Shown: piece after piece, positions 1 to 64,000 of the stretch
Numbering within the stretch: the first letter of the stretch is position 1
How the letters are laid out: each line of letters begins with the position of its first letter
Assembly: GCA_965112155.1 (NCBI GenBank)
Contig: OZ218113.1
Direction: 5' to 3' (one strand)
Origin: Podarcis liolepis
Lineage: Eukaryota
DNA: 64,000 nucleotides
Notes under the pieces: model-generated
Database searches by the model: none
The model's input: the letters and a program-made list of their open reading frames with translations, nothing else
What the model was told of the DNA's origin: nothing
Made by a program: the position numbers and the translations under genes

Positions 1-569
1 GAGCAAATTGGATTGTGGGAAGCAGGGAAAGGAGACTTCTCCCATCCTACTGAGGCTGCCAGTTGACGGGCAGATATTTAAGATGGACAAAAGGAAGAAC
101 TGTTTACAGCACAGACCACACATAGCTGGATACACATCTGCCTTCTTCATGGGTCTCCCTGCTGCTCCTCTTTTGTTGATTGTCTCCTTGGCAACCTCAC
201 CCCAGTAGCGCCCCTTGATCAGTGGCAGGAGCCAGAGGGTGCTGCTCTTCAGTTCTGCAGTCCCAAGGCAAGCGGCAAGTTGGAGCCAAATGGGTTTCTG
301 GCATGGAGGGCAAGGCAAGCAACAAGGAGGAGAGACATGCCCATGCCTGGCACGCAGGAGGTCCAGAGGTCCAGGGTTCAATCCCTACTGGCATCTCCAT
401 TTACAAAGAGGATCAGGGAGCTGCAGTAGCAGCAAGAGGTGTTGGGAAGGCCATGCCTGCCTGCCTGGTGGGTCAGTTCTGCTGGTCAGCGTGTGCAGAG
501 GCAGCAGCCTTTGACTCATCTGAGCTGGGACAGGACAGCTTCTGGGATGCTTCCTGGGTCATCCTCATG

Positions 570-960
570 CTAATAATAATAATTATACCTTTATTGTCAT
601 TGTACAACCTGTGTACAATGAAATTAAATGAGCCTCACCCCCCCAACTCTCAATCTCTTATTGAACACACCATCTCGCAAGTCAATTTTGCTATGTTATT
701 TTCCGTTCAACAGCCTAAGAGCCCACAGACAGAAGTTATTTTCTAGCCTGTTGGTACGGCTGATTATACTTCTATATCTCCTGCCTGAGGGTAGAAGATT
801 AAAGAGGTGAGGGCCAGGGTTTGAGTCATCCCTGAGAATTTTTCTCGCTCTCCTAATGCAACAATCCCTTGCAATGTCATCTAGCGGACTCAAAGGACAG
901 CCCATGATATCATGTGCTGTATTCACTACCCTCTATAGAGACTTTCTGTCCATGGCATAT
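570..960 (-). mobile_element. Rex1/Babar-type LINE 3' fragment in a ZFPL1 intron
   Basis: Minus ORF 696..926 encodes HLFNLLPSGRRYRSIISRTNRLENNF..ALRLLN, the typical C-terminus of Rex1/Babar RT ORFs. It is followed on the minus strand by an ATGACAATAAAG + (ATT)n tail at ~570-600. Confidence 0.75.
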
Positions 961-1052
961 CAGGGTTTGTAAAGTGGGTTAGGCCTTTTTCGTGGGGGTG
1001 GGTGGCCTTTTCCAACCCATCTTTATGCCATTATCCGCTTCTTTTCTGGCAG

Positions 1053-2186
1053 CCTCCTCGCCACGGAAAGTGTATGACACGCGGGAAGGCGGGGGCAGCA
1101 GGGCTTCCGAGGCTCACGTGGACTTTGACGAAGACAAGTATCGGCGGCGGCCAGCGCTTGGCTGGCTTGCCCAGCTGCTCAAGTAAGTTTGGAAGACGCT
1201 GCAGCCATTCAGAGTGGGGCTGGCCAGAGACACGGGGGCCTCCTGTTCCCATGGGGCTGATGTGGAATGTGGAAGGCTTCTATAAAGGCTGGCATGAGAA
1301 TGGTAGAGACCGCAGATACAGGAAGAGTCTGGGCTTATACTGAAGGGAGGCCGGGAAGCCTAAGTCCCAATAGGGAGGGGCAGGAAGCTGGGCTGTGGTG
1401 TGTATGCAAATGTGGGCACATACACACTCTTCTTTCTGTTTGTTTCTACCTTCAGAGAAGTACTGCCTTCACATTTTCAAACACATCATTTGGGCTATGA
1501 TGTTGTGCAGGAAGCCAAATTGAGCCTCATAGACTGAGCTCTGTTTAGCCTTGATTCCAAATATTTCTCTCTGTCTCATCATCCCTGTTCTGAATTGACT
1601 CCTTCTTGTAAAGTGGAGAGGGCTGAAATCCACCTAGCAGGCTGGGAGGCACGAGGTCTGTCTCTCGCCCCAAACTTTCCAAGCTTCCCTCCTTTACCTT
1701 TTTATTTGAGCTTATAAAATGTTTAAATCAAAATATGTTCAACCTTCCAATTGCTTTCCCCCCACCTTGGATTGTGCCACTGAAAGCAGGAACTTACTTC
1801 TTTAGCCTACTTATTAAGGAGCTCAGAAAATGCCTTGTTCCTTACTATACTGTCCCTAAGGCTTTCTTCCTCAACTGTGTCCTCACAGCAGCTCAGCTAA
1901 TGTCTAGAAGGAGCTCACAGTTCACCAGTTTGGATTTCGCCTCTTCCCTGCTTGGAAGGAGCTCTTGCTAACACTTTCTCTCCTTCCTCTTGCTGTCAGG
2001 AACCGCTTCAGCTCTAGGAAGCAGCCCCGCTCCATGATGCAGAGGTTCGTCATCCTCCTCCTAATTGGTGGAATTGGTTTCCTCACCCTTGTCATCATCA
2101 TGATGAAGGTGGGACGGGCCTCTGCCGACCACGACCCCAACTTGGACCCCAAGTTCAACCCACACATCCGGGTTGGGCAGGAGTGA
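1053..2186 (+). CDS. ZFPL1: Zinc finger protein-like 1, last two coding exons (1053..1182, 2000..2186); 5' part is outside the window
   Basis: The peptide [37 protein letters not shown] helix..[19 protein letters not shown] matches the ZFPL1 C-terminus. AG/GT boundaries keep phase, and the gene is syntenic with TMEM262 and VPS51. Confidence 0.95.
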
Positions 2187-3901
2187 GTGGGGGGGCAGCC
2201 TCTTCCCTGCTGGGCTCCCTTCTCTGTTCTGGGCTCCCCTGCCCACTGCTGGAGAAAGTTGGACTGAGGAGAGTCCTAGAATAGCTCTTTGGTTGCAATC
2301 TCAGCCCCTCCCAGGAAGAAGCAGGTGACCACAGCCACTCCTGACAGCTTGGACAAAGAGACTCTGGTGATGGAGTCGCCCTCTTCCTTCTGTCTTCTGC
2401 AAACTCAAGCTGGAGCTGGGAACTCTTTTTGCATTTTTGGGGGGCCCCAGAGAGCACCCCACCCCTTTCCTGCTGCATCCAAATGCCGGGATGGTCACAG
2501 GTGGGAGAGGCTCGTTTTTCCTGGGCCTCTCCCCATGACACTACAGAGAGGAATAACAGTTCAGTGGTCTGCATCTACTTTTTCTGACTACCACTCAATG
2601 GAGTACCCCCAGTCTTCCTCCGTTCACTGATGTGAAATGACAGCTGCTGAGTCAGCAGAGGAGCTCTCTCGCTCCCCCCCCCCATCACACACACACACCA
2701 ACCCCCAAAGTTTCATTGGCTTTCTTTTTACCAAAGTTAAAAGCCCAACCTCTTCGCTCTTTTGTTTTTCTCAGCTTTGATGTTCATAAAGGAACTATGG
2801 AAACCAAGCACTCCCCACGCACCCCTGCTCCCTCCCAGTGCCCTGTAACAGTGTCGGTAAAAGAGTGGGACCAAGTGGGGGTGGGGAGGAGTTTCCTCCC
2901 TTTGCCCAATTTGGGGTGGGAGGGGGTTTCAGTAATAGGCTTCTGCTGCTTCAGACCCGCCTCGGTCCTTTGCTGTGGGCTACCTGAATTCCATGAACAT
3001 AGGGAAGCCCTACTTGGATCTCCTTTTGGTCCTGGCAGGGCTGGTGCGTGGGGGCCCAAGCACTTTACCTAAGGCAGTTGTTTTTCCAGCACAAGGGTCT
3101 GCACCATCCCCGATAGCTTTCCTTAGCACAGCTGTAGCTCCAAGGAGCAGGTGCCTGCTTCTTGCACAGCCCATCTTTGCCCTGCCAAGTGTGCACCTCT
3201 CAACAGGGCGTTTGCAGCTGGGGAGAGCACTAGGGAGGAGGGAGCAGAATCCCCCTTACCACAATACTCTGGCAGTAATAGAGACATGGATAAATGGCTC
3301 ATTGTCAGCTCAGCAGAACGCTGAAATAGCAGAAATCTAACTGAAAGCTGGCAGCACAAGTGGGGTTTGTTTTTCCTGCTTTAACAATGCAGTGGCTGGG
3401 ATCGTGGGTTCCATGTTAAGTTTATTGTGGCAGATGTGATGCCTGTGTACCATTATATAAAGGACTGAGTTGGCCTTGCAATCCCAAGCACCATCTCTCT
3501 CTGCTCATCCACCCCCCAGATCTCATGCTGCAAGGCTGGTAGCAGCTGGGTGATCCTCAGACCCTGCTCTTCAACTGAGAGGTGCTGGCCCCATTCATAG
3601 CAGTTTGGAAAGGGAGTGGGGCACACAAGCCTTCCCATGATCCCTTGCAGCAAGGAAAGGTTATTTGGAGGTGTCTGACTGGCATTGCCCCAGCAACGTG
3701 ACTGTGTGGCTCACTGACCACCTCAATTCTCTCTTGGTGAAAATACAAGACTTTATTACACCTGAAGCAATAGACCTGTTTGTTTGTTGGTGTTCCATTA
3801 AACTCTCTTGGTTAACCCGAAACTGTATTTGCTCCCTCCCTTCTTCCTTGGAGGCAAACTGGAACAAGCCTGGGGAGTGCCTCCCCTTTGAGAATCGCTG
3901 C

Positions 3902-6900
3902 TTAGTACTGTTCCTCTCTGTAATCAATGGTGGCATAGTCCATGGTGAAGCGGGCAAGGAAGGCGGCAAAGTTCAGGGCTGGGCAGAAAGGAGAGGAAGG
4001 CATCAGTAATCATTTCAGTACAAACACTGCTTTTTCCCAATTGAAAGATGGACACCTGAAGTCTGACATCCTCCACACAACCTAGGCCGATGAGTTCTTT
4101 CACAGTTCCTTGTGTGCTACAGACATGCAGGCCCATTGGGAATGTAGCGCTAAACCATGGTTTAGCTCTATGGTAATAAGCCATGGGCTTGCATATTTCC
4201 CCTTTCCCTCTCCGCTGGCATGGCTCCCATGAGGAAATTCGAAGTACCCACTTTCAAACTATTTAGAATTCCTTGCTGCTTCTCAGTTTGGCGGAACTCT
4301 GGTTAGCTTAAACTGTAACCTGAGAAGCTGCCTCATACAGAGTTAGGCCATTGATCCACCCAGCTGAGTACTGTCCCCACTCCACTGATTTGTAATAGCT
4401 CTCCAGGGTTTCAGATGTGGGACTTTCCCAGCCCTACACAGAGATGCTTCCGAGGACTGAACCTGTAACCTTCTGCATGCGAGGCAGATGCCCTGACACT
4501 GAGCTGCAGCCCTCTCCTGGTTTGTTAATAAGCCAGGACCACAAACCAACAACTTGATAGTGGCAGCACCATAAACCATGGCTTTGATCCTACATTTCAA
4601 AGCAAAAGCTTCCAGTCTCTTCACTGCTTTGGCAGAGGAGACTCGTTCACAAACCACTAACATCATGTGGAAAAGTACGTTGTGGCAGGGGAGCTGAAAG
4701 CGCTGATGGAAAAAAGTGACTCCACTTCTCCAACACACAATGGGGGTGGGAGGGACCCACTGCTTTGAAGCAAGCAAGTTTATGCGTTTCTGGGTATGAC
4801 AAAATGTGGAATGGCTGATAGCAGCCTGGGAGGTCAGGGGAAGCCCTCACAGAAGTTGAGCCATTCAGTATGGAGTTTGGGCTAGAGGACTGGGTCTTAT
4901 GTCTGGGAAGCATCAGGGAAAACCTTGCTACCCCAGGGCCAGAGTTGGCTTCTGCTGTGACATGAGGCGGCACCTTCTCCTTTGCAGCAAATGTGACATT
5001 CCTAACTGGGCCCACCTCTTTCCACCACCAATAATCCCAGCTGAAGGCCCATCCCTCTAAGCTCTAGCCACACTCCTCCTCCTCTCAGGGTTGGGTTCTT
5101 TTGGAGGTGGCTGTTCCGACTTGGAGATGGGGACACTGTGAGTGGATTCCTTTTGTCCTGGTTCAGTGGCTAGAGCTGGGGCAGGTTTTCCAGTGTGCAT
5201 TTTTCTATGAGCTCTGTCTCATGAGCTTATTAGTAGAAATCAACAGGTGCCAGTAAGTATTAAGCACCCGTGGACGATTTTAGTGTTTTTTGCTTTGTTT
5301 ACTAAATAAAAGCAAAATAAACCTGCTAAGTTAGATCACTTTTTAGAGCCTCATAAAACATTATGATGGCAAAATAATAATAAAAACCCTGCTCTATGGA
5401 AATTGCCCTAATTTGCACAAAGGATTCCAATGCAATCTTTCCCAGAAAGCTCACATCACTGGGCTTGAAGGGAGCCCCAGAATATGTGGTGGGTCCCCAT
5501 CCCTCTAGTTCCCCAACTTGCCTTACCGAAAGATGTCATGGCAATGTACATCAGCACATCGTCGTCTGCTTGTAAAGTGTAGATCGCTGCCAGCAGTGCC
5601 CAGTAGAAGCTGGTTGTATGTGAGGACTGCAGAAAACAAACAGAAGGAGCAGAAGTGATTTGTCTTCAATGATGGAAAAGTGGGAGAGGGGAATCATCTC
5701 TATACTCTGATGCACTTCTCTCTGGGGGATTAAGATGGAAGGGGGCAAATGGGACACTTTTCCAGATGCTTATTGCAAACACCACTACATTTGTGGAAAA
5801 GTTAGCTTAGAATCCTAGACCACATACCCCAAATCTCTCCACATCCATTTAATCTGGAGTGAGTCTCAGTATGCTGGTCATATTCAAGATTTTTTTTCAT
5901 TAATTTAGAGTCAAGGTTAACCTTCCTGGTTTTCTATTTGCAATGCTGAATGCAGATTCAGCAGTGCATAAAATTAAGTGCACCCATGACCACCAAGTCA
6001 GGATGTTTGCAACAGAGACAGGTAGAAGGAAGGGCGAGACCTACAGTGGGTGACTGGCAATATTTTATGTATTTATTTTCTTAGCACTATTTTTATATAC
6101 TGCCCAATAACAATAGAAACATTTAAGATATAAATAGTAAAGGCAAGAATATATAATGAAGAGTAACAAAATGCCACCAACAGAATTAAAAACATCAACC
6201 TCAAACTCAAGTAACACTAAGAATATTTTAAAACAGTTTTCAGGATTTAATTTTTGAAAGAAAGAGTTGATGGTGCTGGAAATACGACAAAGGAGCTTGT
6301 CTGTTTTGGCAGAGCAGTCTACAACTGAAGTGCTATCACTTCTAACTGACCATCTTATCCTCGAATTTGTCTTGTCCCCTTTTAAAACTGTCCAGGTGTG
6401 TGCCATCACCTACATCTTACGGTAGTTAATTCTCTCATTCACCCGTAACATGAGAGCCAGTGTGGTGTACTGGCTAGAGTGCTGGACTAGAACCCTGGAG
6501 GCCAGGGTTCAAATCCCCCCTCAGCCAGTCACTTCCTCTCAGTCTAATCTACCTCACAAGATTGTTATGGGGGTTAAATGGCAAGAAGGAGAAGTGTGGA
6601 TGCTACCCTGAGCTCCTGGGCTTCTCTTATTCAGTCTTCACTGGATGATCCCACTGGGTTCTTGTATTGGTTCTGTCCACTTTCTCTACATCATGTACAA
6701 TTTGACACACCTCTATCATGTCCCTCTTCAGTGCTTTTAAACCTAAACTAAAAAAACTCAAGCATAGTGACCTTTCCTCCTAGGGGAGTTGCTGCACGCC
6801 CCTGATCATTTAAGTTGCCCTACTCCACCTCTACAACAACCTTTTTGATAAACAGTGACACTTGAGATTTGAAAACACAAATTAATGCCAATTATTTATG

Positions 6901-7254
6901 AAGGGACAGTGTGTCAATGTCCATCCTGATGGGTTTGGTACTTATGCACCAGAACTCATCCATTTTCTACATTCACAAGCACCACCAGGGAGTTTTTCTT
7001 GTGTAAGCCTCTTTGAAATGACTGCCTGCAAAATAGAGGAAATGTGTGAGAGAGAAAGGGAGAGAGAGAGAGCTTTTTACCAATAGCACTACGGTAAAAT
7101 GGAAGCTCATGAGGTCCCCCCTTTGGGAGACGAAGAAGTGATACAGGTCACCAATGAGAACACCTGTGTGAATGATGAGCATAAGGATAGAGCCAATGGT
7201 GTAGATGACTTTGCTTGGGAAGGTGATAGTTATGAATGGATCCTTCCAGCTCAT
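3902..7254 (-). CDS. TMEM262: TMEM262 / CatSper auxiliary subunit eta, 116 aa; exons 7254-7081, 5626-5527, 3978-3902
   Basis: Spliced product MSWKDPFITITFPSKVIYTIGSILMLIIHTGVLIGDLYHFFVSQRGDLMSFHFTVVLL/SSHTTSFYWALLAAIYTLQADDDVLMYIAMTSF/ALNFAAFLARFTMDYATIDYREEQY*. Exons total 174+100+77=351 nt with canonical GT-AG introns. It has three hydrophobic helices, the motifs MSFHxTVVL and IxYREE, and the syntenic position. Confidence 0.9.
6455..6620 (+). mobile_element. tRNA-derived squamate SINE (Squam3-like)
   Basis: A-box-like GTGGTGTACTGG and B-box GGTTCAAATCCC, followed by a cctcacaag..gttatg..ccctgagctcc body. Related copies lie at ~10805, ~14055, ~20845 and ~27945. Boundaries are approximate. 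Confidence 0.6.
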
Positions 7255-7849
7255 CCTCTCTATGCCCCTCTGCAGTTGGCTGCTTCATTGATTTAGAACC
7301 CTGAGGAAGGCAAAGCACATTCAGACAGCCCAGCCTCTGACAGATGCAGATCCTGGCCTGCTGAAGTCATAGAGACCCAGAGGTTCCAGAACTCTTGGCC
7401 TGGGAAAAGGCAGCCACGGGCAAGAGAGTGCTGGGGTGCAGCAAGGTCCCTTTGGAAAGCCAAGTTGAGGAAGAATAAGGAAGAGGGGCTGGGCAACCTT
7501 GCAAAGTCCCAGGAAGCTGGAATCCTTGACCCTAGCAAACTCTCAGCATGCCAGGCTGCTTTCCTCAAGCCTCACTTTCCAGAAGACGGGCAGAACCTTC
7601 CTCCAGATCATACAATGCGGGGTGGGTCTCTGGCACTAGGGCAGCCTGACCCCTAACCCTTTTGTGACCAGGCAGCACCTCCTCTTCCCCTCCCTCCATG
7701 CACAGAAGCCGAGATCTGACTTCAATGTACCTGCCTCAGTGCCCCTGGGGGAGGTTAGTTCCCTTGGGGGAGAATGAAGAGTATGCTCCTAAAGGGGGGG
7801 ACCCCGAGACCCTGCCAGCCCCCCTTCCGAGTCCTGTTCAGTGGAGGGG

Positions 7850-8600
7850 GGGCCTCCCGGGGGGCGAGAGAAGCGTTTTCAAGGGGTTGTCCCTGTGCTG
7901 CTAGGCTGGGCGCGCCCCGTGTGCCTCAGGGGGTGTGGGGGTTTTTTTGGGGGGGGGAGGCTCCCTCCTCTTTTCCACGGGCCGGCTTGGGAAGCCGCCG
8001 AGCGCTGACAACGTCGCCAGGCAGCGGCAGGGTTGCTTTTTTTCCTTAAGCAGCTGCAGCAGCTGGAGGAAGAGCCGGAAGCGGAAGCGCTTCAACAAAA
8101 CTTTATTGAGCGTCCGGTCTCCATAGAGACGGGAAGGCCTTCCCTGGGCCCGGTCGCAACAAAACTTTATTGTTCCCGGAAGTGGAAGTTGTTGCCGTTG
8201 ACCGGTGCCGCCCTCCCCTCTCCGGTCTCCCCATCCTCCCCCCAACCCCCACCCCACGGCCAAACACGCACTCATACGCAGCGGGTCATGTCGGCGCCTC
8301 AGGCGGAGCGGGGCCCCGAGGGCGCGGGCGGCAAGCGGAGGCCGCACGGGATGCTGAAGCTCTACTACGGGCTGCCGGACCCGTCTGGGGAGGCCTTGGC
8401 GGGACCGGCCAGGGGGGATCTCGGGGGCCCCATCGACATCAACGGCCCCCACTTCGACCCGGAAGTCTTCCTCACCAAGGTGAGGGGGGGGCACGGACGG
8501 GCAGATACACTCTCCGCGCCTAGCAACACCCTGCCCAGTGGCGAGGTCTCCATGGCAACCCTCCCTGGGCTGGCTCCACCGTCCCGTCTCGAGCTGGCCC
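7850..8600. promoter_or_regulatory. CpG-island head-to-head promoter for TMEM262 and VPS51
   Basis: CpG-rich stretch with ETS/GABP-type motifs CCGGAAGCGGAAG (~8075-8087) and CCGGAAGTGGAAGT (~8176-8189), and an RFX X-box GTCTCCATGGCAAC at 8546-8559. Confidence 0.75.
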
Positions 8601-11600
8601 GTCCCAAAACTCACTTGTTCCGGGAAATGCTGCTTTGCTTTCCCAAAACGCTGAGCACCTTGAGCTGAGTGTCTCTGGGCATGAGCAGAGTGCCTTTTGC
8701 CTCGAAGGGTTAGCATGTTCACAGATCCAGATTTCACTCCACGCAAAAGATCGCAGGGTTCCTCATGGTGAAGAAGGCAGTCTGCTATTACTGAAGCATT
8801 GGACCTGAGAACAGAGTGCCTCTGGTAATCTGCAGCGTGCCATCTCCAAAGGATGCCAGACCTGGTCTTGTGTTGTGGTAAAGAGACTAAGCTATGAATT
8901 AGCAAATCCATAAGAGAATAAGGAGAGCATAAGGCCACTGGTCCATCTAGTCCTATTCTCACAGTGGCCAACCAAAGGGAAGCCCCCAAGCAGGTTCTGG
9001 GCTGATAGGCTTATCCTCCCCTGTTTTGGCTCTCACTTCCACCCTGAATTCACTATGAGCCCGGTTTTTGAACCGGGAAGGGCAGGGTATAAATAAAAAG
9101 TTTATTATTATTTATTATTATGTGTTCCTTGGTGTTGGCAAGCCACTCCCTCAGCCTCTGTCTCACCAACTGCAATATTGGGGAGTAAAAAAAATAATAA
9201 TCTCCTTTTAAAAAAATGAATAACCCAAACAAGCATGCATAACGGTAGTGTGTTGCATTTCACTTGCAGCAGCTCAGTCACCTATTGACCTGCCTTATCC
9301 AGAAGTCAGACTCTTGCTCTGTTTAGCCCAGATCTTAGCCCTGCAGCCGGTGATCCTTTTGAACCTAAGGCCTTCTGTACACAAAGCAAGGGCTCAATGA
9401 TTAAACGGGGGTGGGGGGGGGCGGAGGAGTGTTCACAAGGATAGCCAGAGGAGCATTGGCCAAGTTCAGTTTGCTGCTGACAGTACCCATCTCTGTTGTG
9501 TGTGACAGCTGCGAAAAGAATGCCCCCTGGCCCAGCTGATGGACTGCGAGACAGACATGGTGAAGCAGATCCGATCCTTGGACAGTGACATGCAGACTCT
9601 GGTCTATGAAAATTACAACAAATTCATTTCGGCAACAGGTAACTGGAAGGCTTGGCGGGAGGGGGGGGGGCGCGGTGAGGTCCTGGAAAAGTTATATTTG
9701 TGGTTCACCTCCCTCTTCCAGTTTATTATTATTTAGATCAGGTGTGGGAAACCTGCAACCCACAGAACTTCCCCACCCAGCCCTCAGCTTCCTCCCCATC
9801 TCAGCCCCACCCTCTGCGCAGCCAATCAGCTTAAACAGACAGCTTCTGTTAGTGCCAATGGAAGAAAATGCTTTTGAAGCAGACTCTTCCTAACGTTCTC
9901 ACGTTCCATTCTTCAGACACAATCCGTAAGATGAAGAATGACTTCAAGAAGATGGAGGATGAGATGGACTGCTTGGCAGCAAACATGGCCGTCATCACAG
10001 AGTTCAGTGCAAGCATCAGCAGCACCTTGCAGGATCAACATGAGCAGATCACCAAACTATCCGGTGCGATACCACTTCTCTGATTGCTGCTAGTGTGCGA
10101 CAAGGGTGTCAGGAGCCCATTGGAGCTGATGCAAAGATGGCTGGGGAGGGCACCAGTTCAGTGGCAGAACATCCACTTTGCATGTCGGAGGCTACCTGTT
10201 TAATCCCTAGCATCTCCAGGAGGAGCTTGTTGAGTGCTGGAAGGTGGGGTGGCACCAGTTGGGGTTTGGGGCTGCAAAGCAGTTTGCCTGCCCTGCTCTG
10301 ACTTCCTCCCTCTCTCTTGACCCCAGGTGTTCATGCGCTCCTACGCAAGCTGCAGTTCCTGTTTGAGCTGCCGGCCCGCCTGACCAAATGTGTGGAGATG
10401 GAGGCCTACGGGCAGGCTGTGCGATACTACAGCAAGGCCCGCTCCATCCTCCACCAGTACCAACATATGCCTTCCTTCCGGGGCATCCAGGATGACTGCC
10501 AGAAGATCATGGCTGACCTCGCTCAGAAGCTGCGTGAGAAATTCAGGTAGGCAACAGAGGACATCAGGGGAGCTGTTGCACTTGACTGTTTGCTACAAAT
10601 GGGGCTGTGTTTGGGGAGGTCTTGGGGACTGAAGCAGTGGAGGCTGTGAGCCAGAAGACTTGGCAAAGAAGGGTGGCTGCTCTGTGATTCTGTGTGCATA
10701 TTTAGATTAGCTTAACTGATATGGTTTCCTTTCGAGGAATCCTGAGGTTGGAGAGGATTCCCCAGAGCCCTACAGTTCCCTGGGGGGAAGAGAATGGCTG
10801 CAGGGAGCCAATGTGGTGCCATAGTTGGAGTGCCTAATGAGGAGCTGGGGTTCAGGTACACCACCACCCTGCTCAATGCAGCCCTGAAGCATGCTGGGCA
10901 TACTGACCCCCCTCACTATCTCTCAGCCTAACCTGCCTTGTAGGATCGTTCTGCATTTATGAAATTTCTGGGGGGAAATCTTCTGTGTCGCCCAGGACTC
11001 TTGGGAGGAAGGGTGGAATGAAAATGTCACTTAAGAGGAGGAGCCAGTTTAAAATCTGCAGCTCAGCCCTCAGAGCCTTCCTTCCTGTCTCCTCAGGGAT
11101 GGGGGCTCTTGCGCCAAGGACTTAGCGGAGTGTGTGGAGCTGCTGCTGCAGCTGGGCGAGCCCGCCGAGGAGCTGTGCGACGAGTTCCTCTCTCATGCCT
11201 GCTGCCGCCTGGAAGCTGAGCTGCGAGCCCTGGAGGCGGAGCTGGGCGAGGGGCAGCTGGCCACCCCGGCCACCGACATCCTGGAGTTCACCGACCGTGG
11301 CTGCAACAACTTTGTCAGCAACATGTGCCTGGTGATTGCCTCATACCAAGAGCTGTTTGTCAGCCGGGAGGGGGCCCGTGAGATTGCCAGCATGGCCCAC
11401 GACAAGCTGGTGGCCTTTGTGGACGGCCTGATGGAGCGCTACTTTGCCCTGGTGGAGAGGCGCATCCAGCTGGAGCGGGGCGTGGGCGATAACTCCCTGC
11501 TGGTGCGGGCCCTGGACCGCTTCCACCGCCGCTTGCAGGCTTTGGTCAAGCTCTTGCCCGCCTCGCGGTCAGCGGCGGAGGGCACAGAAATCGTGGTGCG

Positions 11601-14600
11601 GGCAGCCAAGGAGCGCATCCGCCAGTACCTACAGGCCCTGCAGAGCTTCTACCTGGACTGCTTGACAGACGTGCGCCAGTCCTTGGCCGCCCCTCGGCTC
11701 ATGGGGAAGGACAGCCCCAACCTGGCAGAGCTGCTGGGCACCATCTCAGCCTCCATCCTCAACCAGATCAAGTCTGTGCTCACCTACGTCCACCTCTTCA
11801 CTGCCAAGGACATCACTTTCTCTAACAAGCCTTATTTCAAGGTAAGGGTAGAGAGAAAGAGGTTTTGTTAGACTTTTCAGAGAGAAAGTTGCTTGCTGGA
11901 GCCTGGAGACTTGATACATCACAAGAAATAAAAATGTGCATATGTAGAATTGCATAAGGTAACCCATGGCGACACAAATTGTATGAGAGCCAAACCCTCT
12001 GTAGGCTTCACGACAAGAACCTTCCACTGCCACCAGAAACCACATAAGAAACTCCTCCTTGGGTCCTGCTTTTGTAGGATGGACCTCTCTGATTGTGGGA
12101 GAAGCACCCCAGGATATCTCCCTTCCAGGGGTTAAGGCAGAGCTGGGTGTATTCAGCCTCTTTATTTTACATTTTGGGATATGCAGCTGCCAGCCTGAAG
12201 CCTCTGCCTGCTTCACGTTGGGGCCCCATAGCTGCTAGTCCTCATGAATCCCTTCTCATTATGCCCCTCAGCCACTTGCATCTCTGAAAGATCCCTGCAT
12301 TGCTGGGAGTTGGACTAATGACCTTTGGGGTCCCTTCCAGCCATACAATTCTATGAAATGTCTGAAATGAGGTAAGGGCTCCTTAACCCTTCTTCCCCAA
12401 TGTGAACAGCTGTAGTGGCTACCTGACAGTTCAGCGGCTGGTGGCCCCGTACTTGAACTGCCCCACATAGCTCCAGTCCTGCTATGTGATTTCTCTCTTA
12501 AGAAAAGCAAAGGCTCAAAGCTTTCTCACCGCCTATGAGCAATGGACTTTGCCAACATCCTCCACTTCAGGCATCCCTCCCGTTTGTCAGTGTCTTGGCT
12601 GACCCAGTGAGTCGTTGAGGGACCCGAGGGCTGAACTCAGGCAGAGCCTCCGTCCCTGTTCTTGCCAGAAAAGGAAGGGTTAAAGAGCCCCTTGGTTCCA
12701 CCAACTCCCTGCAGTGCTGGCCCTGGAATCAAACTGTGGCTCATGTCAAGGCTGGGTGGCTGAGACTTTTTGCTGCAATGCCTCTAACTTTCCCCTGTGC
12801 CTCTCCTTGCTTTTTCCTAGGGGGAATTCTGCAGCCAGGGTGTCCGCGAAGGCCTCATTGTCAGCTTCATCAAGTCCATCTGCCAGACAGCCCGGCAGTT
12901 CTGTGAGAGCACGGGCGACAAGGGGGGCTCCACGCCCCCCACCCTGCTGCTACTCCTCTCCCGCCTCTGCCTGGACTACGAGACCTCCACCATCAGCTAC
13001 ATCCTCACCTTGACAGATGAACAGTTTCTGGTGCAGGTGTGTCACACGTGGGAAGAGAGGATGCTGGGAGTCATTTCAGGCTTGGGAGACTTAAATGGCC
13101 AGGGTGGGGGGCAGAAGGGGGCTGTGTTTCCTTTCCTCTGCTCAGAACCGAGTTCACTGAGATCTGAATAAGGCCTCAGCTGTGCCATTATTCCACACAA
13201 CTATGAAACAAACATAGGGCTTTGTTCCCTCTTTATATATACAAAGAAGCACATTTTAGACCTGCCAGTTTTCTTTTAGAAGCCAACTACCAAACAAGAA
13301 GGGGGGGGGAAGCATTACGCAAGCTCCGTAAACAGGTCTTTTAAAAAAACATTTATAACATAATATATAACGAAATAGCAGAAGCCAGAACTGTACATAC
13401 TGTCCCATTTGCATCATCTGTGTGTGTGTGTAGCAAAGCTCACTGGTTTCCTTATTGCAGAATAAAGATTGCAGTATGTGTGACTCATGGAACTTTCTCA
13501 GCCAGGGGGCAGCCCCAAAGGAGAAATCCTGGCTAGCTTGCTTCTGGCTTTTGGAAGGGTCCTTCCCTGTTGAGTATGTTGCTTGGTGTATTCAGGTGTG
13601 GGGTGGAGGTGGGGTTCCCCCCCCCCCATATCACAGGGCCAGAGTCTCTTTCAAGGGAATTAATCCTATGCAGAGTAAATACTATTTATTAGAAATGCAT
13701 TAGAATTGGATTTTGTCACTTTGGAAGAAGCTTGAAATGTAAGTATTGTGACCCCTGCATTCCACATGCGTTGGGTTGGCTGAGAATGAAATGTGTAAAC
13801 TCCATTTCTGGCACTGGTCCTCAGTGCCGCTTCTTTGATGACTGTGTCAATTAGCTTTCCAGTCACTCCTCAGTCTTTCGGTCACTGCATAGGGCGCACC
13901 TGCTGCTTCCCCACCACCCCAGGAAACCCCTACATTTCTTGCCTCCCATAAAACATATACCGTATTTCATTTCTCCAGATGCGGTTCAGAAAGATGTAAA
14001 TCTCAAACCATTCAGAAACCAGCAAAGCCTATCCAAATATAGCCTGTTTAGTATTGGTATGGTGTAGCAGTTAACAGCGCGAGCTTTGAGCCAGGAAGTC
14101 CCTGGTTCAAATCCTGCCTCTGCTGGGAGCCTGTTGGATGACATTGGGCAAGCCAGTCCCTCTCAGCCTTTCCCACCCTCCACCTCCAGTTTTGTTCTTA
14201 GCGGACTGGCCTGCCTTGTGGCGAGGCCTCTTTACGTATCTAAAAGCTTTGAGTTTTCCAGAGCCCCACATTAAGCTACCAAGTGTGCCACCCTTTTCAT
14301 CCTCCTCCTGCTCTGCCTTGTCTCTGGACCAGGACCACTCTCCCGTCACCCCTGTCACTGGCTTGTGTGCTGAAGCTCGGGAAGCCGCCCAGAAGCTGCT
14401 GAACCACTATGTGAAGGTGCAAGGCCTGGTCATCTCTCAGATGCTGCGCAAAAGCGTCGAGACGCGGGATTGGATCACCACCATTGAACCACGCAATGTC
14501 CGTGCCGTCATGAAGCGTGTGGTGGAGGATGCCACCTCCATTGATGTTCAAGTGAGTGGAGGGGGGGGGAGGGATTTCAGAAAACCACCCGGTTCCAGCT

Positions 14601-17441
14601 TCTTACCTTGCCTGTAAATGGAAAGAGAGGGCACCATATGAGGAAGAGGGGGTTGGAATTTGGGGGTTTGTTCCATTTTATCTATTTGTTTATTTATAAT
14701 GATACCTTGAAAATATCAGTTTCCAATGTATACGGAAAGCCCATTAAAATTTTAAATCGGCTAATCGCCAGGGAAAAATGTATACTTAACAGGTTACGTA
14801 GGTTTGGCAGAATAGAAAAGTTCTCAGCAAGCGTTGGCACAGAAGGCATCGGCTGAATCTCTAGTGGTGGAGCGTTCCACAGGACTGGGCCAATGACACC
14901 GAAGGCTCTTTTTTTTGTTGATGTCAAATGAGCCTCACCAACTCAGGGAACGACCAGCCATGCTCCTGTGGATGTTCTCAGTGATCGAGCTGAAATAGAA
15001 GAGCTTTGTCGGTCCCTGAGGCACCCTGGACCGAAGTTGTTCAGGGCTCTGTAAATTAATACAAATAGTAAGTGGGCAGCCAGTGCAGCTGTTTTGACAG
15101 TGGTGTCATATGCTGCTTGTTCCAGGGTAAGCGTGGGGTGCCAAGGGTCCTCACTTGAAAGAGAGTGAACCTGTGCAGAGGCTCCCTCTCCATTCGAGTA
15201 ACTGCCTCACACGTTAATCTCCCCACGCAGGTTGGGCTTCTCTATGAGGAAGGTGTGCGCAAAGCCCAGAGCAGTGACTCCAGCAAAAGAACTTTCTCCG
15301 TCTACAGCAGCTCCCGGCAGCAGAGCCGCTACGCGCCAAGTTACACGCCCAGGTGAGCTGGGGAGGCAGGACAGGGAGTTTAAATCATCCCTAAGTCTTA
15401 AAGGAGCAGGCGGGGCACTGTGTGTATGTAATGCAACCTTGCAAATTGGCCCCTAAGAGTTTCGCATGGTTATTGTGTGCCACATCAAAGACCAAAAGAA
15501 CACCAAAGTGGATCTATCAGCTTCCCAGCTTGGGCTGCAGTCCTAATACCTGTTGATGACGTGGCCCAGCCAGCGCTGCAAACCCATCCCTGCTGCTTGC
15601 ACTGGCCAGGATGAAGCAGGGTGGGATGGAGGAAAGACTGGCCCTCCTCCCTTGTCTGTGCCAAGGCTGGTGCCACGAAGAGGCCCATATCAGGCTCGCA
15701 GCTGTCCCCTGATGGCAGTAGGGATGGCCCAGGATCCAGCAGACTCAGATTCACCCAACTTGCAGAAGGGTTCCTGCTGGCTCCTGTCCACTGGGTGGGT
15801 ATGTTGGTGTGATGCTTCCCTTCTGATGGCAGAGCTCTCTCCCCACAGCTGAGGCTGGTGGAACTCTGCAGGCCTGGGCAGAAGGAAAGAGATGTCCATC
15901 CAAACCTCTCTCCAGCAAGGCAGCTCAGGGGCTGGGGGATAGTGTGCTAGTCTCCTGGGCATGGCCCTTAGCCCCGCAAGCAGTCAGCCACTCTGTGTGA
16001 GCCTCATCTCTTCTCTTCTCTCCCCAAGCGCTCCCATGGATACCAACCTGCTGAGCAATATCCAGAAGCTTTTCTCTGAGCGCATCGACATCTTCAGCCC
16101 TGCGGAGTTCAACAAGGTGAGGAGCCTGCAGTGGTGTGCTCTGTTGTGCTTCCTCCAGCCAAAGCACATGAGGTTGGTGGCCTCTCTACAGGGGTGCCTG
16201 GATCTGCCTCTTGGGGAGATGTGCATGCACCCCACAGGGAGAGAGGAGCCATTGCCCTTGCCAACAGATGATGGGAGTGATCTCTAGAAAGGGTAGCAGG
16301 TTCCTTTTCTTGAGTTATTGCTAGATATATATGTATATATCTTTCACTAGGGCTGCAGTTGCAGCCTGAACCTCATTTGATTACACCACTCAGATCAGGA
16401 GAGAACCGTAATTTTCAGAATATGTAGGGGAGGCGTCCGTTTGGGTTCTCCCTCTCAGTGTTAAAGGCTAATAGTTCATGGAGCTCCAATCTGCTTCTCC
16501 CCTCCCAAAATGCCTGATTCTCAGCAGAGCCCAGAATCAGAGCTTGTGGTCATCTTGGCACCTTTGCTGAATGAATCACCCGCCCTCTTTCAGTTTCTGA
16601 GCACCGTTTGGCTGCCACCAGGACAGAGGTGAATCAAGCCTTTATTAAGAAGCTTGTGATGAACATCCATGATGAAGGTCCTTAGTAAGACCTGGCCAGG
16701 ATGGATGGTTAAGCTTGGCTGGTAAGAGCAGCCACATAAGTGCCTTTACTGTTGGGTCTTAGGCGTCCCCCTCTCTATTAGTTTTTTCTGTTTGTAATCA
16801 TCAAAATTGACACAGCAATGTGTGATTGGGGCAGGAGGGCGAAGCCACAGGCAGCGGCATTTGCCTGTTTTGTTGTCACTCCTAGGCCAGGTAGGTTGCA
16901 GAACATTACCAATAAAGCAAGTGCAATTTAAATGAAAATCATAGAATAAAAAACACAAAATGGCCATGCAAGAGGAAGGGAGGCACCCATTGACTTAACC
17001 AGAGGCCTGGCTGAAGAGAGGCAGAGTGAGCAGTTGTCCGAAACCATACAATGATTTCAGTGAGTACCTCCGAGGGAAAGTATCAGGAAAACATCCATTT
17101 GGGGGGCGGGGTGGGCAGATTTTTGGATCTTCACTCAGCTGTCCATTTTTTCATCCTCTTCATCCTCTTCTTACACTCAGGTCTCTGTGCTTACCGGCAT
17201 CATCAAGATCAGCCTGAAGACGTTCCTGGAGTGTGTCCGCCTGCGAACTTTTGGCCGCTTTGGCCTGCAGCAGATCCAGGTGGACTGTTACTACCTGCAA
17301 CTCTATCTGTGGCGCTTTGTCTCTGATGAGAACCTGGTGCACTTCCTGCTGGATGAGATTGTGGGCAGCACAGCCCACCGCTGCCTTGACCCCGTGCCCA
17401 TGGAGCAGAGTGTCATTGAGGTCATCTGTGAGCGCGGCTAG
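8288..17441 (+). CDS. VPS51: VPS51 subunit of GARP/EARP, 779 aa; exons 8288-8479, 9509-9638, 9917-10063, 10327-10546, 11097-11841, 12821-13036, 14333-14551, 15231-15352, 16029-16116, 17181-17441
   Basis: Recognisable motifs [63 protein letters not shown] and IEVICERG*. Ten GT-AG exons sum to 2340 nt in frame. AATAAA at 17571-17576. Confidence 0.97.
14830..15120 (-). mobile_element. L2-type LINE 3' fragment in VPS51 intron 7
   Basis: The minus-strand peptide [19 protein letters not shown] resembles the L2 RT C-terminus (RAFSvxgPxLWNxLP). Boundaries are approximate. Confidence 0.6.
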
Positions 17442-17982
17442 GGCACGAGGAGAGGGCTGGACCGGGGGGAAGGGCAGCTATGTGTCTGCACTCTTGTTCC
17501 CTGCCATGTAGGGGGAGAACGGGAATGTCTGGCAGGTGAGACCTCAAAATATGTCAATGTGGTTGTGATAAATAAAGAATAACTTAAACCGTATTCACTG
17601 GTGAAGGCTATTTTGTTTCCGCAGCAGCCAGGAAACTGTAGCTCTGGATAAAATTAAACCGTGTCAGTTGCTCCTTTTTGCATGATTTCATGAGAGCATG
17701 AGAAAAGTCCTGCAGCAGCAGCTGGGACAGGCCAAAGGCTCATCCAGTCCAGCATCCTGTCTCTGTGGCCAACCAGATTTGTTCATTTGTTCATATTGTT
17801 ATTCCATTTATATCCCACTTCCTCCTTCCAAGGAGCTCAAGGTGGCATGCATGTGTCTCTCCCTTCCTCTGGACTTTGACCAAACTAAGCCTCCTAGAAC
17901 AAAATATACATCAGAAGACTTAGTTTGGTCAGAAGCAGGTATACACTTCCAGAGTTAATACAGTGGTACCTCGGGTTAAGAC

Positions 17983-18589
17983 CATAGCTGTCAAGTGTCC
18001 CTTATTTGAAGGGACAGTCCCTTATTCCAGGGCCATGCCCCGCTGCTGTCCCTTATTGATGGATGTCCCTTAAATGTCCCTTAAATGATGTCCCTTAAAT
18101 TTCAAAGGAAGCAGCTCCTCTCCCTCCCTCCCTGCCGGCCAGGGAGGAGTGAGGCGCCAACTGTGTTGCTTGGCTGTGTTGCTCACCCAATAAGAAGTCT
18201 AAGAATGACTGGGAGGTGGAGCTTGCATGCCTTGTGTGTGGCTAGTTAATGCAAGCTGAGGGGTTTTTTGAATGCTGGACGCCATTTTGTTGCACGTGCT
18301 GCTGCAAACTTTGCAGTGCAAAGCCAGGCCAGGGAGACATGTTAAGTTGAGGCTGCATAGGCCTTGTGGTGCATGTGATTCAGATTCTATTCAGTTGAAC
18401 CTCTGGTTACAAAGTTGGTTGGACAGTGTTCTCGAAGCTACCCAGCATGAGTTTGACCAGACTGCAGGAGGACAGGAAGACTGGAGTGCCTGGAACAGGT
18501 GAGGCTGCAGGTCCCTTATTTTGGCGGCTGGTCCCTTATTTTCAAGGCTGCTGGTCCCTTATTTTCAAATCTGTAAGTTGACAGCTATG
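17983..18589. mobile_element. Non-autonomous hAT element
   Basis: TIRs CATAGCTGTCAA / TTGACAGCTATG, a perfect 8-bp TSD GTTAAGAC (17975-17982 and 18590-18597), and repeated subterminal TCCCTTA motifs. Confidence 0.85.
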
Positions 18590-18593
18590 GTTA

Positions 18594-18790
18594 AGACCCT
18601 GATGCTGGGAAAGATTGAGGGCACAAGGAGAAGGGGACGACAGAGGATGAGATGGTTGGACACTGTTCTCGAAGCTACAAACATGAGTCTGACCAAATTG
18701 CGGGAGGCAGTGGAAGACAGGAGTGCCTGGCATGCTCTGGTCTACGGGGTCACGAAGAATCGGACACGACTAAACGACTAAACAACAACA
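18594..18790 (+). mobile_element. 5'-truncated BovB (RTE) LINE 3' end
   Basis: Encodes KTLMLGKIEGTRRRGRQRMRWLD...GVTKNRTRLND, followed by a (CAA)n tail. An 11-bp TSD ACCTCGGGTTA lies at 17968-17978 and 18791-18801. Confidence 0.9.
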
Positions 18791-19559
18791 ACCTCGGGTT
18801 ACATACGCTTCAGGTTACATACGCTTTAGGTTACAGACTCCGCTAATCCAGAAATAGTACCTCGGTTTAAGAACTTTGTTTCAGGATGAGAACAGAAATC
18901 GTGCTCTGGTGGCACGGCGGCAGCAGGAGGCCCCATTAGCTAAAGTGGTGCTTCAGGTTAAGAACAGTTTCAGGTTAAGAACAGACCTCCGGAACGAATT
19001 AAGTACTTAACCCGAGGTACCACTGTATTGTATCTGGTAAATGAGCCACCATATCCACTAGAGGGCTGTGAAAATTTGCGTCCCAGGCTTTTTAGACTTG
19101 TCTACCCATGTACTAACTGAAACCCAAGGGGCAAATGGGTTGCCAGATGTGAAATATATTGGCAATATTTTCGGCTCTCCTATACCACTGCTTCTCCAAA
19201 CTGCTGAACTCAGTTCTGGGCTGAGTTCAGGGATTTCATACAGAGGACTACAGTCCTACATTACATGCATGTGACATGCACAAGCTGAAAGGGACACGCA
19301 ACATTGAAAGCTTAGGCCCTTCATTTCCCCCCTTCTTGAAACATGTCGCTCTCCCTGCCTTGCAAATGCAACTGTGAATAATTTTTTTAACCATCCCTTC
19401 TCATAAAGTTGGTAGGGAAATGGGCAGCTGAGTGAAATTGCTTTCGGGGGCGTATGTGAAAGTTCACCACTCTGGCCTAAAATGCAAGATGACAAAACTA
19501 CAAATGGAAATGATTCGCTGCTCTGGAGAGGACATTCCAGCAGGGCGACAAGGTACCTT

Positions 19560-19860
19560 GCCTGAAATTTCCACTTTCACCCAATGATACAAAGTGCAGG
19601 AAGCCTGCCTGTAGTTTTTCTTGGGTAGACTTGGTTTTAGCAATCTTTAAGGATCTGTGCACCTAGGAAATGTTGTGCATGAGCTAGCATGGCGGCGGGC
19701 GGCGGCGGGGGGTGGGAACAGTAATATCTGCTGAAGGGCCCTCAGGGAATTTCCCCAGTATTTCCCCATTATGCATCTTTCCAAATCACATTTGAGTCAA
19801 CACAGGCTGTTGACGTGGGGCCCAGAAAGGGAACTGCTCGGGTGGTGTTTATATGGGGCA
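19560..19860 (+). promoter_or_regulatory. Candidate inducible promoter of the soluble TLR5-like gene
   Basis: NF-kB consensus GGGAATTTCC 19745-19754, kB-like TGAAATTTCC 19563-19572, AP-1 TGAGTCA 19793-19799, CRE-like TGACGT 19811-19816 and TATA-like TTTATAT 19848-19854, about 85 nt before the ATG at 19938. Confidence 0.65.
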
Positions 19861-19937
19861 AGGACTGTGCCAACCCATAAGCAGCAGCAGCAGAGAGAGA
19901 GAGAGAGAGAGTCCCATTTTGCACCAGCTTCAACACC

Positions 19938-22900
19938 ATGCCGAGGTTTCACCAAAGTCGCCCACTTTGGAGGGCTCCAAAAGGTGAGTGACAGAAGATA
20001 AAGTGGGGTTTGAGTCCCTCAATATGACCGGTCCTCTTTCTAGAAATTCAATAATTCTCCCCTGCCAGGTGAGTCATCAACCTTCAGGTTAGTGAAGAGC
20101 TTTAAGATGGTGAAGGCCCATTACTCCGTGGCATAGGTTGGATGCAAATGTTTTTTTCACACTGGTCCTGAAAGACCTACATTGGCTCCCAGTACATTTC
20201 CGAGCACAATTCGAAGTGTTGGTGCTGACCTTTAAAGCCCTAAACTGCTTCGGCCCAGTATACCTGAAGAAGCGTCTCCATCCCCATTGTTCAGCCCAGA
20301 CACTGAGGTCCAGCTTGGAGGGTTTTCTGGTGGCCTTCTGGCAAGAAGTGAAGTTAGAGGGAACCAGACAGAGGGCCTTTTCAGTGGTGGTGCCCACCCT
20401 GTGGAAAGCCCTCCCATCAGATGTCAAGGAAATAAACAACTATCTGATTTTTATAAGACATCTGAAGGCCACCCTATATAAGGACTTTTTTAAGGTGGCT
20501 TCCATCATATATAAAAATATAATAAAACCTTAAACCTTAAAAAAGTCCTTATACCCAGTCAGATGGGTGGGGTACAATTATTATTATTATTATTGCTGTT
20601 GTTGTTATTGTTATTGTTACTACTCACAAGGCCAACAACTTGAACTGCAGACATCAGCAGATGGCCATGACTTATCTCTTTACTGTGTGGGAGGAGGGAA
20701 GCTTTATTGCAGTTTTCTGCACATCAAGAGGGTGTTAAAAGGTGGTTAAAAGATGGTCTGTCCTTTTGCTGGTCAGTCTGCAACTCTATTGCTAGATCCC
20801 GTGCTTTGCGTGCCCAAGATTCTTCAGTTTGGGATATTGTGTAGCCAGTTTGGTGCAGTGGCTGTTGGGCTAGTGTCTGTGAGTCCAGGGTTCAAATCCC
20901 CACTCAGCCATGGAGCTCATTTGGTGATCTTGGGCCACTTGGGGTGTTGCAGGGAAGAAATGAGAAAGGGGAGAACCATGATTGCTGCCTTGAGCTCCTT
21001 AAGAGGAAAGGCAGAATATACCCGAAATTATAAAATCCTCACATTTCCAGTTAAAGGGTTCTTGGACAAGCAATGCTGGGAGCGGCCTCAGCACAGGAAC
21101 ACCCTGAAGAGCTCTTCCTGCTGCCCATCAAATGAGACAATATTGGACCAGTTTGTGTGTTTGTTACAGAGGTGGCATTTAAACCTGGGACTATCAGCAG
21201 CCAAATTATGCCATCTCTCTGATCAGTCAACTGTCAAAGCTTCTTCTTGCCCCATTAAACTTGAGGAAAGTTAGTTTTACAGGACAAGCTGTGCTAGGAA
21301 AATGAACAGGGAACTAACAAATGTCCCCTTTCTCCTCTCTTAATTGCCAGCTCCTTTTAGTAGGATCATCTTCTTGCTGGTTTTGGGGTACACTGTTGAC
21401 AGCCATCCCCGCTGCTACCATACCCAAGTGAATTCTCTGCTGGTGGCCAATTGCCAAGCTCAAGGACACAAGGAAGTCCCTGAAATGGACAGCTCCCTTC
21501 AGGTCCTCTTGCTGAACTTCAACTTCTTATCCACCATCTCGGATTCCTCCTTCTCCCAAATGCCGTCCCTGAGGATGCTGTCTCTTGGGAAGCAACTGGG
21601 AGGATCCCTCTATGTCGGAGAAAGGGCGTTTCAGAATGTGCCCAGTGTCAGGATCTTGGATCTTGGCGGCAACAAGAACTTGACCTTGCACCCAGCTGCT
21701 TTCCATGGCCTCACCCAGCTTGAGGTGTTGCTCTTGGATTTCAATGGTTTTGACGAAAAAGTACTGGAAAGAGGTTATTTCCAGGATTTGGTATCGCTGA
21801 AGAGGCTGGATCTTTCCGGAAACCGCATCCATAGGCTGAGGCCTGATCCAACTTTCCAGGGCCTGAGGAAGCTGAGCGTCCTTCAGCTGAAGCTCAACCA
21901 AATTGGGGAGATCTGTGGGGAAGACCTACAGCACCTCAGGGGGCACCATTTGGCCTTGCTTGACCTCTCATCCAACCGACTGCTTAATCCCAATGCCTGC
22001 ACCAACCCTTTCTTCAGCATCGTGCTGGGAACTCTGGACGTCTCTTCGAACTCATGGAACGCGATGGAAGCTCAGAAGTTCTTCACACGACTAAATGGCA
22101 CTCGAATCCATAACCTCAAGATGCAGCACTCAGCCGCCCTCGGCAGCGGGTTTGGTTTCCGTAACCTCAAGGGCATCTCGCCTAGCACCTTTCTTGGCCT
22201 CCGTGGCAGCAGAGTTTACTCCTTCGACATGTCCAATGGCTTCCTCAGAGAATTGGGCCCATCTGTCTTCTCGGGGCTCCCAGACCTTAACATCCTGCTG
22301 TTGAGATCCAACCAGATTACTGAGATCAATGATGGGGCCTTTTCTGGGCTGAGCCAATTGCGTATTCTCGACCTGTCCCACAATCTGCTTGGGGAGCTGT
22401 ACACAGAAGCCCTGCGACCCCTGAGGTCATCCCCACTCCAGCACCTCATCCTGAAGTCCAACCACCTTGGGATTGTTCAACACGATGCTCTGGTGGGGCT
22501 GAACTCCTTGCAAACCCTTGACCTCCGGGACAATGCTCTGGTGAGAGTCCCGGTAGGGAAACTCCCATCCCTTCTGCGCCTGATGCTGGGGCAAAACAGG
22601 ATTGGGGATGCCTGGGGTCTTGAACGTCTTAGCAGCAACCTGACCCACCTTGACTTCTCCTCCAACCGCCTGAGTGACTTAGGGAGTCTCTGGGGTCAGC
22701 TAGGGAAAACCCCCACCTTGCGTTTCCTGAATCTCTCAGGCAATCAGCTGGCAAAGTGCTTCAGGGCTGAGAGAGGCCCCAGGCAGCTCAGAGAACTAGA
22801 TATTTCCCATAACGACCTGGGAAACATCTGGAAAACAGAGAACTGTGTGGACATCTTCCAGCATTTGGAGAACCTTAGAGTCCTGAATCTCAGCTCCAAT

Positions 22901-23278
22901 GGCCTTCGGGTCCTTCCTGAGGGACTTTTCCAGGGTCTGGTGTCTCTCCAGACTCTGAATCTCTCTGACAACCTCCTGCCCATCATTCCTGAGGAGGCAT
23001 TCCTCAGCTTGAAATCCTTGCGCAGCCTTAGCCTCCATGGGAACCCCATAGTGACCCTCTCCCACTCTACATTTCAGCCACTGGTGCAGCTGCAGTCATT
23101 GGACCTGAGCGAGTTGTCCTTGCTGTGCGACTGTGGGCTTTCTGACTTCCAGAGTCTGATGCAGGACAAAGACTCAAGGCTGAGTGGAGCTGTGGCCAAT
23201 CTCCTGTGCATTCAGACCAGCCCTGATTTCCTGCATCTCTCCTTGTCCTGGTTCCTCCAGAGCAAGTGTGCCCAATAA
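19938..23278 (+). CDS. Soluble (ectodomain-only) Toll-like receptor 5-like protein, 657 aa; exon 1 19938-19983, exon 2 21351-23278
   Basis: TLR5 signature LRRs: LLLNFNFL, AFQNVPSVRILDLG, LHPAAFHGL, GSGFGFRNLK, LDLSHNLLGELY and LQTLDLRDNAL. It has LRRNT cysteines and a complete 4-Cys LRRCT followed by a stop, with no TM or TIR. Exon 1 (ACCATG...AAAG/GTGAGT, phase 1) joins in frame to the acceptor CAG at 21348-21350. Exon 1 is less certain than exon 2. Confidence 0.88.
20160..20610 (+). mobile_element. L2-type LINE 3' end in the TLR5-like intron
   Basis: Encodes LKDLHWLPVHFRAQFEVLVLTFKALN..TLRSS..RAFSVVVPTLWKALP, followed by an (ATT)n-rich tail. Confidence 0.8.
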
Positions 23279-23548
23279 CATGTTACGATCCAATATGGGG
23301 TTTGGGATGAAGAACAAAATCTTATCTTATCCGGGATGCCATCAAGCTGCACAGCAGTGGCAAAACCTGTGTTTCAGTTATCAAAAAAATGCCTCATTGT
23401 TGTCATTTTCGCATGTGTGGGAACATCCATTTGGTAGGCCCATAATCTCTGTGTATTCAAGTAGCAAAGGCCAAATTGCTGACGTTTCGTAACTCACACC
23501 CCAAAGCTGGCTTTTTTTGCTTCTGGCATGTGTAAGCAAAACAATCCA

Positions 23549-23598
23549 AACACACACACACACACACACACACAGATAGAGAGAGAGAGAGACAGAGA
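23549..23598. repeat. (CA)n/(GA)n microsatellite
   Basis: Seen directly. Similar tracts lie at 24290-24314 (TG)n and 46747-46783 (CT)n(CA)n. Confidence 0.9.
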
Positions 23599-26039
23599 GG
23601 CAAATGCTGTGTGATTGCAGACCCTCCAAATGTCCCGATTTTCCAGGGACAGTCCTGGAAGTGAGTCTACTCCCTGCTGTCAAAACTGCCCATTCCAATT
23701 CCCTCTCCCTTTGGTTCCTAAGCCCTAAACGACTTAGGTCCAAAGTATGTGAGAGACATCCTTTCCTAGAGATCCTCTTGGTAGTTCCTCCACCATCAGT
23801 AGTTTGAGGTGTGTTGTGTGTGATGATTTAAATGCATTTTGTATCTTTAAACATGGTTTTAGTAAGTTGATAACCCTAAGAAGCAGAAGCTTTAGAGCCA
23901 ACTTGTGGATTTGACAACCTAGCAAGTTAAGTAACCTACTATTTATTTATTTATTTATTTTATTTACCAGTACCTATTAAATTTATATACCGCCCTTCCT
24001 CTGAGGATCACAGGGTGGCTTAAGTATAAAAACACAAAAATACATAACATAGTTTGAACAAGGTTTTTTTTTTAAAGACGTGTATACATTTAATGAAATA
24101 AATAACGTTTGTTAGAGATACTTATGCTGATGATGTATTCATACATAAATGCTTTTAAAACATCTCTCCTTTCATTATCAGTAAAACTGTGTCCTTAATC
24201 CAGTTAGATTGATCATTAGTTTTGCTAAGTAATTCAGCCTTGAAAGCAGTCCAAGGTGACCTGGCAACCTGAACAGAACAGTTAACATATGTGTGTGTGT
24301 GTGTGTGTGTGTGTTTGCGAGTGATCAGGTTTTGCTTACAGAGGACTAAGAAGCGAAGAAGCAGGGTTGGCCCTAACTTTGAACCTACGCAAATGGAAGT
24401 TCCAGCGCATGTGAAAAGGACAAATATTGAGACAATCATGGATTATTTGGGCAAAGGGAAAATGCCTGCTTCCGCAGCCCAGCACTGTTTTCTACATCCT
24501 GTGGGGTGGGATTTCCTTTGCCATGTGTCTATGGAGGCAGTTCTGTTTCGGTGCCGACACCAGGAAAGCAATTTGGGGCAGAGAAGACCGAGTGGGAGAA
24601 GCCAACTGGGGAAAATATTACAATGTGAAGAAAGGATTGTAATTTAGAAAAGACTTAAACAGCAGAATTCTGAAGAGTCAACACATATCTGCAGGCCTCA
24701 CTTTCCCCCTATTTTTGGTTGTTACAGAACCCTTACTCGGATTCCTTGGTGTGTGTACTCCTGAGTGTGTATGAATTTAGGGTTTGTATTAGGTAGGGTA
24801 ATAGCTTCATTCCAGCTTCTCTCTCCCTTTTTCCCAGAGTCAATCTCCACAAGGGAGAAAACACCTCACTGTTTAAATATTTTGCTAGGTAATAAAGTCT
24901 TGAACTTTCATTTTTGGTCTGGATTTCCCTCCTATACATTCCCTTGCAAAGGAACCCCCCCCCCCCCAGATTGAGGTTTAGTTGTTCATCTTTGTCTCTT
25001 TGCATTCCCTTTGCAAAGCAAAGGTTCTTGTGTGTCTCAGGCCTGATCAATTTGACACGCACAGCACCCTCTCACAAACTCGCTGTCCTGAGAATAATGG
25101 ACACATGGTCTATGTGGGTCTTCCATAAAGAACTCCTAATATTTCTTCCTGCAGCTACTTTGAATGGAGATTGCCTTGCGATGGCACACTGCTTTGGGCT
25201 TGATCGCAGAAGCTTGGTACCCACGGATATGGTCTATAGCCCTATCCGAAAAATCGACTTGCCAGATCTGAGCAGCCAAAGGGAAAACAAACCCACACCT
25301 TTTCTATAACACACGGCATTCACACACCATTTGAATGGCAATGCGCATCAAATGGGGGAGGGGCGGCCCCCTCAATTATTATTATTTTTGGGGAGGGGGG
25401 GTCGAAGGGACCTCGGTTACAAGGAGTTGGTGCCTATGAGGCCAGAGAAGGAGATAATACCATGGTTATGCTGCAGCGCCCCCAGGTGGACAAACAGCCA
25501 CAGCCACCATCACATCATTGTGGATGAGCTGGTTTTGCAGAAAGCTGAGATGCCAGACTCCAAGCAGCGCCTTAATTAAAAGGCCACTTACAACAGAAGA
25601 GCCTAGTCATGCACACTGCCTCGCGTAAAAAAGGTGGGATATAAATAAATAAAATTCCTGTGGCTTAACGGAGACTTGAAGGCAGTATATTTTTCATTTC
25701 AGAAACAACAGGCGAGATTTAAAAGCCATCTCGACGCGTCCTGGTGTTTATTTCCGTTTTGGTCCGTCCCCACCCCCCACCCCCAGTTGTTCATTTCTCC
25801 ACTGAACTCCAATGCATTAGAGCAGGAGGCGTTTTGCACTCTGCGTATGCCCAGGCACTCTCTTTTCCTTCTCATTAGCGCATTCTTCCACCACCAAGGG
25901 AACCCAGGACGGCGAAAGCGAAGGATTGGGACACCACCGTCCACCCACCACTCCCTCTTCTGTCCTCTCCCTTTTTACCACCGCGATTTCATTCCTTTCC
26001 TGCGGGCGTCTGGATGCACGAACAGGGCTGGACGGGATG

Positions 26040-26220
26040 AGCAGTGAGGCGGGCCCGCCTCCTCTCGCCTGATAGGCTCCGCGCCCTCCTCCCTCGGGCG
26101 CGATTGGCTGCTCCGGGATAGGGACAGGATGGGCAGAGGGTGGCGCCGCTGATGCCGGGCTGATGCGGGCGGGCAGGTGGCCGGGACAGGTGAGCGCCTC
26201 CCGCATCCAGGCGCCTCCAG
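26040..26220 (+). promoter_or_regulatory. TM7SF2 CpG-island promoter and probable non-coding exon 1 (donor at 26221)
   Basis: GC boxes, an inverted CCAAT (ATTGG 26103-26107), an SRE-like CTCGCCTGAT at 26064-26073, and a strong donor CAG/GTAAGC at 26220/26221. The next acceptor, at 28991-28992, precedes the ATG. Confidence 0.65.
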
Positions 26221-26282
26221 GTAAGCCTTCCTCCGATGTGTCCCCTCTCCCATGCCAGAGGACGCCGCCGCTATTGCTGGCG

Positions 26283-26430
26283 CAGTGGCGTAGCGTGGGT
26301 TGTCAGCACCCGGGGCAAGGCAAGTAATTTGCGCCCCCTAACCCGTGGATTTGCGCCCCCTAACCCTAACCCCCAGATGTTGCGCCCGGTGCAGCCGGCC
26401 CCCCCCTGTACCCCCCACGCTACGTTACTG
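26283..26430. mobile_element. Short hAT-type MITE
   Basis: TIRs CAGTGGCGTAGCGTGGG / CCCACGCTACGTTACTG and a perfect 8-bp TSD TGCTGGCG (26275-26282, 26431-26438). Confidence 0.85.
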
Positions 26431-27043
26431 TGCTGGCGGGATCTGGAGGGCCGGTGGGTGGGGCAGACATGCGCGGGTCCCTCTCGGGATGCAGCCAAGC
26501 CAGGCAGGGGACTGTGGTCCCCGCGGGGGAGGGTGGATTTAGCGACCTTCCCGAAAGGGCCAGCCCAACCTGAGATTGGCATCCTCGCCAGCAACGCTTC
26601 CGCTGGGCTGGGAAAGGGCCCCGTCTGGAACTGCAGCGCCGTCGGTGGATGCGGAGCTTAGGCGCAGCAAGGACCGGCGGAGAATGAGGCAGCTGCCTTT
26701 TCTACAGAAAAGACGAATTTTCTACAGAAACATGAGGACTGGGACATTGCTCCTTTCTTTTAGCGGAAAGGTGGCGGTAGCTCAAATGGGAGGGCGCATG
26801 TTTTGCACGGAAAAGGTCCCCGCACCCACCCCGGCCAGGTTCAATCTCTCTCTTTCACACACATTTGAGGGTGGCTGCTGGGCAGGCAAGATGGGGACTG
26901 ATCCAGTATGGCAGCTTCCTATGAGGGTTGGATCCTGCATCCAGACCTGCAAGGCATCTGACATCTCCCTCTTTTGAAATGTATTGAGGTCAGCAGCAGA
27001 ACTGTCCTCCTCAGAAGCGCCACAAATTTTGACTGCCAAAGTA

Positions 27044-27285
27044 CAGTGGTACCTCGGGTTAAGTACTTAATTCGTTCCGGAGGTCCGTTCTTAACCTGAA
27101 ACTGTTCTTAACCTGAAGCACCACTTTAGCTAATGGGGCCTCCCGCTGCTGCCGCGCCGCCAGAGCACAATTTCTGTTCTCATCCTGAAGCAAAGTTCTT
27201 AACCCGAGGTACTATTTCTGGGTTAGCGGCGTCTGTAACCTGAAGTGTATGTAACCGGAAGTGTATGTAACCTGAGGTACCACTG
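27044..27285. mobile_element. Tc1/mariner-type MITE, intact copy
   Basis: TA-flanked TIRs CAGTGGTACCTC..GAGGTACCACTG. Same family as 17961-19025, in the opposite orientation. Confidence 0.9.
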
Positions 27286-29067
27286 TACCTTGAATTACCT
27301 CATAATGTTGTTGGCCTCAGTCTGTTTCGGGAAATAATGGGCGTGTGTGCCTTTTTGGGGGTGGGTGAAGTCAAGCTGTTGGAAGATTATGGTGCCTGCT
27401 GTGGCTCTATTTAGGGGTGCAGACACTTTGGGGGTGATGCAAATGGCACAGATTTCAAGCATGCACCTTGTCAGGTTGTTTAATAGTTCTTGAAGATACA
27501 CACAAAGGCCATGTTTTTCAAAATACATACAAAAGCCATGTATTTCAAAGGTTGGCAGTTCTCTCGCTTATGAGGACAAATCTGCCACAGGCTGTTGGAT
27601 CCGGAAGATTCTTTGTTGGAGGGTTGCTTTCTCTGCTGGAGACAGGGAACTGGGCTAAGAATTTGAGACAGAGACAACAAAGCAGTTAGCATGTTCTTAA
27701 TGCTAAATTACAAAACTGACAGGACTCTAAAGGAGAGGAGGAGAAAGACTGATTGCTTTTGGAAGCAGTAAATCAACAATTTCACAGGGATGAGGCTTCA
27801 GTTGAGAACTAGTGTGTTGTAAGGCATTTAAATACATCTCAACTAAGCCTGGAAATTGTAATTTGTTAAGGGTGCTGGGAATTGTAGCTCTGTGAGGGGC
27901 AAACTGCAGTTTCCGGGATCCTTGGGCAGGGATGCTTTAAATGTATGGTGTGTTGGCAAACCTAGACCATGAAGGCCTAAATTCAAATCCCTACTTGGCC
28001 ATGAAACTCTCTGGGTGACCTTGGGCCAGTCACACACACAAAAATACCACAGTGGACTCCTAGGAGGAAAGGTGCGGAATAGGATGGGTGTGTGCTGGGG
28101 CTCACGTTTCCCTTGTCCTAACAATGTCCAGATGTGTCTGGAGGGCTTAGTGGTGAGAGAGCAAGCACTCCCAATATGCTCAGAGGCACTCGATCGTAAC
28201 TTTGAGAGGGGTGCTTTGGTACTAGAAATGGGTGCTGAGGCTCAACCATGGCAAGCACCAACTCCAATTTTGTGCAGCAGGAGACTAATTGAGGAGTTTG
28301 AGACACTCTTGGGCTCATGACCCCAAGAGGTGGGGTAGGGGGTACACTTTGCACCTGCTGTTTGAATTAATTGCACCCAAATATTTATCCTGAGTTGCAG
28401 ATTTCTGGGAAAGGGGAGGTGGACTTGCCAAGCACTAGTTTTGCATATGAAACATCTTTCCTGGTTATGATGGTTGCCTGGGAAAGAGTCTGGAGAGATG
28501 CTGCCAGCCAGTGGAGGCAATACTGAACTCAATGGGACAACGGCCTGTCTCTGCCAAAGGCAGCATCCTGTATTCCTATGAGAGGTGCTCACGAACTAGT
28601 AGCACTTTGTATCGACTGGAGGTCTGTTCCAAAGGGTTCAAAATGCTGCGCATACCTTACAACAGCCCTGTGAGGTAGACTAGTGGCAGATGTCTAACGG
28701 GACAGACATGACAGTCTGACAAGCATGCCCTTCCTCTGGAATCCCAGCCTCCAGCTGGCTGGCTTTTGTTGACTGTGCCCTCCTGGTGATTAATTTCTAA
28801 AAAAAGAAGGGGACCTGGGCGGAATTACTCCATGGCCAGGCAGCTTTGCATGTAAGGCACAGTCAGTAAGAAAGAATGTGGCTTCTGTTAACAGGCGATC
28901 CAAATCAGCTCGACCATCGAAAAACACATGGGGGGATACTCAGAGGCTTGTCTCAAGGGGCTCCATTTGGTCTTCATGGATTCTTTCTCTAGGTCTGTGT
29001 GTGGTTGCTGAAGACCGGGGAAACTTGCAAGAGGAGGTTTCTGGCCCAGGACCTGCTCAAGAGGACA

Positions 29068-32000
29068 ATGGATCGACTGAAGGTCCCCCGTACCAGAGAG
29101 CTGGAATTTGGCGGCGTCCTAGGTGAGGGGGAAAGGCTGAGCTCAGAGGTGTGTGTGTTTGCAGGCAGAAGAATACTGTTATAGATGGGGTGCAGGGGCT
29201 AAACCTTAGAAATGAGTAAATGGTAGGATTTTTATTATTTGGGGATGAGATACAGGCTGCGGAGGAATTCCTGAGCTATCCTATGCCAAATGACCTGGCC
29301 AAGCTTTGGGCCGTTAAGAAACAATACAGGGTCATTGAGGGCCATTGTCAATGCAAGATAACTGTCCTTCTCTCCGCCCCCCCCCTTGCCCTGAGGTGTG
29401 AACAGAGACTGGGAGTTCGGAAGGTTGCAAGGATAACTTGGTGTTGTATGACAAGAAAAGATAATTTTTAGCAAGGTGTGCTGGGATGAAGAAGGGGAGA
29501 GAAGAAAGACTGGGATCCATCTTGGGCAGGCTGGCTGAAGGCTGGCTGGGAGAGATGCCTTGGACTAAAGGGCTGCCCTGCTGTGGGGGACAAACCCCTC
29601 TTGAGATGACCATGCTTTAAGATCTGGACTCCCTCCATGCTGACTGAAGGTGTAAATAGATGAATAAACCATATTTCTTAAAGCTACAACAGTCTCCAAA
29701 GGGAGCCTGGGTGATGCCTGGAATCCCATGGACTCTGGCTACCGCTCGGCAGAGAGAGGGGGAGGCACTCAACTTTTGTAACAATACCTTTCTCTCATCC
29801 CTCCCCAGGAATCCTCTATTAGGGAGGCTTGGGAATGGTGTGAGCAGGGGATGCCGGACTCCTGGGTTCTGTCTCTTCCCCTTTCTGACTTCTCCATCTT
29901 TTTTCATCACAGGGGCTGCCCTCCTTATCGTCCTGATGCCCACCACTGTCTTCTACCTCCTGTTGACTTGCAGAACGGAGCAGGCCAGCCTGTTGAACAT
30001 CCCCTATCCTTTGCCCACCCTCCGCTCCCTGTGGGACCCCCGGGACTTTGCCCTAGTCTTGGCCTGGGTTGGATTGCAAGCTTTCTTATATATGCTCCCG
30101 ATGGGGAAGGTAAGGAGACCTCCACACTCTCAAGGGTTTTTCCCTGGCTTCTGCCACGGACTCCTTCTTGCCTGCGCTGCAGTAAGGTTCTGCAGCCTGG
30201 CCTCAGTTTTCCTCATCTGAGCAATGGGGAGAAAGGCTAGCTGGTCCTATTAGTAAAATGGCAGAAATGGGGAAGTGACATCACAAAACAGCGGCTGCCC
30301 TTGGCGACAGAGGGACCCTTGAGTCGTGGGGAAAGGCCAAAGCAGCCCTCTGTCTTTTTATTTTCCCAAAGCACATTTTGAGCATTCCTCTCCCACCATA
30401 GAGGCTTCCTCCTGTCTCCATATAAAGCAGAGTTTCCCAAATGTGGGTCTCCAGCTGTTGTCAGACTACAACTCCCATCATCCCTAGCTGGCAGGACCAG
30501 TGGCCAGGGATGCTGGGAATTGTAGTCTGAACCGTTGGGAAACTGTGTACGTGCAGCTACTCACACAGAGTCAGTTAAGGTTTGGTAGGCAGCCAGAAGG
30601 CAATCTGAAGGAGTAAGTCTGCCTGGTGATAACAGAGACATGGGGAGAGCTCCCTGATTGGTCAAGCTCTTTGTAGGGAGTGATAATTAATGGTTTGCTA
30701 ACTGGAATGTGTTTGTTCAGTATTCAGAGCTCAGTGTTCAGAGCTCTGTGTGTCAGTGTAGGAGTTGTGAGTTGTGTAAGAGAGAGCTAGCAAAAGATCT
30801 GTGTTCTGATCCTGTAAATAGTCCACTGCATATAATAAACACCTAACTACAAGTTCCTGGTTCCTGCTTCGTCTATCCTGTTTGCAGCCAAGTTGCCAAT
30901 TGCTTCTGGATTCTGTATGTACTCTGCTAGGTCTGGCTAAGGTCCTGCAACTAGTCAGAAAGATAGGTAAAGGACCCCTGACCATTGGTCCAGTCGTGGC
31001 CGACTCTGGGGTTGCGGCGCTCATCTCGCTTTATTGGCCGAGGGAGCTGGTGTACAGCTTCCGGGTCATGTGGCCAGCATGACTAAGCCACTTCTGGCTA
31101 ACCAGAGCAGTGCACGGAAACACCGTTTACCTTCCCGCCGGAGCGGTACCTATTTATCTACTTGCACTTGGACGTGCTTTCGAACTGCTAGGTTGGCAGG
31201 AGCAGGGACCGGCAACGAACCGCCAACCTTCTGATCGGCAAGTCCTAGGCTCTGTGGTTTAACCCACAGCGCCACTCGCGTCCCAAGTCAGAAAGTTGCG
31301 AAATACCAAATAGGTTTTGCCAAAATTAACAACAGCTGGAGACCCAAGTTTGGGAAACCCTGATATAAAGAAAGCACCCCGCTTTCAGGCAGCCCTGGCA
31401 ACATAGACCCCACCACAGCTGACTGCGTCTGTGTGTGTTTTCAACAGCTCACAGAAGGGACCCCCCTGCGAGACAAGACCCGGCTCCAGTACCGGATTAA
31501 TGGTAAGTGCCCCCCACCCTTAGGAAAGGTCCCCCAGAGGTGAGAGAGCCGCCGGGGTGCTGCTGGTGGCTCTCAGCAATGGGGAGGGGTGTGGTGGTGA
31601 GTGGCTTTTCAGCGTATCCCAGTGTTTCAAGACTGAGAACATTTTATTAAACGCCACCTTGGGATTCTCCCCAAGCTTAGCCATATTGGTATCTGCTTAG
31701 GAAGGCTGGGGGGGGGGGGGGAGGAGGCAGGAGGGATGATAAATTGATGTCTGGTCGTTGTTTGTTTGCCCCACCCTCTTTCTCCCCCTGCCCCACATTT
31801 CTCAGGGTGCCATGCCATGGTGGTCACAGCGCTGGTGGTTGGAGCCGGCCTGGCGGCTGGACTGCGCCTCAGTTACATCCACGACCATTTCCTGCAGTTG
31901 GCCTTCTCTGCCTCCCTTGTGGCCTTTGGACTCAGCGCCCTCCTGTACCTCAAGGCCTTGCTTGCCCCAGAGGCAGCCCTGGCCCCAGGCGGGAACTCAG

Positions 32001-35000
32001 GTGAGGTGCGAACCCTGACACTGGGCTCCTTCTGGCCTCCTTTGCCAACTCCACCTCGGCAGGGACTAGCGACTTGATGGGCATGGTCAAAACCCATCAA
32101 ATGCCCCATGTCTGGTGCAAGCTGGTGGTGGGGTGGCAGGAAGGAAAAGGAAGGGGGGAAAGACTGAAGCCATTATCTCCTCACGTGAATTGGCTCGCAA
32201 AATCGGATAAGGACCGTCTCCCGGGGATGATACGTCATTTAGCAAAAATAACAGAGAGGCCTGCAGTCCTTTTAAGGCTCATTCATTTCTAGAGGCAGGA
32301 GTTTTTGCAGGAAAACGTCCACCACATATGTAGTATTATTCTTGCTGGTATTATTATTATACGGCAACGGTATAAAAATCGCTACGTGTAAAAATGATAA
32401 AATACCCAGGGGACGCAAATTGTTATTCCCAGTTGGCAATTACCTCTTTGTACATGTAATTTGCATCGTTATGAACACACGGGAAAATGCGAATAGGCCG
32501 GAAAGGTCTTTGGGAATGCAAAGGGCTAAGATCACCCAGGGAGCTTCATGGCTGAGTGGGGATTTGAACCCAGGTCTCTCAGGTCCTAGTCTGGCTCTTT
32601 TACATTGAGACGTGGTGACTATAAGATCAGCTGCAGAGCATTCTGGGAAGCTGTGTGTTCTTCCTCTGGTTTCTGAGCATATACAGTGGTACCTCAGGTT
32701 ACAGATTCCGCTAACCCAAAAATAGTACCTCAGGTTAAGAACTTTGCTTCAGGATCAGAACAGAAATTACACGGCGGCAGCAGGAGGCCCCATTAGCTAA
32801 GTGGTACCTCAGGTTAAGAACAGTTTCAGGTTAAGAATGGACCTCCAGAATGAATTAAGTTCTTAACCCGAGGTACCACTGTATGCTGAAAATTTGGGCA
32901 CAACGTTCTGCCAACACTTCCCTGCTTCACGGGGTGCAGCTGCCTAGAGGGGTGTGTCAGAACCACCTCCTCAAAGTGTTTTTGACGGCAATTTCACCTG
33001 CTTGCCTCTTCCCCCATCCCACAGGAAACCCCATTTACGACTTCTTCATGGGCCACGAATTGAACCCACGGATCAATACCTTTGACCTGAAGTTCTTCTG
33101 TGAGCTGCGCCCGGGTCTCCTTGGATGGGTAGGCATCCCTGTGTTGGTAGCAGAAGGCAGGGTTGGGGAGCGACCCCTTTGTGTTGGTGTGGCAACACCA
33201 AGGAGCGCCCCTCCCCCCATACTGGAGGGTCCGGATCGCTGAGGATCAGGCAGCTGACACAACTGGGATCCAGTATGATGTTGGGGTTGGAGTGCTGGGT
33301 GAGGACTGTGGAGACGCAGGTTCAAATCAGCCTGTGGAGCAGGTGTGGGGAACCTTTGACCCTCCAGATGCTGCTGAACTACAACTCCCCATCAGCCCCA
33401 GCAATGGCCAATGATGACAGGAGTTGTAGTTCAGCAATATCTAGAGGGCCGAAGGTTGCCCACCCCTGCCATAGAGCTGGCAGCAACCTCCCCTAACCGG
33501 GTGGCTTTCATATTGTTTTCATGTCTTTTGGGGCCATGCTCTTGCAGGAGCCAAATGGGGCATCCCAGAAGCCAATCGGAAGCCAGAATTACAGAATTCT
33601 GGGGTGTCCTGCTTAAAACAGGACAGTTGAGGGGTACCGTATGCCACAAGCTGTAGCTTTTTCCCCTCTGCCACCCGCTGCTTCCCTGCTCTCTCGTAGG
33701 CCCTGATTAACATGGCCATGTTGGTGAAGGAGACGGAGCTGAGAGGAAGCCCTTCCTTGGCGATGATCCTCGTTAATGGCTTCCAGCTTCTCTACGTGGT
33801 GGATGCCTTATGGCACGAGGCAAGTCTGGCAGAGGGTGGGATCTCAACCGGCCGGTCTGCCAGCCTGAATTTTGCAGGGAGCCTTAATTCCTCAGTTTCT
33901 GCCACGGAGATGCATCACAGGAACTGCCAGGCAGGGCTGAGTTTACAAATGACACTGCACTTCCTTCCATAAGGACTAGAAACTTGCTTTTGTCTTTTAA
34001 AAAAGGAACAGAAGCAAAAGCAGTGATTTCCAAACTGCTCCCCTTCCCTAGTGCCTATTGCAGTCAAGCCTCCCAGGGGCTCAATAAACCTTATTTTGCC
34101 TGCTTGGCTGTAAACAAAGAACACAAAAAGAGAAACTGACACAATGTGTGCCTGTTGGGCTGTTTTCGTCTTCGTGGACCTCGATTCTGCTCATGTTTCT
34201 CCTTCTGAATTTGGGGTGCACCCCTGGGGGAGAGGACGGCTTACCTTTCCTCCCTAGTACCTGCTTCCTCAAATCACCTGAACCCGTTTGCTCTGCTGGC
34301 ACTTCTCTGAGATGCACCCGCTCCCCAGTGTGTGGGCTCACAGTGGGCTTGTTTAGTGGGGACTGAGAGCTGGTGGATTTTCCTGGGCCAGATTAAAAAA
34401 GGCAAATTTTCTTCCTTCCCAAAGGAGGCTATTCTCACCACGATGGACATCGTCCATGACGGTTTCGGCTTCATGTTGGCTTTCGGGGACTTGACGTGGG
34501 TGCCCTTTTTGTACACCCTCCAGTCGTATTTCCTCGTCACCCACCCACAGAAACTGAGCCTGCCCATGGCTGGGGGCATCACCCTGCTAAACGGTGAGTT
34601 GGGTGGCAAACAGGGCCTCTGAGCATGCACAGAATATATTTTCTTCCCCTCCAAGCTTCAGCAACTTTCTTTTCTTTTCGTGGCAGGGGTCTAATAATGT
34701 AACCAACTTGCTCTTAACTAAGCTTCCAGAATGGTAAGGGATATAAAGCCTTAATTGATAGTAAACAGTGGGGACTTTGTACATTTAAAAACAAACAGGC
34801 AATATTCAAAATTTCCACTGTGTCAAAGATAGGCAGCCCCTCTTTGCAGAGTGCCCCTACCAAGTGCCTAAGCTGAGGTGTGGATGATGCCTGCTACCCA
34901 AAAACAATTATTTCCTGAGTTTGGGAGGGCCAAGGGAGAGGCTGTGCATAGAGTGCTAAGAGAAAGAAAAGCAAAATTAATGTGGCTTGAAACATATCTA

Positions 35001-37356
35001 TGGAAATGTGCATGTGTTAATTATTTTTCTTCATAGCCCTTTCCCTTCAGTCACCCCAGAGCTCAAACTCTCTGTCTGTCCACCCGCTCTTTCTCTCTAG
35101 CGTGCTCTGCCCATTCATGCCACCTCACTCTCCCCCCACCCCCTTCTCAACCCTGCAGGCCTGGGCTACTCCATTTTCCGTGGCGCCAACTCCCAGAAGA
35201 ATGCCTTTCGCCGGAATCCTGCCGACCCCAAAGTTGCTGGTTTGTCCTCCTTTGTGGCTTGTGGCCTGTTTGGACCCTGCTGGGAGACACACAAGCTGTG
35301 CCCTGCGCCTTCACAACCTTTGGCCTCTAACGTTCCTTTTCTTAAAATGTATAGCCGCGGCTCACGCGGGCAAGTGCCTCAGAGAAGCGCCTGCATTTAA
35401 AATCCAAATGCAATAGCTTCTGAAGAGGAGTGGGTGCCTGGGCATTGTCTTTTGCCTGTGGGAGGGAGGTGGAAAATTGGGCATCCCTGTTTTCCTCCCT
35501 GTTGCGAAAACAGAGCGTGGCTGGCCTGCTTTTGCAGGACCTGAATGCCTTGTGAACCCCTTTGTTCTCACAAGAGAAATGTTGTTTCCTTTCAGGACTG
35601 CGAACCATCCCCACGGCCACAGGACGGCGCCTGCTGGTGTCCGGCTGGTGGGGGTTTGTGCGGCACCCCAACTACTTAGGAGACCTCATCATGGCTTTTG
35701 CATGGTCCTTGCCCTGCGGTAAGCAGGAGCCTCTCTCCCCCTCCGTCAGTATCCAGACCACACTCTGTAGGAAGAGAATCTCAGTGCCCGGCCCACTCAC
35801 CAGGGTCACACAACACCATTACAAGCAATTACCGTATTTTTTTGCACCATAACACTCACTTTTTTCCTCCTAAAAAGTAAGGGAAAATGTCTGTGCGTGT
35901 TATGGAGGGAATGCCTACGGGTGGCATGCCTATGGATTTTCCTCCTCTAAAAACTACGTGCGTGTTATGGTCGAGTGCATGTTATAGAGCGAAAAATACG
36001 GTACATGACCTTGCACATAGTGTTTGCCAAGTTGCCAAAGACACAGAAAGGAGGACGGGGAGACAGCAGCATCCCTTCAGATAGACAGAGCTGCTGTGCT
36101 TGTTTAAAGAAAGAGAGAACCTATACATGTCGACGCAAATTCTGAGGGTGCAGAGTTAAGCAGTGCCCGTTTTCCAATGTCCATGACTCTCATGGCCTTT
36201 TGAGTAACCACTGGGAGGCTCTCAAAATCCTCACTTTGGAGAGAAACAAGCAAAACACGAAGAAAATTAAATATACCCCTTATAATTTCATGTTATGCCC
36301 TGCTAAATCCCAGAGCTTTCCCATCATCTTCCAGCCTTTCAAGGCTTAACCCAGGGAGCGGGAGCCTGCAGTTGGGCTCCCACATCCTCATTCCTGACCA
36401 TTGGCCATGCTGGCTGCTGCCGGGGCAGGTGGGAGTTGTAGTCCAGCGGTGCCCGGTGGGGACCCCTGCACTGGCCCCCATTCCTCGCAGTAGCCCCCCA
36501 GGCAAAGAATGGCATTTCATTTGAAACACTATATGCATGTTACACAGGAGTTAAAGATAAAGCATTAAGATCCAGCAATTAAGACTACAGCAATACCTCT
36601 GTTAGGTAAAGGTAAAGGGACCCCCGACCATTAGGTCGAGTTGTGACCGACTCTGGGGTTGCGGCGCTGGCGTACAGCTTCTGGGTCATGTGGCCAGCAT
36701 GACTAAGCCGCTTCTGGCGAACCAGAGCAACGCATGGAAACGCCGTTTATCTTCCTGCCGGAGCGGTACCTATTTATCTACTTGCACTTTGACGTGCTTT
36801 CGAACTGCTAGGTTGGCAGGAGCAGGGACTGAGCAACGGGAGCTCACCCCATTGCAGGGATTCGAACCGCCGACCTTCAGGTCCTAGGCTCTGTGGTTTA
36901 ACCCGCAGCGCCACCTCCGTTAGGCCAGCCTAAATGTTACAAAATAGTTTGGAAGCTTTCAGGGTTTCCCTGCTCAAACTGATCAGGCTGGATCTTAGAA
37001 GCTGGGTTTGGGGCGAGGGGGAAAGAGAGAGAAAAGGCTGCTGGTGCCAGGAGACCCCTTTTCTTTTTCTTTTTCTCTTCCCCACCCCTAAATGGGATTC
37101 TCTGTGCCTCCTTGCACTGAAATCTGAAGTGGTTCCTCTGTGTCCCAATAGCCCACCCTCCCCAATGGCTTCCCCATTCTGTTTCCTCTCCTCAGGCCTG
37201 ACCCACATCCTGCCTTACTTCTATGTCCTCTACTTCACCATGCTTCTGATTCACCGGGAAGCCCGGGACGAGCACCAGTGCCTGAGGAAGTATGGCCTCG
37301 CTTGGCAGGAGTATTGCCGCCGCGTCCCTTACCGGATCTTCCCCTACCTCTACTGA
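29068..37356 (+). CDS. TM7SF2: Delta(14)-sterol reductase TM7SF2, 419 aa; coding exons 29068-29122, 29913-30109, 31448-31502, 31806-32000, 33025-33128, 33700-33819, 34425-34593, 35159-35239, 35596-35718, 37196-37356
   Basis: ERG4/ERG24-family motifs [72 protein letters not shown] and [14 protein letters not shown]. It lacks the Tudor domain of LBR. Exons sum to 1260 nt, and the position is syntenic. Confidence 0.96.
30534..31330 (+). mobile_element. Probable solo LTR inserted in a hAT-like MITE (30428-31362) and itself split by a SINE
   Basis: The MITE halves CAGAGTTTCCCAAA..CTCCAGCTGTT and AACAGCTGGAGACCC..TTTGGGAAACCCTG are separated by a segment containing an internal AATAAA (~30834). The termini and TSD are imperfect. 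Confidence 0.45.
30963..31285. mobile_element. Sauria SINE
   Basis: Runs GGTAAAGGACCCCTGACC...CACAGCGCCACTCGCGTCCC, with a 10-bp TSD AGTCAGAAAG (30953-30962, 31286-31295). Highly similar to three other copies in the window. Confidence 0.85.
32684..32881. mobile_element. Tc1/mariner-type MITE, internally deleted copy
   Basis: Same TIRs and TA flanks as 27044-27285. Confidence 0.85.
35832..36001. mobile_element. Tc/pogo-like MITE
   Basis: TIRs CCGTATTTTT..ATAAC / GTTATA..GAAAAATACGG, flanked by TA on both sides. Confidence 0.75.
36604..36920. mobile_element. Sauria SINE
   Basis: (AGGTAA)2 end, and a body nearly identical to 30963-31285. Confidence 0.85.
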
Positions 37357-39506
37357 GCCATCGCTTGACAACTCAGCTCTCGCCCTGCTCACCACAACAG
37401 AAACCCACCCTTTCTGCCTGTCTGGAGAAGCCCATGCCCACACAGTCTCAACCAAGATGAGGAATAGGTGCCGTGGTTGTCACTGTGGGGTCACAACACC
37501 CCTCCCCACCTCCAGGAGCTGTGGGGAGGGGGGGTCGTCAGCCTGCTGCAGCTTTGTTTCCAAGACCCACTCAGACAACATGGCCTGCTTCTTTCAGGAA
37601 ATGAGAGGCTCTCTTGCTTCCTATCTATTGCCTGTCAGGACATTTCGATCTAGAAATCGCCTTCTTTTGTCAAGCCTGAATTTGCAAAAATTTAACCCAC
37701 AAAGATCATGTGGGCAAACTCTGTGTTGCTGGTTTTTGTGGTTTTTTAAAAATCCTTTTTCTGTGCAGACAGCAAGAGCCCAGATTACACGACTGGAATT
37801 ACTTTGTCGATCTTCACATATTTATTCTGTTTCTGCAATGCAGCAGCCCATCGAGCTACATCAAAGACATTTGGCAAGCTGCAACCATCTGGAAGTGCTG
37901 CTCTGGCCTCTGAGATTCCACCGCAACTCGTTTTGGAGCAATAAGGACTAGAAGCATTTTCAGTTAATTAAGGAAACTTTTTTTAAAAAAAATCTGAGAT
38001 CTTTGGCATGCACAATTTCTGTGACCAGTGCTACTAACCTGTGGAAAAGGCAGATTCCTGTTTATAGGAAGTTAAGGAAGCTGTACTGAGAAACCTGACA
38101 TATTAAACAGAACTGAATTCTGTTAACTCCGCTTTTTGACTATGGATGTCACTAGACATTCAGAAAGTGACATAAAAACTCTCAATCTGGATTTGGAATG
38201 ATTTCTAATCAAGCTTGGATTTTGGGGACTAGATTTTAGTAAGCACTGATTTTGGTAACACAGCAGAGGTTCAGGTTTATTAAAACAGCTTTTGAAAGTC
38301 AAATGTTTCTTGAACAGCAAATTAACGCCAGGGAACTTTCTGAGTTTTTGTCAGGTTTAACCATTTCGGCTAGGCTAGGGGAATGTTTGCAGTCAAGTCT
38401 GCAGAATTTCAAATTCATGCAGAATCTTAATTTAGGTCTAGTTGGGCGCTTCATGTGTGCATGGAACAGAGAGTAACCTTTTTTCTCTGTCGTTTACACA
38501 CACACACACACACGCCATTTGCTAAAGAGTCAATGGAAGCATAACAGGGCAGTAGAAGGAATTGGAGCACACCAAAGTTGTCTGTAGATGCTGGTGGGTT
38601 AAGGATTAAACTGGATTTCCCTGGCTGGGTGGAAAATTAGGGGGGTTATTTCCTTCATTTTTGAAAGGGGTGGGAGAAATGAGCAAATAAATGTAACTTA
38701 TTTTAATAAATAATATATTCAAACCTCTGCGGGGTTTGGAATGTAATTTTGGCAAAGCTGCTGCTCCACACTTCTTTGAGGACATCAACAGTGAATGCAG
38801 AGTCCACACAGATATTACCAAGAGGGTATTTTCTCCGTATCACGGTTGGATACAAGAAAGTTGCCAAAATGCTGTAATTTCAGTAATGACAGTGACGGAC
38901 GGTTAATTTCCCTCAAATCAACAGATCACATGTTCACTCATTATTTTACAACACGGAACACACCTTTGTGTTTTAATATGCTGACTCCAGATTATTAAAC
39001 TCTAAACCCGTTGGCTGTTAATACTTCCGCTAGGTGTGCCTTAATCCTAAAGCATGTTCTCAGAAGTAAGGCTCACTGAGTTCAAGATCCATTCACACTT
39101 TGTAAGATTCTTCAACCAGGGCAGTCTGGAGGGTGGCTACTCAATGTATTTACTAGAATGTAAGCTCTACTAGATACAGTGGGACCGTCCTTATCCCAAC
39201 TAACCACACATAGGATTGGGCCACTGATTAAAAAATGGAACAAAAGCAGCAAGAAAGTTCACCAATTTATTACACAAGCAGCCCCCACAAGTGCCTCTTG
39301 AAACCCAAGCCTCGCTCCATTTCAAGGTGTTAACGTGAAGCGAGACAGAAAAGGGGCTAATCTTGTCTAATCCAATATGTGATCCAGTTTACAGAGTATT
39401 CAATTTCCTGCTCCAAAGCCTAATCTGGTTTCAGCAGGAGGACTCTCCCCCCAACTCCCTCCCAGGCCAGCTGGTAAGCATATGACAGCTGTCAAAGTTC
39501 CTGAAT

Positions 39507-40736
39507 TCAGTCCAGTTCTTCTATCAGGGGCTTCTTAGGAGGAGGCACTTTGGCCCCCCACATCCGCTCCAGTTCCTGGCTGACAGCACCCACCTCCTTG
39601 ACCATGTCTAGGTGGGCGTGGTATTCCTGCTGCACCTCCAAGGCCAGGAGGCTCAGAGCCACCTCATTCTCATTCACCCAGGAGAGCAAGAACTCACACT
39701 TCTTCTGGGCCCCAGAGATTCTGGCTCGGTCCTGGGCAGGCAGCCGCCTCTTCCCTTTGCTCAGCAGTCGGGCCATGTGGGCGAGGGCAGCCAGGCTGAA
39801 CCCCTTTTGCTGGGCCTGGCACTCCCCCATTAAAATCTGGGCCACGGCCACCATCACCTTGGCATTGCCCAGCAGGCATTCCGGGTATTGCCCCATTGCC
39901 AGAGCCTGGAGGGCGGCTTGTAGGGCCTCAGCTGTAGAATGGAAAACCTGCTTGGCCCCTAGAGCCCCAGAAACGTCAAGGACCGTCTCACAAAACTCAG
40001 GGAGCATCTCTGCCTCGTCTGCCTCTCCATTGTACAGCGCCAAGGAGTAGGCATAGGCATAGAGAACATTGGGCAGCTGGAAGCGGATCAGAGGTGAGGT
40101 AGGAGTACGAGTCAGGGAGGCCAGTGGAGGGATGGAAGATGGCAACGTGGGTACTGCTTGCTGTCGAAGCCTCCGGGTGCAGGTGGGAGAAGCCTCTTCT
40201 GTGTGGGTGGGAAGTGGTGGCTGTTGCAAAGAAGCCTCCGGGTGCCGGTGGGGCTCCAGCTCCTGAGCATCCCTGGAGTCCCCCTGGAGCTCCTGGATCA
40301 GGGCAGTGCCATCGCATCTCCTGCCCCTCAGCCACCAAGGCTCCCAGGCAGGCAGGAGTCCCGAGATCTGTCCGCTGCTCAGCAGCCGCTGGAAGTGCTT
40401 CCTCTGGCCGGGGCTCAGCTGCTCCCACAGCGCCTCCTCTTGCTCCACGTCGGGGTTGAGGCCTAGCGAAAGGTCCTCATCCCCAGGCTCGCGTAGCTCC
40501 TGCAGCCGCAGGAGGGCCTCTCTCAGGCGGCGCTGGGAAGCCTTGTCCCCCCGAAGGCCCCGGAGGCTTAGCTCCAGCTCGCGGCTCTGGAAGTCCTGGG
40601 CGCAGGAGCCGTGGTCCCGGTAGCAGGGCACGGAGCAGAAGCGGAGGTGGCACCGCGGGCAAGTGTAAGGGGCTCGCCCGGCCTGGCAGTGCCCGCAGGG
40701 AAGGTCCGGCGCGGGACTCGAACCCGCGGAATCCAT
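39507..40736 (-). CDS. ZNHIT2: Zinc finger HIT domain-containing protein 2, 409 aa, single exon
   Basis: N-terminal zf-HIT (CGHC..YTCPRC..FCSVPCYRDHGSC), LLPAWEPWW, FQLPNVLYAYAYSLALYNG, KKCEFLLSWVNE and C-terminal LIEELD. Intronless and located between TM7SF2 and FAU. PolyA signal at 39266-39271. Confidence 0.96.
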   Translation of the reverse strand: MDSAGSSPAPDLPCGHCQAGRAPYTCPRCHLRFCSVPCYRDHGSCAQDFQSRELELSLRGLRGDKASQRRLREALLRLQELREPGDEDLSLGLNPDVEQEEALWEQLSPGQRKHFQRLLSSGQISGLLPAWEPWWLRGRRCDGTALIQELQGDSRDAQELEPHRHPEASLQQPPLPTHTEEASPTCTRRLRQQAVPTLPSSIPPLASLTRTPTSPLIRFQLPNVLYAYAYSLALYNGEADEAEMLPEFCETVLDVSGALGAKQVFHSTAEALQAALQALAMGQYPECLLGNAKVMVAVAQILMGECQAQQKGFSLAALAHMARLLSKGKRRLPAQDRARISGAQKKCEFLLSWVNENEVALSLLALEVQQEYHAHLDMVKEVGAVSQELERMWGAKVPPPKKPLIEELD

Positions 40737-40739
40737 GTC

Positions 40740-40935
40740 GGAGAAGAGGCAGCCGAGGAACGCCGAGCGCGTTCGGGAATTTCCGGCAGCAGCCTGTGTA
40801 AAGGGTTTCCGCGTTCATACCTTGCTGCGAATCGGAAGTTTCCGTTCATTCTCGGGCCGGAGGGCGCCGAGCCCCAGAAGGCTGTGCGCGCGTTCCTTGA
40901 AAACTGGTTTCCGCGCAGACGCACGCACGTATGTA
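40740..40935 (-). promoter_or_regulatory. ZNHIT2 CpG promoter
   Basis: CpG-rich, with ETS-like TTCCGG/CGGAAGT and NRF1-like GCGC motifs directly upstream of the ATG. Confidence 0.55.
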
Positions 40936-41126
40936 AATCTAGCCACAACAGTGCATTGTGGGAGGAAAACCGGGGAAGAGACCGGGGACTTTAGGGCATC
41001 TGAAGACATAAATCTACCGATATTGGATATGGAGGCATTTCTGTTCTACCAGAGCGGTTTATTGCACCTACTTTGAAGAGGTCACCATATCATACATAGC
41101 AGAGCCAAAGAGTGCCCAGGAGGTGC

Positions 41127-41324
41127 NNNNNNNNNNNNNNNNNNNNNNNNNNNNNNNNNNNNNNNNNNNNNNNNNNNNNNNNNNNNNNNNNNNNNNNNNN
41201 NNNNNNNNNNNNNNNNNNNNNNNNNNNNNNNNNNNNNNNNNNNNNNNNNNNNNNNNNNNNNNNNNNNNNNNNNNNNNNNNNNNNNNNNNNNNNNNNNNNN
41301 NNNNNNNNNNNNNNNNNNNNNNNN
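41127..41324. other. Assembly gap (198 N)
   Basis: Run of N bases. Confidence 1.
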
Positions 41325-43106
41325 ATAGATCTAGTATATCATGGCGCTTTTGAGCTTAGAAGTGCTTGTGAGCGCAGAGGCTGTGTAATATCCATTTAAT
41401 ATTTTTATAGCGCTCATATCCAGAATGGTTGGCGTTTAGTTGGCGCTGTGCTACGCTGCTTTGAAATGCGAGAAGTTAGCCACACTGGTTTGAGATATAA
41501 GCATACCTGATTTTTTAAGTGGGTCGTATATTGTTCTTAATGGTGGAGGCTGGTTCCGAGTGGCATGTTGCCCCACCAAGCAGAACGTTCAGCATGCCCC
41601 ATCTACTTAACTGCCTTCTGATTTACAACCAGGGTAAGGAGGGGGTCACTTATCAATTTCCTCCTCCTTAATGGGACTGTTGCTCCTTGTAGATCTCTGC
41701 TGCAGGGAAGATGGGGGCAGGGGACACAAAACCTCCACCTGCAGTTTGGCCTCCCTGCCTTCTCCAATACCCAACAGGTATTGTGCAGGTGTGTGCCAAA
41801 ATCCTGAGCTAGTTACAATATGCGAAGAGCAATTTTCACAGGGTCCAAAAATGTGAGCTGGGAGCAGGGGCTGGACAAGCTCTTGGGGGGGCGTGGCAGC
41901 TCCTTCGGCTCTTTGAACAATATAGAATAAAAATAATTGTGCACCCGTTTATTTGTTGTCAACAGTTCAGCTTAATGTTGCACTTGAATGTTTATGCCTG
42001 CAGACATGGAGCAGTAAGCAGAAGAATGTAACTTCCAGAGACCTCAAAGGAATGGGGGTAAAGTGTGGTAGTGAAGAATTAACACTGTAGAAATTTACAG
42101 AGAGAAATAGGCAACACCAGTGGGTGGGCAACAGGGACGACTGGAGCAACTGGGAGAGGGAGGAGCAGCTGGCAGCATTTCCAGGTCCAGCTGGAGCTTA
42201 ATTGGCAACATGCGTTTCCTTGCAATTTCTGAACCCACCGACTCAAGCCCATCTTAAATAGCTAAACACATGCCATCAAGCAGAGGTAGTAGAGCAGGTA
42301 ATGTAATCTGTGTTCCCCTTCTTCTTCAAGAGCAGCATTTTCAGCACTACCATGCTACTACAGTGGTCAGCCTGTGGCTGTCCACTTTGGACCATGCCCA
42401 GGTTCCTGTCTCCCCTCCAGTAAAACATCCCTTGGAGGAAAAAAAAAGCATGGCAAGGACAAGCCAGAATCCTTCTCCATGATACTTGTGTTGGAAATAT
42501 TTTCTGCATGAAAGCAGTCCATCCTGTGAGCCCTCTCCAATGACCAACTTAAAAATACATCAAACTAAATGAGCACTGTGTTGGCCATTGGCCCTCCCCC
42601 TCCATTACTTTCTTGCTTTGTGAGCTCCTAGTGGAAGTGATTTGTCAAATAGTAGAGGCTAATGCGCTACATATAAAAACCAGCTGTGGAAATATGCCAT
42701 CATGGAGGGGCAATGGAGAGCTTGCCCATTTTAAATGCATATATGCTTATTTTTATGAAGGTGGCTGGTGACAGTATTTCCCTCTAAAAACTCTGACCCT
42801 AAAAAAGGAACTTCCCTCTCCCAAGACTGATTTAGTAATCCCCGAGTGATCGGAAAGAGGACATTGAGCACTTTTCTACTTGCTTCGCAGTCCTCTCCAC
42901 TCAGCTGTGCTGTGATGAGTGGGTTCTTGAATGTTTTTGAAGTGGGTAGACCACAATCTTGAACCTGATATACAAATTTTAAAAATAGCTAAACGGAGGC
43001 TTAGTTTGGTCAGAATGGAGTATATTTTCAGAGTTAACACTAAATACAATACTATTGGCTGAAAATTTGTGCTCTGAGATTTTTAGACTCATCTACCCAT
43101 GTACTA

Positions 43107-43435
43107 GGGGACGCGGGTGGTGCTGTGGTCTAAACCACAGAGCCTAGGGTTTGCCAATCAGAAGCTTGGCAATTCGAATCAGCGCAACGGGATGAGCTCC
43201 CGTTGCTTGGTCCCTGCTCCTGCCAACCTAGCGGTTCGAAAGCATGTCAAAGTGCAAGTAGATAAATAGGTACCACTCTGGCAGGAAGGTAAATGGTGTT
43301 TCTGTGCGCTGCTCTGGTTCGCCAGAAGCGGATTAGTCATGCTGGCCACATGACCAGGAAGCTGTACAAGATGAGCGCTACAACTGCAGAGTCGTCCATG
43401 ACTGGACCTAACGGTCAGGGGTCCCTTTACCTTTA
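43107..43435. mobile_element. Sauria SINE, opposite orientation to the other three copies
   Basis: Runs GGGGACGCGGGTGGTGCTGTGG...GGGGTCCCTTTACCTTTA, with a short TSD TACTA (43102-43106, 43436-43440). Confidence 0.85.
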
Positions 43436-43662
43436 TACTATCTGCAACCAAAGGGGCACATGGGTTGCCAGATGTGAAATACACTGGCATTATTTTCAGC
43501 TCTCCTACACCACTTTGCAACTTTGATTGCCCCACTTTCTCTGAATCGACTGCAGTCCTCGGGCTCAAGTGAAACAAAGCCCCTGTTCCCAATAAGCAAG
43601 AAAAACACCCACCAACACCAGGTCCAAGCTAAGATCAGATTTATTAGGTAACTGGGTTCTGC

Positions 43663-45971
<2,309 letters not shown>

Positions 45972-46746
45972 GGTTCCACCTGTGCTGAGGAGAACAGCAA
46001 TCAGATTAGGGCGCAAAAGTATAGCATTTCCTCCTGAGGATTAGACAGATTCATGAAAGAGGTCTATTGATGGCCACAAGCCACAACGGCTCTGCTCTGC
46101 CCTCCACAGTTGGAGGCAGTGATGCTTCTGAATACCAGTTGCTGGAAACCACAGAAGAGAAGAGGGCTCTTGTGCTCAAATCTTGCTTGCTCATTTCCCA
46201 CAGGCATCTGGTGGGCCACGGAAAGAACAGGGTGCTGGACCAGATGAGTTATTGGCCGGATCCAGCAGGCTCTTCTTACTTCTTAAGCTAGTACCACTGG
46301 CATTTCCCCACCTATCTTTTAGACTAGGAAACACTCTCTCCATTCTGTAAAGCAGACCTCAAGGTAATGCTGCTGTTCAAGCACAAACTCAGAACGTGAG
46401 ATGTGGCTCACAAGCCTCTCCATTCAGCCTGCTATTGGTGCTCATCCTGGCAACAACTTAGCTTCCATCAGGATACTGCTGGAAGGCCCCTAAATTCTTT
46501 GTTTCAGGGACTCACAAAATTGTCTGTGTGTATCCTTCCAAATATGGTGCAGGGAACAGAGTCCACTAGGAAATGCCAACCTGAACACAGTTCCTCTCAA
46601 AGATTATCGCCGCCCCCCATTTGAACAACACACAGTGCCATCTGCTGGGCCATAAACAGCTCCACACACAGAAACAGAGATGTCTTGACCTACCCATTGC
46701 AAAGTGAGAAGGTAGCAGTCCCTAATTCTCTTTCAGAGAATCCTGG

Positions 46747-46784
<38 letters not shown>

Positions 46785-48350
46785 CACACACAAGGCACAG
46801 CATTGCCATGTTAACAGCCATGCCTCCCCCTCTAAAGTCCTGGGAAATGCAGTATATTAACAGGAACTGTAATTCTACCGTTTCCATGTTTATTTGTGGG
46901 GAGCCATGTCTGTTAATGTGGCATAAATGTGCTTTAAATATATAGCGGGGATGTGACCAAATATTACAGTTCTGAAATCATCTCTCTTGTATTCCTTCCC
47001 ACACATTAGCAACCAGGCTTAACAATATGAATACCAGCATCCTGACCTACTCCCCACCCACCCTTCTCCCTACAATTCCTATCTGCTTTCTACCTTATTA
47101 AGCTCTTCCATCTCTTCCCCACACCCTGCTACCCCTCCATTTATCTTTCTATCTTAAAACAGGACCCAGGAGGTTCAGACTCTTAATCCCATTCCTCCAC
47201 TGCATTCTCCAGGAATAGCCAGGAGTTCATTTAGACAATGTGTTCCCCCAGTCACATAAAAAGCACTCAGGAGTCCTGGCTCTTATCACTCCCTTACAAA
47301 AAAAATACTAATACAAAAAACCCCAAGTACTGTATTTAATTACCCACGCCCAATCGTTATGTCCTTAACCTCACTCACACATACCCCAACCCCACTCTAC
47401 CTCCACGAGAAGAGGGATTACAACCGGTTATGCACTGCCTATGTTTTAGTTGTTTCTATTTTGTCTGTAAGATGCCTTGAGTCCCCTGTCAGGGGGGAGA
47501 GGCAGAATATAAATAAGTATAATGCCCAGGGAACGTTGATTATGGGGCAACAGGAAAATCTAGTCACTGCATAAATAAAGGTCTCCTGCGATGCCTCTGT
47601 ACAGCAACCTTCCTTATCTCCTTAAAGCCTCCGGCAAAACTCATCTGGATCATTCCTAGTCCCTACTTTTTACTTCAGGCAAAGGATGTGCCATTCATGC
47701 AACGTTCTCTTCTCGCTTCCATTCCCTCACCCCGTTTTTGCCTCGGTAACCTGTCATGCCCCTTCTTTAGGAAGCAGCATCCACACAGAGGGGGTCATAT
47801 AAGAATGGCAACAAGGCAAACCCGTCCCCCCCCCCCAGCTTCGTTTGCTCCTCAGGCTTTTAAAAGCGGCTCCATGGCCTTTGCCTGCCTGCGCAGCCGG
47901 TCGCCTCTCAGTCTTAGCAGCGTGAGAAGAGCGTTGCTGGCCGTGTTTTCCGTACGGACTGACACGGGGTGCTTCTCTACGGTCCTCGCGGAAGCCGAGG
48001 CTACGGGGACGGAGAGTCAGACCAAGGCAACTCCGGCCGCTCGCATCGCTGGAACACGCGTCCCGCTCTATCTCCACGTGCTTCATGGGGCCCTGCGAGC
48101 CGCGTGCAGCCGAGGCCAGTCCTGCTCCGAGTAGGCCCATTGGGCCAAGGGCCAGAAGTCAGCCGCGCTCATTCACTTCATTGGGTCTACTTCCGAGTAG
48201 GTCGAATGCGGGCTCCACTCCCTGCCCTTCCCCAATTCCCCCTCTCCAAATAGGAGGCCTGGATTTGAGGGCCGTCTCAAGGGGACCCAGGAGTCCGGGG
48301 GACCCCACCCCCACCATTTTCCTTTTGATTCCCCTCCCTTCCCGTCTCAC

Positions 48351-48435
48351 CCTCAGTCGCCGATCCAAGATGGAGCCGGGAGAGCCGAAGAGTCGCCGCC
48401 GCTCCGCGCACGCAGACGAGGGAAAAGGAAAGAGG
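48351..48435 (-). other. FAU: FAU non-coding exon 1 with 5' TOP tract
   Basis: The minus strand begins CCTCTTTCCTTTTCCCTC (48435-48418), contains a YY1-like CCATCTTG, and ends at the donor GAGG/GTGAGA at 48351/48350. Confidence 0.8.
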
Positions 48436-48648
48436 CAGGAAATGGGGCGGGACTACCAGGGCGCAGGCGCAGTGGGGTCGGGTAGGGGGGGGTCGGTGTG
48501 GGCGTTGGCGTCTCTATGGTTGGTTCGGCTTGGTCTTCTCGCGCGGCCGGGCTGGCACCGTCATTTTGTCTCTATGGTGGCGCCGTGCCCTCTCTATGGT
48601 AGAGTCGCGTTGACGTCATCAATCCGCGCTTCTCTTCCTTCTCTCAGG
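48436..48648. promoter_or_regulatory. Bidirectional FAU/MRPL49 promoter
   Basis: About 210 bp separate the FAU TOP start from the MRPL49 ATG. Contains a GC box (48444-48451), NRF1-like GCGCAGGCGCA (48461-48471), CRE TGACGTCA (48611-48618) and three copies of TCTCTATGGT. Confidence 0.85.
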
Positions 48649-51600
48649 ATGGCGACTTTGGCTTTCGCCTTGGCCAGAGTTGGGCTGCGGAAGGGGCCGT
48701 TGCTGGGAGGATGGCGGCAGCGACTCTTGACGGCGGCTCACACGGTAAGGGGACTCCAGCACAACTTGAGGGAGGGAGCGGGGGGCCATGGAAGGAAGCG
48801 GCTAGGGATTGGGTTGCGAGACGGGCGCCGCCGCTGCTTCAGGGCACGGACAGAAATACAGCGGGTAGAGCTTCCTCTCCAAAAGAAAAGGGCATTTTCG
48901 GGCTTTGCAAATCCGTGTTTGCTCTGCATTGTGTAAAAAATGAGCGGTGAGGGTAGTGGTTTTTATTTTATTTGACATCATCTGGGATACTGAGTAGGGT
49001 CTTCGCAGTGGGAGCCCTGCTCTCCCAAATAGCTTGGCTATTAGAATGGACTAATGGGAATTGTAAGCCAGCAACATCTGGTGGGGTGTAGGCTCCTGAC
49101 CAATACTTCATAGACTATTATCCCTATTTGTTTACTCTACAAGGAGGTCAGGATGGTAGACGTGGACATCTTCCTATCTCTTCCTTGCCTCATTTTTTAT
49201 TCTTCTGGGGTGCTTGTTAGGCAGAGTGGCTCAAGTTGAATTTTGTGATTGAATAAGTATGTGAACTCAGGTCAGTTGCATTTAGCAGAGTGACTGTGGA
49301 ACCATTGGAAGTTTTTAAAATAATATGCTTCAAATGTATATAGTGATGGAGAGAAATAGCAAACACTAGCAGTACTTGCCCCCAGAATCCATGCATGGCC
49401 CCACATCATATAAATTTGGAGTGTGCTGGGCTGATTCTCCCAAACCAGCTTCTAACTGACTGTTCCAAAACTAACCTTGTTTTTCCAATCTCCATCTGCA
49501 GTGAGTGGCTGTAGCAATGTAAACTACCGGTATTGCCTAGAGGAGGGCCAGGTTTTGTTCAGCCAAGGGCAGGGTTCTTTCCGGATCTGGAGCCAATAAG
49601 CACGCCAGTGGATGAAGAATAAGCAATGCTTTATTTGCGTAAGGTTAACAGATAGCAGCAGGCGTACAAAACACAAATTATAGCATACCAGACAGGAGTC
49701 ACACACAATCTCCCCTTCAGCTGCCCAGAACTCCAGGTAGAGCAGCAAGAGAGACCCCGGCTGACACACTCACAGCATCTGGTACCTCAATCTGTGAAGA
49801 AGCTCACTGAGCCCCTTCAGCCTACAGCTTTTATAGCCAACTTTGATTTGATTGATTGCACCTGGTTAGCAGGCATCACTCATGACCAGCCCGGGACACC
49901 GGGTGTGACTAATGTGGAGCAGCTGAGTCTCCAACTCAATTCACTGCAACTGGGTATCCTCCCCACTAGCCAATCAGCACTTAGAACACAGGGGACCCAG
50001 GAAACTCCTGACACAGGTGTGTGAAAAACAAATTATACTATCATGAATCAGCAAACCTTAAACCGGGGATGTAAAAGGGAAGGAGACATGTCATCTAACT
50101 CCTCAAAATTACAATGGTCTTCTGCATTTCCCCTACAGGGTGGGTGCTTCCTTGCTGAAGGTCTTCAAACAGTGGCTAGGAAGCCATCTTTTAGGGCAAG
50201 CTGTTGAGTGATGTTCTAACTCTGGATTTCCCTATCAAGCAGGAGGTTGAATTAGGTGGCCTTGCAAGATCTCCTTCAAACATTGTGCCTATTCTGTCTG
50301 GTCAAAATGGTTCAATAAGACTTATAAAAAATGTTTTAGGAGCATTTAGTTTTAGTTCCCCCTGTTAGCATATGATTCTCATTCTCCATAGCTGAAGTGA
50401 TTTCTCTCTGACAAATTTATCTCTGCCATTATTATAGCAGAAAAATAGTAACGATATTCCCAAGCAAAATTCTTGTAAGTTGACTAACGTTTTTCTGTTT
50501 CAGAGGCAAGCTTCAGCAGAAACCAGCTCTGCAGAACAAAAATATCCAGGGATTATTGAATCTACTAATGAATATAGGTTTGTGGAGAGACTTATACCTC
50601 CCTCTCGAGTACCAGTACCCCCGAAACATGACAGTTATCCCACCCCTTCTGGATGGAGCCCACCTCAAGGTAAAATACAGGGGAAGGGGTAATTTGATTG
50701 CTCTAAATAGTTCAGAGTCTTAGGTAAGGGCCCAATTAGACTCACGAGACCATTTTGGCCCAACCAGGTCCAACTGTCCTGTCCCTGGCATCATTTATGG
50801 CATCATGTGTGGGGTTGGTGAAGACCTGGCTAAGCTGAACGAGGGTTTGCAGGCACCACAGATCAGGCTGTTTGGTCTGGTTTGCAAAGGTCTCAGCAAG
50901 AACCGTGTGGTCAAAAGTCATCTTGATGTCAGAGAAAGGGTCATAGCTCACTGGTAGAGCATCTTCTTTAACTGCAGACGGTTCAAGGTTCAATTCCCAG
51001 TGGTATCTCCAGGTAGGCCTGGGAGAGTTCTTACTGAAATCTCGGAGAGCAACTCAGTGTAGACAGTAGTGAACAAGATGGACTGACTTCATATACAGCT
51101 GCATCCACCTGCCAAACTTGACCTGTGATAGGTGAGGGAGATAGCGAGATGCAGTTGCCCACCCTTAGCTTTTGAATGGAAGGGGTACCTGAAAGAGTTT
51201 GTACATGTAGTATCCTTTCGGCACCCTAGGAAGTAAAGTTTGAACTAGATACAGAAGGCAGCAGAAAGCACATTGCACCATTCTGTCACTGGAGATAAGC
51301 AAGTCTGGCACTAGTAGGTGCCTGTACATGACAGTTCATTTATTGCACAAGGTATAAACCTTTTAAGTCAGTATTTCTACCTGCTTCTGATTCACATCAC
51401 CCCTTTCCCTTATTCTCTTGCTAGAACCTCAAGATGTTTTGTGGCTTTAATTAATTACACAAATTAGGAATGTTTATAAAATTAGTGGAGGGTTGGAGGA
51501 GGAAGGGGGGGCAAGTATACCCAGCTCTCTGCTTTGTGCTTTGATTTAGTTATATAAATGTGACCATCTGTAGATCCACACATTTTGCTTTCTCCTACAC

Positions 51601-52481
51601 TAGACCCACCTCCTGACCTTCCTTATTTTGTAAGGAGGTCGCGAATGCACAATATCCCAGTTTACACAGATACTACCTTCAGAGGCTGCAGGAAGATGAC
51701 GGTCATCAGAAAGATTGAAGGCGATATTTGGGTAGGTGTTATTCACATTGCATACTGCACCCCGTTGGTTTTTCTTATACTAGGATGACAAAATAAGTGG
51801 ATTATCTATGGATAAAAAGGTAAAGGGACCCCTGACCATTAGGTCCAGTTATGGCCGACTCTTGGGGTTGCGGTGCTCATCTCGCTTTATTGGCCGAGAG
51901 AGCTGGCGTACAGCTTCTGGGTCATGTGTCCAGCATGACTAATCCGCTTCTGGCGAACCAGAGCAACGCATGGAAATGCAGTTTACCTTCCCACCGGAGC
52001 AGTACCTATTTATCTACTTGCACTTTGACGTGCTTTCGAACTGCTAGGTTGGCAGGAGCAGGGACCGAGCAACGGGAGCTCACCCCGTTGCGCGGATTCA
52101 AACTGCCGACCTTCTGATCAGCAAGTCCTAGGCTCTGTGGTTTAACCCACAGCGCCATCCGATCTATGGATAGTTCCAGGTTAATCCGGAGCAAGTGGCT
52201 GTGATCTTATTGGTAGCAGAGAGTTGAGGATTGTTTAACAACTACAACAGTGGCTGTACTGTTCTTAGCTAGTGATTAGGAAATTGAGGTGGGTTAATCA
52301 TGCTACTTTCTGACCTTTTTTCATTTCCCCCCAGGCCCTTGAAAATGAAGTGAAGGAATTCATCACACAGCTGTCTGGGCGGACAGCAGTCACCCAAGTG
52401 AATGAAGTTTCCTGCATGATTCGCGTCAAGGGATTTTTTGAGCAGGAATTAAAAAAGTGGCTGTTGGACAAAGGCTTTTAA
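48649..52481 (+). CDS. MRPL49: Mitochondrial ribosomal protein mL49, 178 aa; exons 48649-48744, 50504-50669, 51604-51731, 52335-52481
   Basis: Arg-rich presequence, then [56 protein letters not shown] and WLLDKGF*. Exons total 537 nt in frame, head-to-head with FAU. Confidence 0.96.
49510..50113 (-). mobile_element. Probable solo LTR in MRPL49 intron 1
   Basis: TGTA...TACA termini. On the minus strand a TATAAAA (49829-49835) precedes an AATAAA (49630-49635). The flanks GTGGC/ATGGT form a degenerate TSD. Confidence 0.6.
51817..52160. mobile_element. Sauria SINE
   Basis: Same family as 30963-31285 and 36604-36920. Confidence 0.85.
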
Positions 52482-53664
52482 ATAAATGAGAGATATTCTC
52501 ACTAGTTTTTTATCTTCTTGTAAGGTCCACTTTTCTAATAATGTTGATCAGTAGGATGGGAGTAATGCGCGGGGGGGGGGGGGATTATTTAGGCCTAGAG
52601 GTTTGCATTTGTACTGCAGGAAACAAACGGCTCTTTCAAGTGTGCTGAGCAAGCATAGCCTAAACATTTTCTACTTTCGGCCAAGTGGAACTTCTAGATG
52701 CCTGCCATAGAGTTCCTTGTTAGGGAAGAGCACTTTTGCTAAAGAACCTGATTTTGCTGGATTATTCTGCCTGGCTTTATTCTTCTAAGGTGAGCAATTA
52801 GGTTTTAGAACCAATTGTCAAACTTAGTCTTCTTCCAGAGCAAATGATCCCTTGTACACAATTCCTGATCCAGGGGGGGTTGTTGAATAAACAGTTCTAG
52901 CCCATCTAGTTGCAGAGTTGAGTTTGAATGAGAAGACTGCAGCAATCATTGCCTGTTCCTACACTGTTAAATAAAGTAACCAGGCGAGCAGAACTTGTAT
53001 TACAAGTAGAAATAAAAGAAAAGCCACAAATTTGGCTAAGCACTATGCCAACCCATACTAGAATAACCCCCTGAGCACTCCCCTCTCGCAGCAAAATGGA
53101 GGATAGTAAAGACATGGTAATGAATTCCTGTTTATGTACAGTTAACAACACATGAAATGTACAGGAGAAAAAGTTTACAAAAAAAAGGAGGACTCATTTT
53201 AACAGACACTAATTCTGCCTCGTGAAGCCTGCTAAGAGAATCCCGCGGCAGACAAGACGTAGTCCTTGGTCACTCCATCATCCAAAGGGTCTCCAAGGAG
53301 GACTGTGGCAACCTCCCTTGTGTGGTAAACAACAGCAGCTCTGCATGGAATATGTGATTTCAGATCCTCCACGTCTAAGAAGTGTCAACATATTCCCCTG
53401 AATCGTGGAAACATGAAAATTGTGGCTCGTAATAGGTGGTGGGGCAGCTCAGTACATATAAAGCTTTTGTGGGGAGGGAGAATCAGTTTTTCAGATGGAG
53501 ACAGTTAAGTTTCTCTACAGCTGCTCAGAGAGGAGGAGGCAGCAGCAGCAGCAGCAGCAGCTACAGGTCATGTCTGGACTTCATGTTGCTTCTATATGTG
53601 GGCCAAAAAGCTGCAGCTGCCACTCAGTCTCACGGATGCTGTGGGCATCTTGGGCCAATCAGTT

Positions 53665-56600
53665 TCAGGTCTGTTGGTAATACTGATTGTAGTTCCATGT
53701 GTTCTGGTACCCATAGCCACTATAGTTCTGCAAACAGAGTAGATAAAAAATGAAGCAAATAAATTTATTTATTTCAATTTTGCCAAGCGGCTTTAAATAA
53801 ATTACATTATTTATTTTGCGGACAGCCTTCCTTCCGTCCCCCACAACAGCAAAAAGTTCCATGGAATGCTTGTTCACACAGAATGCTTGGCTCAACAGGC
53901 CTAAGCTAAGCTGCCTACTCAAACTGGCCCAAATTAACTCTTCAACTGGGTTATGCAAACCACCTAGCTGGCTCAAATCAAAAAGCTACCTCAGTAATGT
54001 GTGTATTACCTGTCAAGCTAACTAGGAACCGGTCCCAAGAATCTGTTTCAGCCACCTCTGCTATGTCTATATACTCATTCTAGAAGCCTCTCGCAACTCA
54101 CCTGGTACCAAGTGTTATAGTTATAAGCTCCTGTTGTGCTGCTGTTGCTCACATCTGCTGCCATCAAAGGGGTGATGCCTGTTGTTGCAACTGCAAGGCT
54201 GCCGCCTCCTGCAGCTGCAGCAGCATCCTCAAGTCTCATCCTTTTTTCATCGGCCTCCTCAGCACTGCATGGAAGTTTTAAAAAGGGCAGTCAGCATCCT
54301 GGAGGGGAGTGGGCATCTCTGGCTGCCCTAGAGGCCTGACTTAGCAGTGGCAGTCAGGAATGTAATATGTGCATTAGGGGACTGGTCTTCAGCTGGTATT
54401 TCAGGACCTCATGCTGGGTCACAGCAACATAACTAACACTAATGTCTATGATGCCACAGACACCCTCCCCCTAAGATCTTAAGGGGGGGAGAGAGAAATA
54501 ACCAATGGCTTTTAAGACTGTAAAGAAGGTGCACAGAGAGATGTCTCAGCCAGGAAACATCACTAAATCCACTCGTTATGAGGGAGGGGCCCAAGTCTAT
54601 AGAAAACCTTGGCATGCCTAAAAAGCAGTGGGAAGAAACCTTGGAACAGTTAAACGGACAGTACAAAGCTCACACAATGGTGAGCTTCTATAAAGCCTGG
54701 GTTTTTATTTTGCAGAAGAGCAAGAAGGAAGTTTGAGGGAACAGAATTGGCAAATAAAGCTAAGTGGGGTGGGCCTGTGACAAAAACACAAATAAGATAA
54801 GATGCCCTGGTGGCACAATCTCCACCCTGATCTCCTTCAACACTGCAGGGTTTTTTTGCATGACTGGGTCAGGTTGTTTTTTTTTAAAGTTAACCATTTT
54901 AAAAAGGAAAGAAACCCTGAACCCCTGAGTGAGGGAAAGTGTCATGTAGGGAAAACACAGTACTTCTGAACCATTTAAATCATATGAATTATCAGCACAA
55001 CAGAGCTCTAGGAGAGACCAGTACTGTTATCCCCATACTGCAAGTGAGGGAACCGAGGCAGAGAACTGTGGCTGGCCTTAGGTCATCTTGTGAGTTCAAG
55101 GCAGAGGTGAGATTGGAAGCAGGGTCCTGTGCCAGACTAGCTTTCACAGTAGACATGCAGCCCAAACTTAATCCATCGTACGAAGTACATTGTACCGATT
55201 TCAACAAAAGTCCCCCTAAAGTACACGTGCAGAGGTCCACAGCCTCAGTGAGGAAGACTGTGTTGGTCACCTCCTCCTCCTAAACAGACAACAGAGGCCA
55301 AACAAAGGCCAAGGACCTCAGTGGCCAAGGAGTTCCTCACCCATTCTCCAGGAGCCTCTTCCTCATCACTTGCTGGTTCAGTAGTTTCTGATGCTCGTCG
55401 TACGATGTCAGTAAGCTGCCAATGCAAAAAGGAGAAGAAATATTGGGAGAGAAAAAAGCTCTGTTGGCACATGGCTGTCATGAACTGGACAGACAAAAGC
55501 CTGCAAGTCTGGCCCCCTTTCACTGTACTCCTCTCTTTGTTACCTGTTGATGCTGGACCCAAAGTCCTCAAGAAACTCCACCCTCCGCTGGGAGAATATA
55601 ATCTTGGTCTCCAGAGGGAGACCGCTGGTCAGGGCTCGGTCGAAGCTACTCATGGTGTTGCCCTCATTTTGCCGGACGTCAGCACTGAACTCCATTTCTA
55701 ACAGATTGGCGTAGAGCTTGGCATTGTCCTGCATCAAAGGAAAATGCAGCAGAAAACATCACTCAGAAAAGTTGGGGACAAAACTTGGAAGGAAAGAATC
55801 CAGACCATCTCTGTCTTTGTGTTCAGCGCAAAGGAAAACCTGCAGCTCAAAATAAAGGGTTGGCAAAAATTGGCCAGCATTACGGTAAGTCTATCTAGGT
55901 GGTCCCAAGGAAAAAATTAGGGATCCTGTAGAAAATGCTTTTTTATTCCTCTTAAGACAGCCAGGATAGGCAAAGGCAAGCAGAACTGAGCTTTGCTTTG
56001 ACCTTGAATTAATGTCAACTAAGGGACTGGCTCTTCTGGATAGAATCCAGAAGAGACCTGCAATTAGAAACACCATGTTTTCCCCTTGGTATCCACTCTT
56101 GAGAACAGAGCATTTTAGAGCTAGCTATCTAACCAAACTCTCATCAGCTTCCTTAAGAAATGCCTTTATTGAGCTGCGTTTCCAAGTAATGCCTCCTGTA
56201 GGATGCAAGCAGTTCACTGCTGTTCAAAATTTCACACTTGAATGATGCAAGGAGGAAGCTTCAGCTATGAAGCTCCAGAACTTTGTGCATGACTGAGTGG
56301 GCTGAAACTTTTAACATTTTCAAGAAAGATTAGATACATTGAGGGCTGATCTGCACTTCCCACCTCAAAGAGGAATAATTGCAGGAAGAGGCAGCTGTTT
56401 ACACATACAGCAATGGCAGACATGCGGTAATAAGCCCCACCACACTTCTCTTGGTGGCTCTAGGAGGTCCCAGGGACCCCCAAGGAGGGTGTGCACACAT
56501 GACCATGCGCAACACTGACAACCAGACTTCTAGAAAGCCACACTCAAATCTATCTCAAATCTCTGAAATGCTGTGCAAAGCGGAATCAGAGAAGTTGAAA

Positions 56601-59600
56601 ACTATACCAGTCCCTCACTTTTGGATGCCGACCTTCAAGGTCCCCATCTTCCCACTCCCCCTTAGCAAACGCCCAGTATTTTTTACCGGATCCTTCTCCA
56701 GTGCCTCCAAGAGTATCTTCCGGGCTTTGATCAGGTTCTTCTGCACTTTCAGAACCTGCCGGGCTAGTTTGACAGAATAGAAGGAAGAGACGGGCATCCC
56801 CTCGTTCTCCCGGATGGCTTCCATCAGGAGGGCCTCCGCCGCTTCCATGTTCCCCAACCGGCGCTCCAGGCTCACCCGCCGCAAACGCACCATGGCCAGC
56901 CCAGGCACACAGTCCTCAAAAGACTTCAGGATGCGCCGGGCTTCCTCCACCTCTCCTGCATGGGGGGGGGGGGCAGAGTGAAAACACCTGCATTCGCTGT
57001 GCTGAGAGCTTAGAAGAGCCGAGTTCAAATTACTATCCTCCAAGAATCCGTGACAACTTCAGCAAGGACAACGAACAGGCATCCTCCTGGCCATTCGGAG
57101 ATCTTCCCCACTGCCCTGGCCCCTCCTGGCCCAGTTCCTCTGGAGTTGAAGGGAGTGAACTGTGTACCATTCACCCCCCACCCTGCCTATGTCAGCTGCC
57201 TCTGGGAATCTCAACAAATATCCTACAATGGGTTGCATCCAAAGCAGTGTCCCACCAGCACAAAGATTTCCGCTTGTGCAACAGGACTTCGCCCCACACC
57301 CCTTCCTTCTGTTCTAGGGGTTCCCCCAACTGCCTAGAGCAGATTTTGAGGGGAACATGTGTGGGAGGAGTCCTGTTGTGCAAGTGGAAATGTTTACACT
57401 TACAATGTCTCTTTCATGGCACACCATCTGGACATTGACAAAAAACCTAATATTTCAATCTTTTCAAGTTCAGTAGAAATGTTTGGCTGGTGAAGAATTC
57501 TGTGAACCCTGAAAGGCAACCCCTGGCCTAGGCAGCTTACGGCTGATCAACAGAAGATTTTAGCAGCATGGGACGAGCAGCTCCTTGGGCTAGAAAACTG
57601 AGGGGGCTGGCAAGGCAGTGCACCTTATTCTCCTCACCTTGTTTCTCCTCAAAGGCTGCCCAGAGGAGGTGGATGTTGGGCTTCCGAGGGAGGTGATAGC
57701 AGCAAGCTCGCTGGAAGACGTTCCTGGCCCCAGCTACACTGTGGTTCTCGAGGTACCTTGTGTACTGGATGGAGAGGAAAAGGGAACAGAAGAAGCAGAG
57801 GGTGGTATGAAAAGCAGCTTGGATGCACACCTGCGATGGCAGCTCTGGTCAGAAGGAGCTTAACCCAAAGAGATCACATTCTGTCACTGTGTTATTGAAA
57901 AAGCCAGTGCTAATTTTTTGCCCCATCATGGCAAAGCTGTTGCTTGCCTCCTCCTGTGTGGGGACCATGGGGACACCCACAGCGAGACAATGTGCACTTT
58001 CTGGAGGAGGAGGCCTAACGAAACAAGAGGCTGTTCATAAAGGGAGGAGTTTAAACCACAGCCTCTGGGACTGCCTGAAGGGCAGAGAAGGAGCCGCTCC
58101 CCTCCTCTGCATGGGGCAGTCCGGGGGCATTCAGGGGAGGAAGCACATCTTGCCAACACACACCTTGATCCAGAACTCCTCATACAGGGCGCAGGCAATG
58201 ACGCAGCGCTCAAAGAGCACGATGGTGCGCTCGTGTGAGCCGCTGGCAATCTCGAAGTCCAGGTAGTCCCGCCAGTTCCGCAGCTGGGCTCTCTCCAGCG
58301 GCTTTACGTGGAAGTAGGGCCTCTTGATCTAAAACAAAAGGAGGGGAGGGGGAAGGAGCTCAACCGGAGAGGCAAAAGGAAAGCAGGGAGATAAATTCCC
58401 CAATCCTGTTGGGGCTGAAGTCCAGAGAGAGGGGAACATTGCACATTTTTCTGGCTGACCCAAGACAGGCAAGGAATGGAGAGCACTGGCATCGGTGCAC
58501 GTCAGCACTTCAGCCTCAAAGCAAAAGCTCTATGTCACACTGGCAGGGCACAGGATCCATCCCCCAGCTCCGCCATATGCAGCCTATTTGGCAATTCAGG
58601 CCTACAGAAGCACTCTGCCATCCGTCACCCCTTTTGGCTTTGCATGAGCCCTGGACAACTTTTCCAAGCATAAACCTCACAAGGCAGGGGGAGGAGCCTC
58701 ACAGTGTCTGGCTGTCAAGCAAGTGAACCCCAAGCTAACAGGAGAAAGGCCCAAAGTGGCAACACAGGCAGGCCTGGCTTTTGAAGCTTCTCAGGCTCAT
58801 TCCGCAGCCTTAAAGGCAAGAAGCCAAGTGGCTTGTCTTTTAGAAGCAGGGAAGAACTGAGCAGAGCTGCTTCTCTCACATAACCACAGCAGAGAGACTG
58901 ACAGCTGCTAGCCAGGTTCTTAGAAAAAGTTAAAGCCCTAGATAGAAAGCACTGACCAAACAGCGGCTCAGCTATACAAACCCCTTCTTCAAAATTCCAG
59001 CGCTTGCTGACTTCGCTCTCATTCTGGGTGTAGATATGCTGGCGAATAGAAATCACAAGCTCCCGGATCCTGTCCTGGTCCAGAGGTCCCTGAAATCCAA
59101 GAGCACAGCTCAGCCACTGGTCGCGCAAGGCATGGAAGCACTCAAGAAAGAGCCTTAAGAGAGCCTAAATGCACATGGGAAGCTCACGAACAAACCGCGA
59201 GATGTGAACCACAGCAGCCATTTTGTTCCCATCACCAGACACTTAAATGGCATACTGCCTCTAAGGATGGAAGCTCTCTTTCTACCCACTCTTTCTCTTT
59301 CATTGTGGAATAGTGTAATCAGTGTGCAGAGCCCAGGAAGCCCCGCCCCCCAAGTACCAGAGAAAGCGAAACAGCCAGCCACACTGGTACCCACCAGCAC
59401 TTGGCTCCCTTCCACCATCTCCTGCTTGGCTTCTGTCTTCAGTGGGACGTCCTCTCCAGGCGGAGCCTCCTCGGCCTCCATTTCGGTGGCCTTGGCCACT
59501 GTCTCAGAGGCCATCTTCGACTGCAGCCACAGCAGCTCCTCCGTGGAGAGAATCTCTCTGGGGGGATGGCTGGTCACATGCTCCTTGAACCTGCGTTAAG

Positions 59601-62600
59601 GGAAGAGAAAGACAATCCTGTTCTTTGAGAGAAAGGTGGAGCAGGCAAGGCAAGGCCCACTCTGGAGCAAAGGGGGAGTTTGGATGCTGCAGAGAACTGG
59701 GGAGGGGACAGTGGTCTGGTACTGTGCCAACAACAGAATGGTGCCCCACAGCAGCTAATAATACTAAACACTGATTCAAGACCTTAAGCTGACGATGCCA
59801 TAGATGTTATCTCAGTAAAACCTTTACCACAAGACTGTTAAGGGAAGTCAGAAGGATTAGACCCCTAAGGCAGCGTTGGAAGGGGGAAGAGTGGGGAAGG
59901 GAAACAGAGCAACATACCTAAGCCCGTCACATGAATTACATTTTCAGTATTTACAGCACAGCAGGAAACTTCCCTTACAAAATATCAGAGATATCCAATC
60001 ACATCCACAAATATCTAGTCTCTAAAGGACAGTCACGTCTGCAAGTCTTTTCACAACCTTTAACTGAATTCTGGGTGCACCCGCTGCAGATAACACCACT
60101 TTATAAGCCAGCACCTTCACAGCTTTGCTCAGGAAAAAACAGAGCCTGCAGATCATTCTCTCTGGCGTTCCTGGCTGAGGGACTTCCTTATTCCCCCCAT
60201 CTCGGTTACATGAACTCTCTCAGGAGATGGGACCTGGGAGGCAGGAAGTGTCTGGGTGGCCTCTCGCCCTCCACCCCATTCCCTAATCTGTATTATGGGT
60301 ATATTTTGGCAGTGCCAGCTGTGCATGTGGAAGACACACTCAGCCAATGAAGTTAAATGGGTGTGGCCACTGAGAAATCATTTCGCGGCACAACACAGCC
60401 TACCTCACAGGGCTACTGTGAAGACAGAGAATGAAAGTGCCATGTTGCATAGTGATTCCTAAGGTGCTTTCCAATTCCATGACTTCAAATGCTGATAAAA
60501 GTTTGAAATACATCCATCTTGACGGACAGGTTGAGTTGTGCAAACTGTGAAGCGCCCACTTGGTGCAGTAGAGAGGGCTGGTACCAAGAGCGGTGAAAGC
60601 CTGATTCAAATTCCTCAAAAGCCTCACAGGGTGACCTGGAGCCAGCCGCTCTCTCCCACGGCCTAGCCTACCACATAGGGTTGTTCTGAGGATAAAAGTG
60701 GGCAGAGAAGCGGGGGAGAGAGAACCATGTCTGCTACTCTCAGCAAATTGAAAGGAAGGAGGACAAAAGTATAAATCAAGGATGACTGTATCAACAGCAA
60801 AACACGGACAGGGTTCCTTCTTTGGAATTTCCCTCCTTGGGGAGTTATGCAGGTGGGGTGCATCTCTACATCCAGAACTCTCCATCCTGAAGTGCTGCAG
60901 CTGCCCCTGCCTCCTGTGGGCATGTTTAGCCACTTTCCTTCTCACACAAACCAACACCTCACTTGGGAGCCTGAAGCTCTGACACTCACATCACAGCTCT
61001 TGAACAAAGTGTGGAAGCCGCCCCCCCCCCCCGGTAGCCCCCCGCAAGACTTACTTTTCCCAGTGGTGGCTGTACAGCTGGGTGGGGGTGGCCAGCACTC
61101 GGTCATAGATGGCGGTGATGGCCTTCAGGTCCCCTTGCTCCCTCTGCCACTCCACGTACATCTCCCAAAGTTTGTCCGAACGGAAATCCACCCCTGCGGC
61201 CGCCACTGCTGACTCAAAAGTGCTGTGAGGAGCAGAGCACAGCACAGCGAGATGTGATCAGTATTTGAAAATAGGAGCCGTGACAGAATATTGCAGAGTC
61301 GTCCTCTAGGAAACTCCATTCCACCCCCATCCCCACCCGTGTTCTACTTTTCCAGCTGACAGAATATCATGAGTACCTTGCCTGCTCAGTTATGCTGGCC
61401 CTGGAGGTGCTCCTGGAACTCAGCATACACAGGTGGTAAGGAGGCAAGGACACAATTTGTTTGGCCAGTAAGATCTGGAGACCTGCTTGCTATGTATTTC
61501 TCAATATTGCACAAAAGGGGCCATGGCACTCAGCATCCTGAGTCTTGTAGGGAGAACCAGGCTTCCAAATTATCACTTCTCTCTCTCTCTTTCACACAAA
61601 GGGTTACAATAGGAAGTCCCTTCCTCCCTCTGACATGACCTACCCGCAGATTTTCTGAGCTGAATCTGGAAGGTTCATATCCAAGCTGGACTGCAGAAAG
61701 GAGATGTAATGGATCCACAGGTCCATGCTGAGGGGAATGGACTGCAGGCCTCGCTGGAAAACCTGGGGAGCAGCAGCAGTAGCAGAGAAATGATTTGTAA
61801 ATACTTATTCATTTGTAGAGAACTGGGGGAGGAGAGGCCAGGAAGAGTTTTTATTCCCCCCTCCCCATCAACCCCTTGCCCACAATCCTTCACCCTTAAG
61901 ATCTTGGATTCCCTCCTTTCCTCTGAAGCACTAGGGGCTGACTAAACCAGGCACAACATGTTGAGGGAGGAGCTTTTGTCCTTCTGGAGAGATTGAATGC
62001 AAAGCAAAACTCATCCCTGCAGAGTCCACCTACCCCAATTGAAGCTAAGAAGACACCAGACACACAGGCTTTATGCCTTATCCTGTTGCGCGAGGTGGCT
62101 TGGCTCACTTGCAGGAGATACCTGGAGCCTGCCTACTCTGTAGCACCTTTAAGGAGCGTGCAGCTCCCCTATATCTGGGTTGCGGTGGTCTGAACTGGGT
62201 ATGTCCCAGGCGCACGCGCACACACAGAACAGAAGGGAGAGCAGAGGTTCGGAATCCCCTCCTCACCTCCTCAGTCTCCTTGATGAAGTCAAAGCGCCGC
62301 TCCATGTCTGCGTATTTCTTCCAGTAGCCGTAGCAATAAGGGTACCGCAGGAAGAAGCTGTCAAAGGCTTTGCGGGCTGCATAGATGTGATTCTGCCCAA
62401 GTGGGAAAGAGGAAAGAGGTGAAGCTACTACACAAAACACAGCAGGCTACTGTAAATGTGAAGGAAAAGGAGGCACCTGCCTTATTAAAGCTGTTACCTT
62501 TCATCGGGTAAGCCTCACTCCAATTAGGGACAATTAACTTGCGCTTCAACAGTTAACCACACAATTCAATCCAAGCTTGCAGGTGGACCCCTCAGCTTAC

Positions 62601-63948
62601 CTCTTGCTCTACATACTGCAGCAGCTCAGTCCATGCAGTGAAGTCGAGAGGGTTCTCTTGTGCCGCTCTCCAGTACCGCTCAAACTCCAGCGGATATGTG
62701 ATGGAGAGCTCCTCCATGGGGGGGTTGATTGCCATGTGCATGACCACGTCGGGAGCAGAGGGTTGAGGGGCTTCCTCCTTGGCAGGCTCAGGTCGCAGGG
62801 CCAGAGCAGTGGATTCTACACTGACCCCATTGCACTCTTGCGCTGGCGTTGCCTCATCTGGGTTTGGGGCCCCGTTACTCGCTGGCTTAGGAAGCACATC
62901 TTGGTCAGGACCTATTGGATTTAGGAACAACAAAAGGTCATGAGAATTCTTCCAGTTCTCTCTGAAACCTAGTTCTGTTGCCCCTCACTTAACAAGGGCT
63001 AACTGTGCTGTTCTGAAGATGGGCCATGGCAAGGGCAAGGAATGCCCCAACCACCCTGGCATTTCCTGGCTAAGCAACAAACCTCCTGCCTTGATTCTGC
63101 AAGCAGCACTTTGTTCTCTCTGCTGTGCACATTAATTCTCTCTCCCGGCCAAATATTTTCAACAAATGCATATATGAATGGAAAATGCATTCTCCAATAG
63201 CCACTCCAACAGTTCCCTTTTGGACGTTTCTTCACTCAGGCTTGAAAATGAACAATTTTGCCTGCTGTAAGTCACCTCTAACCAAGAGACAGGGAAAAGC
63301 TTTTCTATTCAGGGGAGAATCCAGAGCAGGGCTCCCCAGTCTCAGTCCTGAAGATAAAGAAGGTCCTTGGGTAGGTGGGCCAGGAGAAACTTCCACCAAA
63401 ACATTCAAGAGCCACTGCCTGCTAGTAGTGGACAATTCTAGGACAGACAGACCAAGTCTGACTTGGCAGACGGCAGCTGGACATCTTGTAGAAAGCAAAT
63501 TGGGCTCCATTATTACATTCCCCCCTAAAAGGACCTCGGGTATCTCTCTGTGCCCACGTGCGGTGGCTGCCAGGTCCACTCTCGCATGTCAGCCAGGAAC
63601 GAAACCTCCATGGACAGAGGCAGTGTACCTGCGACGGGCAGCACACGCCATGTCGTGCATAGTGAACTTCCCAGGGGGAAACCGGAGTGTCCTCCGTTGG
63701 AAACTGAGCGCTAGGCTAGAGAGGCACTTGGGGACAAAGGATTTTGTGCGCGTGCTGGGTTTGGGGTTCTAGTACGTAGTCTCGACCCCCTCTCCGTCCA
63801 CGCTTTGGAGCCCCGCCCTCCGCACCCCCGGCCGTGACCAACGGACACCTCTCCGACCCGCCCCCTCCGGCCTCTTCTCACCAGCCTCGGTGCCCGGGAG
63901 CCCCTCCCCGCCGGGACTGGCAGGAGCCTCGGGCCCTTCCGCCGCCAT
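53665..63948 (-). CDS. PRPF39-like pre-mRNA processing factor (HAT-repeat U1 snRNP factor paralog), ~713 aa; exons 63948-63882, 62911-62601, 62392-62267, 61762-61644, 61222-61055, 59590-59395, 59089-58982, 58328-58164, 57764-57638, 56955-56687, 55728-55544, 55415-55341, 54264-54102, 53727-53665
   Basis: PRP39 motifs [92 protein letters not shown] and [14 protein letters not shown], plus a Tyr/Asn/Gln-rich tail. Exons sum to 2142 nt in frame. The exon 6 donor (59395) is the best of several in-phase options. Confidence 0.92.
59918..60021 (-). other. Candidate poison (NMD) cassette exon of the PRPF39-like gene
   Basis: Acceptor CTGTCCTTTAG and donor TTAG/GTATGT bound a 104-nt segment with an in-frame TAG at 60017-60015. 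Confidence 0.5.
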
Positions 63949-64000
63949 CCTCCTCGCGGCCGCCGAACCGAGCGTCTATGCCTGGGGCCTCCCCGGTGCC

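What the first reader, a model, noticed from the sequence alone, without database searches (positions are those of the whole stretch)
19938..23278. Intact secreted TLR5-like flagellin-sensor gene between VPS51 and TM7SF2 in a lizard
Seen: a 1.9-kb uninterrupted exon colinear with the TLR5 ectodomain, including the LRR9 loop GSGFGFRNLK (22142-22171). It ends two residues after the fourth Cys of a complete LRRCT cap (CDC..C..C-AQ*). I found no TM helix or TIR-coding sequence before the TM7SF2 promoter. Known: membrane TLR5 senses flagellin, soluble TLR5S is best characterised in teleosts as an inducible amplifier of flagellin signalling, and in human VPS51 directly neighbours TM7SF2. Inference: this is a dedicated secreted flagellin-binding protein (co-receptor, opsonin or decoy) in a reptile and absent from the human locus. 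The clean stop after the cap argues for a real soluble protein rather than decay. Similar TLR5-like models may already be auto-annotated in other reptiles or amphibians, so the novelty is more likely functional than in sequence.
Basis: partly seen in the sequence, partly recalled or inferred. Interest (0 to 1): 0.88.

Follow-up and report, generated by a model that had tools for sequence, protein, structure and literature searches.

The report
Lizard TLR5L, a known soluble TLR5 paralogue
This is an intact, transcribed lizard gene for a secreted, signalling-domain-less relative of the flagellin receptor TLR5, but it is the already described gene TLR5L of amphibians and reptiles, whose ligand has still not been tested.

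Summary
A two-exon gene (ATG 19938; GT..AG intron 19984-21350; exon 2 from 21351; stop 23276-23278) encodes a 657-residue TLR5-type ectodomain. It has a signal peptide and a full LRRCT cap, and it ends two residues after the last cap cysteine. No TM or TIR coding sequence exists anywhere in the 64-kb window. Transcript contigs of a closely related lizard carry the spliced junction and run through the stop into contiguous 3'UTR. VPS51 lies upstream and a TM7SF2-type reductase downstream.

The gene is not new. It is 95% identical to the annotated Lacerta agilis model and belongs to TLR5L, described by Babik 2014 and Liu 2020, which report it in amphibians, turtles and the anole.

My trees add two points. 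Teleost TLR5S is an independent invention (AU p 6e-38). The TLR5L clade also holds lungfish, bichir, sturgeon and paddlefish proteins, so it predates tetrapods.

Constraint is ordinary for a TLR ectodomain (pN/pS about 0.3). Flagellin binding remains an inference, from the conserved LRR9 loop and a fold match to the zebrafish TLR5-flagellin complex. No other note of this scan mentions TLR5.

The parts
19848..19854 (+). TATA-like box (TTATATG within TTTATATGG), about 30 nt upstream of the inferred 5' end of the transcript; a CRE-like TGACGTGG sits at 19811-19818
   Evidence: Read from the sequence. The transcript contig has 98 nt before the splice junction, which would put its 5' end near 19886 if colinear. 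Function is inferred, not tested.
19921..19983 (+). Exon 1 (5'UTR plus ATG at 19938 and 46 coding bases: MPRFHQSRPLWRAPK plus the first base of the next codon). It may begin near 19886.
   Evidence: ATG and GTGAGT donor. Matches residues 1-15 of Lacerta agilis P0001. 61 letters upstream of the junction lie in the transcript contigs of runs X1 and X2.
19984..21350 (+). Intron 1, 1367 nt, GT..AG, phase 1
   Evidence: The joint 19981>21349 (cut +2) skips 1367 nt, GT..AG, in contigs of two runs from two studies. Polypyrimidine tract and AG at 21349-21350.
20028..20519 (.). Dispersed repeat (SINE-like) inside intron 1
   Evidence: Very high, partly matching read and contig depth with many loose ends, unlike the rest of the intron.
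21351..23278 (+). Coding part of exon 2: rest of the signal peptide, LRRNT, about 22 LRRs, LRRCT, and stop TAA at 23276-23278
   Evidence: AlphaFold2 model with pLDDT 90.5.
21353..21403 (+). Hydrophobic core and c-region of the signal peptide (PFSRIIFLLVLGYTVDS)
   Evidence: Sequence reading. This is the only disordered, low-confidence segment of the model (residues 1-17, pLDDT below 50). It is conserved in orthologues. No dedicated signal-peptide predictor was available.
22142..22171 (+). LRR9 loop GSGFGFRNLK, the TLR5-subfamily signature
   Evidence: Conserved as GxxFGFxN(L/I)K in both TLR5L and membrane TLR5. Aligns to human TLR5 GAGFGFHNIK.
23126..23269 (+). LRRCT cysteine cluster (C592, C594, C619, C639 of the exon-2 product)
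   Evidence: Modelled with capping strands and helices.
23279..23861 (+). 3'UTR shown by a transcript contig. It possibly continues to about 24943 (AATAAA at 24891); other candidate signals are ATTAAA at 23976 and AATAAA at 24097.
   Evidence: The 2611-nt contig of run X2 runs from exon 1 through the stop to 23861. Separate contigs over 24326 to about 24943 have the same depth in both runs.
9539..17441 (+). Upstream neighbour: VPS51-like exons. The last exon ends ...VICERG*.
   Evidence: PF08700 with E 2e-8 at 9539-9733, and GARP/exocyst-type hits at 10317-10547. Exon-like ORFs. The name VPS51 rests partly on my own knowledge of the protein.
29888..37353 (+). Downstream neighbour: ERG4_ERG24 sterol reductase (TM7SF2-type) exons
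   Evidence: tblastn with the TM7SF2-type part of the fused Lerista model P0019 gives 63-97% identity. PF01222 with E 3e-20 and 2.5e-23.

Best explanation
The locus is the lacertid (wall-lizard-type) orthologue of TLR5L, an old paralogue of the flagellin receptor TLR5. It has two exons and encodes a 657-residue protein. The protein consists of a signal peptide and a complete TLR5-type leucine-rich-repeat horseshoe with both caps. It has no membrane anchor and no TIR signalling domain, so it is exported as a soluble glycoprotein (shown by anatomy, not by experiment).

The most likely mechanism is inferred. The protein binds bacterial flagellin on the same lateral face and LRR9 loop that membrane TLR5 uses. 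Because it cannot signal, it would act on the response of membrane TLR5, either by handing flagellin over (amplifier) or by sequestering it (decoy). Both roles have been reported for the independently evolved teleost TLR5S.

I put identity as TLR5L at about 0.95, a soluble secreted product at about 0.85, and flagellin as the ligand at about 0.6.
For: Identity:
- 95% identical to the 657-residue Lacerta agilis model, and 54-78% identical to about 650-residue TIR-less proteins of squamates and turtles. Some are named 'Toll-like receptor 5L'.
- The window protein sits inside a clade with support 100/99 that holds all TLR5L.

Gene model:
- Exon 1 matches the orthologue's residues 1-15.
- The GT..AG junction is present in transcript-sized contig sets of two studies.
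- One 2611-nt contig runs from exon 1 through the stop into the 3'UTR, with every indel lying after the stop.

Soluble product:
- No TIR or TM sequence anywhere in the window.
- Hydropathy maximum 1.13, against 2.8-3.2 for true TM helices.
- The stop lies 0-6 residues after the last LRRCT cysteine in nearly all clade members, from bichir to snakes.

Constraint:
- 16 synonymous and 15 non-synonymous differences against the relative, pN/pS about 0.30.
- Published reptile TLR5L dN/dS is 0.236.
- Divergence is similar to that of the membrane TLR5 ectodomain in the same species pairs.

Flagellin face:
- The LRR9 loop motif is conserved between paralogues.
- The model (pLDDT 90.5) superposes on the zebrafish TLR5 fragment bound to flagellin at 2.4 A, TM 0.85.

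Context from papers:
- Newt TLR05L is expressed far more in liver than in spleen.
- Frog TLR5L is upregulated after bacterial infection.
Against: - No binding, secretion or signalling experiment exists for any tetrapod TLR5L in the literature I could search. Liu 2020 states that its ligand is unknown, and Babik 2014 that flagellin binding is unknown.
- In sauropsid, caecilian and salamander TLR5L, the 'DPD' that follows the LRR9 loop lysine in membrane TLR5 is replaced. It reads GIS here, while frogs and basal fishes keep DPD or NPD. This could mean altered specificity.
- TLR5L is only 36-38% identical to membrane TLR5 of the same species.
- Two raw RNA-seq runs of the related species show almost no reads on the exon, so expression is tissue-restricted or low.
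- The runs that carry the spliced contigs are labelled RNA only by a guess.
- The signal peptide was judged by eye, not by a predictor.
Confidence: 0.85

Rival explanations
1. It is a soluble LRR protein of the TLR5 lineage that no longer recognises flagellin. It would bind another microbial or host ligand, or serve only as a partner of another receptor.
For: The paralogues have been separate for a very long time (stem branch 0.35-0.4) and share 36-38% identity within one species. The DPD motif next to the LRR9 loop is replaced in amniote TLR5L. The literature lists the ligand as unknown.
Against: The core LRR9 loop (GxxFGFxN-h-K...TF-GL) and the following LD-S-GF repeat are kept in both paralogues over hundreds of millions of years. 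The N-terminal 14 repeats model onto flagellin-bound TLR5 at 2.4 A. Independently evolved soluble TLR5 forms in teleosts are reported to bind flagellin (papers cited).
Confidence: 0.25
2. It is the ectodomain exon of a full membrane TLR, whose TM/TIR exon lies downstream or outside the window and is reached by splicing.
For: Exon 2 is the only large coding exon, and a downstream exon outside the assembled interval could in principle exist. There is a gap of N at 41127-41324.
Against: No TIR-like sequence exists in the 64 kb. The in-frame stop is read through into contiguous 3'UTR in the transcript contig, with no donor used. The next gene on the same strand, a TM7SF2-type reductase, starts 6.6 kb downstream. 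Dozens of independent orthologous models end at the same place.
Confidence: 0.02
3. It is a decaying, truncated duplicate of membrane TLR5, that is, a pseudogene fragment that happens to be open.
For: It lacks two of the three parts of a TLR.
Against: - 644 open codons.
- pN/pS about 0.3, and a published dN/dS of 0.236.
- Conserved length and stop position from bichir to snakes.
- Spliced transcripts.
- A high-confidence fold.
Confidence: 0.01
4. It is the tetrapod orthologue of teleost TLR5S.
For: Same domain layout and similar length. One frog paper draws TLR5S and TLR5L as sister groups.
Against: Teleost TLR5S nests inside teleost membrane TLR5 with support 100/100. Forcing TLR5L and TLR5S together costs 417 log-likelihood units, AU p 6e-38. 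Babik 2014 and Liu 2020 reached the same conclusion.
Confidence: 0.01

Closest known systems
TLR5L / TLR05L of amphibians and reptiles (Babik et al. 2014, PMC4316619; Liu et al. 2020, PMC6946030; frog TLR5L, PMC12179096)
   Same: It has the same domain layout: signal peptide, TLR5-type LRR ectodomain, and no TM or TIR. The length is about 650 residues, it falls in the same clade, and 95% identical models are already in NCBI and UniProt. This is the same gene.
   Different: Nothing essential. This is one more species. The literature calls TLR5L tetrapod-specific or amphibian-derived, whereas my trees place lungfish, bichir, sturgeon and paddlefish proteins in the same clade.
Teleost soluble TLR5S (trout, seabream, catfish)
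   Same: A secreted TLR5 ectodomain without TM or TIR. It is liver-biased and inducible, and is reported to bind flagellin and modulate membrane TLR5. It is the best functional analogue.
   Different: It is not orthologous, because it arose inside teleost membrane TLR5. Identity to TLR5L is only about 35-39%.
Membrane TLR5 (human 3j0a; zebrafish TLR5b-flagellin complex 3v47)
   Same: The ectodomain is colinear, the LRR9 loop signature is kept, and the fold of the first 14 repeats superposes at 2.4 A on the flagellin-bound fragment.
   Different: There is no TM helix and no TIR domain. Identity is 36-38% within one species, and the DPD after the loop is replaced by GIS. The genomic location differs, between VPS51 and TM7SF2.

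Membership tests
TLR5L (soluble TLR5 paralogue of amphibians and reptiles) | TLR5-subfamily LRR ectodomain with N- and C-terminal caps | tested here: met
   Best PDB match is human TLR5, E 6.7e-94, colinear. Only LRR Pfam families are found. The AF2 model has pLDDT 90.5, and its Foldseek hits include TLR5 and TLR3 ectodomains. The LRRCT has four cysteines.
TLR5L (soluble TLR5 paralogue of amphibians and reptiles) | No transmembrane helix and no TIR domain, with the stop right after LRRCT | tested here: met
   tblastn with TM+TIR queries gives no hit better than E 0.09 in 64 kb. Hydropathy maximum is 1.13. The transcript contig runs through the stop into the 3'UTR.
TLR5L (soluble TLR5 paralogue of amphibians and reptiles) | Groups with named TLR5L sequences and not with TLR5 or TLR5S in a phylogeny | tested here: met
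   Clade support is 100 (SH-aLRT, 64 rows) and 100/99 (careful tree, 32 rows). The nearest sequence is Lacerta agilis at 95%.
TLR5L (soluble TLR5 paralogue of amphibians and reptiles) | N-terminal secretion signal | tested here: inconclusive
   A positively charged n-region (exon 1) is followed by IIFLLVLGY and TVDS. Residues 1-17 are the only unstructured part of the model. No signal-peptide predictor was available, and the joined exon1-exon2 protein was not built.
TLR5L (soluble TLR5 paralogue of amphibians and reptiles) | Conserved position between VPS51 and TM7SF2 | tested here: inconclusive
   Met in this window. In other species the evidence is only indirect.
Teleost TLR5S | Descent from teleost membrane TLR5 (nests within the teleost TLR5 clade) | tested here: not met
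   The AU test rejects a joint clade, p 6e-38.
Teleost TLR5S | Binds flagellin and modulates TLR5M signalling | not testable with these tools
   The complex predictor did not fold the pair with Salmonella FliC. A bench assay is needed.
Membrane TLR5 | TM helix plus cytoplasmic TIR domain | tested here: not met
Membrane TLR5 | LRR9 loop and lateral flagellin-binding face | tested here: inconclusive
   The motif GSGFGFRNLK...TF.GL and the following FDMSNGF are conserved, but DPD is replaced by GIS. The fold matches 3v47 and 5gy2 at 2.4-2.5 A. Binding itself was not tested.

The most novel reading that the evidence does not exclude
TLR5L may be more than a tetrapod copy of the fish solution. It would be a separate soluble pattern-recognition protein that has existed at least since the common ancestor of bony vertebrates. 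With a lamprey root it may even date to before the shark and bony-fish split. It has been kept in ectothermic lineages and was lost in mammals, birds and crocodilians. In amniotes its remodelled LRR9-loop flank (DPD to GIS or DIS) may give it a ligand range or a partner different from membrane TLR5. The age is well supported here. The divergent function is only not excluded.
Probability: 0.25. Interest if true: 0.5.

Novelty: already known. Interest (0 to 1): 0.2.

Why it matters
As a gene this is ordinary. It is a correctly spotted orthologue of a named, annotated family, so it adds nothing to the catalogue.

The open question is the one the literature already states: no tetrapod TLR5L has been shown to bind flagellin or to change TLR5 signalling. 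A lizard, turtle or frog TLR5L tested next to its membrane TLR5 would settle whether vertebrates twice evolved the same soluble regulator of flagellin sensing. It could also help explain why mammals, birds and crocodilians lack the gene.

A small by-product here is that the clade includes lungfish, bichir, sturgeon and paddlefish proteins. That pushes the origin of TLR5L back beyond the amphibian or tetrapod origin proposed in the papers I read.

Tried and rejected
1. Complex prediction of residues 18-400 of the exon-2 product with Salmonella FliC 40-460 came back NOT FOLDED. The tool does not pair a eukaryote chain with a microbe chain. This is no evidence either way, and I tried no other route.

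I could fetch no orthologous DNA, so I ran no codon-model dN/dS of my own and made no direct synteny check in other species.

3. The AU test on the 64-row alignment with the mixture model did not finish in three calls. I repeated it on 32 rows with LG+G4.

4. Pfam on ten long upstream ORFs gave nothing. VPS51 was recognised only from short exon ORFs. PDB held no match for the 245-residue VPS51-like exon.

5. Raw RNA-seq runs X23 and X24 of the related species gave almost no reads on the gene, so I could infer no transcript ends or expression level.

6. Literature searches for a functional study of tetrapod TLR5L, or for reports of TLR5L in sturgeon, bichir or lungfish, found none. The Anolis TLR5 paper does not mention a soluble form.

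7. The platypus 634-residue and catshark 648-residue short 'TLR5' proteins looked like possible mammalian and shark TLR5L. Both cluster with their own lineage's membrane TLR5, so I rejected them as members.

8. The joined exon1-exon2 protein was never built or searched. The exons were handled apart by reference, and Lacerta agilis P0001 served as the full-length proxy.

9. The human locus was not examined.
Full report
**Observation.** The window holds an uninterrupted reading frame at 21344-23278 on the + strand (644 codons). Pfam sees only leucine-rich-repeat families in it (LRR_8, E 7.6e-70). The best match among solved structures is human TLR5 (3j0a, E 6.7e-94), aligned colinearly from residue 43 to 627 of the query and 18 to 592 of TLR5. 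The frame ends C-A-Q-TAA, two residues after the fourth cysteine of a C-x-C...C...C cap.

**Gene model.** The frame does not start with ATG. Just upstream of it lie a polypyrimidine tract and an AG at 21349-21350. The phase (one base carried over) fits the acceptor. This first exon translates to MPRFHQSRPLWRAPK and matches residues 1-15 of the 657-residue Lacerta agilis protein P0001 (MLKFHQSRPLWRAPK). The predicted product is also 657 residues long. I did not build or search the joined protein. The exons were handled apart by reference, and P0001 served as the full-length proxy.

**Transcripts.** Contig sets of two runs, from two studies of a species about 2% diverged from the window, carry the junction 19983|21351 (GT..AG, 1367 nt skipped). 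One 2611-nt contig runs from exon 1 through all of exon 2 and across the stop to 23861. All its indels against the window lie after 23326, in the 3'UTR. These runs are labelled RNA only by a guess. However, they total 38-74 million letters, and away from dispersed repeats they cover neither the intron nor the intergenic DNA, so they behave as transcriptomes. Further contigs over 24326 to about 24943 have the same depth as the coding contig in both runs, and they end just after an AATAAA at 24891. The 3'UTR may therefore be about 1.7 kb long. Two raw RNA-seq runs of the same relative show almost no reads on the gene (four reads in one run), so expression in those samples is low.

**No anchor, no signalling domain.** tblastn with three whole lizard membrane TLR5 proteins finds only the ectodomain. 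A sensitive search with the last 250 residues (TM plus TIR) of eight membrane TLR5 proteins finds nothing better than E 0.09 anywhere in the window, and only E above 6 between the stop and the next gene. The highest 19-residue hydropathy in the exon-2 product is 1.13. The TM helices of lizard TLR5 reach 2.8-3.2. There is no hydrophobic C-terminal tail that could signal a GPI anchor. The N-terminus has a basic stretch, then IIFLLVLGY, then TVDS. It is the only unstructured part of the AlphaFold2 model (residues 1-17). I read it as a signal peptide but had no predictor for it. There are six N-x-S/T sequons.

**Neighbours.** Upstream on the same strand are VPS51-like exons from 9539 to a stop at about 17441 (PF08700, E 2e-8). 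Downstream on the same strand are ERG4_ERG24 sterol-reductase exons at 29888-37353. The same neighbourhood in other tetrapods is supported only indirectly. I did not examine the human locus.

**Family.** The database search returns a long series of 617-694-residue TIR-less proteins:
- Lacerta agilis at 95% identity.
- The worm lizard Rhineura at 78%.
- Other squamates at 61-70%.
- Turtles at 54-58%.
- Caecilians, salamander and frogs at 44-51%.
- Lungfish, bichir, sturgeons and paddlefish at 44-46%.

Membrane TLR5 proteins with a TIR domain reach only 35-41%. A few entries carry the name 'Toll-like receptor 5L'.

In a 64-row tree of the ectodomain, the window groups with Lacerta, then Rhineura, then other squamates. 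All the short tetrapod proteins, together with those of lungfish, bichir, sturgeon and paddlefish, form one clade (SH-aLRT 100, stem 0.35). A careful 32-row tree gives 100/99 for this clade and 94/91 for jawed-vertebrate membrane TLR5. Teleost soluble TLR5S, including the seabream protein named as such, nests inside teleost membrane TLR5 (100/100). Holding TLR5L and TLR5S together costs 417 log-likelihood units (AU p 6e-38). That group was named after the tree was seen, and the model was LG+G4. The short catshark and platypus proteins fall with the membrane TLR5 of their own lineages, so they are not TLR5L. No bird, crocodilian or other mammal appears in the clade. Liu et al. list no TLR5L for the Chinese alligator.

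**Constraint.** The stop lies 0-6 residues after the last cap cysteine in nearly all clade members, from bichir to snakes. The truncated design is therefore ancestral, not decay. Of the 31 listed coding differences between the window and the relative's transcripts, 16 are synonymous and 15 are not. This gives pN/pS of about 0.30, from a partial list counted crudely. Liu et al. report dN/dS of 0.236 for nine reptile TLR5L sequences, with no positively selected sites. In the same species pairs, TLR5L is about as conserved as the ectodomain of membrane TLR5: 53-65% against 57-67%, and for the two turtles 85% against 79%.

**Structure and the flagellin face.** The AlphaFold2 model, built from an alignment of 32 sequences, has pLDDT 90.5 and pTM 0.87. 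Its first roughly 417 aligned positions superpose on the zebrafish TLR5 fragment bound to Salmonella flagellin (3v47) at 2.4 A (TM 0.85, 33% identity), and on the Bacillus flagellin complex (5gy2) at 2.5 A. The whole horseshoe resembles TLR3 ectodomains (TM about 0.7). The LRR9 loop motif G-x-x-F-G-F-x-N-(L/I)-K...T-F-x-G-L and the next repeat (L/F)-D-x-S-x-G-F are conserved in both paralogues across vertebrates. One difference stands out. The D-P-D that follows the lysine in membrane TLR5, in frog TLR5L and in the basal-fish proteins reads G-I-S here, and (D/G)-(I/L/V/F)-S in other sauropsids, caecilians and the axolotl. That this loop is the main contact for flagellin is from my memory of the 3v47 work, not from a test here.

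**Mechanism.** Shown:
- An intact, conserved, spliced gene.
- A product that has an export signal by reading.
- A full TLR5-type horseshoe.
- Nothing that could anchor it or let it signal.

Inferred:
- It is secreted.
- It binds flagellin on the conserved face.
- It thereby raises or damps signalling by membrane TLR5. Both effects have been reported for teleost TLR5S (papers cited).

Newt TLR05L is expressed much more in liver than in spleen, and frog TLR5L rises after bacterial infection. Both fit a humoral factor. The main rival is that the ligand has changed, and I give that about one chance in four.

**What is known.** Babik et al. 2014 named TLR05L in newts. They showed it is not orthologous to teleost TLR05S, noted it in turtles and the anole lizard, and wrote that it is unknown whether it binds flagellin. 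Liu et al. 2020 list TLR5, TLR5S and TLR5L as the three members of the TLR5 subfamily. They describe TLR5L as a soluble short form of amphibians and reptiles without TM and intracellular domain, state that its ligand is unknown, and propose independent origins in fish and amphibians. A 2025 frog paper predicts TLR5L to be extracellular and finds it inducible. I found no functional study of any tetrapod TLR5L.

The paralogue is thus at least as old as bony vertebrates, not 'unique to some tetrapods'. With a lamprey root it is sister to all jawed-vertebrate membrane TLR5, but that placement (94/91) depends on the root and may be affected by the long stem.

**Limits.**
- The complex predictor did not fold the lizard protein with flagellin, because it does not pair eukaryote and microbe chains. 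I took no other route.
- There was no signal-peptide predictor.
- The expression evidence comes from a related species and from assembled contigs.

**Other notes of the scan.** Another follow-up in this scan calls this genome a wall lizard (Podarcis). That fits the 95% identity to Lacerta agilis, but I did not test it.

**Verdict.** The gene is already known and interest is low.

Noticed in passing
window 19811-19886: A TATA-like TTTATATGG (19846-19854) and a CRE-like TGACGTGG (19811-19818) sit about 30-70 nt upstream of where the transcript contig would begin (about 19886). An (AG)10 microsatellite lies at 19892-19911 in the 5'UTR. This overlaps another first-reader note on an inducible promoter (s1-847123).
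   Followed up: partly
window 20028-20519: A dispersed SINE-like repeat inside intron 1 draws hundreds of partly matching RNA reads and many contigs from elsewhere in the genome. It carries spurious ORFs on both strands (20089-20533).
   Followed up: partly
window 24326-24943: Transcript contigs with the same depth as the TLR5L coding contig in two runs end just after an AATAAA at 24891. The 3'UTR may therefore be about 1.7 kb long, broken in assembly at (T)10 at 24064 and (TG)12 at 24290.
   Followed up: partly
proteins P0033 and P0019: Public annotation errors. The caecilian Rhinatrema TLR5L is named 'vacuolar protein sorting-associated protein 51 homolog isoform X4'. A Lerista skink model of 1028 residues fuses TLR5L to the neighbouring TM7SF2-type reductase.
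   Followed up: partly
proteins P0067, P0076, P0153: Other short, TIR-less 'TLR5' proteins (catshark 648 aa, platypus 634 aa, mudminnow Umbra 654 aa) each cluster with the membrane TLR5 of their own lineage. They are either further independent soluble forms or truncated gene models.
   Followed up: partly
proteins P0056, P0059, P0060, P0063: Lungfish, bichir, sturgeon and paddlefish have TIR-less proteins of about 640-660 residues inside the TLR5L clade. No teleost, gar, bowfin or coelacanth member turned up in the two searches, which suggests loss in some ray-finned lineages.
   Followed up: partly
window 9539-17441: VPS51-like exons on the + strand. The N-terminal Vps51 domain starts at 9539, so the first exon or exons may lie further upstream in the window.
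   Followed up: partly
window 41127-41324: A run of N (assembly gap or masked stretch) downstream of the TM7SF2-type gene. I left it untouched.
   Followed up: no
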